A DNA stretch of 32,000 bases, taken from the NCBI GenBank assembly GCA_963662715.1, contig OY759724.1:330001-362000 (forward strand), in the 5' to 3' direction. Below the pieces are notes generated by a model that worked only from the letters and a program-made list of their open reading frames with translations, made no database searches and had not been told where the DNA came from. Below, one piece after another: positions 1 to 32,000 of this stretch. The stretch is from Candidatus Omnitrophota bacterium. Lineage in GTDB: Bacteria; Omnitrophota; Gorgyraeia; Zapsychrales; JANLHA01. How positions within the stretch are numbered: the stretch's first letter is position 1; the number at the start of each line of letters is the position of its first letter. Both the position numbers and the translations under genes were made by a program.

Positions 1-145
1 GTTACTTGGAATCAAGACAGGGCAGCTGCCCCCTATTATTTACCCCAATTATTTTTGCAAGTGGCACAGTTTTTTGGGGGGGCTCCGGAAGTCAATGTGT
101 CTCGGGTTATTCATAACTTAGCGTCCAATTCCTCAATAGTCAGCA

Positions 146-1105
146 TTAGCCATAAACATGATTTGATATATCTTCTTCCTTCTTCTGAATGGCGGCAATG
201 GTGTGTTTCGCCTCAAACGCCTCTTTTGACGCGGGGCCAGCTAAGATTTCAATAGCGCAGGCAATATCATATTGCTCCTTAAGCTTTTCATGTGCCCAAA
301 AAGTGCTCTTAAAATATAGATCATACTTGCAAAGTGTATCCGCCAAGGGTCGAATCCCCCGTACATCTCCTATGGACGCCAATGCTCGCGCTGTAATTCC
401 GCACAGGTCTGATGCTTCAGTGGGAACAATCCGGCTCGTAGAACCATCAGCTTGAGGGAATTCCTGCCGTGGATAAATGAATGATGTGAAGTGCTCGATA
501 AGAACGATAAGGATATCCTCCGCTTGCGGGCTAGCCATCTCTCCAAGGGCGATGACAGCTTCTTTAACCCCTGTCTCAATATTCGATAAACGACAATGTC
601 CTCTGTATCCATACACCATTTCGTGGACACCGAAAGCTTTTTCTTCGAGAAAGCGTATTATCGTTGGAATACAGCGGAGATCGCGAATATGGCCAAATGC
701 TTTAAATATGCAAGATTGGGCAAGCGCGCTGCACTGTGTCACCTGGGCCATCATACACTCCACATCATGCGGCGAGCCCTTCCCTGAAAGTGATTTTTGT
801 ATTGATGCAACAAGTGAATCATAGACTTCATATGACATTTTACCTCTTTTGGAATCAAAACGATCTAGTGTCCTAATCAATGCCAGGACAATCCGCGGGT
901 CATCCATAGCAGCTAAAGCTGTCGCTGCGTCACAAATAACCTGCCAATTAGGACAAGACAAAGCTCTTAACAAACAGCCCGTTCGTTTTTTTAAAGCCCA
1001 CATATGGACGTCGGCACAGTCCGTTGTGGACAATTGCACCCTCCGAATTGTTTTTATGCAAAACCAGACAAAAAACGCACAAATTAAAATTTCGAAAATG
1101 ATCAT
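146..1105 (-). CDS. HEAT-repeat protein with N-terminal membrane anchor (function unknown)
   Basis: 319-aa ORF with ATG at 1103-1105 and a TAA stop. The N-terminus MIIFEILICAFFVWFCI is hydrophobic. Several ~30-aa units look like HEAT/PBS-lyase repeats (NWQVICDAATALAAMDDPRIVLALIRTLD, VKEAVIALGEMASPQAEDILIVLIEH, ITARALASIGDVRGIRPLADTL). Pattern recognition only. Confidence 0.5.
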   Translation of the reverse strand: MIIFEILICAFFVWFCIKTIRRVQLSTTDCADVHMWALKKRTGCLLRALSCPNWQVICDAATALAAMDDPRIVLALIRTLDRFDSKRGKMSYEVYDSLVASIQKSLSGKGSPHDVECMMAQVTQCSALAQSCIFKAFGHIRDLRCIPTIIRFLEEKAFGVHEMVYGYRGHCRLSNIETGVKEAVIALGEMASPQAEDILIVLIEHFTSFIYPRQEFPQADGSTSRIVPTEASDLCGITARALASIGDVRGIRPLADTLCKYDLYFKSTFWAHEKLKEQYDIACAIEILAGPASKEAFEAKHTIAAIQKKEEDISNHVYG

Positions 1106-1345
1106 AAGAGAATCCCGGTTGTTATAGGGGTTAGCGTGAGCCGCCCTTTATTATTATCTCCTGATTTCCCAAGGCCTTAGCAATATTTTCCATTACCGTC
1201 CTTTTTCGGTACCATCGGTCAGCTGCCGTGGGTGCGGATAAGAACTGCTTTTTATATTGTTTATTTTCAGCAATTTATAAAAATGTCCTTTTGGTGTTCA
1301 TCTGCCAGATAGATGAACGCTTATGACTTCGATTCTTATTTTGGC

Positions 1346-1933
1346 CTAAAAAGTGGTCCAGTTTTCTCCGAGCATTACAGAAATAATGACACCGGGCAAA
1401 CCATCATCAATCTCTGGATTGACTGGAGTTTCACTCTTTCCTAACTTTACAATCTTTCCATCTGGATAAACAACTTTCCCTTTACCTCTCAGATAGACAT
1501 AGCCTACGCCCTCTAAAAGAACAAAGGTCAGCCTATCTCCCTTTCCTCCTTCACCAATGACAGTAGGCAGGCCTTCTCCACCCAATCCTCCACCCAATCG
1601 AACTTCACCCGCAAAGCGATGAATACTTTTATTTCCCAATAATAATGGCTTCGCGTCCAAAGACTCGAAACCATCCCTTGGCATTTCTAAACTGAAGATT
1701 AAAGCCTTCCCTCCCAACTTAGATGATATTGTCCCCGCACACGGAGGCCCCTCTTGGGCGTATATCCCTTTAATCACCAGCCGGTCTCCCGCTCCCTGTT
1801 CCAGAATAGAAGATGCAACATAATTTTCTTCCGCTACAATTTGTTCATTGGAAAGGGTTTGTTCTGCGATTGCAAATGGATGCAATGAGACAACTGCAAT
1901 AAAAACAGCCAGTATAAAAAAAGTTTTTTTCAT
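1346..1933 (-). CDS. Secreted hypothetical protein (signal peptide, Gly-rich centre)
   Basis: 195-aa ORF with ATG at 1931-1933. It is the only called CDS in the window ending in TAG. The N-terminus MKKTFFILAVFIAVVSLHPFAIAEQ is a classical Sec signal. There is a Gly-rich stretch, RLGGGLGGEGLPTVIGEGGKGD. No family recognised. Confidence 0.5.
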   Translation of the reverse strand: MKKTFFILAVFIAVVSLHPFAIAEQTLSNEQIVAEENYVASSILEQGAGDRLVIKGIYAQEGPPCAGTISSKLGGKALIFSLEMPRDGFESLDAKPLLLGNKSIHRFAGEVRLGGGLGGEGLPTVIGEGGKGDRLTFVLLEGVGYVYLRGKGKVVYPDGKIVKLGKSETPVNPEIDDGLPGVIISVMLGENWTTF

Positions 1934-2140
1934 TGTGCCTTCTTTTTCTTTTTAATTCGGGTTACGGTATGTGTCTAGGAATTCGTGCAATTACCTTATC
2001 AGGAATGGTCTCTTCAAAGGAGTAAGACATTGGCTCCCGCACATCCCCTCTTGAGAAACGTCCTGTTTGGTTAAGAAAACATAAATAATCTATGAGTGCA
2101 AAAATCATTAATATAATAATTCTTAGATATTAAAAAATCG

Positions 2141-3274
2141 TTATACCCGATCATGGCTTAAAGAATCATGAAAGTCCCGCAGAGTTTTAAATTTTTTGCA
2201 TATATTAGAATTGAATAATTTTTCATGATGAGCAACAAAGTCCTTATTGGAAATGTTGGGGTCAATGATGTTTATGATTTTTTTCTTATTTGAAGAACTT
2301 TGCCTAATCAAATTATTTAGCTCATTGTCAGAATTCATGAAGCTTTTCCCTACCAAAAACACTTCCTCCGCTTCTTCAAGTAAAGAATATAATTTTTTTA
2401 AGTGTTTGCGGAAGATGTCATATTTTCGATAAGTATATTTTTTTAAGTAATACGGCAAAATTAATGGAAAAGGTGTTTGTGCCTTTTTATCATTGAGTTT
2501 TTTCTGAAACATTTCAGAAGAAACGCCCGGAGACAGCAAATAAACGATTTTTTGGCCATAGCATGTGGGGTCTGTGAACCAGTTAAATGACCCGTGAATT
2601 TTTAGGAGTGTTATGCCATTCTTAGTCCCGACATCATCCGGGAGTACAATATCTGTATAGCCCAAACCATCAAAAGAATTAAAATTTAATAAAGATAGGC
2701 GATATAGTGTAATGTCACATATCTCATCATAGTTAAAGCTGACAACGGCATCGCCTTGTTGAAGCTCCTTAAACACAGACGAATGATAAGCACAATATCC
2801 ACTTTTTATAGAGCGATAACACCATTCATATATTGCCCTCTGAATAAAAGTCATCAGGTTTCTGGGGTTCCCTTCAATCATCAAATGCGGCTTTTCAATA
2901 AAATATTGAAATATTATTTTGGTAAGAGAAATATCTTCGGCGGAGGTTAAGTATTCTTTCAAGATAGGGTCGGTTTCTGCTAAAACTTCGAGACTGTTGA
3001 TAATTTTGCACCGATTTTCTAGGGAGGGGAAAACGACTTCTGGTTCGACAACTCGTGCGATATGCTCTACAGCACAGAGTAGTGTGTAAAATTTCTCTAT
3101 ATCGGTGGTTGTTTCTGTTCGTTGAATTAACTCAGTATAGGCAATGCGGACATTGTCAAGATTGCCGTAATTAAACAGGGTATAAAAATCTTTAAGTAAT
3201 GGCGGCTTAAAAGAGGGATTGATTGTTGAGGCCCCATAAGTGGCCCCTGCTCCGATAATGATAATCTTTCGCAT
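2141..3274 (-). CDS. Stand-alone SIR2-like (SIR2_2-type) protein, putative NADase effector
   Basis: 377-aa ORF with ATG at 3272-3274 and a TAA stop. It has the ordered SIR2 signatures: IIIIGAGATYGAS near the N-terminus, VVSFNYDEICD (NYD at 2726-2734), LLKIHGSFNWF (HG at 2591-2596) and a late VFLVGKSFMNSDNEL. It lies 69 nt downstream of the cyclase-like gene on the same strand. Confidence 0.7.
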   Translation of the reverse strand: MRKIIIIGAGATYGASTINPSFKPPLLKDFYTLFNYGNLDNVRIAYTELIQRTETTTDIEKFYTLLCAVEHIARVVEPEVVFPSLENRCKIINSLEVLAETDPILKEYLTSAEDISLTKIIFQYFIEKPHLMIEGNPRNLMTFIQRAIYEWCYRSIKSGYCAYHSSVFKELQQGDAVVSFNYDEICDITLYRLSLLNFNSFDGLGYTDIVLPDDVGTKNGITLLKIHGSFNWFTDPTCYGQKIVYLLSPGVSSEMFQKKLNDKKAQTPFPLILPYYLKKYTYRKYDIFRKHLKKLYSLLEEAEEVFLVGKSFMNSDNELNNLIRQSSSNKKKIINIIDPNISNKDFVAHHEKLFNSNICKKFKTLRDFHDSLSHDRV

Positions 3275-3343
3275 GTTTAATAATTTTTAGTTTTCTCCAT
3301 AAGAAATCCCTAAAACACTCACTTGGCGTTAAAATTCTAAACA

Positions 3344-4291
3344 TTAGTTTGTCACAACATTACGTTCATTTTTGCTTAAAAAATCAAGAGTTCTTAAATA
3401 TTTATTCTTTATCCTTTCTTCAGTTTGGTTTCTTTGCATAGACAAAAGAGCCTTACGGCAAGGTTTTTGCCCTTCTGTCGAGGGGCTATTCCCAATTATA
3501 AATGCAGGTAAGTTAATATAATCTGCCTCACTTTTAACTGTATATTTTTTAAGTGGAATTGGATAATACGCATAATTTAAACGTTCATCAGCAGGCAAAC
3601 CAAGTTCACCCAATCTTTTAACGGCTGTTTCAGTTAACATAAAACCAATCCAATCTTGCAATTCGCTAAACATATTAGCTTCATTTAGGGCTGCACCAAA
3701 GTACAAGCCACTTTCGTCGTCGGCGTAAAACTCTCCAAAGGACATGCTGCCTCGAACAGGAATCTTCTTTTTAATAAGTGACACAAAGAAATAACGGATA
3801 AATGAGTCTATTGCTCGATAGGCCAAATCAGTATCATCAATAGTGTAAATGATAAAAGAATCCGAGAATGTTATCTTTTTGAGTAAATGGCTATCAAAAG
3901 AATCTTTCTTAAAATGGTCAATGCTGTCCGCATACACTTCAAATACTTTTGTCCAATATGATGTGTTAATCAAATCTTTGATGCCTAATAAATCTAAATA
4001 CGCAACCCAACGATTGATATTAACGTAAGATTTCAGAGCAACTCCTTCTAGGCCTTTTTTGCGCTTAGGGACAGACTCCCTTTTCATCCATAAATCAAAC
4101 TCCTCGCTTGTTAACCCCATCCATTCTGCAATACTTTTCCCCATCCCATCTAAACCTTGTTGATACGCCAAGCGAAATGCTCCCCGGGCTTCGTCTTCAT
4201 TCTTAAAATGCCCATTCTTTTGCCAGAATTTTGCTGTGCTAACACCCCATCCACCGATTTCGATATTTTGTTTCATTCCACGCTGGTTCAT
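3344..4291 (-). CDS. Palm-domain nucleotide-cyclase-like protein (class III cyclase / GGDEF superfamily-like), with an N-terminal ~90-aa extra domain
   Basis: 315-aa ORF with ATG at 4289-4291 (alternative ATG at 4274-4276) and a TAA stop. The motif order fits a class III cyclase palm: VAYLDLLGIKDL (Asp at 3992-3994), KITFSDSFIIYT (3854-3868), IPVRGSMSFGEFY, then YFGAALNEANMFSELQ and IGFMLTE. The N-terminal part has an HTH-like stretch, KSIAEWMGLTSEEFDLWM. The coding call is solid; the fold assignment is by eye only. Confidence 0.5.
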   Translation of the reverse strand: MNQRGMKQNIEIGGWGVSTAKFWQKNGHFKNEDEARGAFRLAYQQGLDGMGKSIAEWMGLTSEEFDLWMKRESVPKRKKGLEGVALKSYVNINRWVAYLDLLGIKDLINTSYWTKVFEVYADSIDHFKKDSFDSHLLKKITFSDSFIIYTIDDTDLAYRAIDSFIRYFFVSLIKKKIPVRGSMSFGEFYADDESGLYFGAALNEANMFSELQDWIGFMLTETAVKRLGELGLPADERLNYAYYPIPLKKYTVKSEADYINLPAFIIGNSPSTEGQKPCRKALLSMQRNQTEERIKNKYLRTLDFLSKNERNVVTN

Positions 4292-4431
4292 ATAGAAGGC
4301 CCGTAAATAGATTCACTTCCTCATTTTAGTTACTAAGAATGTATCTTCTCCAAAAACTCCCCCAAAGTCCTCAAATAGTGACCCCATCGGTCAGCCATAG
4401 GTTTTATAAGATGAGTTTTCATAGTAGACTG

Positions 4432-4460
4432 ATTATACGTGAGATGGGTGGATAAATCAA
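4432..4460 (-). promoter_or_regulatory. Sigma70-like promoter upstream of the cyclase-like/SIR2 gene pair
   Basis: On the minus strand there is TTGATT (4455-4460), a 17-nt spacer and TATAAT (4432-4437). This sits about 135 nt upstream of the ATG at 4291 and downstream of the SIR2-TPR stop. Confidence 0.5.
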
Positions 4461-4520
4461 TAAGGAGGTCTTTAAGAAAAACAGGCAAATCCACCAATTA
4501 TTCATTTTGAACTTACGGGA

Positions 4521-6560
4521 TTATTCAACAACATTCTTTATATTTTCTGCGCGATCCCAGCATTCTATCGCTTCGCGATTCTTGCCCAAAGCGTAGTAAG
4601 TATTTCCTAAATTCGTAAGCCACATTTTCTCACCAGTCCTATCATCAATATTCCTTACTACCCGTAATGCCTGTTCATAATATTCTATCGCTTCTGTATA
4701 TTTACAAAGATCCTCACAGACAACTCCCAAATTACCAAGCCATGTCCCTTCAGTAGCCATATCGCCAATATCCCTTGCCATTTTTAATGCCTGCTTATAG
4801 CATTCTATAGCTTTATCATTCTCAGCAAGACTATTGTAGACAATCCCTAGACTACCAAGCCATATTGCTTCATTTGCTCTATCGCCAATATCTTTCGCTA
4901 TTTTTAATGCCTGCTCATAGTATTCTATGGCGTCGTGGTACTTGCCCATACTATGGTAGACATTCCCCAAATTACCAAGTATCGCCCCTTCACTTGGTTT
5001 ATTACCAATTTCCCGCATTATCTGTAATGCTTGTTCAAAATACTCTATTGCTTTGATAGACTCGTTAAGGCAATGACAAATTTTCCCCAGATTGCTAAGC
5101 TCTCTTCCTTCATTGACTTTATCACCAATCTTCCTGGATATTTTCAATCCCAGTTCATAATATTCCCTCGCTTTATGAAACTCGTTAAGTTCACAATAGG
5201 CATTTCCTAAATTGCTAAGTATCGCCCCTTCCTCAGGACAATGGCCAATCTTCTGTATTATTCGTAGTCCTCGGACATAATATTCTATAGCTTTGCGATA
5301 TTCACTAAGACCAGAGTAGATAATTCCCAAATTACCAAGACACGACCCTTCTCCGGTCCTATCACCAATATCCCTTGCTATACGTAGTGCACGCTCGTAA
5401 TAGATCATCGCTGACCTCAATTCTGAGATTGATATACAAATTGCTCCTAATATACACATTTTTTCAGCAGGAGATATCCGACTCACCCAACGTGTGATTT
5501 TATTCTTCCAAAGTATCTCCCGCTGGGCTATTTTTTTTTCATTAATTCCATCTAAATAAGACCCCTCACAGTTAACATCATTCCAAAGCCGCGTAATCAA
5601 CTCATTCGTGTTATATCCCAGTCTCACTCCTTCGAAATCTTTCAACGTGTTATGCACTTTATCAAAATGTTCCTCCCCCCTATGATTAACTCCCTGCAAA
5701 CGCTCCGCTGATAATTTTTGAACCCAAGGAGCATCAGTTGTATGCTCCACATAAATCACTCTTTTAGCTTTTACTTTTACGGCTTGTATTTGTGGAACCA
5801 AATCAAAGGCGTCGGAGCAGCTATACCCGAGGATAAGAACGATTTTGTGTCCGCCAGTGGAGAACATCTGGTTGATAACGTGATTTCGTTGTACAGCTAA
5901 CTTCTGACTAGCCACTTGCTTAAGTGTAATCGCAAGGTTCTTTTTATCATGAACACTGCCGTGAACTTTCACCAATTGGATGCCTTTACCATTCCACTCG
6001 ATTCTTTCAAGATCGTCCTCTCTGAAATATAGTGCATACCCAATCCCATCTTTTATCGATTCAAGTGCAAGAGCTTTTTCAATCAATTGGTCAAAATTTG
6101 TTGTCACTACAACCGTTATCTTTTGCTCTTTTAACAATCTAGCCAAAAAAATATGATTGGCGTTAGGCGTGACCGCATTGGGCTTCGGCTCATCTGCGTC
6201 ATAAACTGTGTAGAGCAATTCTGCGTTGCCTCCATCATTCAACTTTTCGACAAATAGTTCAAATGGCATCTTGTGGAATATTTTTCTAATCACTACTTCA
6301 GACATTCCTGTCGCTGCACTAATTTGGGTGATTAATTCCAGCTCTCTTTGGGCAGAACTCTTCTTGCCTTGCGTCATTTGATTGATTTCATTTATTCTTT
6401 CATCAGAAACATCATTCAACCGCAACAACATATACGGAACGAATTGAGCTATTACTGGCAGACCAGAATTAAAAGAAATTCCTGCCCCACAAAAGACAAC
6501 CAGTTCCTTTTTCTTTATTGCCATCGCTATTTCTGTTATGATTCCTTCTGTCTCATTCAT
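4521..6560 (-). CDS. SIR2-domain / TPR-repeat fusion protein (putative sensor-effector NADase)
   Basis: 679-aa ORF with ATG at 6558-6560, preceded by AAGGAA, and a TAA stop. The N-terminal half carries sirtuin-like signatures: VVFCGAGISFNSGLP (GAGIS at 6474-6488), VVTTNFDQLIEKA (6090-6104) and LVKVHGSV (HG at 5958-5963). The C-terminal ~310 aa form eight 40-aa TPR units of the pattern AIEYYEQALKIAKDIGDR..EG..LGNLG.VY. No Walker A/P-loop is seen between the two halves. Confidence 0.8.
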   Translation of the reverse strand: MNETEGIITEIAMAIKKKELVVFCGAGISFNSGLPVIAQFVPYMLLRLNDVSDERINEINQMTQGKKSSAQRELELITQISAATGMSEVVIRKIFHKMPFELFVEKLNDGGNAELLYTVYDADEPKPNAVTPNANHIFLARLLKEQKITVVVTTNFDQLIEKALALESIKDGIGYALYFREDDLERIEWNGKGIQLVKVHGSVHDKKNLAITLKQVASQKLAVQRNHVINQMFSTGGHKIVLILGYSCSDAFDLVPQIQAVKVKAKRVIYVEHTTDAPWVQKLSAERLQGVNHRGEEHFDKVHNTLKDFEGVRLGYNTNELITRLWNDVNCEGSYLDGINEKKIAQREILWKNKITRWVSRISPAEKMCILGAICISISELRSAMIYYERALRIARDIGDRTGEGSCLGNLGIIYSGLSEYRKAIEYYVRGLRIIQKIGHCPEEGAILSNLGNAYCELNEFHKAREYYELGLKISRKIGDKVNEGRELSNLGKICHCLNESIKAIEYFEQALQIMREIGNKPSEGAILGNLGNVYHSMGKYHDAIEYYEQALKIAKDIGDRANEAIWLGSLGIVYNSLAENDKAIECYKQALKMARDIGDMATEGTWLGNLGVVCEDLCKYTEAIEYYEQALRVVRNIDDRTGEKMWLTNLGNTYYALGKNREAIECWDRAENIKNVVE
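4524..5460 (-). repeat. Coding tandem repeat, ~120-nt period (eight TPR units of the SIR2-TPR gene)
   Basis: DNA blocks recur every ~120 nt, for example ccaatatcccttgc..ttttaatgcctgc..tattctat.gc. They correspond to the 40-aa units CLGNLGIIYSGL.., ILSNLGNAYCEL.., ELSNLGKICHCL.., ILGNLGNVYHSM.., WLGSLGIVYNSL.., WLGNLGVVCEDL.. and WLTNLGNTYYAL.. Confidence 0.7.
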
Positions 6561-6777
6561 TTATGCTTTCCTTTTTCTGGTAACATCGAAAACTTTTTCC
6601 GTCTATTCCAAAATTTTTAAACCAGTTACCCAATTTCAACAATCCGTTTTAAGACGCTTTCCGTAGTCCTCCTGTAGCGCGTCCATCGCCCAGCCTATGA
6701 TCCTCTTTTCAAGAAAAAAAATTGTTTGTTTTTATTCAGGCATCACTCATCATATTCTTTTTCATTCTTAGTAGTCT

Positions 6778-6945
6778 TTAAATGTTTGTTCTACTTTTAA
6801 TAAAATTTTCTAAGTCTTTTGGATAAATCCTCCACTTGCCAATCTTTATTGCATTTAACCGTTTTGTCTAGATAAGGTCTCTTATCTAGTCTTCGGTGAC
6901 GCAGAGTTTTTCAACCACTTCTTTAACAGTGAGGTAGTTACGCAT
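6778..6945 (-). pseudogene. Excisionase/AlpA-type HTH (HTH_17-like) gene interrupted by two in-frame TAG codons
   Basis: The minus-strand frame reads MRNYLTVKEVVEKLCVTED*IRDLI*TKRLNAIKIGKWRIYPKDLENFIKSRTNI*. It matches the Xis/MerR-type pattern LTVKE..E.L.V....I..LI....L.A.KIG..WRI...DLE.FI. The in-frame TAGs are at 6886-6888 and 6868-6870, and there are no frameshifts. Confidence 0.6.
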
Positions 6946-7014
6946 GTCTTACATTGAGTTGACCTCGTTTTTTTGACAAATTTATCAAATTACTATTTAT
7001 TCCTATTAAATTTT

Positions 7015-7044
7015 ATTGTATGCTCGTTACTCTTATAAAGTCAA
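7015..7044 (-). promoter_or_regulatory. Sigma70-like promoter upstream of the Xis-like pseudogene, followed by an operator-like palindrome
   Basis: On the minus strand there is TTGACT (7039-7044), an 18-nt spacer and TACAAT (7015-7020). The near-palindrome TTGACAAATTTATCAA (6973-6988) lies between this promoter and the ATG at 6945. Confidence 0.35.
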
Positions 7045-7902
7045 TGGAATTCAAGTACTATATTGTTTTATCTCTTCAAATTCCTGCATGAATTCTCTGA
7101 ACCGTGCCAGTTGCAGACGTTCTTCATCTAGTCGTACTATGCAGTGAGTTTGCGTAGCGATAAGAATCTAAGGCTGACTGGATCATTCTTATTGCTTTTA
7201 AAAGAATCTTTAATCTGTTCGGGGAGAGCTAGTGTTCCGAGAATTCTTGCTATGCATGACTAGTCTTCTCCAGTGTAACCGCAAGTTCTCTAACGACGCT
7301 GTTTATGCCGTGTGCTTCTTTAATCCTCACGTAATATTCTGTTTTCTCAAGGGAAAACTATTCTAGGAGTCTTATGTGGGTTTGATACATATTTCAGACT
7401 CTTTTTTGATTGTATCAATGTGGCCTAAGTCTTCAGAGGGGGGCAGAGACGACAACACTACTTATGATTTTTATTAACGATGTAAAAAAAAATTCAACCC
7501 AATAGGTGCGTGACTGTGTGAAGAAACTTTTTTTGAGGTGCTGGATGAATTCAATCATATCTGATGGAGAAAGGAGTATCTTCCCTCCATCAGAAAATTG
7601 CTTTCCGTTTTGCGAAAAAACGACTTGTGTTACACAAGTACGCTGGTTGCAAAACGGGCACAACTGGGGTTAATCACTTCAGTAGAAACCGCACAGTTCT
7701 GAGCCATAATTACATGCTCTTTAACTTTCCTTAACATCTTAAAATTTACAAAATCACGGGAGGGAATCTATTTCTATTCCACCACATTTCCACCACATAA
7801 AATCGATTCAAATTGAAAAAACGCGAATGTCATGGCTGACCATGGCTTGCAGTAACTTGTAATGTAAATCATTGATTTATATAGAGAAATGATATTTTTG
7901 GC

Positions 7903-7932
7903 ACAAAATAATGGGGTATCTTGCGATACCCC
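7903..7932 (-). terminator. Rho-independent terminator of ssrA
   Basis: Perfect 8-bp stem GGGGTATC / GATACCCC (7913-7920 and 7925-7932) with a 4-nt loop (GCAA on the minus strand). On the minus strand it is followed by ATTATTTTGTGC. It starts 11 nt after the tmRNA 3' end. Confidence 0.7.
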
Positions 7933-7943
7933 AAAACATAAAG

Positions 7944-8333
7944 TGGAGGTGCGGGGAATCGAACCCCGGTCCTTCAGCTGCTTTCCGTAAGCCTCTACAT
8001 GCTTAGTCTGCCGTTTACAATCACCTGAAAATCTCCGGCAAACAGGATATCCTCAGGCTATCCTTCTTAAGTTTCGCCGTGGCCCCGAAGGCCCTGGCCA
8101 CAGCTAGCCTGCTGAATGTCCTCTTAACAGCCCACAGGCCTGACGGTTAAAAGGGCCTCTCTTTTTTATTAAGCGAGGACTGGTTCGCCAGCAAAAATCG
8201 GTTCTACGATTTCGTTGGCTTTAGCGAGAATAGATTCGCCATTTGTGTGTGCCCGGATGATTAACGAGGCCAACCAGGCATCCTCGGCATGCCACTTACA
8301 GTCTCTCAACTGAAGTCGAGACCAATCACCCCC
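7944..8333 (-). ncRNA. ssrA: tmRNA (transfer-messenger RNA)
   Basis: On the minus strand the 5' end GGGGGTG pairs with the 3' end CACCTCC, including a G3:U pair, and is followed by discriminator A. The T-arm is CGGGG-TTCGATT-CCCCG. An internal tag ORF, GCC AAC GAA ... GCT TAA TAA (8219-8166), encodes ANEIVEPIFAGEPVLA plus a double stop. The gene lies directly downstream of smpB. CCA is not encoded. Confidence 0.9.
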
Positions 8334-8362
8334 AAATCATGAACAATTCGAAAGTGTCTTTT

Positions 8363-8390
8363 ATTATACAACAAAATATTTTTGAAACAA
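8363..8390 (-). promoter_or_regulatory. Candidate ssrA promoter
   Basis: On the minus strand there is TTGTTT (8385-8390), a 16-nt spacer and TATAAT (8363-8368). The -10 element ends 29 nt before the mature tmRNA 5' end, which fits a processed precursor. Confidence 0.4.
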
Positions 8391-8429
8391 AATATTTGCT
8401 GACTCCCCTAATGTCATCCCTTCTTTTCA

Positions 8430-8891
8430 TCAGGTCTTACGCTTGACCACCTTTAACGACTGCCGCAAGGCCCGGTCAATGTCCCGCTTTTTCATGGCTT
8501 CCCTTTTATCATAAAGCCTTTTTCCGGTCCCTAAAGCCAGTTCCACCTTGACCAGGCCGCGGTTATTCATATAAATTTTCGTCGGCACCAGGACCTTGCC
8601 CCGCTCTATCACCATAGAAGAAATTTTCTTTATCTCCCGCTTGTGCATCAACAGCCTTCTGGCGCGGTCAGGCTCTTCGTTCATATAGCTTGCTTCTTTA
8701 TAAGGGTTGATATGCAGGCTGTAAAGGATCACTTCCCCGTTTTCGATCTTCGCAAAACTGTCTTTGAAGTTCACAAAACCCGCACGGACAGACTTCACTT
8801 CGCCCCCCTTCAACTCAATCCCGCATTCCCATGTCTGGGACAGGAAATAGTTATGATAAGCTTTTTTATTTGTCGCCACAGGTTTTGCCAT
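8430..8891 (-). CDS. smpB: SsrA-binding protein SmpB
   Basis: 153 aa. It starts MAKPVATNKKAYHNYFLSQTWECGIELKGGEVKSVR and ends in the basic tail KRDIDRALRQSLKVVKRKT, both typical of SmpB. It is adjacent to ssrA. Confidence 0.95.
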   Translation of the reverse strand: MAKPVATNKKAYHNYFLSQTWECGIELKGGEVKSVRAGFVNFKDSFAKIENGEVILYSLHINPYKEASYMNEEPDRARRLLMHKREIKKISSMVIERGKVLVPTKIYMNNRGLVKVELALGTGKRLYDKREAMKKRDIDRALRQSLKVVKRKT

Positions 8892-8893
8892 AA

Positions 8894-9850
8894 TTAAGAG
8901 GGCCCCGCCAAAAAATTATAGATTGTTAAAACAAACGGGATTGTCAGAACACTCATAACAGACCCCCAAAAGATCCCCTGATTAACCAATTCGGAATCCA
9001 CCTTAAAATAACGGGTCATCATGGATAAGGAAACGGCGCTGGGGACCGCGGCTTCGATAACAACAAGAAAACCAAAGCTGTACCCTATATGAAAAATCTT
9101 AACAACAGCCAAGGCCAGCAGCGGCAATACGATCAGTTTCCCGACAATAAGAAGAGAGATGTCTGCCTTCCGCCGCAGCTGAAGTTTTGTCTTGGCCAAG
9201 TTCCCCCCGACAACGATCATGGCCAAAGGAAGCGTGCAGCCGGAAAACATCTCCACCGGTTTTAATACTGTCTGCGGAATCCACCGGTGCCCCCCCAAGA
9301 AAATCAGGATCAATGTGCATATCGTCGTAATAAACGGCGGGTTCAGCAGCCGGGACCAGTAAATCTTCTTGTCATGCTCACTGGTCAGGAGCCAGACGCC
9401 GAGGGACCAGACGGCGAAATCAAACCCCATGATCAATAAAAAAATATTAACCGTCAGCTGATGCTGCATTTTCCCCTCAAATAAAGACGCCACCAGCATT
9501 AAGGGAAAATACCCGTAATTCGCGAAACTCATCAGGGCCGTAAAATGATTTTTATTAGAGCACTGCGGATGGAAAAGCAGAATGCCGCGGCTGACAACCC
9601 ACCCGCTGAGAACCATCGCCAGACTCAAGGCAGGATACGCCCACCAGTTTGCGTATTCCTTAAAATCAAAATGCTGCGTGAGATGAAAAAAAATCATCTG
9701 CGGCAGAAACAGCTTAACCAGCAAGTTCGAAAGCGTATCCAAGCCCTGATCATCCAGGATAGCCCGCTTGACCAAAAAAAACCCCACACCCGCCATAAAA
9801 AGAATTTGCAGGGTCGCCAACAGTGTCGCCTGAAAAGTATCCATTAACAT
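8894..9850 (-). CDS. AEC (auxin efflux carrier) family membrane transporter
   Basis: 318 aa, polytopic and hydrophobic throughout. The AEC-type N-terminus reads LQILFMAGVGFFLVKRAILDDQGLDTLSNLLVKLFLPQMIF. Its stop lies 2 nt before the smpB ATG. Confidence 0.7.
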   Translation of the reverse strand: MLMDTFQATLLATLQILFMAGVGFFLVKRAILDDQGLDTLSNLLVKLFLPQMIFFHLTQHFDFKEYANWWAYPALSLAMVLSGWVVSRGILLFHPQCSNKNHFTALMSFANYGYFPLMLVASLFEGKMQHQLTVNIFLLIMGFDFAVWSLGVWLLTSEHDKKIYWSRLLNPPFITTICTLILIFLGGHRWIPQTVLKPVEMFSGCTLPLAMIVVGGNLAKTKLQLRRKADISLLIVGKLIVLPLLALAVVKIFHIGYSFGFLVVIEAAVPSAVSLSMMTRYFKVDSELVNQGIFWGSVMSVLTIPFVLTIYNFLAGPS

Positions 9851-9964
9851 AGTAAAGGATTATAACAACTTAACCTGTATTGAGCAACGGATTATTGGTA
9901 AGAGGCGATATTGGCAGCATTTTCCGGGTCCTTTCTCGGACCGCGCTTAAAAGAAGGGAAAATA

Positions 9965-9993
9965 TTGACATAATATCCTTAAACCGCTATACT
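9965..9993 (+). promoter_or_regulatory. Strong sigma70-like promoter upstream of tRNA-Leu
   Basis: TTGACA (9965-9970), a 17-nt spacer and TATACT (9988-9993). The tRNA starts about 90 nt downstream. Confidence 0.5.
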
Positions 9994-10084
9994 TTGAGCT
10001 ACGATTTCACGCTGTGTTTTTTCGGACTTGATTCCGGCACGAGGGAATGTTGCCGCTCTTAAGGCATTTATTTTGATAGACATT

Positions 10085-10168
10085 GCCGAAGTGGCGAAAT
10101 TGGTAGACGCGCACGTTTCAGGGGCGTGTGGCCTTACGGCCATGTGGGTTCGAGTCCCACCTTCGGCA
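10085..10168 (+). tRNA. tRNA-Leu (anticodon CAG)
   Basis: Acceptor stem GCCGAAG / CTTCGGC with discriminator A. The D-arm is GCGAAATTGGTAGACGC. The anticodon stem CACGT/GCGTG encloses the loop TTCAGGG, giving anticodon CAG. The long variable arm is TGGCCTTACGGCCAT and the T-arm is GTGGG-TTCGAGT-CCCAC. Confidence 0.9.
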
Positions 10169-10178
10169 CTTTATTCTT

Positions 10179-10231
10179 AAGGACACAAAACTTAATAATT
10201 CCGCTATTAAGTATTGTGTCCTTTTATTTAT
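10179..10231 (+). terminator. Rho-independent terminator after tRNA-Leu
   Basis: The 10-bp arms AAGGACACAA (10179-10188) and TTGTGTCCTT (10214-10223) enclose an inner CTTAAT/ATTAAG pairing. TTATTTAT follows. Confidence 0.65.
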
Positions 10232-10425
10232 CCTCTGGTTTTTCCCTTGCTGTCCGAAATTTTACGTAATAAAATGAGGACTAATTCTGCCAATATGGCA
10301 GAAGATAAAAACACGGTAAAATCGTGGGGGACAACATCATTGACGGAGCCGACCGGGCACGCTTCACGCGGTGGATCGCCGACGCTACAGAACAACCCTT
10401 TTTACTAGAATTGGACGGATAAACC

Positions 10426-11859
10426 ATGGACCATACTCAAACTCAACTTCTGATCATCGGGGCCGGCCCCGGCGGATATGTCGCTGCCTTTCACGCCGCT
10501 GATTCCGGCCTGAATGTTACTTTAATTGACCGCGAAAAAAATCCCGGAGGCGTTTGCCTCTTCCGCGGCTGCATCCCTTCCAAAGCTTTACTGCATGTGG
10601 CGCGCATCCTTTCCGACGCCAGGGACGCCAAAGCGTTTGGGGTAGAATTCCGCGAACCGGATATTCATCCGGAAATTGTCCGCAAATGGAAGAACAGCGT
10701 CGTTGATAAATTGACCGGGGGGCTGGGGCAGCTGTCCCGGCAGAGAAACATCAACTTTATCCAGGGAGAAGCTGCTTTTCTTGATTCTCAAAATGTCGAA
10801 GTCAAAACAGCTGACGGCACGTTGTCTCAAATCCATTTCGACCATGCTATCATCGCGACCGGGTCTCAGCCTGTCACCCTTCCCTTTGCCCCTGAGTCGC
10901 CGCGGGTCATGGACTCCACGGCGGCTTTGGAATTAGCTGAAATCCCGCCGAGACTTCTTGTTATCGGCGGAGGATATATCGGACTGGAACTGGGGTCGGT
11001 TTATGCCGAACTGGGCAGCACGGTATCTGTCGTAGAAATGACGCCGCAGCTCCTTCCGGGAGTCGATCCGGACTTAAGCATGATCCTGAAAAAAAGGCTC
11101 CGGCTGAAATTCGAGGCCATCAAATGTCATACCCGGGTCACAGGACTGCAGGACACGGGGTCGGCCGTCGAGGTGACTTTCGAAGACGCCAAGGGGCAGA
11201 CAAATTCCGATTCATACGACAAAGTCCTTATCGCCATCGGCCGCAAACCGGACGCCTCCTCCCTGCGGCTGGAAAAAACAAAAGTCCGATTAACAGACCG
11301 CGGGTTTATTCAAATCAATGCCCAGCGCCGGACAGACGACCCCGCTATTTACGCGATCGGGGATGTCGCCGGGAACCCTATGCTGGCGCATAAAGCGTCT
11401 CACGAAGCCCGGGTGGCGGTGGACGCGATCCTCGGGAAGAACACCGCTTTCTCCCCGCAGGCCATCCCGGCCGTGGTCTTTACCGATCCGGAAATTGCCT
11501 GGTGCGGCCTAACGCAAGCCCAGGTGCAGGATCAAGGCCCGGACATCAAAATTCTAAAATTCCCCTGGGCGGCTTCCGGACGGGCTGTCACGTTAAACCG
11601 CACTGACGGGTTGACAAAGATTATGACAGACGCCCGGACAGGCCGCATCCTTGGTGTGGCTCTCGTTGGGACCGGGGTCGGAGAAATGATCGCGGAAGGG
11701 GTTCTGGCTGTCGAGATGGGAGCGGTTGCCGAAGATCTTATGCTGAGCATCCATCCCCATCCGACGCTATCGGAAACGATGATGGAAGCCGCCGAAAGTT
11801 TTTTCGGGCAGAGCATGCATATTTACAAGCCGCCCCGGAAAAAGCAGGACCTCATTTAA
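10426..11859 (+). CDS. lpdA: Dihydrolipoyl dehydrogenase (E3 component)
   Basis: 477 aa. It has the FAD motif IIGAGPGGYVAA, the redox-disulfide motif GGVCLFRGCIPSKALL, the NAD motif VIGGGYIGLELG and the C-terminal HPHPTLSE interface motif. Confidence 0.9.
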   Translation: MDHTQTQLLIIGAGPGGYVAAFHAADSGLNVTLIDREKNPGGVCLFRGCIPSKALLHVARILSDARDAKAFGVEFREPDIHPEIVRKWKNSVVDKLTGGLGQLSRQRNINFIQGEAAFLDSQNVEVKTADGTLSQIHFDHAIIATGSQPVTLPFAPESPRVMDSTAALELAEIPPRLLVIGGGYIGLELGSVYAELGSTVSVVEMTPQLLPGVDPDLSMILKKRLRLKFEAIKCHTRVTGLQDTGSAVEVTFEDAKGQTNSDSYDKVLIAIGRKPDASSLRLEKTKVRLTDRGFIQINAQRRTDDPAIYAIGDVAGNPMLAHKASHEARVAVDAILGKNTAFSPQAIPAVVFTDPEIAWCGLTQAQVQDQGPDIKILKFPWAASGRAVTLNRTDGLTKIMTDARTGRILGVALVGTGVGEMIAEGVLAVEMGAVAEDLMLSIHPHPTLSETMMEAAESFFGQSMHIYKPPRKKQDLI

Positions 11860-12857
11860 TTTTCTTCTATCCGGGTTAATAATTGCTTCAATTCCGGGCC
11901 GAAAATTTTTGAAAACTCGATAGAACCCAGCTGGTTCAGATGCTGGGAATTATAGAAATACTTTTCCTGCCGCGCCATTTCTGCCGAAGAGTAATCCATA
12001 AAAACAATGTCCCGGCCGTCACTCAGTTTTCTATAGATGGCTCTCACTTCATCCAAATTGACAACAAACTCGTTGAACTGATAATAAACCGGGGCATAAA
12101 CAAAAAACAGCCGGATACGTTTCTGCCGGCACAGCTGAACAAGCTCATTCAGAGCGGCCTTCCCCTCCTCGGTCATTTGCCCTTTAAGGCCTTGCGGATA
12201 AAGCCTTTTAACGGTTTTGACATCTTCCTCCTTATTCCAGTCTATGTTCACCGGGCAATAACCTTTGTAACAGTCAACCGTATCTTCCCGGCCGGTCAAC
12301 CCCTGGACCGCATCGACCGTAAAGTCATGACTTAACAGGGCAAAGCTGTATAAAGGGAAATACCTGGCTAAGATAAAATGTTTCGAAATCCCGGAAAGGG
12401 TTTGATAAATCTCTTTTTCGTTCAAATAAGGGATAAACTGTCCCGGATTATACGCCCGGGGCTTACGAAGGGTATTGCGTCCCACCACCTGAACAATAGC
12501 TTCCGGCGGGCGGTTGTATTTCAGGTAGACTTTTAACCGGGCCACCTGCAGGGCCAGGGAATTTCCCAGCAGGGCGATATTATAGACATCTTTATTCAGG
12601 TCCTCTTCCAGCAGAGAAACGTCCATGCCGGCTTGCGCCCGGGAAGCTCCAGTTATCAGGATGTCGGCATTAATTTCTCCCCGGACAATACGGTTCCATT
12701 CCCCGAAATCGCCGCTTCTCCTCGCGTAAAACCCTTCCATCAAATAAGCCTGGACAGCCAGACTGAGGATGACAAATATAACGGGAAAAGCGATCATGTC
12801 TCTTGCATTCTGATTCATGGCGTTAAAATTGGAAATAAATAAATTCGATCCCTTCAA
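11856..12857 (-). CDS. MBOAT-partner protein, DltD/AlgJ-type SGNH-like (tentative), membrane-anchored
   Basis: 333-aa ORF directly downstream of the MBOAT gene. It has one N-terminal TM segment (IAFPVIFVILSLAVQAYL) and a C-terminal YFYNSQHLNQLGSIEFSKIF reminiscent of DltD/DUF1574-type partners. The annotated start overlaps the MBOAT gene by 35 nt; an in-frame ATG at 12816-12818 (MNQNARD) lies 4 nt after the MBOAT stop. The stop codon shares bases with the lpdA stop (convergent TTAA). Confidence 0.45.
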   Translation of the reverse strand: MKGSNLFISNFNAMNQNARDMIAFPVIFVILSLAVQAYLMEGFYARRSGDFGEWNRIVRGEINADILITGASRAQAGMDVSLLEEDLNKDVYNIALLGNSLALQVARLKVYLKYNRPPEAIVQVVGRNTLRKPRAYNPGQFIPYLNEKEIYQTLSGISKHFILARYFPLYSFALLSHDFTVDAVQGLTGREDTVDCYKGYCPVNIDWNKEEDVKTVKRLYPQGLKGQMTEEGKAALNELVQLCRQKRIRLFFVYAPVYYQFNEFVVNLDEVRAIYRKLSDGRDIVFMDYSSAEMARQEKYFYNSQHLNQLGSIEFSKIFGPELKQLLTRIEEN

Positions 12858-14256
12858 ATTTCCCCAGAAAAATAATGCTGAAAAGTACCGCGTAATAAAA
12901 AATCCAGCGTGCGAACTTAGGCATCCTTAACGTCAGGTCTCTCAGCCGCCAGCGGCTCTGCAGCAAATGCACGATAATGAGCAGAGCTATCAAGGCCAAA
13001 GATACGGTAAAATCAAAAGTTTTATACGGGAAAGCGTCGTTGCCCCCCGGGCTGAACATATTTATTATAAGAGTTTTCACATCACGCAGCGACTGGGCTC
13101 TAAAAAATATCCATGAAAAAAGCACCAGGTGGTACGTGATGGCGATCCGAAGCATTTTGTACAGGGCCGGGACTCTCTCCAAATTCAGGAAAGACACCGC
13201 CCGGCGGCGCCAGCCTTCCGTCCAGACAGAAAAAAGCATATAAAATCCGTGAAGCGCCCCCCAGACAACAAACGTCCAGTTCGCGCCGTGCCAAAGACCG
13301 CTGATAACAAAAACGAAAATAAGATTAAGGTACCACCGCTGTACCGGGACGCGGTTGCCGCCGAGAGGAATGTACAAATAGTCCCGGAACCAGGTCGACA
13401 AAGAAATATGCCAGCGCCTCCAGAACTCGGCAATGGATACGGCAAAATAAGGGCGCCGGAAATTCTCCATGATTTCAAAGCCCATGATCCTGGCGGCTCC
13501 GATAGCAATATCCGAATAGCCGGAGAAATCGCAATAAATTTGAAAAGCAAAAAACGTCGTGGCGATGTAAACCGTCGCGCCATGCCATTGCGCGGGATGC
13601 CCGTAAACAAAATTCACAAAAAAGGCCAAGCGGTCCGCGATGACGATCTTTTTAAAGAATCCCCATAACATAAGTTTCAGGCCGTCGCACATCCTGGGAT
13701 AGTCGAAATCATGTTTTTTAAAAAACTGCGGCAACAAGTGGCCGGCCCGCTCAATCGGGCCTGCGACCAGCTGCGGGAAGAAAGATACGTATAAGGCAAA
13801 AACCCCTAAATGCCTTTGAGGCTCCAGTCTTTTACGGTAGACATCAATCGTATAGCTTAGCGTCTGAAACGTATAAAAGGATATCCCTAAAGGAAGCAGG
13901 ACATTCAGATGAGGGAGATACGCGGACAAACCGAGGGTCTTGAACAAGGCGTTAAAACTGGACGAGAAGAAATTAAAATATTTAAAAACCGCCAGAATGC
14001 CCAAATTCGTCATAAGGCTCAGGACAAGAAACATCCGGCGTTTCACAGGGTTTTCCGTCCGCCCCATCTGCCATCCGGCAGTGTAATCCACCAAGGTTGA
14101 AACCACCAGTAAAAGAACATACGGGATGTTCCAGAACATATAAAACACGTAACTCGCCAGAAGAAGCCAGGCCCAGCGGAAACGGAAAGGGAAAAGGAAA
14201 TAAAGGGTAACAACGACAGGAAAAAATATTAAAAATTCTAGAGAATTAAAAAGCAT
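12823..14256 (-). CDS. MBOAT family O-acyltransferase (AlgI/DltB-like)
   Basis: 477 aa. It starts MLFNSLEFLIFFPVVVTLYF, typical of AlgI/DltB, and is polytopic. The conserved region FWRRWHISLSTWFRDYLYIPLGGNR and a later SGLWHG contain the MBOAT histidines. Confidence 0.85.
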   Translation of the reverse strand: MLFNSLEFLIFFPVVVTLYFLFPFRFRWAWLLLASYVFYMFWNIPYVLLLVVSTLVDYTAGWQMGRTENPVKRRMFLVLSLMTNLGILAVFKYFNFFSSSFNALFKTLGLSAYLPHLNVLLPLGISFYTFQTLSYTIDVYRKRLEPQRHLGVFALYVSFFPQLVAGPIERAGHLLPQFFKKHDFDYPRMCDGLKLMLWGFFKKIVIADRLAFFVNFVYGHPAQWHGATVYIATTFFAFQIYCDFSGYSDIAIGAARIMGFEIMENFRRPYFAVSIAEFWRRWHISLSTWFRDYLYIPLGGNRVPVQRWYLNLIFVFVISGLWHGANWTFVVWGALHGFYMLFSVWTEGWRRRAVSFLNLERVPALYKMLRIAITYHLVLFSWIFFRAQSLRDVKTLIINMFSPGGNDAFPYKTFDFTVSLALIALLIIVHLLQSRWRLRDLTLRMPKFARWIFYYAVLFSIIFLGKFEGIEFIYFQF

Positions 14257-14356
14257 GTGCGGGCTTGATTATTGGTATTAGGTGTTTTGCAGAAGTCTCT
14301 CTATTTAGAAAATTATACCTTTCCTTCCTTGATTGGGGAAGGACATTCTTGGCTTT

Positions 14357-14401
14357 AAAAAAACGGGACAGCATCCTTTTATTATAAAAATGCTGTCCCG
14401 T
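14357..14401 (-). terminator. Rho-independent terminator of the giant gene
   Basis: The 11-12-bp perfect stem CGGGACAGCAT (14364-14374) / ATGCTGTCCCG (14390-14400) is followed on the minus strand by TTTTTTT (14357-14363). It lies 24 nt after the TAA stop at 14425. Confidence 0.8.
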
Positions 14402-14424
14402 ATCTCTAAACAAACCTGATGTTT

Positions 14425-17400
14425 TTAATTATAATTCAGCATGCTGAGCTTATCATGTTCGTCATCGAAAAAGAACTGAATATCCGACTCCGCCGGTTCC
14501 TGCTGAGGCTTCCGGTCTGCGCCTTTTTCCGCCTCTGTGCCCCGGCCCCGGGTTGTCCCTCGGGCCGGAACCGCATCCTCGGCACTCATGCCCAGCAGCA
14601 TCGGCAGGTTGGGAATCGGCGTAATGTTGATAATAACCGGCAAGAACCCTTCTATATTCATATTCTGAATCGGCTGTTGCTGAACAGGTAAAGGAACACC
14701 GCTTCCGTCCCGTCTGATCTGCAGGTTCAAAAGCGCCGGATTAAGATCGATACCACCAAGCGGCGAAGAAGTCGCCGGCGCGGCTCCTATATTCGCTGCC
14801 AGCCGTTGAACGGTATTGATAACCTGGCCCACGCCGCCCTTACTGTTCTTTTCTGTTCTCATAAGTTTGCTGAGGTCACGTTTCGCCTGTTTGGTCGAGA
14901 TGCTGCCATCAGCGACAGAGACCAGAAGCTCCCTTGTCCCTTTATTTTTCAGATTAAATTTCGTCATAGCCTTGTCAACGGCTTCGATCGGAGAAGAAAC
15001 GGCCGCGCTGGCGAGTTCAATGACTTCCGCTGTTGCCAACAGGTTTTGCACGGCAGATTCTTCATTTACCCTGTCAAGGACTTCCGTAATGTCCCGGTCG
15101 ACCCAATCTCCAGGTAATGTCACAGCAACATCAATCCCGGCCTCCTGCCATTGAAAAGCGACACCGGTTTCATCGGCCCTTACCCCGTCATAACGCAAAA
15201 CCAAGTTTGCGCCTTCGACAAAAAAGTAGGTCCTCTTCCAAGGGAGGTCCTCCCCTTCATCAAATTCCGGCAAATTGGTTTTTACGGTCAGCTGTTCAGA
15301 CAGCTTAAAGGGCACGGACAAATCGGTCAAACGTGTCTCCAGCTGACTCATGGTGTTGATCACAGATTCTAAGCGCGTCGCCTCTTCGATCGGGATGTCC
15401 CGGGCTAATTCAATCTGCAGCTCTTTGGCCGGGAGAATCTCTCCGACCTGCCGTAGAACATCCGCGACCTGATTCCGGACTGTCTCTAGCCTGGCGCGGT
15501 CCTTTTCCACCTCTATTTCAACCTGGGCCAAAAGCTGTTCGGCCTGGGTTAACAAGTCAGCCACCTTTTCTTTTTCATTCGCGGCAAACTGAATAGGAGA
15601 AGAGGCCCCCAACGACATGAAGTCAATTAACGGGAACCGTTCCGGACGCCCGGCATCAAGCATGAGCAGCTGCAAATCCCGGTTCTCATCCTCCGTCACC
15701 CGGACAGCCTCATTAAACACCCGGGCGGCCATAACTAATATTCTCTCAGCCAGAGCCCTGTCAACACCGTCAATTTCCATTAATTTATTTTCAGCTTCTG
15801 TTCTCCGGTCAGCCTTCTCTAATTCTATCGCCTCCTGGATGGCCTGGTAAGCATCGGCCGTCACAAGGTTATAGCCTAAGGCCAAACTGGCCGGAAGCAG
15901 CCTGAACATGGCCTCTCCGACAGGGTAAGCTCCGTCCATCAGCTTGATGCTGAGGATATGGGCGGCTTTGGCCAAAGGAGGATTCTGTTCAATAAAGACG
16001 ATCTGATTGGCCAATAAAGCCCGCATAGCGGCATGAATCCAGCCGTTCTGGGCCCCGTTGACCTGCTTATCAATATCCACGATTTGATTAATAAGCTGTA
16101 CGTTCTCTTCGGCTAACCCAATCGTTGAGAGTATCGGGGAAGACACGCCTAAATTCGTATAATCCAAGAACTCGATATACTTCGCCTCAACCCCGGTAAG
16201 AGCTACGGCAAAAGGCCCGTCTGTAGGAGTCCAGGTTAACAAGACATCCTGAAGAGCAAAAGGATTAGCATACTCAAAATCCCCTTGTATTTCCCGGGAT
16301 ACCAGCACAGTTGCATCATCCGGAGCCCTTAATTCCAGACGTGTTGTACTATCAGGCTCATGGACATTAACATACAAAACATTTCCGTCATGCTTGAATA
16401 AGATCCTTCTTGAAGCGCCCTGATTATTGTCAAGGTTCCGTCCCTCGCTGACCAGAGGCTCTCCCAGCACGGCAAAATTCCCCAGCTGGCTTGCTGCTTC
16501 ATAATTCTCAACTTCGTTATATTTCGTTCTTGCCCGCATCACGGCCGCCTGCCATTCCCCTGCCGAAGCAGCCGTCTCCAAGGCCTCGGCCAGGACAAAC
16601 GGACTCTCTGACATCCAGTCGCCGGAAAGGGTTAATTCTTTTATATCCGTCTTGTCGTCCCTGGCGCGTAAAACAAGCCGGGTCGTCCCTTGTGTATGGT
16701 CCCGGTGAGCATAAAGGATACGTCCGTCATGCCCGAACAGGGCTCTCAAAGACGGGCCGTCATTTTCTGCCCAATTCTGTCCTTCCCGGACCATTGTTTT
16801 AACCGGAGAAGCAGCCAACAACGACTCTCCGATATAGGGGTCATGCTGAGCATGCAGGTCTCTGCCTGCCTCCATATTAGGGATTCCATTCTCGTCTGTC
16901 CTCAGCAAGGCAGCTCCCAGACCGGTTCCAGGCCCGATATAAAGAATGCGGGCATTGTCGATTCTTTGCCCGGACAACTCATATAATGCTGTGGCCCCGG
17001 CAAAAGCATCGTTCATCCACACCACGTTATAAGGTTCTCCTAATAAACCCTGCAACGTGCTGGCAGGGTTCACACCGAAAAATTGCGGGCGGTTGGGCCA
17101 GCTTTCTTGAGCGATAGCGCCATCAGCCTCTTTTTTCCCCGGATGCCCGACCCCGATTTCAAAGGAAACCTCGTATTGTTCAGTCTCTAATTCATTCCGT
17201 AAAGTATTAATAAGAGGAAGCAGTGCGCTGTAATATTCTTCCGGTTGAACTTGTGCGATATCACGGTCTAATACAAACCGCTGCATCCCTCCTACAAATT
17301 GCACAAAATTTCCGTTTTCATCAAACTGGATCCCCTGCATCTTGGCAGAGGTCCCGCCCACATCAACACCGATCACAACCTTGTTCCGTCTAAGGTCTTG

Positions 17401-20400
17401 ATCAACCAGCAATGCTGCTCCTAATATCCCTGCTTCTTCCGCAACCATTTGATTTTCAGCTGAAAGGATCGGCAGTATCGTAACGCCGGTTCCCAACACG
17501 CTTCGGATCTTCTGTTCCAGGATATTGCGGATAAAAGGATTATTGCTAATAGCCCCGCCGATCTCAATAACGTTAATGCCTTTCCACTCATCTTCGATGG
17601 CTCTTAAAGCTTCTCCATCCTGACTCCGCAAGGCCCCTTCCATCAGCAGAGACGCAAACTGCGCATAAACACCCCCGACAAATTCCAGCACCTGAGTGAT
17701 AACATCTGCGGCCTCGGAATCGGGATAAGTTTGCAAGACCCAGCCCATAAACCTGGTATCCAGATTCCCCTGATATTCGGCCAACAGGTCCGTAAACAGG
17801 TCCTTGTTTTCCTTAAGGAGCTGTTCATTCACCTGGGCGAACATCCGGTTAATCGCCGTAGTCGAAGAAAGGTTCTCCGTTGTTAATCTTTCTGTTGTAA
17901 AAGACACCAGCACTTCACGCCCGTCCCGCAGGGAAATGGCTACAGGGATGGCTTCTAACGGCGAAGAACCCAAGTTATTTTTTAAAGCGACAATATCTTT
18001 CACGGAATAGGGCTTCATGAAAATATCCGTAAAAAGGCCGCCTTTTAAACCTGTCGCGGCATCAACCTGCTGAAGCTCCTCCAGATTCGGGGCAAAACCC
18101 GTCGTGAGGATGATGGGGAGATCTCTTACCGCCCGGATCTCTCTGGCAAGTTGTTCGCCGGTCATCTGAGGCATGACGAAATCTGTCACCACCAGATCAA
18201 TATCCGGATTCTCGTTAAACACTCTCAAGCCTTCTTCTCCGTTATCGGCGCGAATGACTTCCGCTTCGCCGAAAACCGCACCGAAGAGCTGCGCAGCCAC
18301 ATCTCCGACCATCTCTTCATCGTCCACAACAAGAATTTTCTTGATGGGCGTCGAAACCACGGCAGCAGTGGTGGTGGTAATTTTATCTTTTAAAGCGGTT
18401 AACTGCTCAAACTCATAAGGTTTATCCAGGACTTCATCAAATAATCCGCCCTTTAAACCGGTCGCTTCATCCACGGCCGTTAATGTGTCGTCTATCGTCC
18501 CTGACAACAAGACAACCGGGACATTGTTTCCTGCGGCCCTCAACTCACGGGTGAACTGATCTCCGGTCATAACAGGCATTTGCAAATCCGTTACAACCAG
18601 GTCAAAATCCCCGGACTCCCGGAAGGTCTGAAGGGCTTCCTGCCCGTTGTCTGCGGTAACGACTTCCACGTCCCCGAACACGTCTTTCAAATCTTCGCTC
18701 ACCAGGAGCAAAATGGATTTTGAATCATCGACCAGGAGGATCTTCTGAATCGGAGAAGCCACCGGGGCCGCTCTCAAGGAAGACTCTACCTGCGAGATAA
18801 ACGCCTGCAAGTCTTCTGAATATTTGTTCGCCTGAATGATTCCCGACAATATTTCACTGACTTCTGTCTCTGTCGCCTGCGCGGCGGCAACATAAGCCCC
18901 TTCTATCTCAAAGAATACTTCGGCCACGATTTCCCCTGTCCTCCCATCATATAATTTATGAGAAATCTGGTTGGCCCCAGCAACCTCTTCCCCGATAACC
19001 ATTACAGGGTTATTATCCCGCATAACCAATATGGTACGGGCAAAGGATTGCGGATGATAAGTCCGGATGATACCCGTCTGCCCCTGGGCCATGGTCAACA
19101 ATTCCAGCCCCGTTGTATCGATGACCGGGGATGAAGCAGGCGGCGTTGTCCTTACGAGCTCTAAGGCTCTAGCCGCATCCTCTTCCGTAATTCCAATCAA
19201 ATCATTACGGAAAGAAACCCCGGCGCTTCTTTCTGCATCTTCCAAGCTCCCTGCCGTAAAATTGAACTTCCGCAGATCCTCCAGCCGAAAAGTAAAATAC
19301 TGCGATATTTGGGCCGCTGTCGGAACCCGCCCTTGACTTGCTTCTATATCCATCCATTGCCGAAACAACTCAATATCATCCCTATCCACCTCATATTCGC
19401 CCGTTACCATTCTCTCTATGGCAGCCGGCAACCCCGTCATCCATCCCCGATATCTCGGATGACTCAAGATATACTTCTCTACCCCTACGGGCAGAAACGT
19501 TATGTCTTTTTCCGGGTCGGAGGAAAAATGCTCCCGGATATTCGTGGAGGATGTCCCGAACAAATTAATATGTCCTATCGGCCTTATAAATCCTCTTGCC
19601 ATGTATTCCTTCATTTGAGCCACTTCCACCGGCATAGGCAGACTTTCAAATAATTCCCTGAAGTTGAAGGCCAACATCATGTCGATATTATTTCTTTGAA
19701 GATGGTCGGCCAACTCCTCTTTCATCCGGTCCATCTTTAAGACCGTATCCGGCTGAGGATGATCCCCGTCCATTTTAGGAGTCCTGTACCCATCGGTATC
19801 CATGTCGCTTGACGGGGCATAAACATGCATATGGTCCCCGCCGACCGCTGTATAGACCCACGTTGTCTTTCCTGTTCTGCCCCCGTTGATTTCAATCAGT
19901 TTCTTGTACTTCGTTTCGCCATCCGCCTCTGAACCGTTCAAAACTTTTGACAAGACAAGAAGTCCGTCAAAAAGATCCACCCATTCCTGCGCCATTTCAT
20001 CGCGCTCCTCAAAAGTCGGGTTCAGCCCCTTCTTCTGCTTGCGGTAATCAAAGGCATGGTTGACGACACCAACCTGGGAAATTTTCAATTGCGCCATGGC
20101 CCGCAAAACCGGTTCGAACTGGCCGAAATGCAGAGGATTCAACGCTGAGGCATAAACACCGACGATCGTATCCCCGGTATCTGTTTCCTGCCCCGTAAAC
20201 TCCGCGTCCTGTTCACTCCAGCGCACCTGCTGCAATTGCATCTCCCCGTTCATCATATGGACGCCGATTTCCCATAAAGATTCCTTCACCTTTCGTGTCC
20301 ATTCACCGGCCAATTGCTCGTTTCGACCCGGTTCCTGACGCAGACTCCGCCTCACAAGATTATCAAAGACCTGTTCCACGTCCACCCGGATCTCTTTGTT

Positions 20401-23145
20401 CACGTTCGGAAAAATGCTTTTGGCATATTCATATTCCTTAACCCGGTTCTCTTCATGCGTCCCTTGATTCGCGGTGTAGACCAAAGAACGCTCAAGCATC
20501 CGGTAAGGGTTCCCTTTTTCCTCTATCATGCGCCTGAACCCGCTTTCCATAACGATCTTCTTCCGTCCCGCCTCGACAACAAGGGCCATACCAAACGTGA
20601 CATCTGTCCCGCTGTCGATTTCCTCTACCGTGGTAATATCGATCTGGCGTCTTTCTTTATTTAAAAAGTACGTACGGATTTCACTCAGTTCTGCCAACTG
20701 AACTTCCCGGCGTTCCTGCCCGGCCTGTTCATAAGCCCATACCTGATTCAGAACTTCTCCCATACCCATCCGCTGATTGTAGCTGTTGCCGAACATCACT
20801 CCGTCCCGGTACGGGATCCCGTCCGGGTTGATTCCGTCCTCTAATTCAACTAAAATATCTCTCCAATCCCGTTTCGTTTCATCACCGGCCCTGGCTTTCA
20901 TCATCATAATCGGCGTAATACCATACCCGAAAAACTCATGGCTCGTTGTGCCTTCAGCTTCAGAATAAACGCTCACCAACTGAAACAGGTCATCAAAATT
21001 TATTGTTCTGGTCCTTCCTGTCTCCGTCTCCACAACATTATCCTCTTTGGCGTGGATAAAATTCGCCAATGAATCTTCCCGGATACTCCGCGGCGCCCCC
21101 AGCGGTGAGGAGACGGCCGTCTGATCAAGCAGCATGAGCTCGTCTTCGTCAAGCTGCTGCAGCAGGGCCGTTTCCGCATCTGACAGGGCCTGGGAAACCT
21201 CCGGCCCCTTTTGAAGAAGCTGTGTGGCGGCCTCTATTAAAACGCCCAACTGTTCCGGCACCTTGGCGAAAGTGTCGTCCGGCAACGCGTCGCTTCTTAT
21301 CAAATGCAGCAAACTTAAAATCTTCCGCTCTCTTCGCAGTTCACTCCTGGCCACAGCCCGGTTTTCATCAGCCAGAGCTGACCGGTCTCCGTAATTTTGG
21401 GCCGCTTTCTCCAACCCGGCGATATCCTCTTGGTATAACTGCATAATTTCATCGGGAATGGTAACCGCACCCCCACGCGCCCTCACAATAGTTTCCAAAG
21501 CTTCAAACACGTTCATCGGCGCTACGCCTGTCATCAACTCTTCCAAACGCCCTTCTTCCTGCGGCGCTAAGGTTGATTTAAGAATATCGGACATAATAAG
21601 GGCGAGACGCTTTGTTCTGGTTCTGGTAAAGGTCTTGGAAGCATATTCCAGCAAACGCCGGCTCTCCTCGGTCAGGTTCTGGAAAGATTCTATTTTCACC
21701 AGGTCATTAAGAGATACTCCCGCCTGAATCTTTTCGGCAATATCCGCACTCACGCGGCCGATCAGGGCCAACCCGTCGTCAACGGTGATCCGCTGGGCCG
21801 CGGCTGATGTGACATACCCCAGATACTGGCGGGCTAACTGCGTGTTCTGTTCGATCACATCGGCAAAATTCGATATAGGGGAAGCCACAATAGCGCTCTG
21901 CGCCGACAATGTTTCAGAAGGGTTCTCCGCCAGGATAGCCGCCACCTGCACCACCGGGCTTGAAACACTCATCCCGGCATCGATCCTTGCTCTTAAAGGA
22001 GACGACGGCGGGACATTACGCAGTTCGACGGACGTGATCGAGCTGGAGACCTCGGAAGCATCAACCCCGCCGGAAAAATATTTTCGCGGGATGACTTTTT
22101 TCGTCGACATATCATAATCTTCCCGGATATAGTCATAAACGCCTTTTTTAAATGCCGCCAGGTACTGTTCATAAATTTTCTGTTTAATTTCCTTGTCGTT
22201 AACGTCCACGCCTTTCACCTTGCCTTTGTTGACATAGACTTGTCCAAGGAGACTCGCTCTTAAATTCTCTTTATACCAGGTCGCTAAAATCAGGGAATTG
22301 AAAATCTGCCGCAGATTAGCAAAATTCTTGCCCTCATTGACTTCCTTTTCTATTTCCGGCAACAAAACTTCCCGGACAACATCCGAAGAAACCTTGCTAA
22401 GAGTCTTTACATAATCCTGGGTGATCTTTGTGGTTCCTAATTTTTTATTATCCAGGTTCCTTTCCAAAGCTAAGTAATCCTCTTCCAGCATAACTTTCAG
22501 ATGACTGTCAACCACAAAAGCGCTGCCGTTATGCTCAACAACCAAGGCGTCTTCCGGGATAATCCATATTTTGTTGAACGTATTGATCGGAATATTTGTC
22601 GTACCATATTCTTTTTGTGCGCGGTCATAGACTCTTTGCCAAAATTCCTGGCCGAGATCATCTTCCGGATAGATCATCGAGGCCGTTAACTGCTTCAGCA
22701 TATAGTCCTGAGCCAGGAGGTCGCGGCCCATTTCTGTCATGCTGAAACCTTCGGGAACAATACGGTCGCTTTCATAAGGAGAAAGGTTAACCCACAAATC
22801 TTTTTCCGGGATCGTCAGGGCGGCGAGAAAATATTTAATGAGTTTGCTGGATTCTGCTTCGAGTTCTTCTCCGGTCAATTGGTCGTTTCCGGAATCGATA
22901 ATAAAATCGAATTTTAAAGGATTTTCCGGGTCGATCTTCACCCCCTTCAAACAGGCCGGGGCATAAATATCGCTTTTCATAACCATGGCCCCGGGCATCG
23001 GCAGATCCAAAACCGTCGGGGCTGGATCAGCCGCGGATACCGGCGCGGGTGGAATGATGAGGCTTATCAGAAATGAATAACTGATAAACGAGACTAAAAT
23101 ACGATACGACCAATGATCACGACTATTCCGGAAATAGTTAAACAT
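14425..23145 (-). CDS. Giant (2,906 aa) mosaic protein: signal anchor + conserved N-module + NadD-like nucleotidyltransferase + 2 receiver domains + ASKHA/ROK-like kinase segments + unknown repeats + conserved GGIDLNP C-module
   Basis: Uninterrupted 8,721-nt ORF with ATG at 23143-23145, preceded by AGGAGG (23156-23161), a TAA stop and a strong terminator. Domain signatures and their coordinates are given under findings. Confidence 0.9.
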   Translation of the reverse strand: MFNYFRNSRDHWSYRILVSFISYSFLISLIIPPAPVSAADPAPTVLDLPMPGAMVMKSDIYAPACLKGVKIDPENPLKFDFIIDSGNDQLTGEELEAESSKLIKYFLAALTIPEKDLWVNLSPYESDRIVPEGFSMTEMGRDLLAQDYMLKQLTASMIYPEDDLGQEFWQRVYDRAQKEYGTTNIPINTFNKIWIIPEDALVVEHNGSAFVVDSHLKVMLEEDYLALERNLDNKKLGTTKITQDYVKTLSKVSSDVVREVLLPEIEKEVNEGKNFANLRQIFNSLILATWYKENLRASLLGQVYVNKGKVKGVDVNDKEIKQKIYEQYLAAFKKGVYDYIREDYDMSTKKVIPRKYFSGGVDASEVSSSITSVELRNVPPSSPLRARIDAGMSVSSPVVQVAAILAENPSETLSAQSAIVASPISNFADVIEQNTQLARQYLGYVTSAAAQRITVDDGLALIGRVSADIAEKIQAGVSLNDLVKIESFQNLTEESRRLLEYASKTFTRTRTKRLALIMSDILKSTLAPQEEGRLEELMTGVAPMNVFEALETIVRARGGAVTIPDEIMQLYQEDIAGLEKAAQNYGDRSALADENRAVARSELRRERKILSLLHLIRSDALPDDTFAKVPEQLGVLIEAATQLLQKGPEVSQALSDAETALLQQLDEDELMLLDQTAVSSPLGAPRSIREDSLANFIHAKEDNVVETETGRTRTINFDDLFQLVSVYSEAEGTTSHEFFGYGITPIMMMKARAGDETKRDWRDILVELEDGINPDGIPYRDGVMFGNSYNQRMGMGEVLNQVWAYEQAGQERREVQLAELSEIRTYFLNKERRQIDITTVEEIDSGTDVTFGMALVVEAGRKKIVMESGFRRMIEEKGNPYRMLERSLVYTANQGTHEENRVKEYEYAKSIFPNVNKEIRVDVEQVFDNLVRRSLRQEPGRNEQLAGEWTRKVKESLWEIGVHMMNGEMQLQQVRWSEQDAEFTGQETDTGDTIVGVYASALNPLHFGQFEPVLRAMAQLKISQVGVVNHAFDYRKQKKGLNPTFEERDEMAQEWVDLFDGLLVLSKVLNGSEADGETKYKKLIEINGGRTGKTTWVYTAVGGDHMHVYAPSSDMDTDGYRTPKMDGDHPQPDTVLKMDRMKEELADHLQRNNIDMMLAFNFRELFESLPMPVEVAQMKEYMARGFIRPIGHINLFGTSSTNIREHFSSDPEKDITFLPVGVEKYILSHPRYRGWMTGLPAAIERMVTGEYEVDRDDIELFRQWMDIEASQGRVPTAAQISQYFTFRLEDLRKFNFTAGSLEDAERSAGVSFRNDLIGITEEDAARALELVRTTPPASSPVIDTTGLELLTMAQGQTGIIRTYHPQSFARTILVMRDNNPVMVIGEEVAGANQISHKLYDGRTGEIVAEVFFEIEGAYVAAAQATETEVSEILSGIIQANKYSEDLQAFISQVESSLRAAPVASPIQKILLVDDSKSILLLVSEDLKDVFGDVEVVTADNGQEALQTFRESGDFDLVVTDLQMPVMTGDQFTRELRAAGNNVPVVLLSGTIDDTLTAVDEATGLKGGLFDEVLDKPYEFEQLTALKDKITTTTAAVVSTPIKKILVVDDEEMVGDVAAQLFGAVFGEAEVIRADNGEEGLRVFNENPDIDLVVTDFVMPQMTGEQLAREIRAVRDLPIILTTGFAPNLEELQQVDAATGLKGGLFTDIFMKPYSVKDIVALKNNLGSSPLEAIPVAISLRDGREVLVSFTTERLTTENLSSTTAINRMFAQVNEQLLKENKDLFTDLLAEYQGNLDTRFMGWVLQTYPDSEAADVITQVLEFVGGVYAQFASLLMEGALRSQDGEALRAIEDEWKGINVIEIGGAISNNPFIRNILEQKIRSVLGTGVTILPILSAENQMVAEEAGILGAALLVDQDLRRNKVVIGVDVGGTSAKMQGIQFDENGNFVQFVGGMQRFVLDRDIAQVQPEEYYSALLPLINTLRNELETEQYEVSFEIGVGHPGKKEADGAIAQESWPNRPQFFGVNPASTLQGLLGEPYNVVWMNDAFAGATALYELSGQRIDNARILYIGPGTGLGAALLRTDENGIPNMEAGRDLHAQHDPYIGESLLAASPVKTMVREGQNWAENDGPSLRALFGHDGRILYAHRDHTQGTTRLVLRARDDKTDIKELTLSGDWMSESPFVLAEALETAASAGEWQAAVMRARTKYNEVENYEAASQLGNFAVLGEPLVSEGRNLDNNQGASRRILFKHDGNVLYVNVHEPDSTTRLELRAPDDATVLVSREIQGDFEYANPFALQDVLLTWTPTDGPFAVALTGVEAKYIEFLDYTNLGVSSPILSTIGLAEENVQLINQIVDIDKQVNGAQNGWIHAAMRALLANQIVFIEQNPPLAKAAHILSIKLMDGAYPVGEAMFRLLPASLALGYNLVTADAYQAIQEAIELEKADRRTEAENKLMEIDGVDRALAERILVMAARVFNEAVRVTEDENRDLQLLMLDAGRPERFPLIDFMSLGASSPIQFAANEKEKVADLLTQAEQLLAQVEIEVEKDRARLETVRNQVADVLRQVGEILPAKELQIELARDIPIEEATRLESVINTMSQLETRLTDLSVPFKLSEQLTVKTNLPEFDEGEDLPWKRTYFFVEGANLVLRYDGVRADETGVAFQWQEAGIDVAVTLPGDWVDRDITEVLDRVNEESAVQNLLATAEVIELASAAVSSPIEAVDKAMTKFNLKNKGTRELLVSVADGSISTKQAKRDLSKLMRTEKNSKGGVGQVINTVQRLAANIGAAPATSSPLGGIDLNPALLNLQIRRDGSGVPLPVQQQPIQNMNIEGFLPVIINITPIPNLPMLLGMSAEDAVPARGTTRGRGTEAEKGADRKPQQEPAESDIQFFFDDEHDKLSMLNYN

Positions 23146-23370
23146 AATACAGTTCCCTCCTGGATTTTGGTAAAAAAATAGACTTTCTTATGAATTTACA
23201 TAGAATTCTTGGGACAGGGAGATTTTTTGAAAGGGTATATAAAATATATCATGTATAAAGGGGAAACACAAGAAAAGTTTATTATATAACATATTTATTT
23301 CCTTATATTTAAGAACTTGCCCAGGCCGTTTCCAAAAATTAGGGCACATAAAGGATAAAATAAGTCATAT

Positions 23371-23841
23371 TTACTGTGATTCCGGAGAAATATCCGTAAT
23401 GTGAAATTCCGCTGTAAGCCCTTCCTCTAACTGATTTTGAGACGACTGTCCGGCATTAACCTCCAAAACATACAGGGCTTTTTGCGCAGGCGGGTAAACA
23501 GGACAGGGCGACGACTGGCACGGGGGGACGTTTTCTTCAATATGAACAATCCTCCGGTTATGATCCAGCCAGATGATATCTAGAGGAATATACGTATCTT
23601 TCATCCAGAAAGCATAGGCTCTTCGTTCCGGAAAAATAAAAAGCATCCCTTTCCCCGGCTCCAGGCTGGTGCGGAATTGCAGGCCTTGCGTCCTTTGTTC
23701 CTGAGTTAAAGCTAACTCGACTTCATAACACGTATCTGAGAAGCATACACTGTTGTTTTTGCTGACTTTTTTCTGACAGGAAGCAATAAAAAACAGCAGA
23801 AAAAAGGCCAGGCAGAAAAATCTGATATTTTTAGGCATCAT
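23371..23841 (-). CDS. DUF192 domain lipoprotein
   Basis: The lipobox-like segment LLFFIASCQ is followed by the DUF192 pattern GLQFRTSLEPGKGMLFIF...FWMKDTYIPLDIIWLD...YVLEVNAG. The ATG at 23839-23841 overlaps the TGA of the M48 gene. A GTG at 23842-23844 is an alternative start. Confidence 0.8.
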   Translation of the reverse strand: MMPKNIRFFCLAFFLLFFIASCQKKVSKNNSVCFSDTCYEVELALTQEQRTQGLQFRTSLEPGKGMLFIFPERRAYAFWMKDTYIPLDIIWLDHNRRIVHIEENVPPCQSSPCPVYPPAQKALYVLEVNAGQSSQNQLEEGLTAEFHITDISPESQ

Positions 23842-24626
23842 CACAATTCATTTCCCGTGAGGTTCAAATAATCCTTGAAGCGGAGCGCCCCGGTGATTTC
23901 CTTATGAACAATCCCCACGCGCTCGGAAAGATACGGATGCGTACGGAAATAATTGATCTGCTGGGCAGGTGCCCGGTCCTGTTCTTTTTTGAGGATATCC
24001 AGCATCGTTATCATTTCCTCGGCATCATAGCCTGCCTTCTTCATATATTTCACGGCCAGCCGGTCGGCTTCAAATTCATCACGCCGGGAATAGGCGAAAA
24101 AAACACTCGTATAGACGGCATTAACGCCCACAATGGCATCCGCATCCTGCGAGGCGATGGCCAAAGCCTGCAGAATGGTATACCCGTAAGCGCTCTGCAT
24201 CCGTTTGATGCCGTGGCGGGCCGTAATATGGCCTAACTCATGCGCAATAACCCCGGCCAATTGATCATCATTCTCCACCTTATCCATAAGGCCTTTAAAA
24301 ACATAAATATACCCTCCGGGCAGACTCACGGCATTGATTTTATCCTCATCAATCACGCGGATCGTGTAAACCACGTCTTTCCGGTCGACAACCGGAATTA
24401 AGCTCTCAAGAATTTTCTGAACCCGCGCATTGACATCGATGTCCTCGTTAATTTTATAGTTGCGTTCAATTTGCCGGGCCACAGAATCCCCGATACGCAC
24501 TTCTTTCTCCGTCCCGTAAATCAGCCGTTCCTCGCGCCCGGTCGCTAGATTATATTCCGAGGAACAGCCCCACAGGTTCAACAGGGACATCAGCATGACC
24601 AGCAAACAACCATGTCGCCTACTCAT
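23841..24626 (-). CDS. M48 family zinc metallopeptidase (lipoprotein)
   Basis: It has the HELGHITARH (HExxH) motif, and the MSRRHGCLLVMLMSLLNLWGCSS lipoprotein signal begins at the ATG at 24624-24626. That ATG forms an ATGA overlap with the maf stop. The longer ORF-track start at 24701 would overlap maf. Confidence 0.85.
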   Translation of the reverse strand: MSRRHGCLLVMLMSLLNLWGCSSEYNLATGREERLIYGTEKEVRIGDSVARQIERNYKINEDIDVNARVQKILESLIPVVDRKDVVYTIRVIDEDKINAVSLPGGYIYVFKGLMDKVENDDQLAGVIAHELGHITARHGIKRMQSAYGYTILQALAIASQDADAIVGVNAVYTSVFFAYSRRDEFEADRLAVKYMKKAGYDAEEMITMLDILKKEQDRAPAQQINYFRTHPYLSERVGIVHKEITGALRFKDYLNLTGNEL

Positions 24627-25210
24627 AATACCGTTACTCCGCATTTCTTGAGCATGCCCCGTAACATGGCCAAAGGCAACCCGATGACGTTTGTGTAGCA
24701 TCCTTCAACACGGTTAATAAACAGCGCGCCCCGGCCCTCAATATTATACCCGCCGGCTTTATCCAGAGGAAATATCTTACGATGATACCGCCGGATTTCC
24801 TGATCTGACAACGGCTGCATATAGACTTTGGTTTTTTCATAGCCGACAAATTCCCGGTTCCCGGCAACATCAATGACAGCCACACCCGTGTAGACCCAGT
24901 GCGGATGCCGGCACAAGAATCTCAGGACACTTTCAGCTTCTTTAAGATTTCCGGGTTTGCCGATAAGACCTTTATGCCGTTGGTAAACAACCGTATCCGC
25001 CGCAATGATACAGCCTTTCCGAAACCGGGCGGCCACATCTCTCGCTTTTAAACAGGCGTTGTGTTTAACAAGCCTGCTGCAGGAATTTCTCACCTGATGG
25101 TCCTCCTGCACGGCGCTGGGACACACGGTAAACTTCAGCCCCAGTTGACGGAGAAGGGCTTTACGGCGTTGAGACGCCGAAGCTAGAATAATGGATGGCA
25201 TTGTCGGCAT
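24623..25210 (-). CDS. maf: Maf-like nucleoside triphosphate pyrophosphatase
   Basis: IILASASQRRKALLRQLGL at the N-terminus and GAYNIEG-like GGYNIEGRGALFINRVEGCYTNVIGLPL at the C-terminus. The start is chosen at the ATG at 25208-25210; the ORF-track start at 25228 is a TTG. Confidence 0.85.
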   Translation of the reverse strand: MPTMPSIILASASQRRKALLRQLGLKFTVCPSAVQEDHQVRNSCSRLVKHNACLKARDVAARFRKGCIIAADTVVYQRHKGLIGKPGNLKEAESVLRFLCRHPHWVYTGVAVIDVAGNREFVGYEKTKVYMQPLSDQEIRRYHRKIFPLDKAGGYNIEGRGALFINRVEGCYTNVIGLPLAMLRGMLKKCGVTVL

Positions 25211-25241
25211 GATGAAAAGATAGCCCAAAAGAAAAAAACAA

Positions 25242-25808
25242 TCAGTTCGTCTTTAAAAAATCCTCGGCTGTAAAAATAGACACCAGATCACAGCCTCTGT
25301 CTGCGAGGGCTTCCCGGGCGCCTTCCTGGCGGTCAACGATACATACGGCCTTCACGGCCTTGAACCCTGACCGAGACAATACATCCAAAGACTGTAAAAA
25401 GGCTTTTCCTGTTGTTGCGACATCGTCCACGAGCAGACAACGGGCGCCTTCCGGCAGCAACGGGCCTTCGATCTGCTGTTGTTTGCCATGCGACTTGGGG
25501 ACTTTTCTGATGATAAATGTTTTAAGCGGTTTCTGGTCCTGGAAAGCCAGCACATTAAGGGCCCCGAGCAAAGGATCGGCACCTAAGGTGGGGCCGCCGA
25601 TGGCATCAAAGGTTTCTTCCTGAGCCAAAGCCCAGATCACCCTGGCCGTATAATAGGCTCCGGCCGAAGAAAGCGTCACCCGCCTGGCATCAATGTAGTA
25701 ATCACTTTCCTTCCCGGAAGATAAAATAATCTTTTCCCGGAAGAAAGCCTGGTCTTTAAGAATTTCAAACAGCTTCTCCCGGTCTGTCTTTGTCGTGTTT
25801 ATTGACAC
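25242..25808 (-). CDS. pyrE: Orotate phosphoribosyltransferase
   Basis: 188 aa with SSGKESDYYIDARRV and the PRPP-binding loop CLLVDDVATTGKAF. It has a GTG start at 25806-25808 with AAGGA upstream. Confidence 0.9.
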   Translation of the reverse strand: MSINTTKTDREKLFEILKDQAFFREKIILSSGKESDYYIDARRVTLSSAGAYYTARVIWALAQEETFDAIGGPTLGADPLLGALNVLAFQDQKPLKTFIIRKVPKSHGKQQQIEGPLLPEGARCLLVDDVATTGKAFLQSLDVLSRSGFKAVKAVCIVDRQEGAREALADRGCDLVSIFTAEDFLKTN

Positions 25809-25997
25809 ATTCCTGTCCTTTCCCTAAAAGATTAAGGATTTCCCGGCATCACGGCGAACCGATTTCCGGAACTTCCAAACGGCGCCGTCTGATTTCATTT
25901 TATACCTGACAACTTGAAAAACCGCTTATTCATAAAAACATGCCTTAAATAGCCTGCTCTGTTTTTTGCACGGCATCTGACCACACGATCTTTTTTC

Positions 25998-26198
25998 CTG
26001 CGAGATGAGCGCCCTGTTTTTTCAGGTGCGTCGATCTCAGCCCTTTCTTTGCTTTCTGCGGGATGACCGGGCACTTTTCAGAACTGCACGATCCTAGCTT
26101 TTTCCTGCGAGATAAGCACCCTCTTCTTCAGGTGCGTCAATCGCAGCTTTCTTTCTGCGAGATGAGCGCCCTGTTTTTTTAGGTGCGCTCAATCGCAG
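25998..26198 (+). repeat. Tandem array of four ~43-nt hairpin-forming repeats (non-coding)
   Basis: The units are at 25998-26040, 26056-26097 (degenerate), 26105-26146 and 26155-26198. The consensus is CTGCGAGATGAGCGCCCTG-T(6-7)-CAGGTGCGTC(G/A)ATC(T/G)CAG. The outer stem is CTGCGA/TCGCAG, the inner stem is GC(G/A)CC/GGTGC and the loop is T-rich. Units are separated by T-rich spacers of 7-15 nt. Confidence 0.75.
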
Positions 26199-26274
26199 CA
26201 AATAGTTATTATACGTTGTTTCCCCCCTCTATTCAAGCCGATTCCCCTTTCAAAACACATCACCACACCCATCA

Positions 26275-27057
26275 ATGAGTGAACCTGTCCCCGCGTTTGA
26301 CCGCAAAGCTCCCTTGTGCTACAATCGCCTCATGATCAGGGAGTTTTCTTCGGCCCTGCTTGATTTGATTTTCCCCCCCGTCTGTATTCATTGCCGGTCT
26401 CCCCTTTCACCATCAAGCAGCACATTCCAGTTATGCCCTGTCTGCAGAGCACAGGTTCTGCTGACCCGGCCCCCTTTCTGTCTCCGATGTTCCCGGACCA
26501 TCACCGATATATCTTCCGTATTTTGTCCTGTCTGCCGGAAACAAAAACATGATTTTGATCAGGCTGTCAGCTGTTGCCAATATAATGAAGTCATGAAAAA
26601 TCTGCTCCACTTGTTTAAATATCATCATAAAACCGCGTTAAAACATTTTTTTTGCAGCTGCATATACCTTTTCCTGCAAAGGTATTCCATATCCCTGCAG
26701 ACCTTCGACTGTATTGTTCCCGTGCCTTTACATCCGGCCCGCTTCAGAGAAAGAGGCTATAACCAATCTCTTCTTATCGCTCAAGAGCTTTCCCGGAATC
26801 ACAACATTGTCCTGTCGGCCCACAATCTGCTCCGCACACGTAACACTAAGAGTCAAACAGCGTTAAGTATAAAAGAACGCTGGACAAATATTCAGAGCGC
26901 CTTTACAATAAAATGTCCTTTTACGTATAAAGGCAAAAATGTGCTGATTATAGACGACCTGTTAACAACCGGAGCCACGACATCAGAAATAGCGAAAACT
27001 CTCAAAAATGACGGGGCCAAGAAAGTGGCCGTTCTGACATTAGCCATTGCCTCTTAA
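26275..27057 (+). CDS. comFC: ComF family protein (ComFC/GntX-type phosphoribosyltransferase-like)
   Basis: An N-terminal Cys-rich zinc-finger region (FPPVCIHCRS...CPVCRAQV) is followed by VPVPLHPARFRERGYNQS and a PRT motif, VLIIDDLLTTGATTSE. The start is likely the second ATG (26332, MIREFSS) rather than 26275. Confidence 0.8.
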   Translation: MSEPVPAFDRKAPLCYNRLMIREFSSALLDLIFPPVCIHCRSPLSPSSSTFQLCPVCRAQVLLTRPPFCLRCSRTITDISSVFCPVCRKQKHDFDQAVSCCQYNEVMKNLLHLFKYHHKTALKHFFCSCIYLFLQRYSISLQTFDCIVPVPLHPARFRERGYNQSLLIAQELSRNHNIVLSAHNLLRTRNTKSQTALSIKERWTNIQSAFTIKCPFTYKGKNVLIIDDLLTTGATTSEIAKTLKNDGAKKVAVLTLAIAS

Positions 27058-27193
27058 GTGTTCTCCTGTTTCCTTTAATATATATTTTAACAAAAGGCCT
27101 GAAGGCAATTACAGCACTCTCAAGGAACATTGAACCGTATCCTAGAAAAGGCCAACTACCTCAATATTTATTTAGCCAAGCTGGCCACCTCTC

Positions 27194-28285
27194 ATGAGAA
27201 TATTAAGAAATTATGTCCTTAACGAATGCGTTGTCCCTTTTTTCCTGGCCCTGGGTGTGCTCACCTGCGTTTTTCTGCTGGGTAATCTCATTCAACTCAC
27301 TCATCTGGTGATCAACAAAGGGGTAAGTCTTTTAACGGTCAGCCGCGTGTTCCTGCTGTATATCCCTGTTTTGTTAGGGTACACTCTTCCTATCGCCTGT
27401 CTGGTGGCTGTCATTCTGGGCTTCAGCCGCTTGTCCTCCGACAATGAAATTCTGGCGATGAGGGCCAGCGGGATAATTCTCAGACGGTTATTCATCCCGC
27501 TTTTCGTTGTCGGGGTGGTCCTTTCCCTCGTTATGTTTATTCTGAATGACCGCCTCATCCCTTATGCCCACCATGAACAGCGGAAATTATTAAAAGACCT
27601 CGGGGCCAAAAATCCCACCGCCCTGCTCGAGCCGGGGGTGTTTATCCACGCTTTTGAAGGCCAGATTCTTTTCATTCATAAAATTGAAGACAACCGCCTT
27701 CACAATATAACCATTTATCAGCCGCAGCCGGACGGCAAACCGACCCGTACGATCATCGCCAGCCGGGGAGAATTCTCCCGCGTTCCGGGGAAAAAGCAGA
27801 TTATCCTCAAGCTGGTCAACGGGACGTCAGACGAACCTGACATGAAAAATCCCAACAACTTCTATAAGCTTAATTTCAACACGCTTTTTGTTACTTTGGA
27901 CATGGACCAGTCCGACCAGAAACTTGACAAAAAGGCCAAAAGCATGTCTTTGAAGGAACTGAAAGAGGAAGCGTACCGTTTGGAGAAATTGCTCGTTGAC
28001 ACATCACGCCTGAAAACAGAGTATTACGCTAAAATCACCTGGTCATTCGCTCCGCTCGTGTTCGTGACCCTGGGCTTTCCCCTGGCCGTTATAACGAATA
28101 AACGGGAAAAGTCCGCCAATGTTATTATTGCAATCCTGGCCGCCGCTGTTTATTACCTCATGACCTTAGGATGCGAGGCCTTAAGCATCGAGAATATTGT
28201 ACCGCCCGGAATTATTATGTGGGTGCCGAACATTATCGGAGGAGCCGTTACGCTTGTCTTAAATTACCGGTTAGGAAAACTTTAA
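27194..28285 (+). CDS. lptF: LPS export ABC permease, LptF/LptG (YjgP/YjgQ) family
   Basis: 363 aa. It starts MRILRNYVLNECVVPFFLALGVLTCVFLL. It has three N-terminal TM segments, a central soluble domain and C-terminal TM segments. It is the first gene of a tandem pair. Confidence 0.75.
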   Translation: MRILRNYVLNECVVPFFLALGVLTCVFLLGNLIQLTHLVINKGVSLLTVSRVFLLYIPVLLGYTLPIACLVAVILGFSRLSSDNEILAMRASGIILRRLFIPLFVVGVVLSLVMFILNDRLIPYAHHEQRKLLKDLGAKNPTALLEPGVFIHAFEGQILFIHKIEDNRLHNITIYQPQPDGKPTRTIIASRGEFSRVPGKKQIILKLVNGTSDEPDMKNPNNFYKLNFNTLFVTLDMDQSDQKLDKKAKSMSLKELKEEAYRLEKLLVDTSRLKTEYYAKITWSFAPLVFVTLGFPLAVITNKREKSANVIIAILAAAVYYLMTLGCEALSIENIVPPGIIMWVPNIIGGAVTLVLNYRLGKL

Positions 28286-28306
28286 TATTCATTTTATTAT
28301 TCCATT

Positions 28307-29422
28307 ATGCGCATTATCGACCGCTATATTATCAAATCTGTCATCTTTGTCTTCATCGTCACGTTTTTTACTTTCGGCCTGCTTTTTGTCCTGATCGACT
28401 CTGCCAGCAACCTCGATGAATTCATCGAACAGCAGGTGCCGATTCAAATACTGTTCCAGTATTATCTGGCGTACCTTCCCGTGGTGCTCGTTCAAACAAC
28501 ACCCATGGCTTTATTAATTTCCGTTCTTTTGACGTACTCCGCGCTGAACAGCCATAATGAAATCGTCGTCCTGAGAACGAGCGGAATGAACTTTTGGCAG
28601 ATCACAAAGCCTGTTCTGGCCTTTGTGCTCGTGATGGCGGCCGTTGTTTTCTTTATTAATGAACGCTATATCCCGCAGTCGGAAGAAAAAACGAAAAAAA
28701 TCAAAAATGACAACCTCATCCTGGAAGTGGACCGGAAGAAGAAAAACTTTTCCAAGATTAAAAATCTGACATTTTACGGCTTAAAAAACCGTCTCTACTT
28801 TATCGATACGTTTGATCCCGATCCGGACTCGTCGTATGAACTGGAAGGACTGACAATCATCGAGTATGACCAGGACCAGAACATCGAAGAGAAAATCGTC
28901 GCTTTAAAAGGCTCCTGGACGGGGATAGCCTGGAAATGTTATCAGTGTCATATCACGCATTTTCCTAAAGATCCGCAAAGCACAATAAAAGTCAAAGTCT
29001 ATGAAGACAAGCTGCTTGATATCAAAGAAACCCCGGAAGATTTTCTTAATCAACGGCTGACGATCAACGCCATGAACATTAAACAACTGACCGATTACGT
29101 GACGCGTTTTACAAACAGCGGGGCCAAGAGGGCTCTGAACAACTTAAAAGTGGACCTGTATCAGAAATATTCCTTCCCGCTGACAAACGTTATCATCATC
29201 CTCGTCGGTCTGCCCTTTGCCCTTACGACAGGACGGCGGAAAGCCCAGACATTCACTTCTCTGGGGATTGCGATCGCTATAGGCTTTCTTTATTATGTGA
29301 CAAACGCGGTCGGGCTGGCGCTGGGGAAGGGCGGATTGTTCCCGCCGATTGTGTCGGCCTGGCTGGCTCCCGTCCTCTTTACGGGGATCGCCTTTTATCT
29401 CATCAAGTACAAATTCCGTTGA
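28307..29422 (+). CDS. lptG: LPS export ABC permease, LptF/LptG (YjgP/YjgQ) family
   Basis: 371 aa. It starts MRIIDRYIIKSVIFVFIVTFFTFGLLFVLID and has the same architecture as its neighbour. It begins 21 nt after the preceding gene. Confidence 0.75.
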   Translation: MRIIDRYIIKSVIFVFIVTFFTFGLLFVLIDSASNLDEFIEQQVPIQILFQYYLAYLPVVLVQTTPMALLISVLLTYSALNSHNEIVVLRTSGMNFWQITKPVLAFVLVMAAVVFFINERYIPQSEEKTKKIKNDNLILEVDRKKKNFSKIKNLTFYGLKNRLYFIDTFDPDPDSSYELEGLTIIEYDQDQNIEEKIVALKGSWTGIAWKCYQCHITHFPKDPQSTIKVKVYEDKLLDIKETPEDFLNQRLTINAMNIKQLTDYVTRFTNSGAKRALNNLKVDLYQKYSFPLTNVIIILVGLPFALTTGRRKAQTFTSLGIAIAIGFLYYVTNAVGLALGKGGLFPPIVSAWLAPVLFTGIAFYLIKYKFR

Positions 29423-29452
29423 CCTCTTCAACTCTTTTTAAGACAGCAAGGC

Positions 29453-30634
29453 TCAGTTCTTATAAACCCGGGGGAGCCGGTTGCCCAAACTGCAGACAAT
29501 TTCATAATTGATCGTTCCGGCATGTTCCGCCAGCTCATCAGCCGAAATCATTTCTCTTTTATCTTTCCCTAAAATGACAACTTCCTGACCGACCTTGGCG
29601 GAAGGCACCCGGGAGATATCGACGACAATCTGGTCCATCGTAACGCGTCCCAGGATGGGGCATCTCCGGCCGTTCAGCAGGACCGAAGATTTATTGGACA
29701 AACTCCTTAGATATCCGTCGCTGTAACCGATCGGCAGCGTGGCGGCCAGCAGATCTTTCGGGGCAACAAAGGTGTGGCCGTAACTGATCCCCTGCCCCTT
29801 CATGATCTTCTTAAGGAAAATAATCCGGGCTTTCACGCTCATCGCCGGCTGCAGTCTGACTTTGTCCGCCAGGCGTTTATCCGAATACAGCCCGTACAAC
29901 ATAATGCCCGGTCGGACGAGATTAAAAATAACCGTCTGATAGTCGATCAGCCCCGCGCTGTTGGCGGCATGGACGTACGGGACAACCAGCCCCTGCTGAT
30001 CCAGCTTTTTGACAAGATCATATATCTGCTTGACCTGCAAAGTCGTATAATCAGCATTGCAGTCCGCCAAAGGGAAATGCGTATAAAGCCCCTTGACGGA
30101 TACGTGGGACAACTTCATCACGTCCTTAATAAAACTTTCCGCGCCCCTGTGCCAGACCCCCAAACGCCCCATCCCCGTATCGACGGGGATATGGATATCC
30201 GCCTTCCGCCCGATGCGCTTTGCATAGGTATTCAAAGACGTCGCCAGGGAAAGCGTACAGACCGTGGGGGTCAAATTGTAATCCACAATATCCTTGACTT
30301 GCGACGGCAGAGACGTTTCCAACAAAAGGATCTTTTTCTTAATGCCGTTTTTCCGCAGACAGATGCCCTCCGCGACATCCGAAACCCCGAAAAATTCCAC
30401 TTTAAGACGATTAAGAGTATTCGCCACCTTAATCATCCCGTGACCGTAAGCATCCGCTTTGATGACGGTCAAAACTTCCGGGAAGCGTATTTTCTTTCTT
30501 CCCTTTCGCGGATACGGAAGAAGCTCCACCTGCCGGGCCTGCACCATCTTGCTGATCTGCTGAAAATTATAACGGATCGCTTTTAAATCTACTTCCACCC
30601 AGGACAAATAATTATGTGCTTTTCGGGGACTCAC
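29453..30634 (-). CDS. alr: Alanine racemase
   Basis: It has the PLP-lysine motif VIKADAYGHG and the C-terminal pattern GRVTMDQIVVD...YEIVCSLGNRLPRVY. A GTG start at 30632-30634 lies 3 nt after the tsaB stop. Confidence 0.9.
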   Translation of the reverse strand: MSPRKAHNYLSWVEVDLKAIRYNFQQISKMVQARQVELLPYPRKGRKKIRFPEVLTVIKADAYGHGMIKVANTLNRLKVEFFGVSDVAEGICLRKNGIKKKILLLETSLPSQVKDIVDYNLTPTVCTLSLATSLNTYAKRIGRKADIHIPVDTGMGRLGVWHRGAESFIKDVMKLSHVSVKGLYTHFPLADCNADYTTLQVKQIYDLVKKLDQQGLVVPYVHAANSAGLIDYQTVIFNLVRPGIMLYGLYSDKRLADKVRLQPAMSVKARIIFLKKIMKGQGISYGHTFVAPKDLLAATLPIGYSDGYLRSLSNKSSVLLNGRRCPILGRVTMDQIVVDISRVPSAKVGQEVVILGKDKREMISADELAEHAGTINYEIVCSLGNRLPRVYKN

Positions 30635-30637
30635 TGG

Positions 30638-31357
30638 TCACCTCCTCACTTGACAGTTCTCCGGATATAGATATAAAGGGACCAGCGCATTCAGGTTATC
30701 TCCTGGTCCCTGTTTTAACCGTTCCAGCGCCAAAGGCAGCATTTTCTCCGCACGGGGAGCCCAGAAACGTTCTTCAGCAAAATGGCATGCATAAGCATGT
30801 CGGGAGGAATCTTTGTTTCTCTTAAATTCTTTAATAGGATTTGCGTATAATTTTAAGCCGTCTCCGGTAAAAAGCGTTTCTCCTTTAAGACGAGATAAAA
30901 AATCGTCAATGGCCGTCAACCTGTAAGGAGACTGCCTTTTCATGCCGTCCGGGGTGATTTTATAAAGACAGGCATAAACAAGACCCCGCCGGGCGTCCAC
31001 AACTGTCGCGATATAAGGACATTGAGCGGCCTCCGCAACATTCATGGCGATGACATCCAGGCTCGGGATCCCGATGACCGGTTTCCCGGTGGCAAAGCCG
31101 AAAGCTTTTATGGTCGCTAACCCGACCCTGAGGCTCGTGAAAGACCCCGGGCCTAAACCGACTCCGAACCCGTCGATATCCTCAAAACGGACATCCGCCA
31201 GCCGGAGGATACGCTTCATACAAGGGATAATGGACGAAGAAAGGATTTTGTCAAGCTGCACATTGCGATAGCGGATAATGCGTCCCGCACGGCTCACCGC
31301 CACGCTGAAAACTTTTGTCGACGTATCAATAAGCAATAAGTATTGAGATGTCATCAT
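30638..31357 (-). CDS. tsaB: tRNA t6A37 biosynthesis protein TsaB (YeaZ)
   Basis: LLLIDTSTKVFSVAV and GVGLGPGSFTSLRVGLATIKAFGFATGKPVIGIPSLDV. The ATG at 31355-31357 lies just after the tsaE TGA. An upstream GTG at 31361-31363 is an alternative start. Confidence 0.85.
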   Translation of the reverse strand: MMTSQYLLLIDTSTKVFSVAVSRAGRIIRYRNVQLDKILSSSIIPCMKRILRLADVRFEDIDGFGVGLGPGSFTSLRVGLATIKAFGFATGKPVIGIPSLDVIAMNVAEAAQCPYIATVVDARRGLVYACLYKITPDGMKRQSPYRLTAIDDFLSRLKGETLFTGDGLKLYANPIKEFKRNKDSSRHAYACHFAEERFWAPRAEKMLPLALERLKQGPGDNLNALVPLYLYPENCQVRR

Positions 31358-31359
31358 GC

Positions 31360-31875
31360 TCACACCGGCCTCTGCCCGTTCGGACCGGGAACAGGCTTTC
31401 TCTTTTTACAAGAATTAAGGGCTTCCAGCACCCGGATATACGGGTCTTGTCCGGCCGAAAGGACAATACGCCTTCGGTCCTTCCCCTGCACCTGAAAATC
31501 CAGACGCAGGAATTCCTGAGGCAAAAGAACGCCAAAGCGTTCGGACCATTCCACGACAGAAATGCCGGTCCCGTAAAGAAAATCATCATAGCCTATGGCC
31601 GCGATATCCTCAGGATGTTCCAGACGATAAAAATCAAAATGATACAAAGTCCGCTTCCCCTCATAAATATTCAGCAAAACAAACGTGGGACTATGCACCT
31701 GCCGGGGATCAAGCCCCATGCCCCGGGCCAGCCCTTTCACAAAAGTTGTCTTGCCGCTGCCCAAATCCCCGAATAAACAGACAATGTTCCCGGGCTTTAA
31801 TCTCGCAGCAAGTCTTTGCCCCAACTCTTGCGTCTCTTCCGGTGAGTAGGTCAACATGGTTACGGTTGTCTTCAT
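31360..31875 (-). CDS. tsaE: tRNA t6A37 biosynthesis ATPase TsaE (YjeE)
   Basis: It has the Walker A motif LFGDLGSGKTTFVKGLARG, then SPTFVLLNIY and LYHFDFYRL. Confidence 0.85.
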   Translation of the reverse strand: MKTTVTMLTYSPEETQELGQRLAARLKPGNIVCLFGDLGSGKTTFVKGLARGMGLDPRQVHSPTFVLLNIYEGKRTLYHFDFYRLEHPEDIAAIGYDDFLYGTGISVVEWSERFGVLLPQEFLRLDFQVQGKDRRRIVLSAGQDPYIRVLEALNSCKKRKPVPGPNGQRPV

Positions 31876-32000
31876 GGCGTTAAAATCAGCTTCCGTTTGA
31901 TACGCGCCCGGGCGTCCTTAAATATCTTTATCATCCTTCACCGGGACATTTTCGCGCATTCAGCCCGTTTCTGTCAAAAGTGCCGGAACCCGCCCGGCTT

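Follow-up and report, generated by a model that had tools for sequence, protein, structure and literature searches.

The question raised by this locus, part of a window of 32,000 nucleotides from a Candidatus Omnitrophota bacterium, is whether three neighbouring genes for a SIR2-TPR protein, a cyclase-like protein and a second SIR2 protein act as one defence system, as the initial annotation proposed. All three genes were recovered as open reading frames of the annotated position and length, on the same strand (minus, as are all features given below). Gene A (4521..6560) encodes a protein of 679 aa in which a SIR2_2 domain is joined to a TPR array without any NTPase domain, gene B (3344..4291) a protein of 315 aa predicted to consist of a small N-terminal helical domain and a class III cyclase-like palm, and gene C (2141..3274) a protein of 377 aa predicted to be a stand-alone SIR2 fold. 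A and B are separated by 229 nt, and B and C by the 69 nt noted before. The cluster is probably a small defence island beside a tmRNA gene, made up of three separately inherited modules and not of the parts of one three-component system.

Genomic setting

The three genes lie, as claimed, in an A+T-rich stretch, with a GC content of 0.374 at positions 1950-7940 compared to 0.489 at positions 8400-32000. This island starts at the 3′ end of a tmRNA gene (7941..8333; ARAGORN and Rfam, 173 bits), which is adjoined by an SmpB-sized open reading frame; the 3′ end of tmRNA is a classic insertion site for islands. The flank past the tmRNA gene (8.4-32 kb) carries housekeeping genes. Three-frame translation of positions 6778..6939 gave a decayed frame with two in-frame stops and a likeness, judged by eye and unscored, to excisionase/HTH_17 proteins, and this frame is possibly the remnant of a mobile element. 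It is the adjacent tmRNA gene, the low GC content, the decayed excisionase-like frame and the housekeeping flanks that lead us to read the cluster as a defence island. Att-like repeats were considered as marks of the island borders and rejected, since a repeat search found the 3′ end of the tmRNA gene only once in the window and hence no direct repeat of it.

No terminator-like sites were found between A, B and C, so co-transcription is possible. The promoter-like site reported between A and B exists (4432..4460; 10/12 consensus matches) and falls a short way beyond the edge, at 4402, of the conserved B cassette described below. In the region as a whole, 20 such sites were observed and 19.8 ± 5.4 are expected by chance; the site is therefore no evidence for the two transcription units that had been derived from it.

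The SIR2 proteins A and C

Gene A matches Pfam SIR2_2 (PF13289) at residues 150-256 with 46.7 bits (E 4.4e-12), above the gathering cutoff of 24.5, and TPR_12 with an E-value of 8.9e-59. Together with a 40-residue register, these matches bear out the annotated fusion of a SIR2 domain to eight TPR units. The SIR2 domain, predicted to be of the NADase type, covers residues ~15-260 (5781..6518; Pfam and PADLOC SIR2-type matches at residues ~5-256). The TPR array, recognized by Pfam TPR families, covers residues 371-679 (4524..5450), with eight units of 40 residues, the final one being shortened to 29 residues. At the DNA level, a 150-nt repeat occurs in it five times, in a 120-nt register and with an identity of 65-71%. 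Neither a Walker A motif nor an NTPase domain was detected in gene A by Pfam or motif scan.

SIR2-TPR is a widespread stand-alone architecture. In a word-indexed search, SIR2_2-TPR proteins of ~550-660 aa were found in at least 156 clusters; counts from this search are lower bounds, as A is present in the collection as an exact entry but was not returned when its own N-terminal 378 residues served as the query. Neither of the two A-homologue contexts examined has B or C, and a literature search for SIR2-TPR returned no paper and no characterised member. By analogy with DSR1/DSR2, gene A may encode a single-protein sensor-effector: its C-terminal TPR array would bind a phage-derived protein, the SIR2 domain would thereby be released or assembled, and this N-terminal domain would then hydrolyse NAD+, aborting the infection.

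Gene C reaches no Pfam SIR2 model. Its assignment as a stand-alone SIR2 protein is nevertheless upheld by the PADLOC 'SIR2' models (best E 4.4e-9) and by structure search. The AF2 model of C (pLDDT 84.3) has as its best Foldseek match the SIR2 subunit of SIR2-HerA (8uae_F; E 4.7e-8, TM ~0.5), and the predicted structure confirms the SIR2 fold. The GAG, N-(F/Y)-D and HG signatures said to be kept in both proteins were located in each, as GAG25-27, N155 (TTNFD) and H200 (HGS) in A, and as GAG8-10, N181 (NYD) and H227 (HGS) in C, where they are invariant across the 14-member C family. Judged by these residues, A and C carry the predicted catalytic Asn and His as well as the GAG motif of defence-type SIR2 NADases. 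No Walker A motif was found in gene C, which would belong with the stand-alone, NADase-type SIR2 proteins that PADLOC covers with its 'SIR2' models. A C homologue with 62% identity adjoins AbiEii and another with 35% identity stands alone, both without A or B; the independence of A and of C is thus judged from two homologue contexts each. Searches with A and C against plasmids gave no match.

The cyclase-like protein B

Gene B matched nothing in Pfam, PADLOC or NCBIfam, and its sole match in PHROGs was phrog_23933, the function of which is not annotated. The AF2 model of B has a pLDDT of 80.6 overall, with values mostly >90 in the palm and of 57-74 in the N-terminal domain. In a Foldseek comparison with the PDB, the top 50 matches were all class III cyclases (best E 1.7e-6; target-normalised TM up to 0.65). 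This agrees with the cyclase-like palm of the initial annotation and confirms, for the modelled structure, that the palm is class III cyclase-like at the level of fold. Based on pLDDT, fold matches and conservation in 107 members of the family, the palm spans residues ~90-310 (3362..4024). D100, D144 and G181 are invariant and R180 is nearly invariant among these 107 diverse members. In the model, D100 lies at the end of strand 91-101 and D144 in the hairpin 137-150; going by knowledge of the cyclase family, matched by position and not by superposition, we take D100 and D144 to be metal-binding and R180 and G181 to be phosphate-binding. The only conserved residues of helix 200-211 and its start are G199, A205 and E210, and alignments read by eye showed no conserved Asn or Arg, a pair that cyclases would have in the helix following strand 5. 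The Guanylate_cyc and GGDEF HMMs gave no match to gene B at E<=1, Guanylate_cyc (PF00211) matched none of the 107 family members, and two B-family profiles found no match among PDB sequences at E<=10. A marginal match to Cas10_Id in one of the 107 members (E 0.007) was taken as noise.

The N-terminal domain of B comprises residues 1-78 (4058..4291). With an N-domain HMM, the domain was also found alone, as a protein of 84-105 aa in mobile-element contexts, where the neighbours include a DUF3987/PriCT_1 protein and a VapE/Prim-Pol protein. It has no match in Pfam, HTH models included. The motif GLDGMGKS in this domain was considered as a P-loop and rejected because its Lys and Ser positions vary among homologues. 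A role as homotypic adaptor was likewise dismissed, as the N-domain HMM matches no partner protein.

The B family and its neighbourhoods

In total, the B family has 2,586 representatives at E<=1e-10. It is large and absent from Pfam, NCBIfam and PADLOC, and it constitutes the residual novelty of the locus. Most members are without the N-domain (the short form), and the great majority stand alone with no conserved neighbour; around short-form B genes in 49 genomes, BLAST clustering and a Pfam census revealed nothing recurrent, with no family shared by more than three of the 150 neighbouring proteins. Housekeeping genes, e.g. for GAPDH, are among these short-form neighbours. B is nearly absent from phages and plasmids (two viral contigs, one phage record and two plasmids), and a phage or plasmid origin was rejected for this reason.

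Searches of ~65 other B loci with HMMs built from C and from the SIR2 domain of A detected no A-like or C-like neighbours. The homologues of the three genes are thus not syntenic, a finding that the initial annotation had itself named beforehand as one that would count against its proposal, and the idea of one three-gene system fails this test. Separate inheritance of the modules is further argued by the homologues of A, B and C, each of which occurs without the other two in the contexts checked, and by the confinement of B homology to a short cassette. This cassette (3349..4402; blastn), made up of B and 111 nt upstream, is the only stretch common to the window and the loci L073 and L075, with 92.5% nucleotide identity. 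That all three genes act together, with the TPR array sensing, cyclase-like B relaying and both SIR2 proteins executing, is very improbable. They are adjacent on the same strand of one A+T-rich island with no terminator-like site between them, but the three families co-occur in no other locus examined, the cassette edge at 4402 leaves A out, and the architecture of A is widespread by itself. As a separate module, B is a self-contained cassette that brings along its upstream sequence and encodes a putative metal-dependent nucleotidyl cyclase or transferase; its long-form branch combines the palm with the small N-domain also found alone in mobile elements.

Long-form B lies always just ahead, on the same strand, of a variable defence-type gene, and its neighbours include type I R-M, nSTAND NTPase, split Dsr1, Avs3, HEPN_AbiV and Schlafen-like helicase genes. 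In locus L073, a B protein with 94.6% identity lies between Avs3 and unrelated genes for proteins of ~370, ~185 and 389 aa, the last of which is SIR2-like, and the DNA homology with the window breaks exactly at the B stop codon. A SIR2 protein is encoded downstream of long-form B in three of five distinct architectures, namely C in the window, the split Dsr1 in L006 and the 389-aa SIR2-like protein in L073. Such recurrence may point to a functional connection more than to mere chance, and B could be linked to the downstream SIR2 protein through signalling or regulation.

Such a link could take the form of a two-part signalling system, in which a messenger made by B, either on infection or constitutively as in Panoptes, controls a SIR2 NADase encoded by the downstream gene or genes (here C), with A as an unrelated neighbour. 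We regard this as rather unlikely. The cyclase fold of B, the two Asp and the Arg typical of class III cyclase sites that are (nearly) invariant in the 107 members, the SIR2-type genes downstream of long-form B, and the spacing of 69 nt between B and C, which share a strand and have no terminator-like site in the gap, are what one would expect from it. However, C homologues occur without B, Dsr1 is filed as a single protein in both PADLOC and NCBIfam, the great majority of the B family is stand-alone without a conserved neighbour, and A and C are without cNMP-binding, CARF, SAVED and SLOG domains. The Asn and Arg of the cyclase transition state are not conserved in helix 200-211 of B, as far as alignments read by eye can tell. 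In addition, the near-identical B of L073 has unrelated genes downstream, and the break at its stop codon implies that any receptor would have been re-invented in each partner.

More generally, long-form B could represent a new family of defence front-ends, although we consider this unlikely. Here a cyclase-like enzyme joined to a mobile-element-derived domain would make or sense a nucleotide signal, and this signal would switch on or guard the NAD-depleting effector encoded immediately downstream. That effector would be C in the window, the split Dsr1 of locus L006 and, in L073, a trio that includes a SIR2 protein. It is quite improbable that long-form B is instead a regulator ahead of defence cargo, likened to the regulators found upstream of diverse defence systems, with an N-domain binding DNA and a palm that senses or makes a nucleotide tuning downstream transcription. 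The conserved first position of B before variable cargo and the conservation of its own 111 nt upstream are consistent with such a regulator, as is the occurrence of the lone N-domain (84-105 aa) beside mobile-element primase/helicase genes, a position typical of small DNA-binding regulators; that no partner carries the N-domain also argues for it over a homotypic adaptor. DNA binding is, however, deduced solely from where the domain lies and from its pattern of helices as judged by eye, in a domain that matches no HTH or other Pfam model, is modelled with a confidence of 57-74 and is lacking in most members of the family.

The presumed defence role of the trio can also be questioned altogether, with the SIR2 proteins being deacylases or ADP-ribosyltransferases and B an ordinary signalling cyclase. 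SIR2 domains do act as deacylases as well, and GAPDH is found next to short-form B. Against this, A and C match SIR2_2 or defence-type models and not CobB-type models (NCBIfam CobB, 28.7 bits vs a cutoff of 320), C is closest in structure to SIR2 proteins of defence systems, the cluster lies in a tmRNA-gene island, and the relatives of long-form B are found among R-M, Avs3, Dsr1 and AbiV genes. A role outside defence is thus highly unlikely.

Read as a defence island of separate modules, the cluster is a typical one and by itself reveals no new immune mechanism. Through B, a family of cyclase-fold proteins comes to light that numbers in the thousands, keeps the Asp pair intact and lies outside Pfam, NCBIfam and PADLOC; genes of one of its branches recur immediately upstream of defence effectors. 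If this branch does signal to SIR2 enzymes, it would provide a new messenger pathway in bacterial immunity, and a cyclase-to-SIR2 route without a known receptor domain; failing that, B still represents an enzyme family that has no name and deserves to be catalogued.

Comparison with known systems

Matches in PADLOC, Pfam, NCBIfam and PHROGs were at the domain level only, and assignment to a named system was rejected. Pfam, PADLOC, NCBIfam and fold searches agree with the initial annotation that the cluster lies outside the named SIR2 or cyclic-nucleotide systems, and the partner and sensor domains it had listed as missing (TIR, SLOG, HerA, pAgo, STAND, CARF, SAVED and cNMP-binding) were likewise not detected in A, B or C by Pfam or PADLOC. 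No relevant paper came up in a literature search on cyclase, SIR2 and defence together. The trio differs from Thoeris in having no TIR or SLOG, with ThsA models matching only the SIR2 part of A, and from Avs/STAND-SIR2 proteins in that A has neither a central STAND NTPase nor a Walker A motif. CBASS, type III CRISPR and Panoptes are set apart by CD-NTase, Cas10/mCpol, SAVED and CARF, none of which was found in the trio by Pfam or PADLOC.

B resembles the palm nucleotide synthase of Panoptes (mCpol, Cas10-type) in being a small stand-alone protein encoded beside an effector gene. However, its structural neighbours are class III cyclases and not Cas10, it has no Pfam match, and the partners are SIR2 proteins rather than 2TM-beta or CARF-TM effectors. 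In Pycsar, too, defence relies on a cyclase-fold protein together with an effector that depletes NAD or acts at the membrane, but B matches no PADLOC cyclase model and A and C are without a cNMP-binding domain. With class III cyclases in general, B shares the fold and the order of elements, including an Asp ending strand 1, an Asp in the strand 2-3 hairpin and an Arg-x-Gly element (R180, G181) opening the next long strand. It differs from them by the lack of Guanylate_cyc or GGDEF HMM matches and of PDB sequence matches to the family profiles, by two extra C-terminal helices and, in the long-form branch, by the extra N-terminal domain.

C has its best structural match in the SIR2 subunit of SIR2-HerA (Nezha), which is of similar length, but the two are only 13-17% identical in sequence, the cluster encodes neither a HerA nor a P-loop protein, and what lies next to C is the cyclase-like gene B. 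Gene A is matched by Dsr1 models weakly and in the SIR2 part only (PADLOC E 3.9e-5 at residues 149-249; NCBIfam 21.1 bits vs a cutoff of 1400). At 679 aa it is half the size of DSR1/DSR2 (~1,000-1,250 aa), and its repeats are canonical 40-residue TPRs. In organization, A is nevertheless similar to DSR1/DSR2, with an N-terminal SIR2 domain carrying the catalytic Asn and His followed by C-terminal helical repeats in one polypeptide without an NTPase. The SIR2-TPR protein may thus be a compact analogue of DSR1/DSR2, and one that is easily testable.

Genomic setting of A, B and C

ORF calling placed three consecutive genes on the minus strand, at the positions reported in the initial annotation: A (6560..4521), encoding a SIR2-TPR protein of 679 aa, B (4291..3344), encoding a cyclase-like protein of 315 aa, and C (3274..2141), encoding a stand-alone SIR2 protein of 377 aa. 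This gene content was confirmed by ORFs, domains, motifs and folds. The G+C content is 0.374 in 1950-7940 as compared with 0.489 in the remainder of the window, and the low-G+C stretch starts at the 3' end of a tmRNA gene identified by ARAGORN (7941-8333, minus strand). tmRNA genes are classic island insertion sites. An SmpB-sized ORF lies immediately past the tmRNA gene, and the genes farther out are housekeeping genes (a Mem_trans transporter, a pyridine-nucleotide disulphide oxidoreductase, LptF/LptG and a ComF-like protein). No intact gene was found between the tmRNA gene and A. This interval contains a decayed excisionase/HTH_17-like frame interrupted by two in-frame stops (6778-6939, minus strand; 'NYLTVKEVVEKLCVTED*IRDLI*TKRLNAIKIGKWRIYPKDLENFIKSRTNI*'), probably left behind by the element that carried the island in. 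Based on the low G+C content from the tmRNA 3' end, the housekeeping flanks and the decayed excisionase-like frame, the setting of A, B and C is a genomic island at a tmRNA insertion site. Within the window, we found no surviving integrase, and no duplicate of the tmRNA 3' end marks the far island border. On the far side of C are two minus-strand genes of intermediate G+C content (0.44), encoding a 195-aa protein that lacks a Pfam match and whose N-terminus resembles a signal peptide (1346-1933) and a 319-aa HEAT_PBS/HEAT_2 repeat protein (146-1105).

Two further features of the window were observed. The tmRNA tag called by ARAGORN has 23 residues (GESILAKANEIVEPIFAGEPVLA, double stop); tags are usually 10-12 residues long, and the resume codon may have been miscalled. 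At 14425-23145 (minus strand), a 2,906-aa ORF has two response-regulator receiver domains as its sole Pfam matches (best stretch residues 1469-1584).

The SIR2 proteins A and C

Protein A matched Pfam SIR2_2 at residues 150-256 (46.7 bits, cutoff 24.5) and, very strongly, the TPR families (TPR_12, E 9e-59), while PADLOC and NCBIfam returned only domain-level matches, to the SIR2 parts of ThsA, Aga_SIR2, PDC-S65 and Dsr1 and to generic TPR models. The NAD-binding GAG (residues 25-27), Asn155 (TTNFD) and His200 (HGS) are present, and no Walker A motif was found. The last 309 residues consist of eight 40-residue units, the final one shortened to 29 residues, and are mirrored by a 120-nt repeat in the DNA. 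A search with the SIR2 half of A gave at least 156 clusters, the majority being 550-660-aa SIR2_2+TPR proteins from many sources, with 'TPR repeat protein/NAD-dependent SIR2 family protein deacetylase' as best annotation. Since B-like and C-like genes were both missing from two genomic contexts of A homologues, these clusters identify A as a member of a widespread stand-alone SIR2_2+TPR architecture. A literature search for the term 'SIR2-TPR' found no paper.

In Pfam, C matched only AbiH, below threshold (E 4e-4), and it matched PADLOC models named 'SIR2' with E-values of 4e-9 to 1e-3. The family is small (14 clusters), with G8-A-G, N181, D183, H227 and G228 invariant. An AlphaFold model built from the C-family alignment (pLDDT 84.3, pTM 0.83) matched, in order, the SIR2 subunit of SIR2-HerA/Nezha (E 4.7e-8), DSR2, KomC, classical sirtuins and ThsA. 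A 62%-identical homologue of C adjoins an AbiEii gene in a neighbourhood that lacks both A and B, and a 35%-identical homologue likewise stands alone, without A or B.

Fold and family of B

B had no match in Pfam, NCBIfam or PADLOC, and its one PHROG match is a PHROG of unknown function. In a model based on 25 homologues (pLDDT 80.6; core residues ~90-310 mostly >90), all 50 of the best PDB fold matches were class III adenylyl or guanylyl cyclase domains, with a best E-value of 1.7e-6 and TM-scores normalised to the target of up to 0.65. The cyclase-like character initially proposed from motif order is thus borne out at the fold level. When 1.84 billion representatives were searched with a profile, relatives numbered 6,928 at E<=1e-3, 2,586 at E<=1e-10 and 231 at E<=1e-30, and nearly all were stand-alone proteins 210-270 aa long. 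Very few family members were seen among viral contigs, phage records or plasmids. Across 107 diverse members, D100, D144 and G181 do not vary, and R180, P178, F142, S143, F146, G199, A205, E210, W214 and G216 are at least 90% conserved. In the model, D100 closes the first strand and D144 lies in the hairpin after that, which we take to correspond to the two metal-binding Asp positions of class III cyclases; no Asn or Arg is conserved in the helix expected to bear the transition-state Asn/Arg pair. Pfam and PADLOC gave no match above noise for any of the 107 members, and a PDB sequence search with B-family profiles found nothing. B therefore belongs to a cyclase-fold family outside the libraries searched (Pfam, NCBIfam and PADLOC), and the effector types found here are known ones.

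Genomic neighbourhoods of B

Short-form relatives of B were found in 54 species-representative genomes spanning many phyla, with no recurrent neighbour cluster around them; among 150 proteins encoded at most two genes from B in 49 genomes, no Pfam family occurred in more than three. HMMs of the A SIR2 domain and of the C family detected no A-like or C-like protein at any other B locus searched. The initial annotation had proposed that A, B and C form one NAD-targeting defence system. Judged by the neighbour census, these HMM searches and the contexts of A and C, the homologues are not syntenic at the loci examined, a finding named beforehand as counting against the proposal, which is thus not supported. 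The most likely reading, and one that we consider reasonably probable, is that A, B and C make up a defence island of three independent modules. Short-form homologues were also seen inside or beside type I restriction-modification operons (L023, 7892-11970; L057; L048), the one at L023 neighbouring a DUF7380/DUF4209 protein and a GMT-wHTH protein.

Long-form B, which has an extra N-terminal domain of ~80 residues that is present in B of the window, was found in five distinct arrangements, the window included. In the first, hsdR-hsdM-hsdS is followed by B, a ~1,270-aa nSTAND_NTPase5 protein and, mostly, a DUF4062/PDC-S60-like protein. At the second (locus L006), a Dsr1 homologue divided between two genes, one for the SIR2 part (303 aa) and one for the C-terminal part (1,075 aa), lies directly downstream of B (6704-10839, plus strand; 4-nt gene overlap); the two parts match PADLOC Dsr1 with E 2e-74 and E 7.5e-113, respectively. 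The third (locus L073) has Avs3, B and a tightly packed trio of ~370-, ~185- and 389-aa genes (10956-13804, plus strand); the 389-aa protein is SIR2-like (PDLC04087, E 1.8e-15), the other two had no Pfam or PADLOC match, and the trio may be an undescribed SIR2-containing module. The fourth comprises a Schlafen-like helicase, an unknown gene, HEPN_AbiV, B and an unknown 529-aa gene. B of the third arrangement shares 94.6% protein identity with B of the window. The nucleotide similarity (92.5%) is limited to window positions 3349-4402, that is, B and 111 nt upstream, and stops at the B stop codon, so B behaves as a discrete cassette with exchanged downstream cargo; A is outside the common block. 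A promoter-like site at 4460-4432, earlier read as separating A from a B-C transcription unit, does exist, 30 nt outside the conserved cassette, with a weaker site (4352-4323) within it. The two units gain no support from it, since the number of such sites in the region is that of chance (20, against 19.8 +/- 5.4 in shuffled sequence). No terminator-like site was found between A, B and C.

Long-form B always occupies the leading position, with a variable defence-type gene close by on the same strand, and in three of the five arrangements, a small, post-hoc sample, a SIR2 protein is encoded within the next three genes, more than random placement in defence islands would be expected to give. B could accordingly be functionally tied to the downstream SIR2 gene, either by generating a nucleotide signal for the effector, which we regard as unlikely, or by regulating the downstream cargo, which appears less likely still. 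Obligatory coupling is, however, argued against by the occurrence of C-family proteins, and of Dsr1 as catalogued, without B, by the absence of a common recognisable receptor domain from the partners, and by most of the B family having no fixed neighbour. Regulation would agree with the distribution of the N-terminal domain, which also occurs as a stand-alone protein of 84-105 aa (71-191 aa across L081, L083, L085-L091, L093-L095, L097, L099 and L102). In two of the annotated contexts its neighbours are a DUF3987/PriCT_1 protein (L085) and a VapE/Prim-Pol protein (L099). Such primase/helicase genes are typical of integrative elements, and the slot beside them is the usual place of small DNA-binding regulators. 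The domain, however, matched no HTH or other model in Pfam. The stand-alone proteins appear to constitute an as yet unnamed family of small mobile-element proteins. A role of the domain as a homotypic adaptor was considered and is disfavoured because none of the partner proteins contains the domain.

Comparison with known systems

In the literature searched, no paper was found that connects SIR2 to a class III cyclase-like protein in a defence setting. As initially concluded, the cluster lies outside the named SIR2 and cyclic-nucleotide systems: PADLOC and NCBIfam give domain-level matches only, and a defining component of each of Thoeris, Avs, Pycsar, CBASS, type III CRISPR and Panoptes is absent at A-B-C. 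A resembles DSR1/DSR2 in layout, with a SIR2 domain, a putative helical-repeat sensor and no NTPase, but fails the Dsr models. C is nearest in fold to the SIR2 of SIR2-HerA/Nezha but is without a HerA partner. B, although it fails the sequence models of class III cyclases and shows no conserved Asn or Arg in the helix expected to bear the Asn/Arg pair, is like them in fold and in the position of its Asp pair.

Follow-up and report, generated by a model that had tools for sequence, protein, structure and literature searches.

The gene at positions 3344-4291 of the window, i.e., of the complete 32,000-nucleotide stretch of DNA analysed here, encodes a protein with a confidently predicted palm domain of the class III cyclase type. 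The palm belongs to a very large family in which the cyclase fold and an intact metal site are combined with an otherwise rewritten active site, and which was missed by every annotation library searched. The reading we favour, to which we assign a probability of about 0.42, is that the protein is an autonomous two-metal enzyme of the nucleotidyl-transferase/cyclase type and that its fusion with a small N-terminal module (N-module) constitutes a self-contained defence cassette for which this module provides the input. We infer this function from the fold, from residue conservation and from the genetic neighbourhood. CBASS, Pycsar, type III CRISPR and Panoptes immunity depend on nucleotide signals made by cyclase and palm enzymes. 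With its cyclase fold and metal-binding residues, and with an extra small domain that is carried only by copies located among anti-phage genes, the protein is a good candidate for a new single-gene immune enzyme. Since the active site is rewritten and the family is absent from annotation libraries, its chemistry may consist in the formation of a new product, the use of a new substrate or the depletion of NTPs. A one-gene cassette that moves between defence islands is directly testable by cloning about 1.1 kb and, even if the family proved to be non-defensive, its activity would annotate thousands of 'hypothetical proteins'.

Gene layout and predicted fold

The initial annotation gave no strand for the gene. 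The open reading frame lies on the minus strand, whereas the plus-strand frame at 3344-4291 is riddled with stop codons and thus closed. The start codon agrees with that of homologues (MNQR...), and all peptides that had been quoted from the region were located in the translation, namely KSIAEWMGLTSEEFDLWM (aa 52-69), VAYLDLLGIKDL (aa 96-107), KITFSDSFIIYT (aa 139-150), IPVRGSMSFGEFY (aa 177-189) and YFGAALNEANMFSELQ (aa 197-212). The gene and the parts of its product are arranged as follows:

3344-4291, minus strand: target gene, 315 aa, ATG start; N-module, linker, cyclase-like core and C-terminal helical hairpin
4067-4249, minus strand: N-module (aa ~15-75), a small all-helical domain that also occurs as an independent family of 65-115-aa proteins
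3488-4024, minus strand: class III cyclase-like palm core (aa ~90-268), identified by pLDDT >90, a beta-alpha-beta-beta-alpha-beta order and Foldseek
3371-3478, minus strand: C-terminal helical hairpin (aa 272-307), helices 272-287 and 292-307 in the AlphaFold2 model
3992-3994, minus strand: codon of D100 at the end of beta1, counterpart by position of the first metal-binding Asp (FADIxG)
3860-3865, minus strand: codons of S143-D144 in the beta2-beta3 hairpin, counterpart by position of the G-D with the second metal Asp
3752-3754, minus strand: codon of R180 at the start of beta4, counterpart by position of the phosphate-binding Arg of RIGxHxG

Sequence comparisons yielded little. The protein had no match among Pfam, NCBIfam and PADLOC models at E ≤ 1, searches against PDB sequences (phmmer/hmmsearch and a profile search) came back empty, and the sole matching family was phrog_23933, an unannotated phage family (7e-9). 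An AlphaFold2 model built from 24 homologues reached a mean pLDDT of 82.9, with values above 90 in the core. It consists of beta1 (91-101), a helix (112-129), a beta hairpin (137-142/145-150) and a second helix (155-174), followed by strands 179-191 and 196-198, a helix (200-211), further strands and the C-terminal helical hairpin, so that the strand and helix order that had been read from the sequence alone is indeed seen in the model. The hairpin at the C-terminus is an addition to the canonical cyclase domain.

When the model was compared with the PDB by Foldseek, 91 matches were obtained at E ≤ 1e-3, and the best 50 of these 91, with E values from 5.6e-6 to 2e-4 and a probability of 1.0, all belong to the class III adenylyl or guanylyl cyclases. 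Rv1264 ranked best (5.6e-6), followed by CyaC, soluble guanylyl cyclase, rhodopsin-guanylyl cyclase, Rv1900c and the C2 domain of adenylyl cyclase, and the target-normalised TM values within the best 50 Foldseek matches lay between 0.5 and 0.65. Structure matches in BFVD were likewise proteins of the cyclase/GGDEF type. The assignment of a cyclase-type palm is well supported because a confident model, the Foldseek ranking and the BFVD matches coincide; the agreement between motifs and fold exceeds chance, since the best 50 Foldseek matches are all class III cyclases.

The extra N-terminal domain that had been proposed proved to be separable. A profile search with the N-module retrieved 210 proteins, almost all of them stand-alone proteins of 65-115 aa that are 60-75 % identical to the module of the target, and the module is missing from most members of the palm family. 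On the basis of these mostly stand-alone small relatives and their degree of identity, we consider the N-module to be an independent, strongly constrained small-protein family that is fused to the palm in one subfamily. The designation of this part as HTH-like could not be maintained: there was no Pfam match at E ≤ 10, and the module modelled alone (113 sequences) is a five-helix bundle (pLDDT 78.6) without a significant fold match in the PDB (best Foldseek E 3.0). Where it stands alone, the N-module is encoded by monocistronic genes in ordinary parts of the chromosome (L066, L156-161) and also by genes in mobile elements (L067, where the gene lies beside putAbiC, and L068). That the fused proteins have taken over a domain of this conserved small cellular protein may point to a mechanism of sensing. 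Pairing through a shared, EAD-like adaptor was considered and rejected, as the N-module profile found no copy in any of the proteins encoded beside fusion genes, be they nSTAND, SIR2 or others.

The core family and its active site

An exhaustive profile search revealed a core family of ~230-aa proteins with 7121 representatives at 50 % identity clustering (E ≤ 1e-3) and 2661 representatives at the stricter threshold of E ≤ 1e-10. Nearly all members are stand-alone proteins of 220-250 aa. They occur in bacteria, archaea and some phages and plasmids; the hosts belong to many phyla, with Methanosarcina and an Asgard archaeon among them. Copies on RefSeq plasmids are labelled 'hypothetical protein'. 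When 110 diverse members were compared with Pfam, none matched PF00211 (E ≤ 0.1) or GGDEF/PF00990, and no consistent family emerged. An origin of the gene in phages was rejected, as only two IMG/VR loci and one GenBank phage contig carry the core and none carries the N-module.

Conservation was counted in 130 representatives and, independently, in 99 homologues retrieved from genomes and metagenomes (median identity 35 %). D100 is kept in 124/124 representatives and D144 in 129/129, and both are present in 97/97 sequences of the independent set; a palm fold and conserved aspartates, the two points on which the initial annotation had made its proposal depend, are thus both found. S143 follows with 128/129 and 90/97, and R180 with 118/130 and 93/97. 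The residues G103, P178, G181 and G199 are nearly invariant in the core family. To these are added conserved residues that are specific for the family, W95, F142, F146, Y189, E210, Q212, W214, G216 and, on the C-terminal hairpin, K297-Y298 (K297 in 121/128 and Y298 in 125/128 representatives).

Positional evidence agrees with the motif matching proposed earlier, in which D100 corresponds to the first metal Asp, S143-D144 stands for G-D and R180 is the Arg of RIGxHxG. The matching of G199 with the Gly of GDxVNxAxR is in line with its place in the secondary structure and with a non-significant but colinear hhalign alignment. This alignment of the target family with cyclases extends over 160 columns and agrees with the positions derived from secondary structure. 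As references we used AC5-C1 (sequence checked against 1CJK) and a bacterial PF00211 enzyme from locus L066 with its relatives; the hhalign probability remained below 1 % against AC5-C1 and against the bacterial cyclase profile (0.3 % for the latter), a weak negative given the low diversity of the profile. Profile similarity to cyclases being non-significant, fold and position are the basis of the residue equivalences.

Among the hallmarks of class III cyclases, the fold of the cyclase homology domain is present according to AlphaFold2 and Foldseek, and the two metal-binding aspartates together with the phosphate-binding arginine would, by position, be in place as well. The transition-state pair of asparagine and arginine on helix alpha4 (GDxVNxAxR) is lacking in the core family. 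The earlier reading of 'AALNEAN' against GDxVNxAxR holds insofar as N203 of the target lines up with the catalytic Asn of cyclases, but this Asn is peculiar to the target and is replaced by I, V or L in homologues; position 207, which corresponds to the catalytic Arg, is variable (E/K/R/D). The noted absence of a Lys/Asp or Glu/Cys base-specifying pair was borne out, since positions 138-140 vary and position 196 is occupied by a hydrophobic residue (I/L/V), with some uncertainty as the alignment is gapped there.

Read from its residues, the core family is a 'C1-like half site', in which metal and phosphate ligands are retained and the contributions of a second subunit are replaced. A second, complementary (C2-like) copy of the family was present within about 10 kb in 0/112 loci, and a nearby 'C2-like' paralogue as partner was therefore rejected; if active, the protein must rely on its own invariant residues. 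Inactive C2-type or pseudo-cyclase domains usually lack precisely these metal and phosphate residues. Judged by conservation, the strict retention of the Asp-Asp-Arg set is the mark of a functional metal-dependent NTP site, and the palm is predicted to be active. The initial annotation had left a choice between divergent product specificity and a non-catalytic sensor palm. Strict Asp-Asp-Arg conservation would argue against a dead sensor palm, the absent Asn/Arg pair would argue against a canonical cNMP cyclase, and the combined absence of this pair and of the specificity residues suggests a reaction other than canonical 3',5'-cNMP synthesis. The palms of GGDEF, Cas10 and mCpol proteins are also devoid of the Asn/Arg pair and the specificity residues and catalyse intermolecular nucleotidyl transfer (PMC12657218).

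Genetic environment of the fusion form

In the window, the target gene resides in an island of low GC content (34-40 % in ~2000-7900 versus 46-55 % in the surrounding DNA) that starts immediately beyond the tmRNA gene at its 3' end, a classic island site. The rest of the window is ordinary Gram-negative chromosome. Neither an integrase gene nor an att repeat of the tmRNA 3' end was found inside the window. The features surrounding the gene are:

2141-3274, minus strand: downstream neighbour, 377 aa, SIR2/AbiH-like (PADLOC SIR2 4.4e-9; Pfam AbiH 4e-4, below cutoff)
4292-4402, minus strand: conserved 111-nt leader that moves with the gene and holds a 21-codon mini-ORF (4336-4398)
4432-4460, minus strand: sigma-70-like promoter match TTGATT-17-TATAAT (10/12 in a consensus scan; the total of such sites is not above shuffle expectation)
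4521-6560, minus strand: upstream neighbour, 679 aa, SIR2_2 (4.4e-12) and TPR array (TPR_12 8.9e-59)
7941-8333, minus strand: tmRNA gene (ARAGORN; Rfam 173 bits), adjoined by smpB

The description of the neighbours as two NADases is fair at the domain level (SIR2_2 at 4.4e-12, PADLOC SIR2 at 4e-9). Both contain the SIR2 motifs GAGxS, (T/F)N(F/Y)D and HGS, which read GAGATYGAS, SFNYD and KIHGS in the translation of the 377-aa protein; the 679-aa protein additionally matches ThsA/SIR2-type models of PADLOC.

Proteins in which the N-module and the palm are fused were found in five distinct contexts, and all five are defence islands:

L001, L002, L064, L077: hsdR/M/S, target, nSTAND5 NTPase (1237-1278 aa), DUF4062/PDC-S60-like protein
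L063: methyltransferases, target, split Dsr1 (7.5e-113)
L071-73: Avs3a (2.6e-206), target, 368-aa and 181-aa proteins, SIR2-like protein
L078: AbiV (5e-22), target, 529-aa protein
Window: low-GC island at the tmRNA 3' end, target with SIR2-TPR and SIR2 genes

The 5/5 of the fusion subfamily is a raw count over few contexts, and core-only members have mixed neighbourhoods. Clustering of the three flanking genes on either side, combined with bulk Pfam and PADLOC scans, revealed no conserved neighbour of the core gene across 54 genome loci and 80 metagenome loci; a conserved partner gene was rejected, the sole recurrent flanks being type I restriction-modification genes in ~6 loci. Core-only genes are often isolated by sizeable intergenic gaps among mixed housekeeping and mobile or defence genes, and housekeeping neighbours such as those for GAPDH, an ABC transporter or SelR are frequent. 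The distribution of the gene over phyla, plasmids and phages is patchy and cassette-like.

In three of the five context types (window, L063/L076 and L071), a SIR2-like gene is located no more than three genes away from the fusion form. BLASTP detected no homology beyond the domain level among the SIR2-type neighbours of different loci, by which an orthologous SIR2 partner was rejected. Particularly instructive is the L071 protein, which is 94.6 % identical to the target protein and is encoded between unrelated flanks. At the DNA level, the identity with L071 (92.5 %) extends from a sharp boundary at 4402 to the stop codon (3349). Because it is confined to 3349-4402, the comparison identifies a single gene as the exchanged unit, a putative cassette of ~1.05 kb. 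The functional link to the two NADases that the initial annotation had implied is unsupported, as the flanks are wholly different even for this nearly identical copy; the SIR2 genes are probably co-residents of the island and not obligate partners, a view that we base on the unrelated flanks and the single-gene extent of the shared DNA. Within the leader, the differences between target and L071 in the mini-ORF are synonymous or conservative. The family HMM gave no support for the leader or its mini-ORF being a remnant of another family copy.

Known systems and competing explanations

Class III cyclases (PF00211; Rv1264, 1Y11; CyaC, 1WC0; AC5-C1/AC2-C2, 1AZS) are the closest structural relatives. 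They share with the target the beta-alpha-beta-beta-alpha-beta palm with extra beta-strands, the siting of the two metal aspartates and the phosphate arginine, and a similar first motif (FADIxGFT in cyclases, YFDLLGF in the target), and compared with the mammalian heterodimer the residue content resembles that of the C1 half. However, the target is matched neither by PF00211 nor by any sequence profile, and in none of the profile comparisons was a curated threshold exceeded (Pfam at E ≤ 1, 0/110 members, PDB profile, hhalign 0.3 %). S-D stands in place of G-D, and I, V or L in place of the catalytic Asn; the residue at the catalytic Arg position varies, and there is no specificity pair. Additional features are E210/Q212/W214, invariant in the family, and the C-terminal hairpin with K297-Y298. 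Furthermore, sensor domains typical of bacterial class III cyclases and a C2-like partner were not found. All in all, the core family stands apart as a branch of a known fold superfamily that has gone without annotation; its active site is unusually composed, and the domain fusion is new.

GGDEF proteins (PF00990) have a homologous palm, and the hairpin F-S-D-(T/S)-F of the target is comparable to G-G-D/E-E-F, with which it shares an acidic residue and the Phe; the Asn/Arg pair of cyclases is absent in both. Unlike GGDEF proteins, the target family (110 members) does not match PF00990 and lacks the signature Gly-Gly, so that the combination of PF00990 and a GG(D/E)EF hairpin is not present, and GGDEF proteins appeared merely as weak BFVD matches (E 0.06-0.2), far below class III cyclases. 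Pycsar and Pucsar cyclases (PycC, PucC) are small, soluble class III-type cyclase folds as well, and these serve anti-phage immunity. Pycsar cyclases are encoded beside TM or TIR effectors that are activated by the cyclic nucleotide product, and PycC keeps the canonical catalytic set. The same arrangement with TM or TIR effectors applies to Pucsar cyclases. The target differs in that a linked TM or TIR effector, a match to any PADLOC family and the canonical catalytic set of PycC are absent; neither a defence-cyclase model nor a cNMP-activated effector was thus found. Similarities to mCpol/OptS of Panoptes comprise a minimal stand-alone palm of ~200 aa belonging to the same superfamily as GGDEF and Cas10, a defence context and a two-Asp active site, which in KpOptS is centred on Asp6/Asp57 (PMC12657218). 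OptS is always encoded in a two-gene operon with the nucleotide-binding membrane effector OptE, effectors of such operons being of the 2TM-beta/SAVED-like or CARF-TM type (PMC12657218). The target has no conserved partner (58 + ~55 loci) that could form such an operon, it lacks a Pfam or PADLOC match to mCpol, and its best structural matches are class III cyclases. In the literature, we found no described stand-alone cyclase-fold defence gene that matches the target.

According to the explanation we favour, the palm core would be an active two-metal, NTP-using enzyme that forms a product other than 3',5'-cAMP or cGMP and may work as a homo-oligomer through the family-specific residues. The fusion form would act in anti-phage defence as a single-gene cassette that is complete in itself and exchanged horizontally. 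Its N-module would be the input, with a sensory or regulatory role, and its palm would deliver the output by making a nucleotide product or consuming NTPs; the flanking SIR2 genes would share the tmRNA-associated island as defence genes in their own right. Autonomy counts in its favour, as there is no conserved neighbour, no second copy and a DNA identity limited to a single gene. Against it stand the lack of a nucleotide-sensing effector linked to the target, the missing Asn/Arg and base-specifying residues, whose loss cripples catalysis in canonical cyclases, the non-significant profile similarity to cyclases, the frequent housekeeping neighbours of core-only members, the small number of fusion contexts (five) and the absence of a PADLOC model for the protein. 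In a rival explanation, a messenger made by the palm would activate the adjacent SIR2-type NADases, following the logic of Pycsar, Thoeris or CBASS. It is conceivable insofar as SIR2-like genes accompany the fusion form in three of five context types and are absent from ~100 core-only loci, neighbouring genes run in the same direction and are separated by short gaps, the stretch between the target and the 377-aa gene contains no terminator-like site, and the SIR2 catalytic motifs are retained in both window neighbours. We nonetheless regard this as quite improbable: the SIR2 proteins of different loci share domain-level similarity only, that of L063 constitutes one of the two parts of a split Dsr1, which is known to work autonomously, the remaining fusion contexts contain no SIR2 at all, the 95 %-identical copy shares the single gene and none of its flanks, and the SIR2 neighbours are devoid of SLOG, CARF, SAVED or cNMP-binding domains (Pfam/PADLOC).

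The loss of the Asn/Arg transition-state pair and of the base-specifying residues would also be explained by a non-catalytic pseudo-cyclase, whose palm only binds metal-nucleotide and has a sensory, regulatory or dominant-negative function. Bacterial conflict systems provide a precedent, as cNMP cyclase domains have been described there that are devoid of catalytic activity and may do no more than bind nucleotide (Kaur et al. 2020; PMC7159879). Most members of the family are, however, stand-alone proteins of 230 aa without an output domain that could be regulated. Inactive domains usually drop the metal aspartates, whereas both are 100 % invariant here over more than 200 diverse sequences and are joined by the phosphate arginine, which makes this explanation unlikely. 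BrxR/CapW-type regulators sit 5' of varied defence genes, and the target occupies the same position. Together with the HTH-like stretch that had been claimed, the frequent occurrence of core-only relatives beside ordinary metabolic genes and the monocistronic, ordinary chromosomal contexts of the stand-alone N-module gene, this would fit a role outside defence, either as a housekeeping or regulatory enzyme of nucleotide signalling or with the N-module as DNA-binding regulator of neighbouring genes, the location in the island being incidental. The neighbours of core-only members indeed imply that defence need not be the role of the entire family. For the fusion form, such a role is nevertheless rather doubtful, given that 5/5 contexts are defence islands, that the gene is spread in a patchy, cassette-like manner over phyla, plasmids and phages, and that the N-module has no HTH or other DNA-binding fold match and is absent from most family members. 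A more specific version of the autonomous enzyme is that of an 'integrated decoy', in which a phage factor would take the copy of the N-module as bait and, by engaging it, switch on the two-metal palm for synthesis of a new product or for an NTP drain. We consider this variant a long shot; if it were true, the palm would represent a branch of the cyclase/GGDEF superfamily that has escaped notice so far, and the core family with its ~7000 clusters would represent a major unexplored class of prokaryotic nucleotide-converting enzymes.

Leader and mini-ORF of the cyclase-like gene

When the window is compared with L071, a locus that encodes a 94.6% identical copy of the class III cyclase-like protein, it is apparent that a 111-nt leader carrying a mini-ORF of 21 codons travels along with the gene for this protein.

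4336–4398, minus strand: mini-ORF of 21 codons, MADRWGHYLRTLGEFLEKIHS, inside the conserved leader (4292–4402)

The counterpart in L071 (9899–9961) reads MDARWGHYLRTLGEFLERIHS; differences between the two are synonymous or conservative, and the stop codon is kept. As just two independent sequences are available, the mini-ORF is regarded as a candidate, albeit unproven, coding sequence. A likeness to the C-terminal KYLRTLDFLSK motif of the cyclase-like protein found no support in the family HMM.

Homologues and N-module proteins in other genomes

Homologues of the cyclase-like protein are encoded next to defense genes in the following arrangements:

L063, 6704–10839: apparently split Dsr1, two genes directly downstream of the homologue
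L001, L002, L064 and L077 (e.g., L001, 6901–13672): recurrent array of five to six genes, hsdR-hsdM-hsdS, the homologue, an nSTAND5 NTPase (~1270 aa) and a DUF4062/PDC-S60-like protein

The Dsr1 pieces in L063 are a SIR2_2 protein of 303 aa and a protein of 1075 aa, the latter of which matches Dsr1 positions 513–1225 (PADLOC, 7.5e-113). In L001 and L064, the stop of hsdS and the start of the homologue overlap by 4 nt, and the recurrent array may be an island module in which type I R-M and STAND genes are combined. Another family member resides on the Methylobacter plasmid NZ_CP091425.1 (L069), where a gene annotated as IscB RNA-guided endonuclease (4079–5368) lies ~1.6 kb upstream of it, amid IS elements.

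The small helical N-module also exists as a stand-alone family of very conserved proteins of 65–115 aa, comprising at least 210 clusters (proteins P0177–P0296; loci L066, L067, L068 and L156–L161), for which neither a Pfam model nor a PDB fold match was found. Its members occur in ordinary chromosomal loci as well as in integrative elements; in one case, a putAbiC gene follows directly downstream, and in protein P0027 the N-module is joined to a weak YozE_SAM_like domain.

Further features of the window

7941–8333, minus strand: tmRNA gene, predicted tag GESILAKANEIVEPIFAGEPVLA, adjoining smpB
14425–23145, minus strand: giant ORF of 2906 aa, in which Pfam recognizes only two response-regulator receiver stretches

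The 3′ end of the tmRNA gene is bordered by a low-GC island (~2000–7900). Within the window, neither an integrase nor a repeat of this 3′ end was detected, and ORFs of more than 76 aa are absent from 6561–7942 (1.4 kb). In the giant ORF, the best Pfam receiver match covers aa 1469–1584 (E 4.9e-29), while ~2600 aa are without Pfam annotation. A 120-nt DNA periodicity inside the SIR2-TPR gene (4646–5395, five copies, 65–71% identity) corresponds to the TPR repeat array of the encoded protein.

Follow-up and report, generated by a model that had tools for sequence, protein, structure and literature searches.

What does a bacterium produce from one gene that strings signalling domains and segments resembling metabolic enzymes behind an N-terminal export signal? 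The question is raised by a gene for a protein of 2,906 amino acids in the window, as the whole 32,000-nucleotide stretch of Omnitrophota DNA analysed here is called.

Gene integrity and expression signals

The original prediction described one uninterrupted mosaic gene with a Shine-Dalgarno site and a terminator, and all of these elements are present. In the window sequence, a single unbroken open reading frame (ORF) that starts with ATG occupies positions 14425..23145 of the minus strand, on which all features described below also lie. Direct reading of the sequence places a Shine-Dalgarno-like GGAGG (23156..23160) 10 nt 5' of the ATG, with an AT-rich spacer of 225 nt upstream of it, and an intrinsic terminator 3' of the stop codon (14357..14399), which is formed by GGGACAGCA, a loop, TGCTGTCCC, a G and a run of seven T (T7). 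By its GGAGG site and its strong terminator, which stands between the giant gene and the MBOAT gene, the ORF appears to be its own transcription unit.

The gene is real. The 2,906-aa protein is found identical on a public contig of 3.36 Mb, and uninterrupted syntenic or orthologous ORFs of 2,919, 2,747 and 2,049 aa, the first of them syntenic, are present in independent assemblies, with five full-length occurrences of the 2,049-aa related form. These occurrences argue against a chimeric assembly or a fused or decayed gene whose motifs come from chance or from DNA repeats, as do the intact expression signals and a delimiter motif that is enriched 28-fold and written in varied codons. No point in favour of such an artefact was found; it is effectively refuted and keeps almost no probability.

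Signal peptide and cysteine content

The first 38 residues (23032..23145) comprise, according to the family alignment, a basic n-region, the h-region ILVSFISYSFLISLII, a PP pair and the site VSA↓A, which follows a hydrophobic segment at aa 16-34. In the same alignment the cleavage-site consensus is AxA↓Q, with A at -1 in 87 of 93 sequences, Q at +1 in 82 of 93 and A, V or S at -3; the n-regions have a mean charge of +3 and the PP helix breaker is present. This segment is the sole stretch of transmembrane (TM) grade hydrophobicity in the 2,906-aa protein. It had been taken for a signal anchor; the export signal is confirmed, and the segment fits a cleavable-type Sec signal peptide better than an anchor.

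Cysteine is nearly excluded from the protein, which has one such residue (aa 65) in 2,906 positions, against 1.61% in the other ORFs of the window (p = 1.6e-19). The median cysteine content of the family is 0.000% (n = 154). Catalytic cysteines are among those retained: the GAPDH motif ASCTTN is present in the relatives P0140 and P0206, and the isocitrate lyase motif KKCGH is kept in six family members, in two of which it holds the only cysteine of the protein. Exclusion of cysteine has been described as a trait of exported proteins (PMC2823432). From the signal-peptide consensus, the presence of only one TM-grade segment and the cysteine exclusion, we infer that this is a candidate exported protein.

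These same features bear on the possibility that the segment is an uncleaved anchor and the protein a membrane-tethered cytoplasmic scaffold, an enzyme and signalling "metabolon" in which the motifs between cassettes are mere linkers. Every recognisable cargo is of cytoplasmic type, which agrees with such a scaffold, and a cytoplasmic-face reading is favoured, in the preprint of Nielsen and Lui (10.64898/2026.06.07.730766), for the class of giant proteins that have TM segments only and no signal peptide. Here, however, the basic n-region (positive-inside) together with the near-invariant AxA↓Q site predicts an N-in/C-out topology and cleavage, a cysteine exclusion that spares only catalytic residues would be unexplained in a cytoplasm where neighbouring genes encode 1.6% cysteine, and the N-terminal module that follows the signal peptide would have no evident role. 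The scaffold is thus distinctly unlikely.

Head and tail modules

Directly after the signal peptide comes the head module (aa 39-375; 22021..23031), with the motifs LNLPxPG...WVNLSPYE...EMGRDLLAQDY...PRKYFSGG and 50-84% identity to relatives. An N-terminal module that looked conserved had been predicted, and its conservation extends across 8,052 representative clusters (lengths 420-5,312 aa) and more than 1,600 word-indexed homologs. In all 150 of the representatives listed, the head is at the protein N-terminus. Profile scans assign it to no Pfam or NCBIfam family. Its AF2 model (pLDDT 83.9, pTM 0.81) has no significant Foldseek match in PDB or BFVD, and for a minimal member consisting of head and tail a Foldseek search against PDB also gives nothing significant, so the head is predicted to have a novel alpha/beta fold that matches nothing solved. 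ClyA-family pore-forming toxins (MakA/B/E, NheA, SmhA/B) repeatedly come at the top of the Foldseek list, with TM scores of at most 0.14 and probabilities of at most 0.10; a pore-forming head is not proposed, as these scores are low and its long hairpin is not hydrophobic.

At the other end, the last delimiter, SSPL (aa 2793), is followed by a tail of 56 residues (aa 2797-2852), GGIDLNPALLNLQIRRDGSGVPLP...GFLPVIINITPIPNLPMLLG; delimiter and tail together span 14590..14769, and the tail core GGIDLN...LLG spans 14590-14757. The protein has the family pattern GGIDxN...PVIINxxP...LLG near its C-terminus. The C-terminal module of the original prediction (14586-14778) is upheld, since, of 240 relatives retrieved, at least 72 have this 56-aa core conserved at the C-terminus, as do 45 C-terminal fragments, and it is the closing module of most complete members. 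The alignment set for the tail consisted of short natural members and C-terminal fragments. After the tail comes a variable C-terminal extension (14425..14589), acidic rather than basic, that ends in ...KLSMLNYN and the stop codon; an end motif of the type hydrophobic-S-hydrophobic-L is found within the last 10 residues of 21 of 72 members, against a background of 1.6%. Scans of head and tail against Pfam and NCBIfam, with E-values up to 1-5, revealed no TPS domain, C-terminal beta-barrel, Por_Secre_tail or signal of the PEP-CTERM/LPXTG type.

Head and tail are far better conserved than the cargo between them, and in the model of the relative P0082 the tail is predicted to form two strands (pLDDT 70-92). 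Two strands predicted with moderately high confidence in a tail of merely 56 residues suggest that the tail may pack on a partner. Both observations would suit a surface coat or self-assembling array, in which neighbouring molecules bind head to tail, for example by strand complementation through the tail strand LPVIINITP, and cassettes are displayed uncleaved on a cell-surface layer; an extracellular "coat" has been proposed for V. archaeovorus (PMC10066038). Such an array would leave the presence of ATP- and NAD-requiring enzymes on the surface unexplained and would not need delimiters, and we regard it as improbable.

Cargo cassettes

Between head and tail, the protein is a series of cassettes. 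Two short spacers (21886..22005) start at the delimiters SSPL (aa 381) and SSPV (aa 395), both of which are kept in the orthologs P0122-P0126. Cassette M2 (aa 421-678, opener ASPI; 21112..21885) belongs to no recognisable family in Pfam or NCBIfam, and in P0122 and P0124-6 the blocks homologous to it are arranged in swapped order. Cassette M3 (aa 679-1337, opener SSPL; 19135..21111) has an N-terminal half of no known family and a C-terminal half that is NadD-like (aa ~985-1250; ~19396-20193), and recurs entire, elsewhere in the order, in P0127-P0130. It is followed by cassette M4 (aa 1338-1462, opener SSPV; 18760..19134), to which the Pfam and NCBIfam scans assign no family.

Cassettes M5 (aa 1463-1597, opener ASPI two residues ahead of strand beta-1; 18355..18759) and M6 (aa 1598-1726, opener STPI; 17968..18354) hold two receiver (REC) domains, which had been predicted and are the only statistically solid domain calls in the protein. 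The receiver model PF00072 gives 101.2 bits, in two stretches, against a gathering cut-off of 30.2; M5 also matches response regulators in PDB with E 4e-10. The translation reads VDD...TDLQMP...LLSGT...DKP in the first and VDD...TDFVMP...LTTGF...MKP in the second, so both keep the DD pair, the phospho-acceptor Asp, the S/T and the K-P, that is, all residues of the phospho-acceptor pocket. In the Pfam scans, the protein shows no output domain of a recognised type and none of the window ORFs scanned shows a histidine kinase domain; a partner may be encoded at a distance.

The calls of a NadD-like nucleotidyltransferase and of a sugar-kinase-like segment are sub-threshold but coherent. For the first, the NadD model TIGR00482 gives 18.7 bits against a cut-off of 112.45 (E 1.4e-3) and Pfam, including PF01467, gives no match. 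Nine of 12 matches of a six-sequence NadD-like profile are NadD structures (E 0.017-2) with both signature motifs aligned; SSTNIR is present, and HFGQ stands in place of HxGH, which reads HWGH or HVGH in the cassette homologs P0132 and P0128. The second segment is cassette M7 (aa 1727-2111, opener SSPL; 16813..17967), which is 69% identical in P0122 and P0123. NCBIfam models of ASKHA kinases match it with E 3e-4 to 2e-2, far under their cut-offs, Glucokinase PF02685 reaches 16.3 bits against 22.1, and glucokinase structures are matched with E 0.18-0.45. It has a phosphate-1 motif DxGxT (DVGGT, in GVDVGGTSAK) and a GxGxG ATP-binding motif (GPGTGLG, in IGPGTGLGAAL). The zinc-binding cysteine motif of ROK kinases is absent, and is impossible with a single cysteine in the protein; the segment is therefore glucokinase-like at most, not a strict ROK kinase. 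By the refutation test set in the original prediction, neither its nucleotidyltransferase nor its ASKHA/ROK-like kinase reaches curated significance; both calls are backed only by coherent matches under threshold and by motifs, the first of which is altered in the nucleotidyltransferase, and the ROK label falls.

Cassette M8 (aa 2112-2334, opener ASPV; 16144..16812) is a tandem duplication (Smith-Waterman score 159, z = 32 against shuffles), in which a third copy is not significant; BLASTP self-comparison of the protein detects no internal repeats. The duplication that had been noted thus stands, with units of ~100 aa and not ~70 aa. The homology of cassette M9 (aa 2335-2514, no family, opener SSPI; 15604..16143) is to P0122, where its counterpart precedes the kinase cassette, which it follows here. 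Cassette M10 (aa 2515-2716, opener SSPI; 14998..15603) consists of a coiled-coil-like helical stretch and a small domain; for the coiled coil claimed earlier, aa 2517-2612 give a weak SMC-like (LmuB) match only. In P0122 and P0123 a different cassette is the upstream neighbour of M10, joined at the same SSP motif. The last cassette, M11 (aa 2717-2792, opener SSPI; 14770..14997), also contains DKAM. A PADLOC scan gives the giant protein no defence-system assignment. We agree with the earlier statement that this domain combination has no described function.

Delimiter motifs

The motif [AS][ST]P[ILV] stands before every cassette. The protein has 13 sites, against 0.46 expected and a maximum of four in 2,000 shuffles, and the other 20 ORFs of the window have none. 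Each of the 11 main delimiters falls within 12 aa of the end of a homology block, and the delimiter is kept in orthologs even where the flanking cassettes differ. The junctions of shuffled cassettes are exactly at the delimiter, and the motif is conserved at the peptide level.

Since the codons of the motif differ between sites, it was rejected as a DNA-level repeat or recombination scar; internal starts were rejected as well, because the [ILV] codons include TTA, GTC, GTT and CTT. Signal peptidase I would be blocked by the Pro after Ser-Ser, and it was rejected as the delimiter protease because this Pro sits at +1.

Other lineages of the family use other dialects, DxAM up to 24 times and ESPDAAV nine times in a protein. 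The dialects are mutually exclusive, with one exception in 154, and follow the relatedness of the head modules (47 of 59, against 30.6 expected). By the enrichment criteria of this analysis, ~40% of large relatives have an enriched delimiter and ~60% do not. A single protease class is unlikely to serve all three dialects, because they are chemically dissimilar.

Family distribution and cassette shuffling

By sequence comparison, proteins with this head-cargo-tail plan form a very large, unnamed and almost cysteine-free family of ~8,000 clusters, which is first defined here. The 2,906-aa protein shows its traits, namely the head after a signal peptide, the tail, the near absence of cysteine and a recurrent delimiter. 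Among the top 120 full-length matches, the head is present in all 120 and the tail in most. At least 599 head loci were found in species-representative genomes; the best 80 are labelled Omnitrophota, "uncultured Planctomycetales" or unclassified metagenome-assembled genomes (MAGs), with up to eight per MAG. All members with a named source come from Omnitrophota, and a genome has several paralogs. The N- and C-terminal modules, earlier linked to hypothetical proteins of uncultivated CPR/Omnitrophota-like lineages, do belong to Omnitrophota and not to CPR.

The cargo of the paralogs among these 120 matches includes PGM, UGPase, PGK, GPI, enolase, GAPDH, TPI, aldolase, hexokinase, starch synthase, PPDK, ICL/MS, PEPCK, GGDEF and REC; enzymes of glycolysis or gluconeogenesis and of glycogen and UDP-glucose metabolism are thereby represented. 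Such cargo needs ATP, NAD or phosphodonors, which are unexpected outside the cytoplasm and hard to square with simple secretion.

The order of cassettes varies between syntenic orthologs, and cassettes are shuffled among relatives between a fixed head and a fixed tail. Delimiters, cassette shuffling, a head-cargo-tail plan with enzyme cargo and cysteine exclusion, all absent from the original prediction, explain the architecture of the protein.

The neighbourhoods of the paralogs are unrelated, and none of them shows a consistent association with a gene for secretion, a protease or a partner. The upstream M48 peptidase and DUF192 genes are conserved only with the one syntenic ortholog locus that was examined (P0122). 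A link to the M48 peptidase, DUF192 and MBOAT neighbours was rejected, as these are syntenic only at that locus and absent near paralogs, and as a terminator sets the giant gene apart from MBOAT.

Comparison with known systems

The closest described proteins are the giant "Archaeovorin" or "multi-enzyme metabolic cluster" proteins of Omnitrophota (West-Roberts et al. 2023, 10.1101/2023.11.21.568195; Nielsen & Lui 2026, 10.64898/2026.06.07.730766). According to both preprints, metabolic enzymes are strung on enormous signal-peptide-bearing proteins, and their cutting and the side of the membrane are left open. The present family shares with them the phylum, the signal-peptide-bearing polypeptide and the open question of cleavage, and the palettes overlap in PGM, GPI, TPI, aldolase, PPDK, starch synthase, REC, ROK-type kinase, GGDEF, HEAT and methyltransferases. 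Those giants have at least 10,000-30,000 aa, usually many TM helices, C39/S8 peptidase or SecA-like domains and a T2SS-like locus nearby. In contrast to Archaeovorin-type proteins of more than 30,000 aa with many TM helices, the protein studied here has 2,906 aa and a single hydrophobic segment, which is the signal peptide. Pfam scans of the protein and its neighbours detect no C39/S8 peptidase, SecA-like, GT or HEAT domain and no T2SS-like locus. Term searches of the two texts found neither the conserved head and tail nor the delimiter motifs mentioned.

In polymorphic toxins of the CdiA and Rhs types, the payload boundary is marked by a lineage-dependent peptide, VENN in CdiA and DPxGL in Rhs, and paralogs are many. 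Like these and other two-partner-secretion proteins, the family combines a Sec signal and a conserved N-terminal region with swappable payloads, a short lineage-specific boundary peptide and many paralogs. It differs from them in its head, which has another fold than the TPS beta-helix, in lacking TpsB and immunity genes, and in its payloads, which are not toxins but metabolic or signalling modules, many in series and followed by a conserved tail. The P97/P102 adhesins of Mycoplasma hyopneumoniae, which are cut at S/T-X-F↓X-D/E, and the gingipains are processed polyproteins whose cleavage is demonstrated. They are likewise exported multi-domain precursors with short recurrent motifs between the pieces; here, cleavage is inferred, and motifs and domain content are unrelated. 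With tandem-receiver response regulators the protein shares two canonical receivers with intact phospho-acceptor pockets, and its NCBI ortholog cluster is named "response regulator"; unlike in these regulators, the receiver pair accounts for 9% of the protein, is joined to no output domain of known type and lies behind a signal peptide.

Proposed function

The reading preferred here, to which we give about an even chance, is a Sec-exported modular carrier or polyprotein, in which the delimiters would be recognition or processing sites. The cleavable signal peptide would direct the precursor to Sec transport, and the ~335-aa head, the string of independently folding cassettes and the 56-aa tail with its acidic extension would leave the cytoplasm together. 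The cargo in this case would be two phosphorylatable receivers, a NadD-like nucleotidyltransferase, a glucokinase-like ASKHA segment and about six unassigned cassettes. After Sec transport, head and tail may handle a later step, in which they would target the protein, anchor it or let it self-assemble at the envelope or cell surface. A trans-acting factor, co-evolving with each lineage, would recognise the delimiters; the likeliest candidate is an endoprotease, which would release cassettes or hinge them. The gene would thus encode a bacterial polyprotein or carrier whose cytoplasm-type enzymes and signalling modules act outside the cytoplasm of the producer. The retained catalytic cysteines of GAPDH and isocitrate lyase and the intact phospho-acceptor residues of the receivers are counted as supporting that the cargo is active. 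The plan of the protein, its family, the shuffling of cassettes at the motif, the conservation of that motif, the export-type signatures and the exclusion of cysteine are observed features, and the steps proposed beyond export are deduced from them.

If the exported protein were delivered into or onto a host or prey, it would be an effector polyprotein, whose cassettes, cut or uncut, use host ATP and NAD and rewire host signalling and sugar or nucleotide metabolism, with head and tail as trafficking modules comparable to those of polymorphic toxins. Such delivery would square the export signatures with a cofactor-needing and catalytically intact cargo, and the many paralogs per genome and rapid turnover of cassettes resemble effector and polymorphic-toxin families. 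Host dependence or predation has been inferred for Omnitrophota (PMC10066038; 10.1101/2023.11.21.568195), and such a lifestyle would suit an effector. The loci examined, however, show no link to an injection apparatus, an immunity gene or a host-targeting motif, the cargo seen includes nothing toxin-like, and the argument from lifestyle rests on inference for uncultivated organisms; we consider an effector unlikely.

A more far-reaching form of the carrier polyprotein, which we hold to be a minority possibility, is that Omnitrophota make thousands of cysteine-purged exported polyproteins, whose heads and tails would carry catalytically intact enzymes out. The dialects SSP[ILV], DxAM and ESPDAAV would be cut as sites of co-evolving proteases, and the released modules would work in a host, in prey or in a closed epibiont-host compartment. 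The Pfam families of the paralogs would, on this reading, cover most steps from the glyoxylate shunt and PEP formation through gluconeogenesis to glycogen and UDP-glucose, and the cargo would also comprise receiver, kinase and nucleotidyltransferase modules like those of the present protein.

Significance

A gene of middle size displays a simple grammar here: a fixed head, a fixed tail, swappable cassettes and a lineage-specific punctuation motif. This grammar yields testable predictions, namely exact candidate cleavage sites, an export signal, two modules for binding studies and dialects for phylogenetic profiling, and the punctuation motif could show whether giant proteins are cut into pieces. 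It also brings into one system ~8,000 clusters annotated as "hypothetical", "response regulator" or single glycolytic enzymes. This is relevant to metabolic reconstructions of the phylum, where exported fusion proteins may underlie pathway calls. If the far-reaching form proved true, it would mean a new class of bacterial effectors and a new route of metabolic parasitism.

Gene structure and genomic setting

The giant gene, as read from the window and its translation, is one uninterrupted reading frame (14425..23145, minus strand, 2,906 aa) with an ATG start, a GGAGG 10 nt 5' of it, an AT-rich 225-nt spacer preceding the GGAGG, and a stop codon followed by a 9-bp GC-rich hairpin and seven T. 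With these elements at its 5' and 3' sides it appears to be transcribed independently, and the single gene with strong ribosome-binding site and terminator described in the original prediction is confirmed. The assembly chimerism that the same prediction raised as a concern, like gene decay, is very unlikely, since a 3.36-Mb contig already on file encodes an identical 2,906-aa protein, relatives of 2,919, 2,747 and 2,049 aa are uninterrupted in other assemblies (the 2,049-aa form is full-length in five cases), and the 2,919-aa ortholog, P0122, has the gene order of the window (PyrE, Maf, M48 peptidase, DUF192, giant gene, MBOAT, unknown, Lpd). The chance that the protein is an artefact is negligible.

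Just upstream, a lipoprotein-type M48 metallopeptidase and a DUF192 protein are encoded (23371-24701, minus strand) in synteny with the ortholog locus, L001; M48 domains are also cargo in some family paralogs (P0138, P0155). Downstream, an MBOAT O-acyltransferase and its unannotated 333-aa partner (11856-14256, minus strand) keep their synteny in L001, and the terminator stands between them and the giant gene. Pyruvate dehydrogenase E1 and E2 genes lie between Lpd and a Mem_trans gene in L001 (22831-26891); the counterpart interval of the window (9850-10426) holds only a tRNA-Leu(CAG).

Elsewhere in the window a tmRNA gene adjoins smpB (7943-8333 and 8430-8891, minus strand) and has an unusually long predicted tag peptide, GESILAKANEIVEPIFAGEPVLA. 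Directly adjoining the tmRNA gene is a low-GC stretch (~2000-7900, 0.34-0.40 vs ~0.48 elsewhere) with two SIR2-like genes, at 2141-3274 and, with TPR repeats, at 4521-6560, which match the PADLOC models SIR2, ThsA and Aga_SIR2. It probably represents a defence island that inserted at ssrA.

The head-cargo-tail family

The conserved N-terminal module, or head (aa 39-375), and the 56-aa C-terminal module, or tail (aa 2797-2852), match no model in Pfam or NCBIfam. A word-index search for the head retrieved more than 1,600 proteins, and scanning all 1.84 billion representatives gave 8,052 clusters, 6,302 of them with E <= 1e-30; the module is N-terminal in every match listed, in proteins of 420-5,312 aa. 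Species-representative genomes contain at least 599 head loci, of which the best 80, up to eight per MAG, are labelled as Omnitrophota, 'uncultured Planctomycetales' TPA MAGs or unclassified MAGs. Public records assign some family members (P0012, P0241, L007/L008-type records) to Heimdallarchaeota, Deltaproteobacteria or 'uncultured Planctomycetales', which probably reflects binning or labelling errors and not true spread. The best 120 whole-protein matches (1.6-5 kaa) all have the head and most have the tail, in agreement with the predicted recurrence of both modules in hypothetical proteins of uncultivated lineages.

The Pfam families that lie inside the head and tail of these 120 proteins are strikingly cytoplasmic in type. 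They include phosphoglucomutase, UTP-glucose-1-P uridylyltransferase, PGK, GPI, enolase, GAPDH, TPI, aldolases, PPDK/PEP synthase, isocitrate lyase, malate synthase, PEPCK, hexokinase and starch synthase, as well as CofD, GGDEF, REC and HEAT. Whole pathway stretches occur within single members, P0206 (L004) and P0232 (L003), one with PPDK, GAPDH, TPI, PGK and enolase, the other with PEPCK, malate synthase, aldolase and isocitrate lyase, although in public annotation the name of such a protein refers to a single enzyme. In short members the head and the tail enclose just one domain, such as a methyltransferase, and P0082 (549 aa) is almost nothing but head and tail. Paralogs are neighboured by unrelated housekeeping genes, and tandem pairs exist.

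The head is confidently predicted (pLDDT 83.9, pTM 0.81) to adopt a mixed alpha/beta fold that includes a long hairpin, and Foldseek found no significant match for it in PDB or BFVD; ClyA-type toxins, which recur among the non-significant best matches, are treated as a lead only. In the model of P0082 the tail forms two strands (pLDDT 70-92). The extreme C-terminus (14428-14589, and in relatives) has a short conserved end motif, ...LSMLNYN, ISWLN, VSYLN or ELGFAVKEN, found in 21 of 72 members vs a background of 1.6%.

Domains of the giant protein

Only the two receiver domains, as originally called, exceed the Pfam threshold (101 bits vs 30.2), with PDB and NCBIfam searches in accord, and both retain in translation the acidic pair, the phospho-acceptor Asp, the S/T and the K-P. 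The predicted NadD-like nucleotidyltransferase and ASKHA/ROK-like kinase are sub-threshold but coherent, and similar in quality. For the former, TIGR00482 gives E 1.4e-3, and a profile of six cassette sequences finds NadD structures in 9 of 12 matches (E 0.017-2), with HxGH and SSTxIR both aligned; the HxGH position reads HFGQ in the giant protein vs HWGH or HVGH in homologous cassettes. The latter matches ASKHA sugar-kinase models (E 3e-4 to 2e-2) and glucokinase structures (E 0.18-0.45) and carries DVGGT and GPGTGLG; its ROK zinc motif is ruled out, because the protein contains one cysteine. By eye, a segment like the ASKHA C-terminal end (IEIGGAISNNP...AGILGAALL) precedes the N-terminal DVGGT half of this cassette (16813-17967, aa 1727-2111), which suggests a permuted or truncated arrangement. 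The duplication originally called for ~70-aa modules is real (z = 32), with copies of ~100 aa each.

Delimiters and cassette shuffling

The peptide [AS][ST]P[ILV], which opens cassettes, occurs 13 times in the giant protein vs 0.46 expected (maximum of 2,000 shuffles, 4), includes all 12 SP[ILV] triplets and is absent from the 20 other ORFs of the window. Since its codons differ among sites, a DNA repeat is ruled out and conservation is at the peptide level. These sites divide the protein into its evolutionary units. Homology blocks shared with relatives start and end at them, and none of the 11 main delimiters is more than 12 aa away from a block end (permutation p = 0.013). Block order varies, even against the syntenic ortholog, and the NadD-like cassette reappears at very different positions in P0127-P0130. 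Equivalent junctions of orthologs retain SSP[ILV] even with a different upstream cassette, and the tail is preceded by the same motif.

Relatives use other dialects: ASSPV 15-17 times in P0169, DxAM 14-24 times in P0148, P0221 and P0209, EESPDA[AV]V nine times in P0137, and DPAA and SSPA variants. SSP and DxA dialects exclude each other, with one exception in 154, and dialect tracks head relatedness (nearest neighbour of the same dialect in 47/59 vs 30.6 expected). Family proteins whose contigs have identical lengths, and which therefore probably lie on one contig, have a common dialect. The junction at 14980-14997 (aa 2717-2728), SSPIEAVDKAM, has two dialects in series, and ESPDAAV of P0137 is a hybrid; both hint at an ancestral bipartite delimiter SSP...DxAM.

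Export signatures and cysteine exclusion

The export signal of the original prediction is borne out by 93 aligned heads, in which a basic n-region (mean charge +3) leads into a hydrophobic core and a PP break. Position -3 is A, V or S, position -1 is A in 87 heads and position +1 is Q in 82, which is a predicted textbook signal peptidase I site. The giant protein, like 91 of 120 relatives, has no second TM-grade segment. It contains one cysteine in 2,906 residues vs 1.61% in the other window ORFs (p = 1.6e-19), and among 154 large relatives the median content is 0.000%. The rare survivors include catalytic cysteines, ASCTTN of GAPDH and KKCGH of isocitrate lyase, the latter being the sole cysteine of P0166 and P0222; this suggests that cysteine is strongly selected against in proteins whose enzymes would stay working. 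Exclusion of cysteine is known for passengers that cross an outer membrane unfolded. For exported proteins, too, exclusion has been described (PMC2823432). A tethered scaffold in the cytoplasm conflicts with the cleavage site and with this exclusion, and is decidedly unlikely.

Taken together, comparison across the family shows apparently Sec-exported, cassette-built proteins. There is perhaps an even chance that head and tail serve a step after Sec transport and that the delimiters would be recognised by a factor co-evolving with the lineage, most simply a protease. The cofactor need of the cargo is a difficulty for every extracytoplasmic reading, among them a head-to-tail surface array, which is highly improbable. 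Because of this difficulty an effector reading, in which the protein would enter host or prey cells, deserves testing; it is rather unlikely beside the post-Sec step with delimiter recognition.

Relation to known systems

West-Roberts et al. (10.1101/2023.11.21.568195) and Nielsen & Lui (10.64898/2026.06.07.730766) report Omnitrophota proteins of at least 10,000 aa with the same domain palette and raise questions of their cleavage and topology. A term search of these two texts and of Seymour et al. (PMC10066038) found no description of head or tail modules or of delimiter dialects, and a literature search for Omnitrophota polyproteins returned nothing relevant. The giant protein differs from Archaeovorins (the giants of West-Roberts et al.), from TPS proteins and autotransporters, and from known sorting signals in lacking their defining features. 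As a database entry it is ordinary, being one of thousands of unnamed relatives; its value is that it lays bare the grammar of its family.
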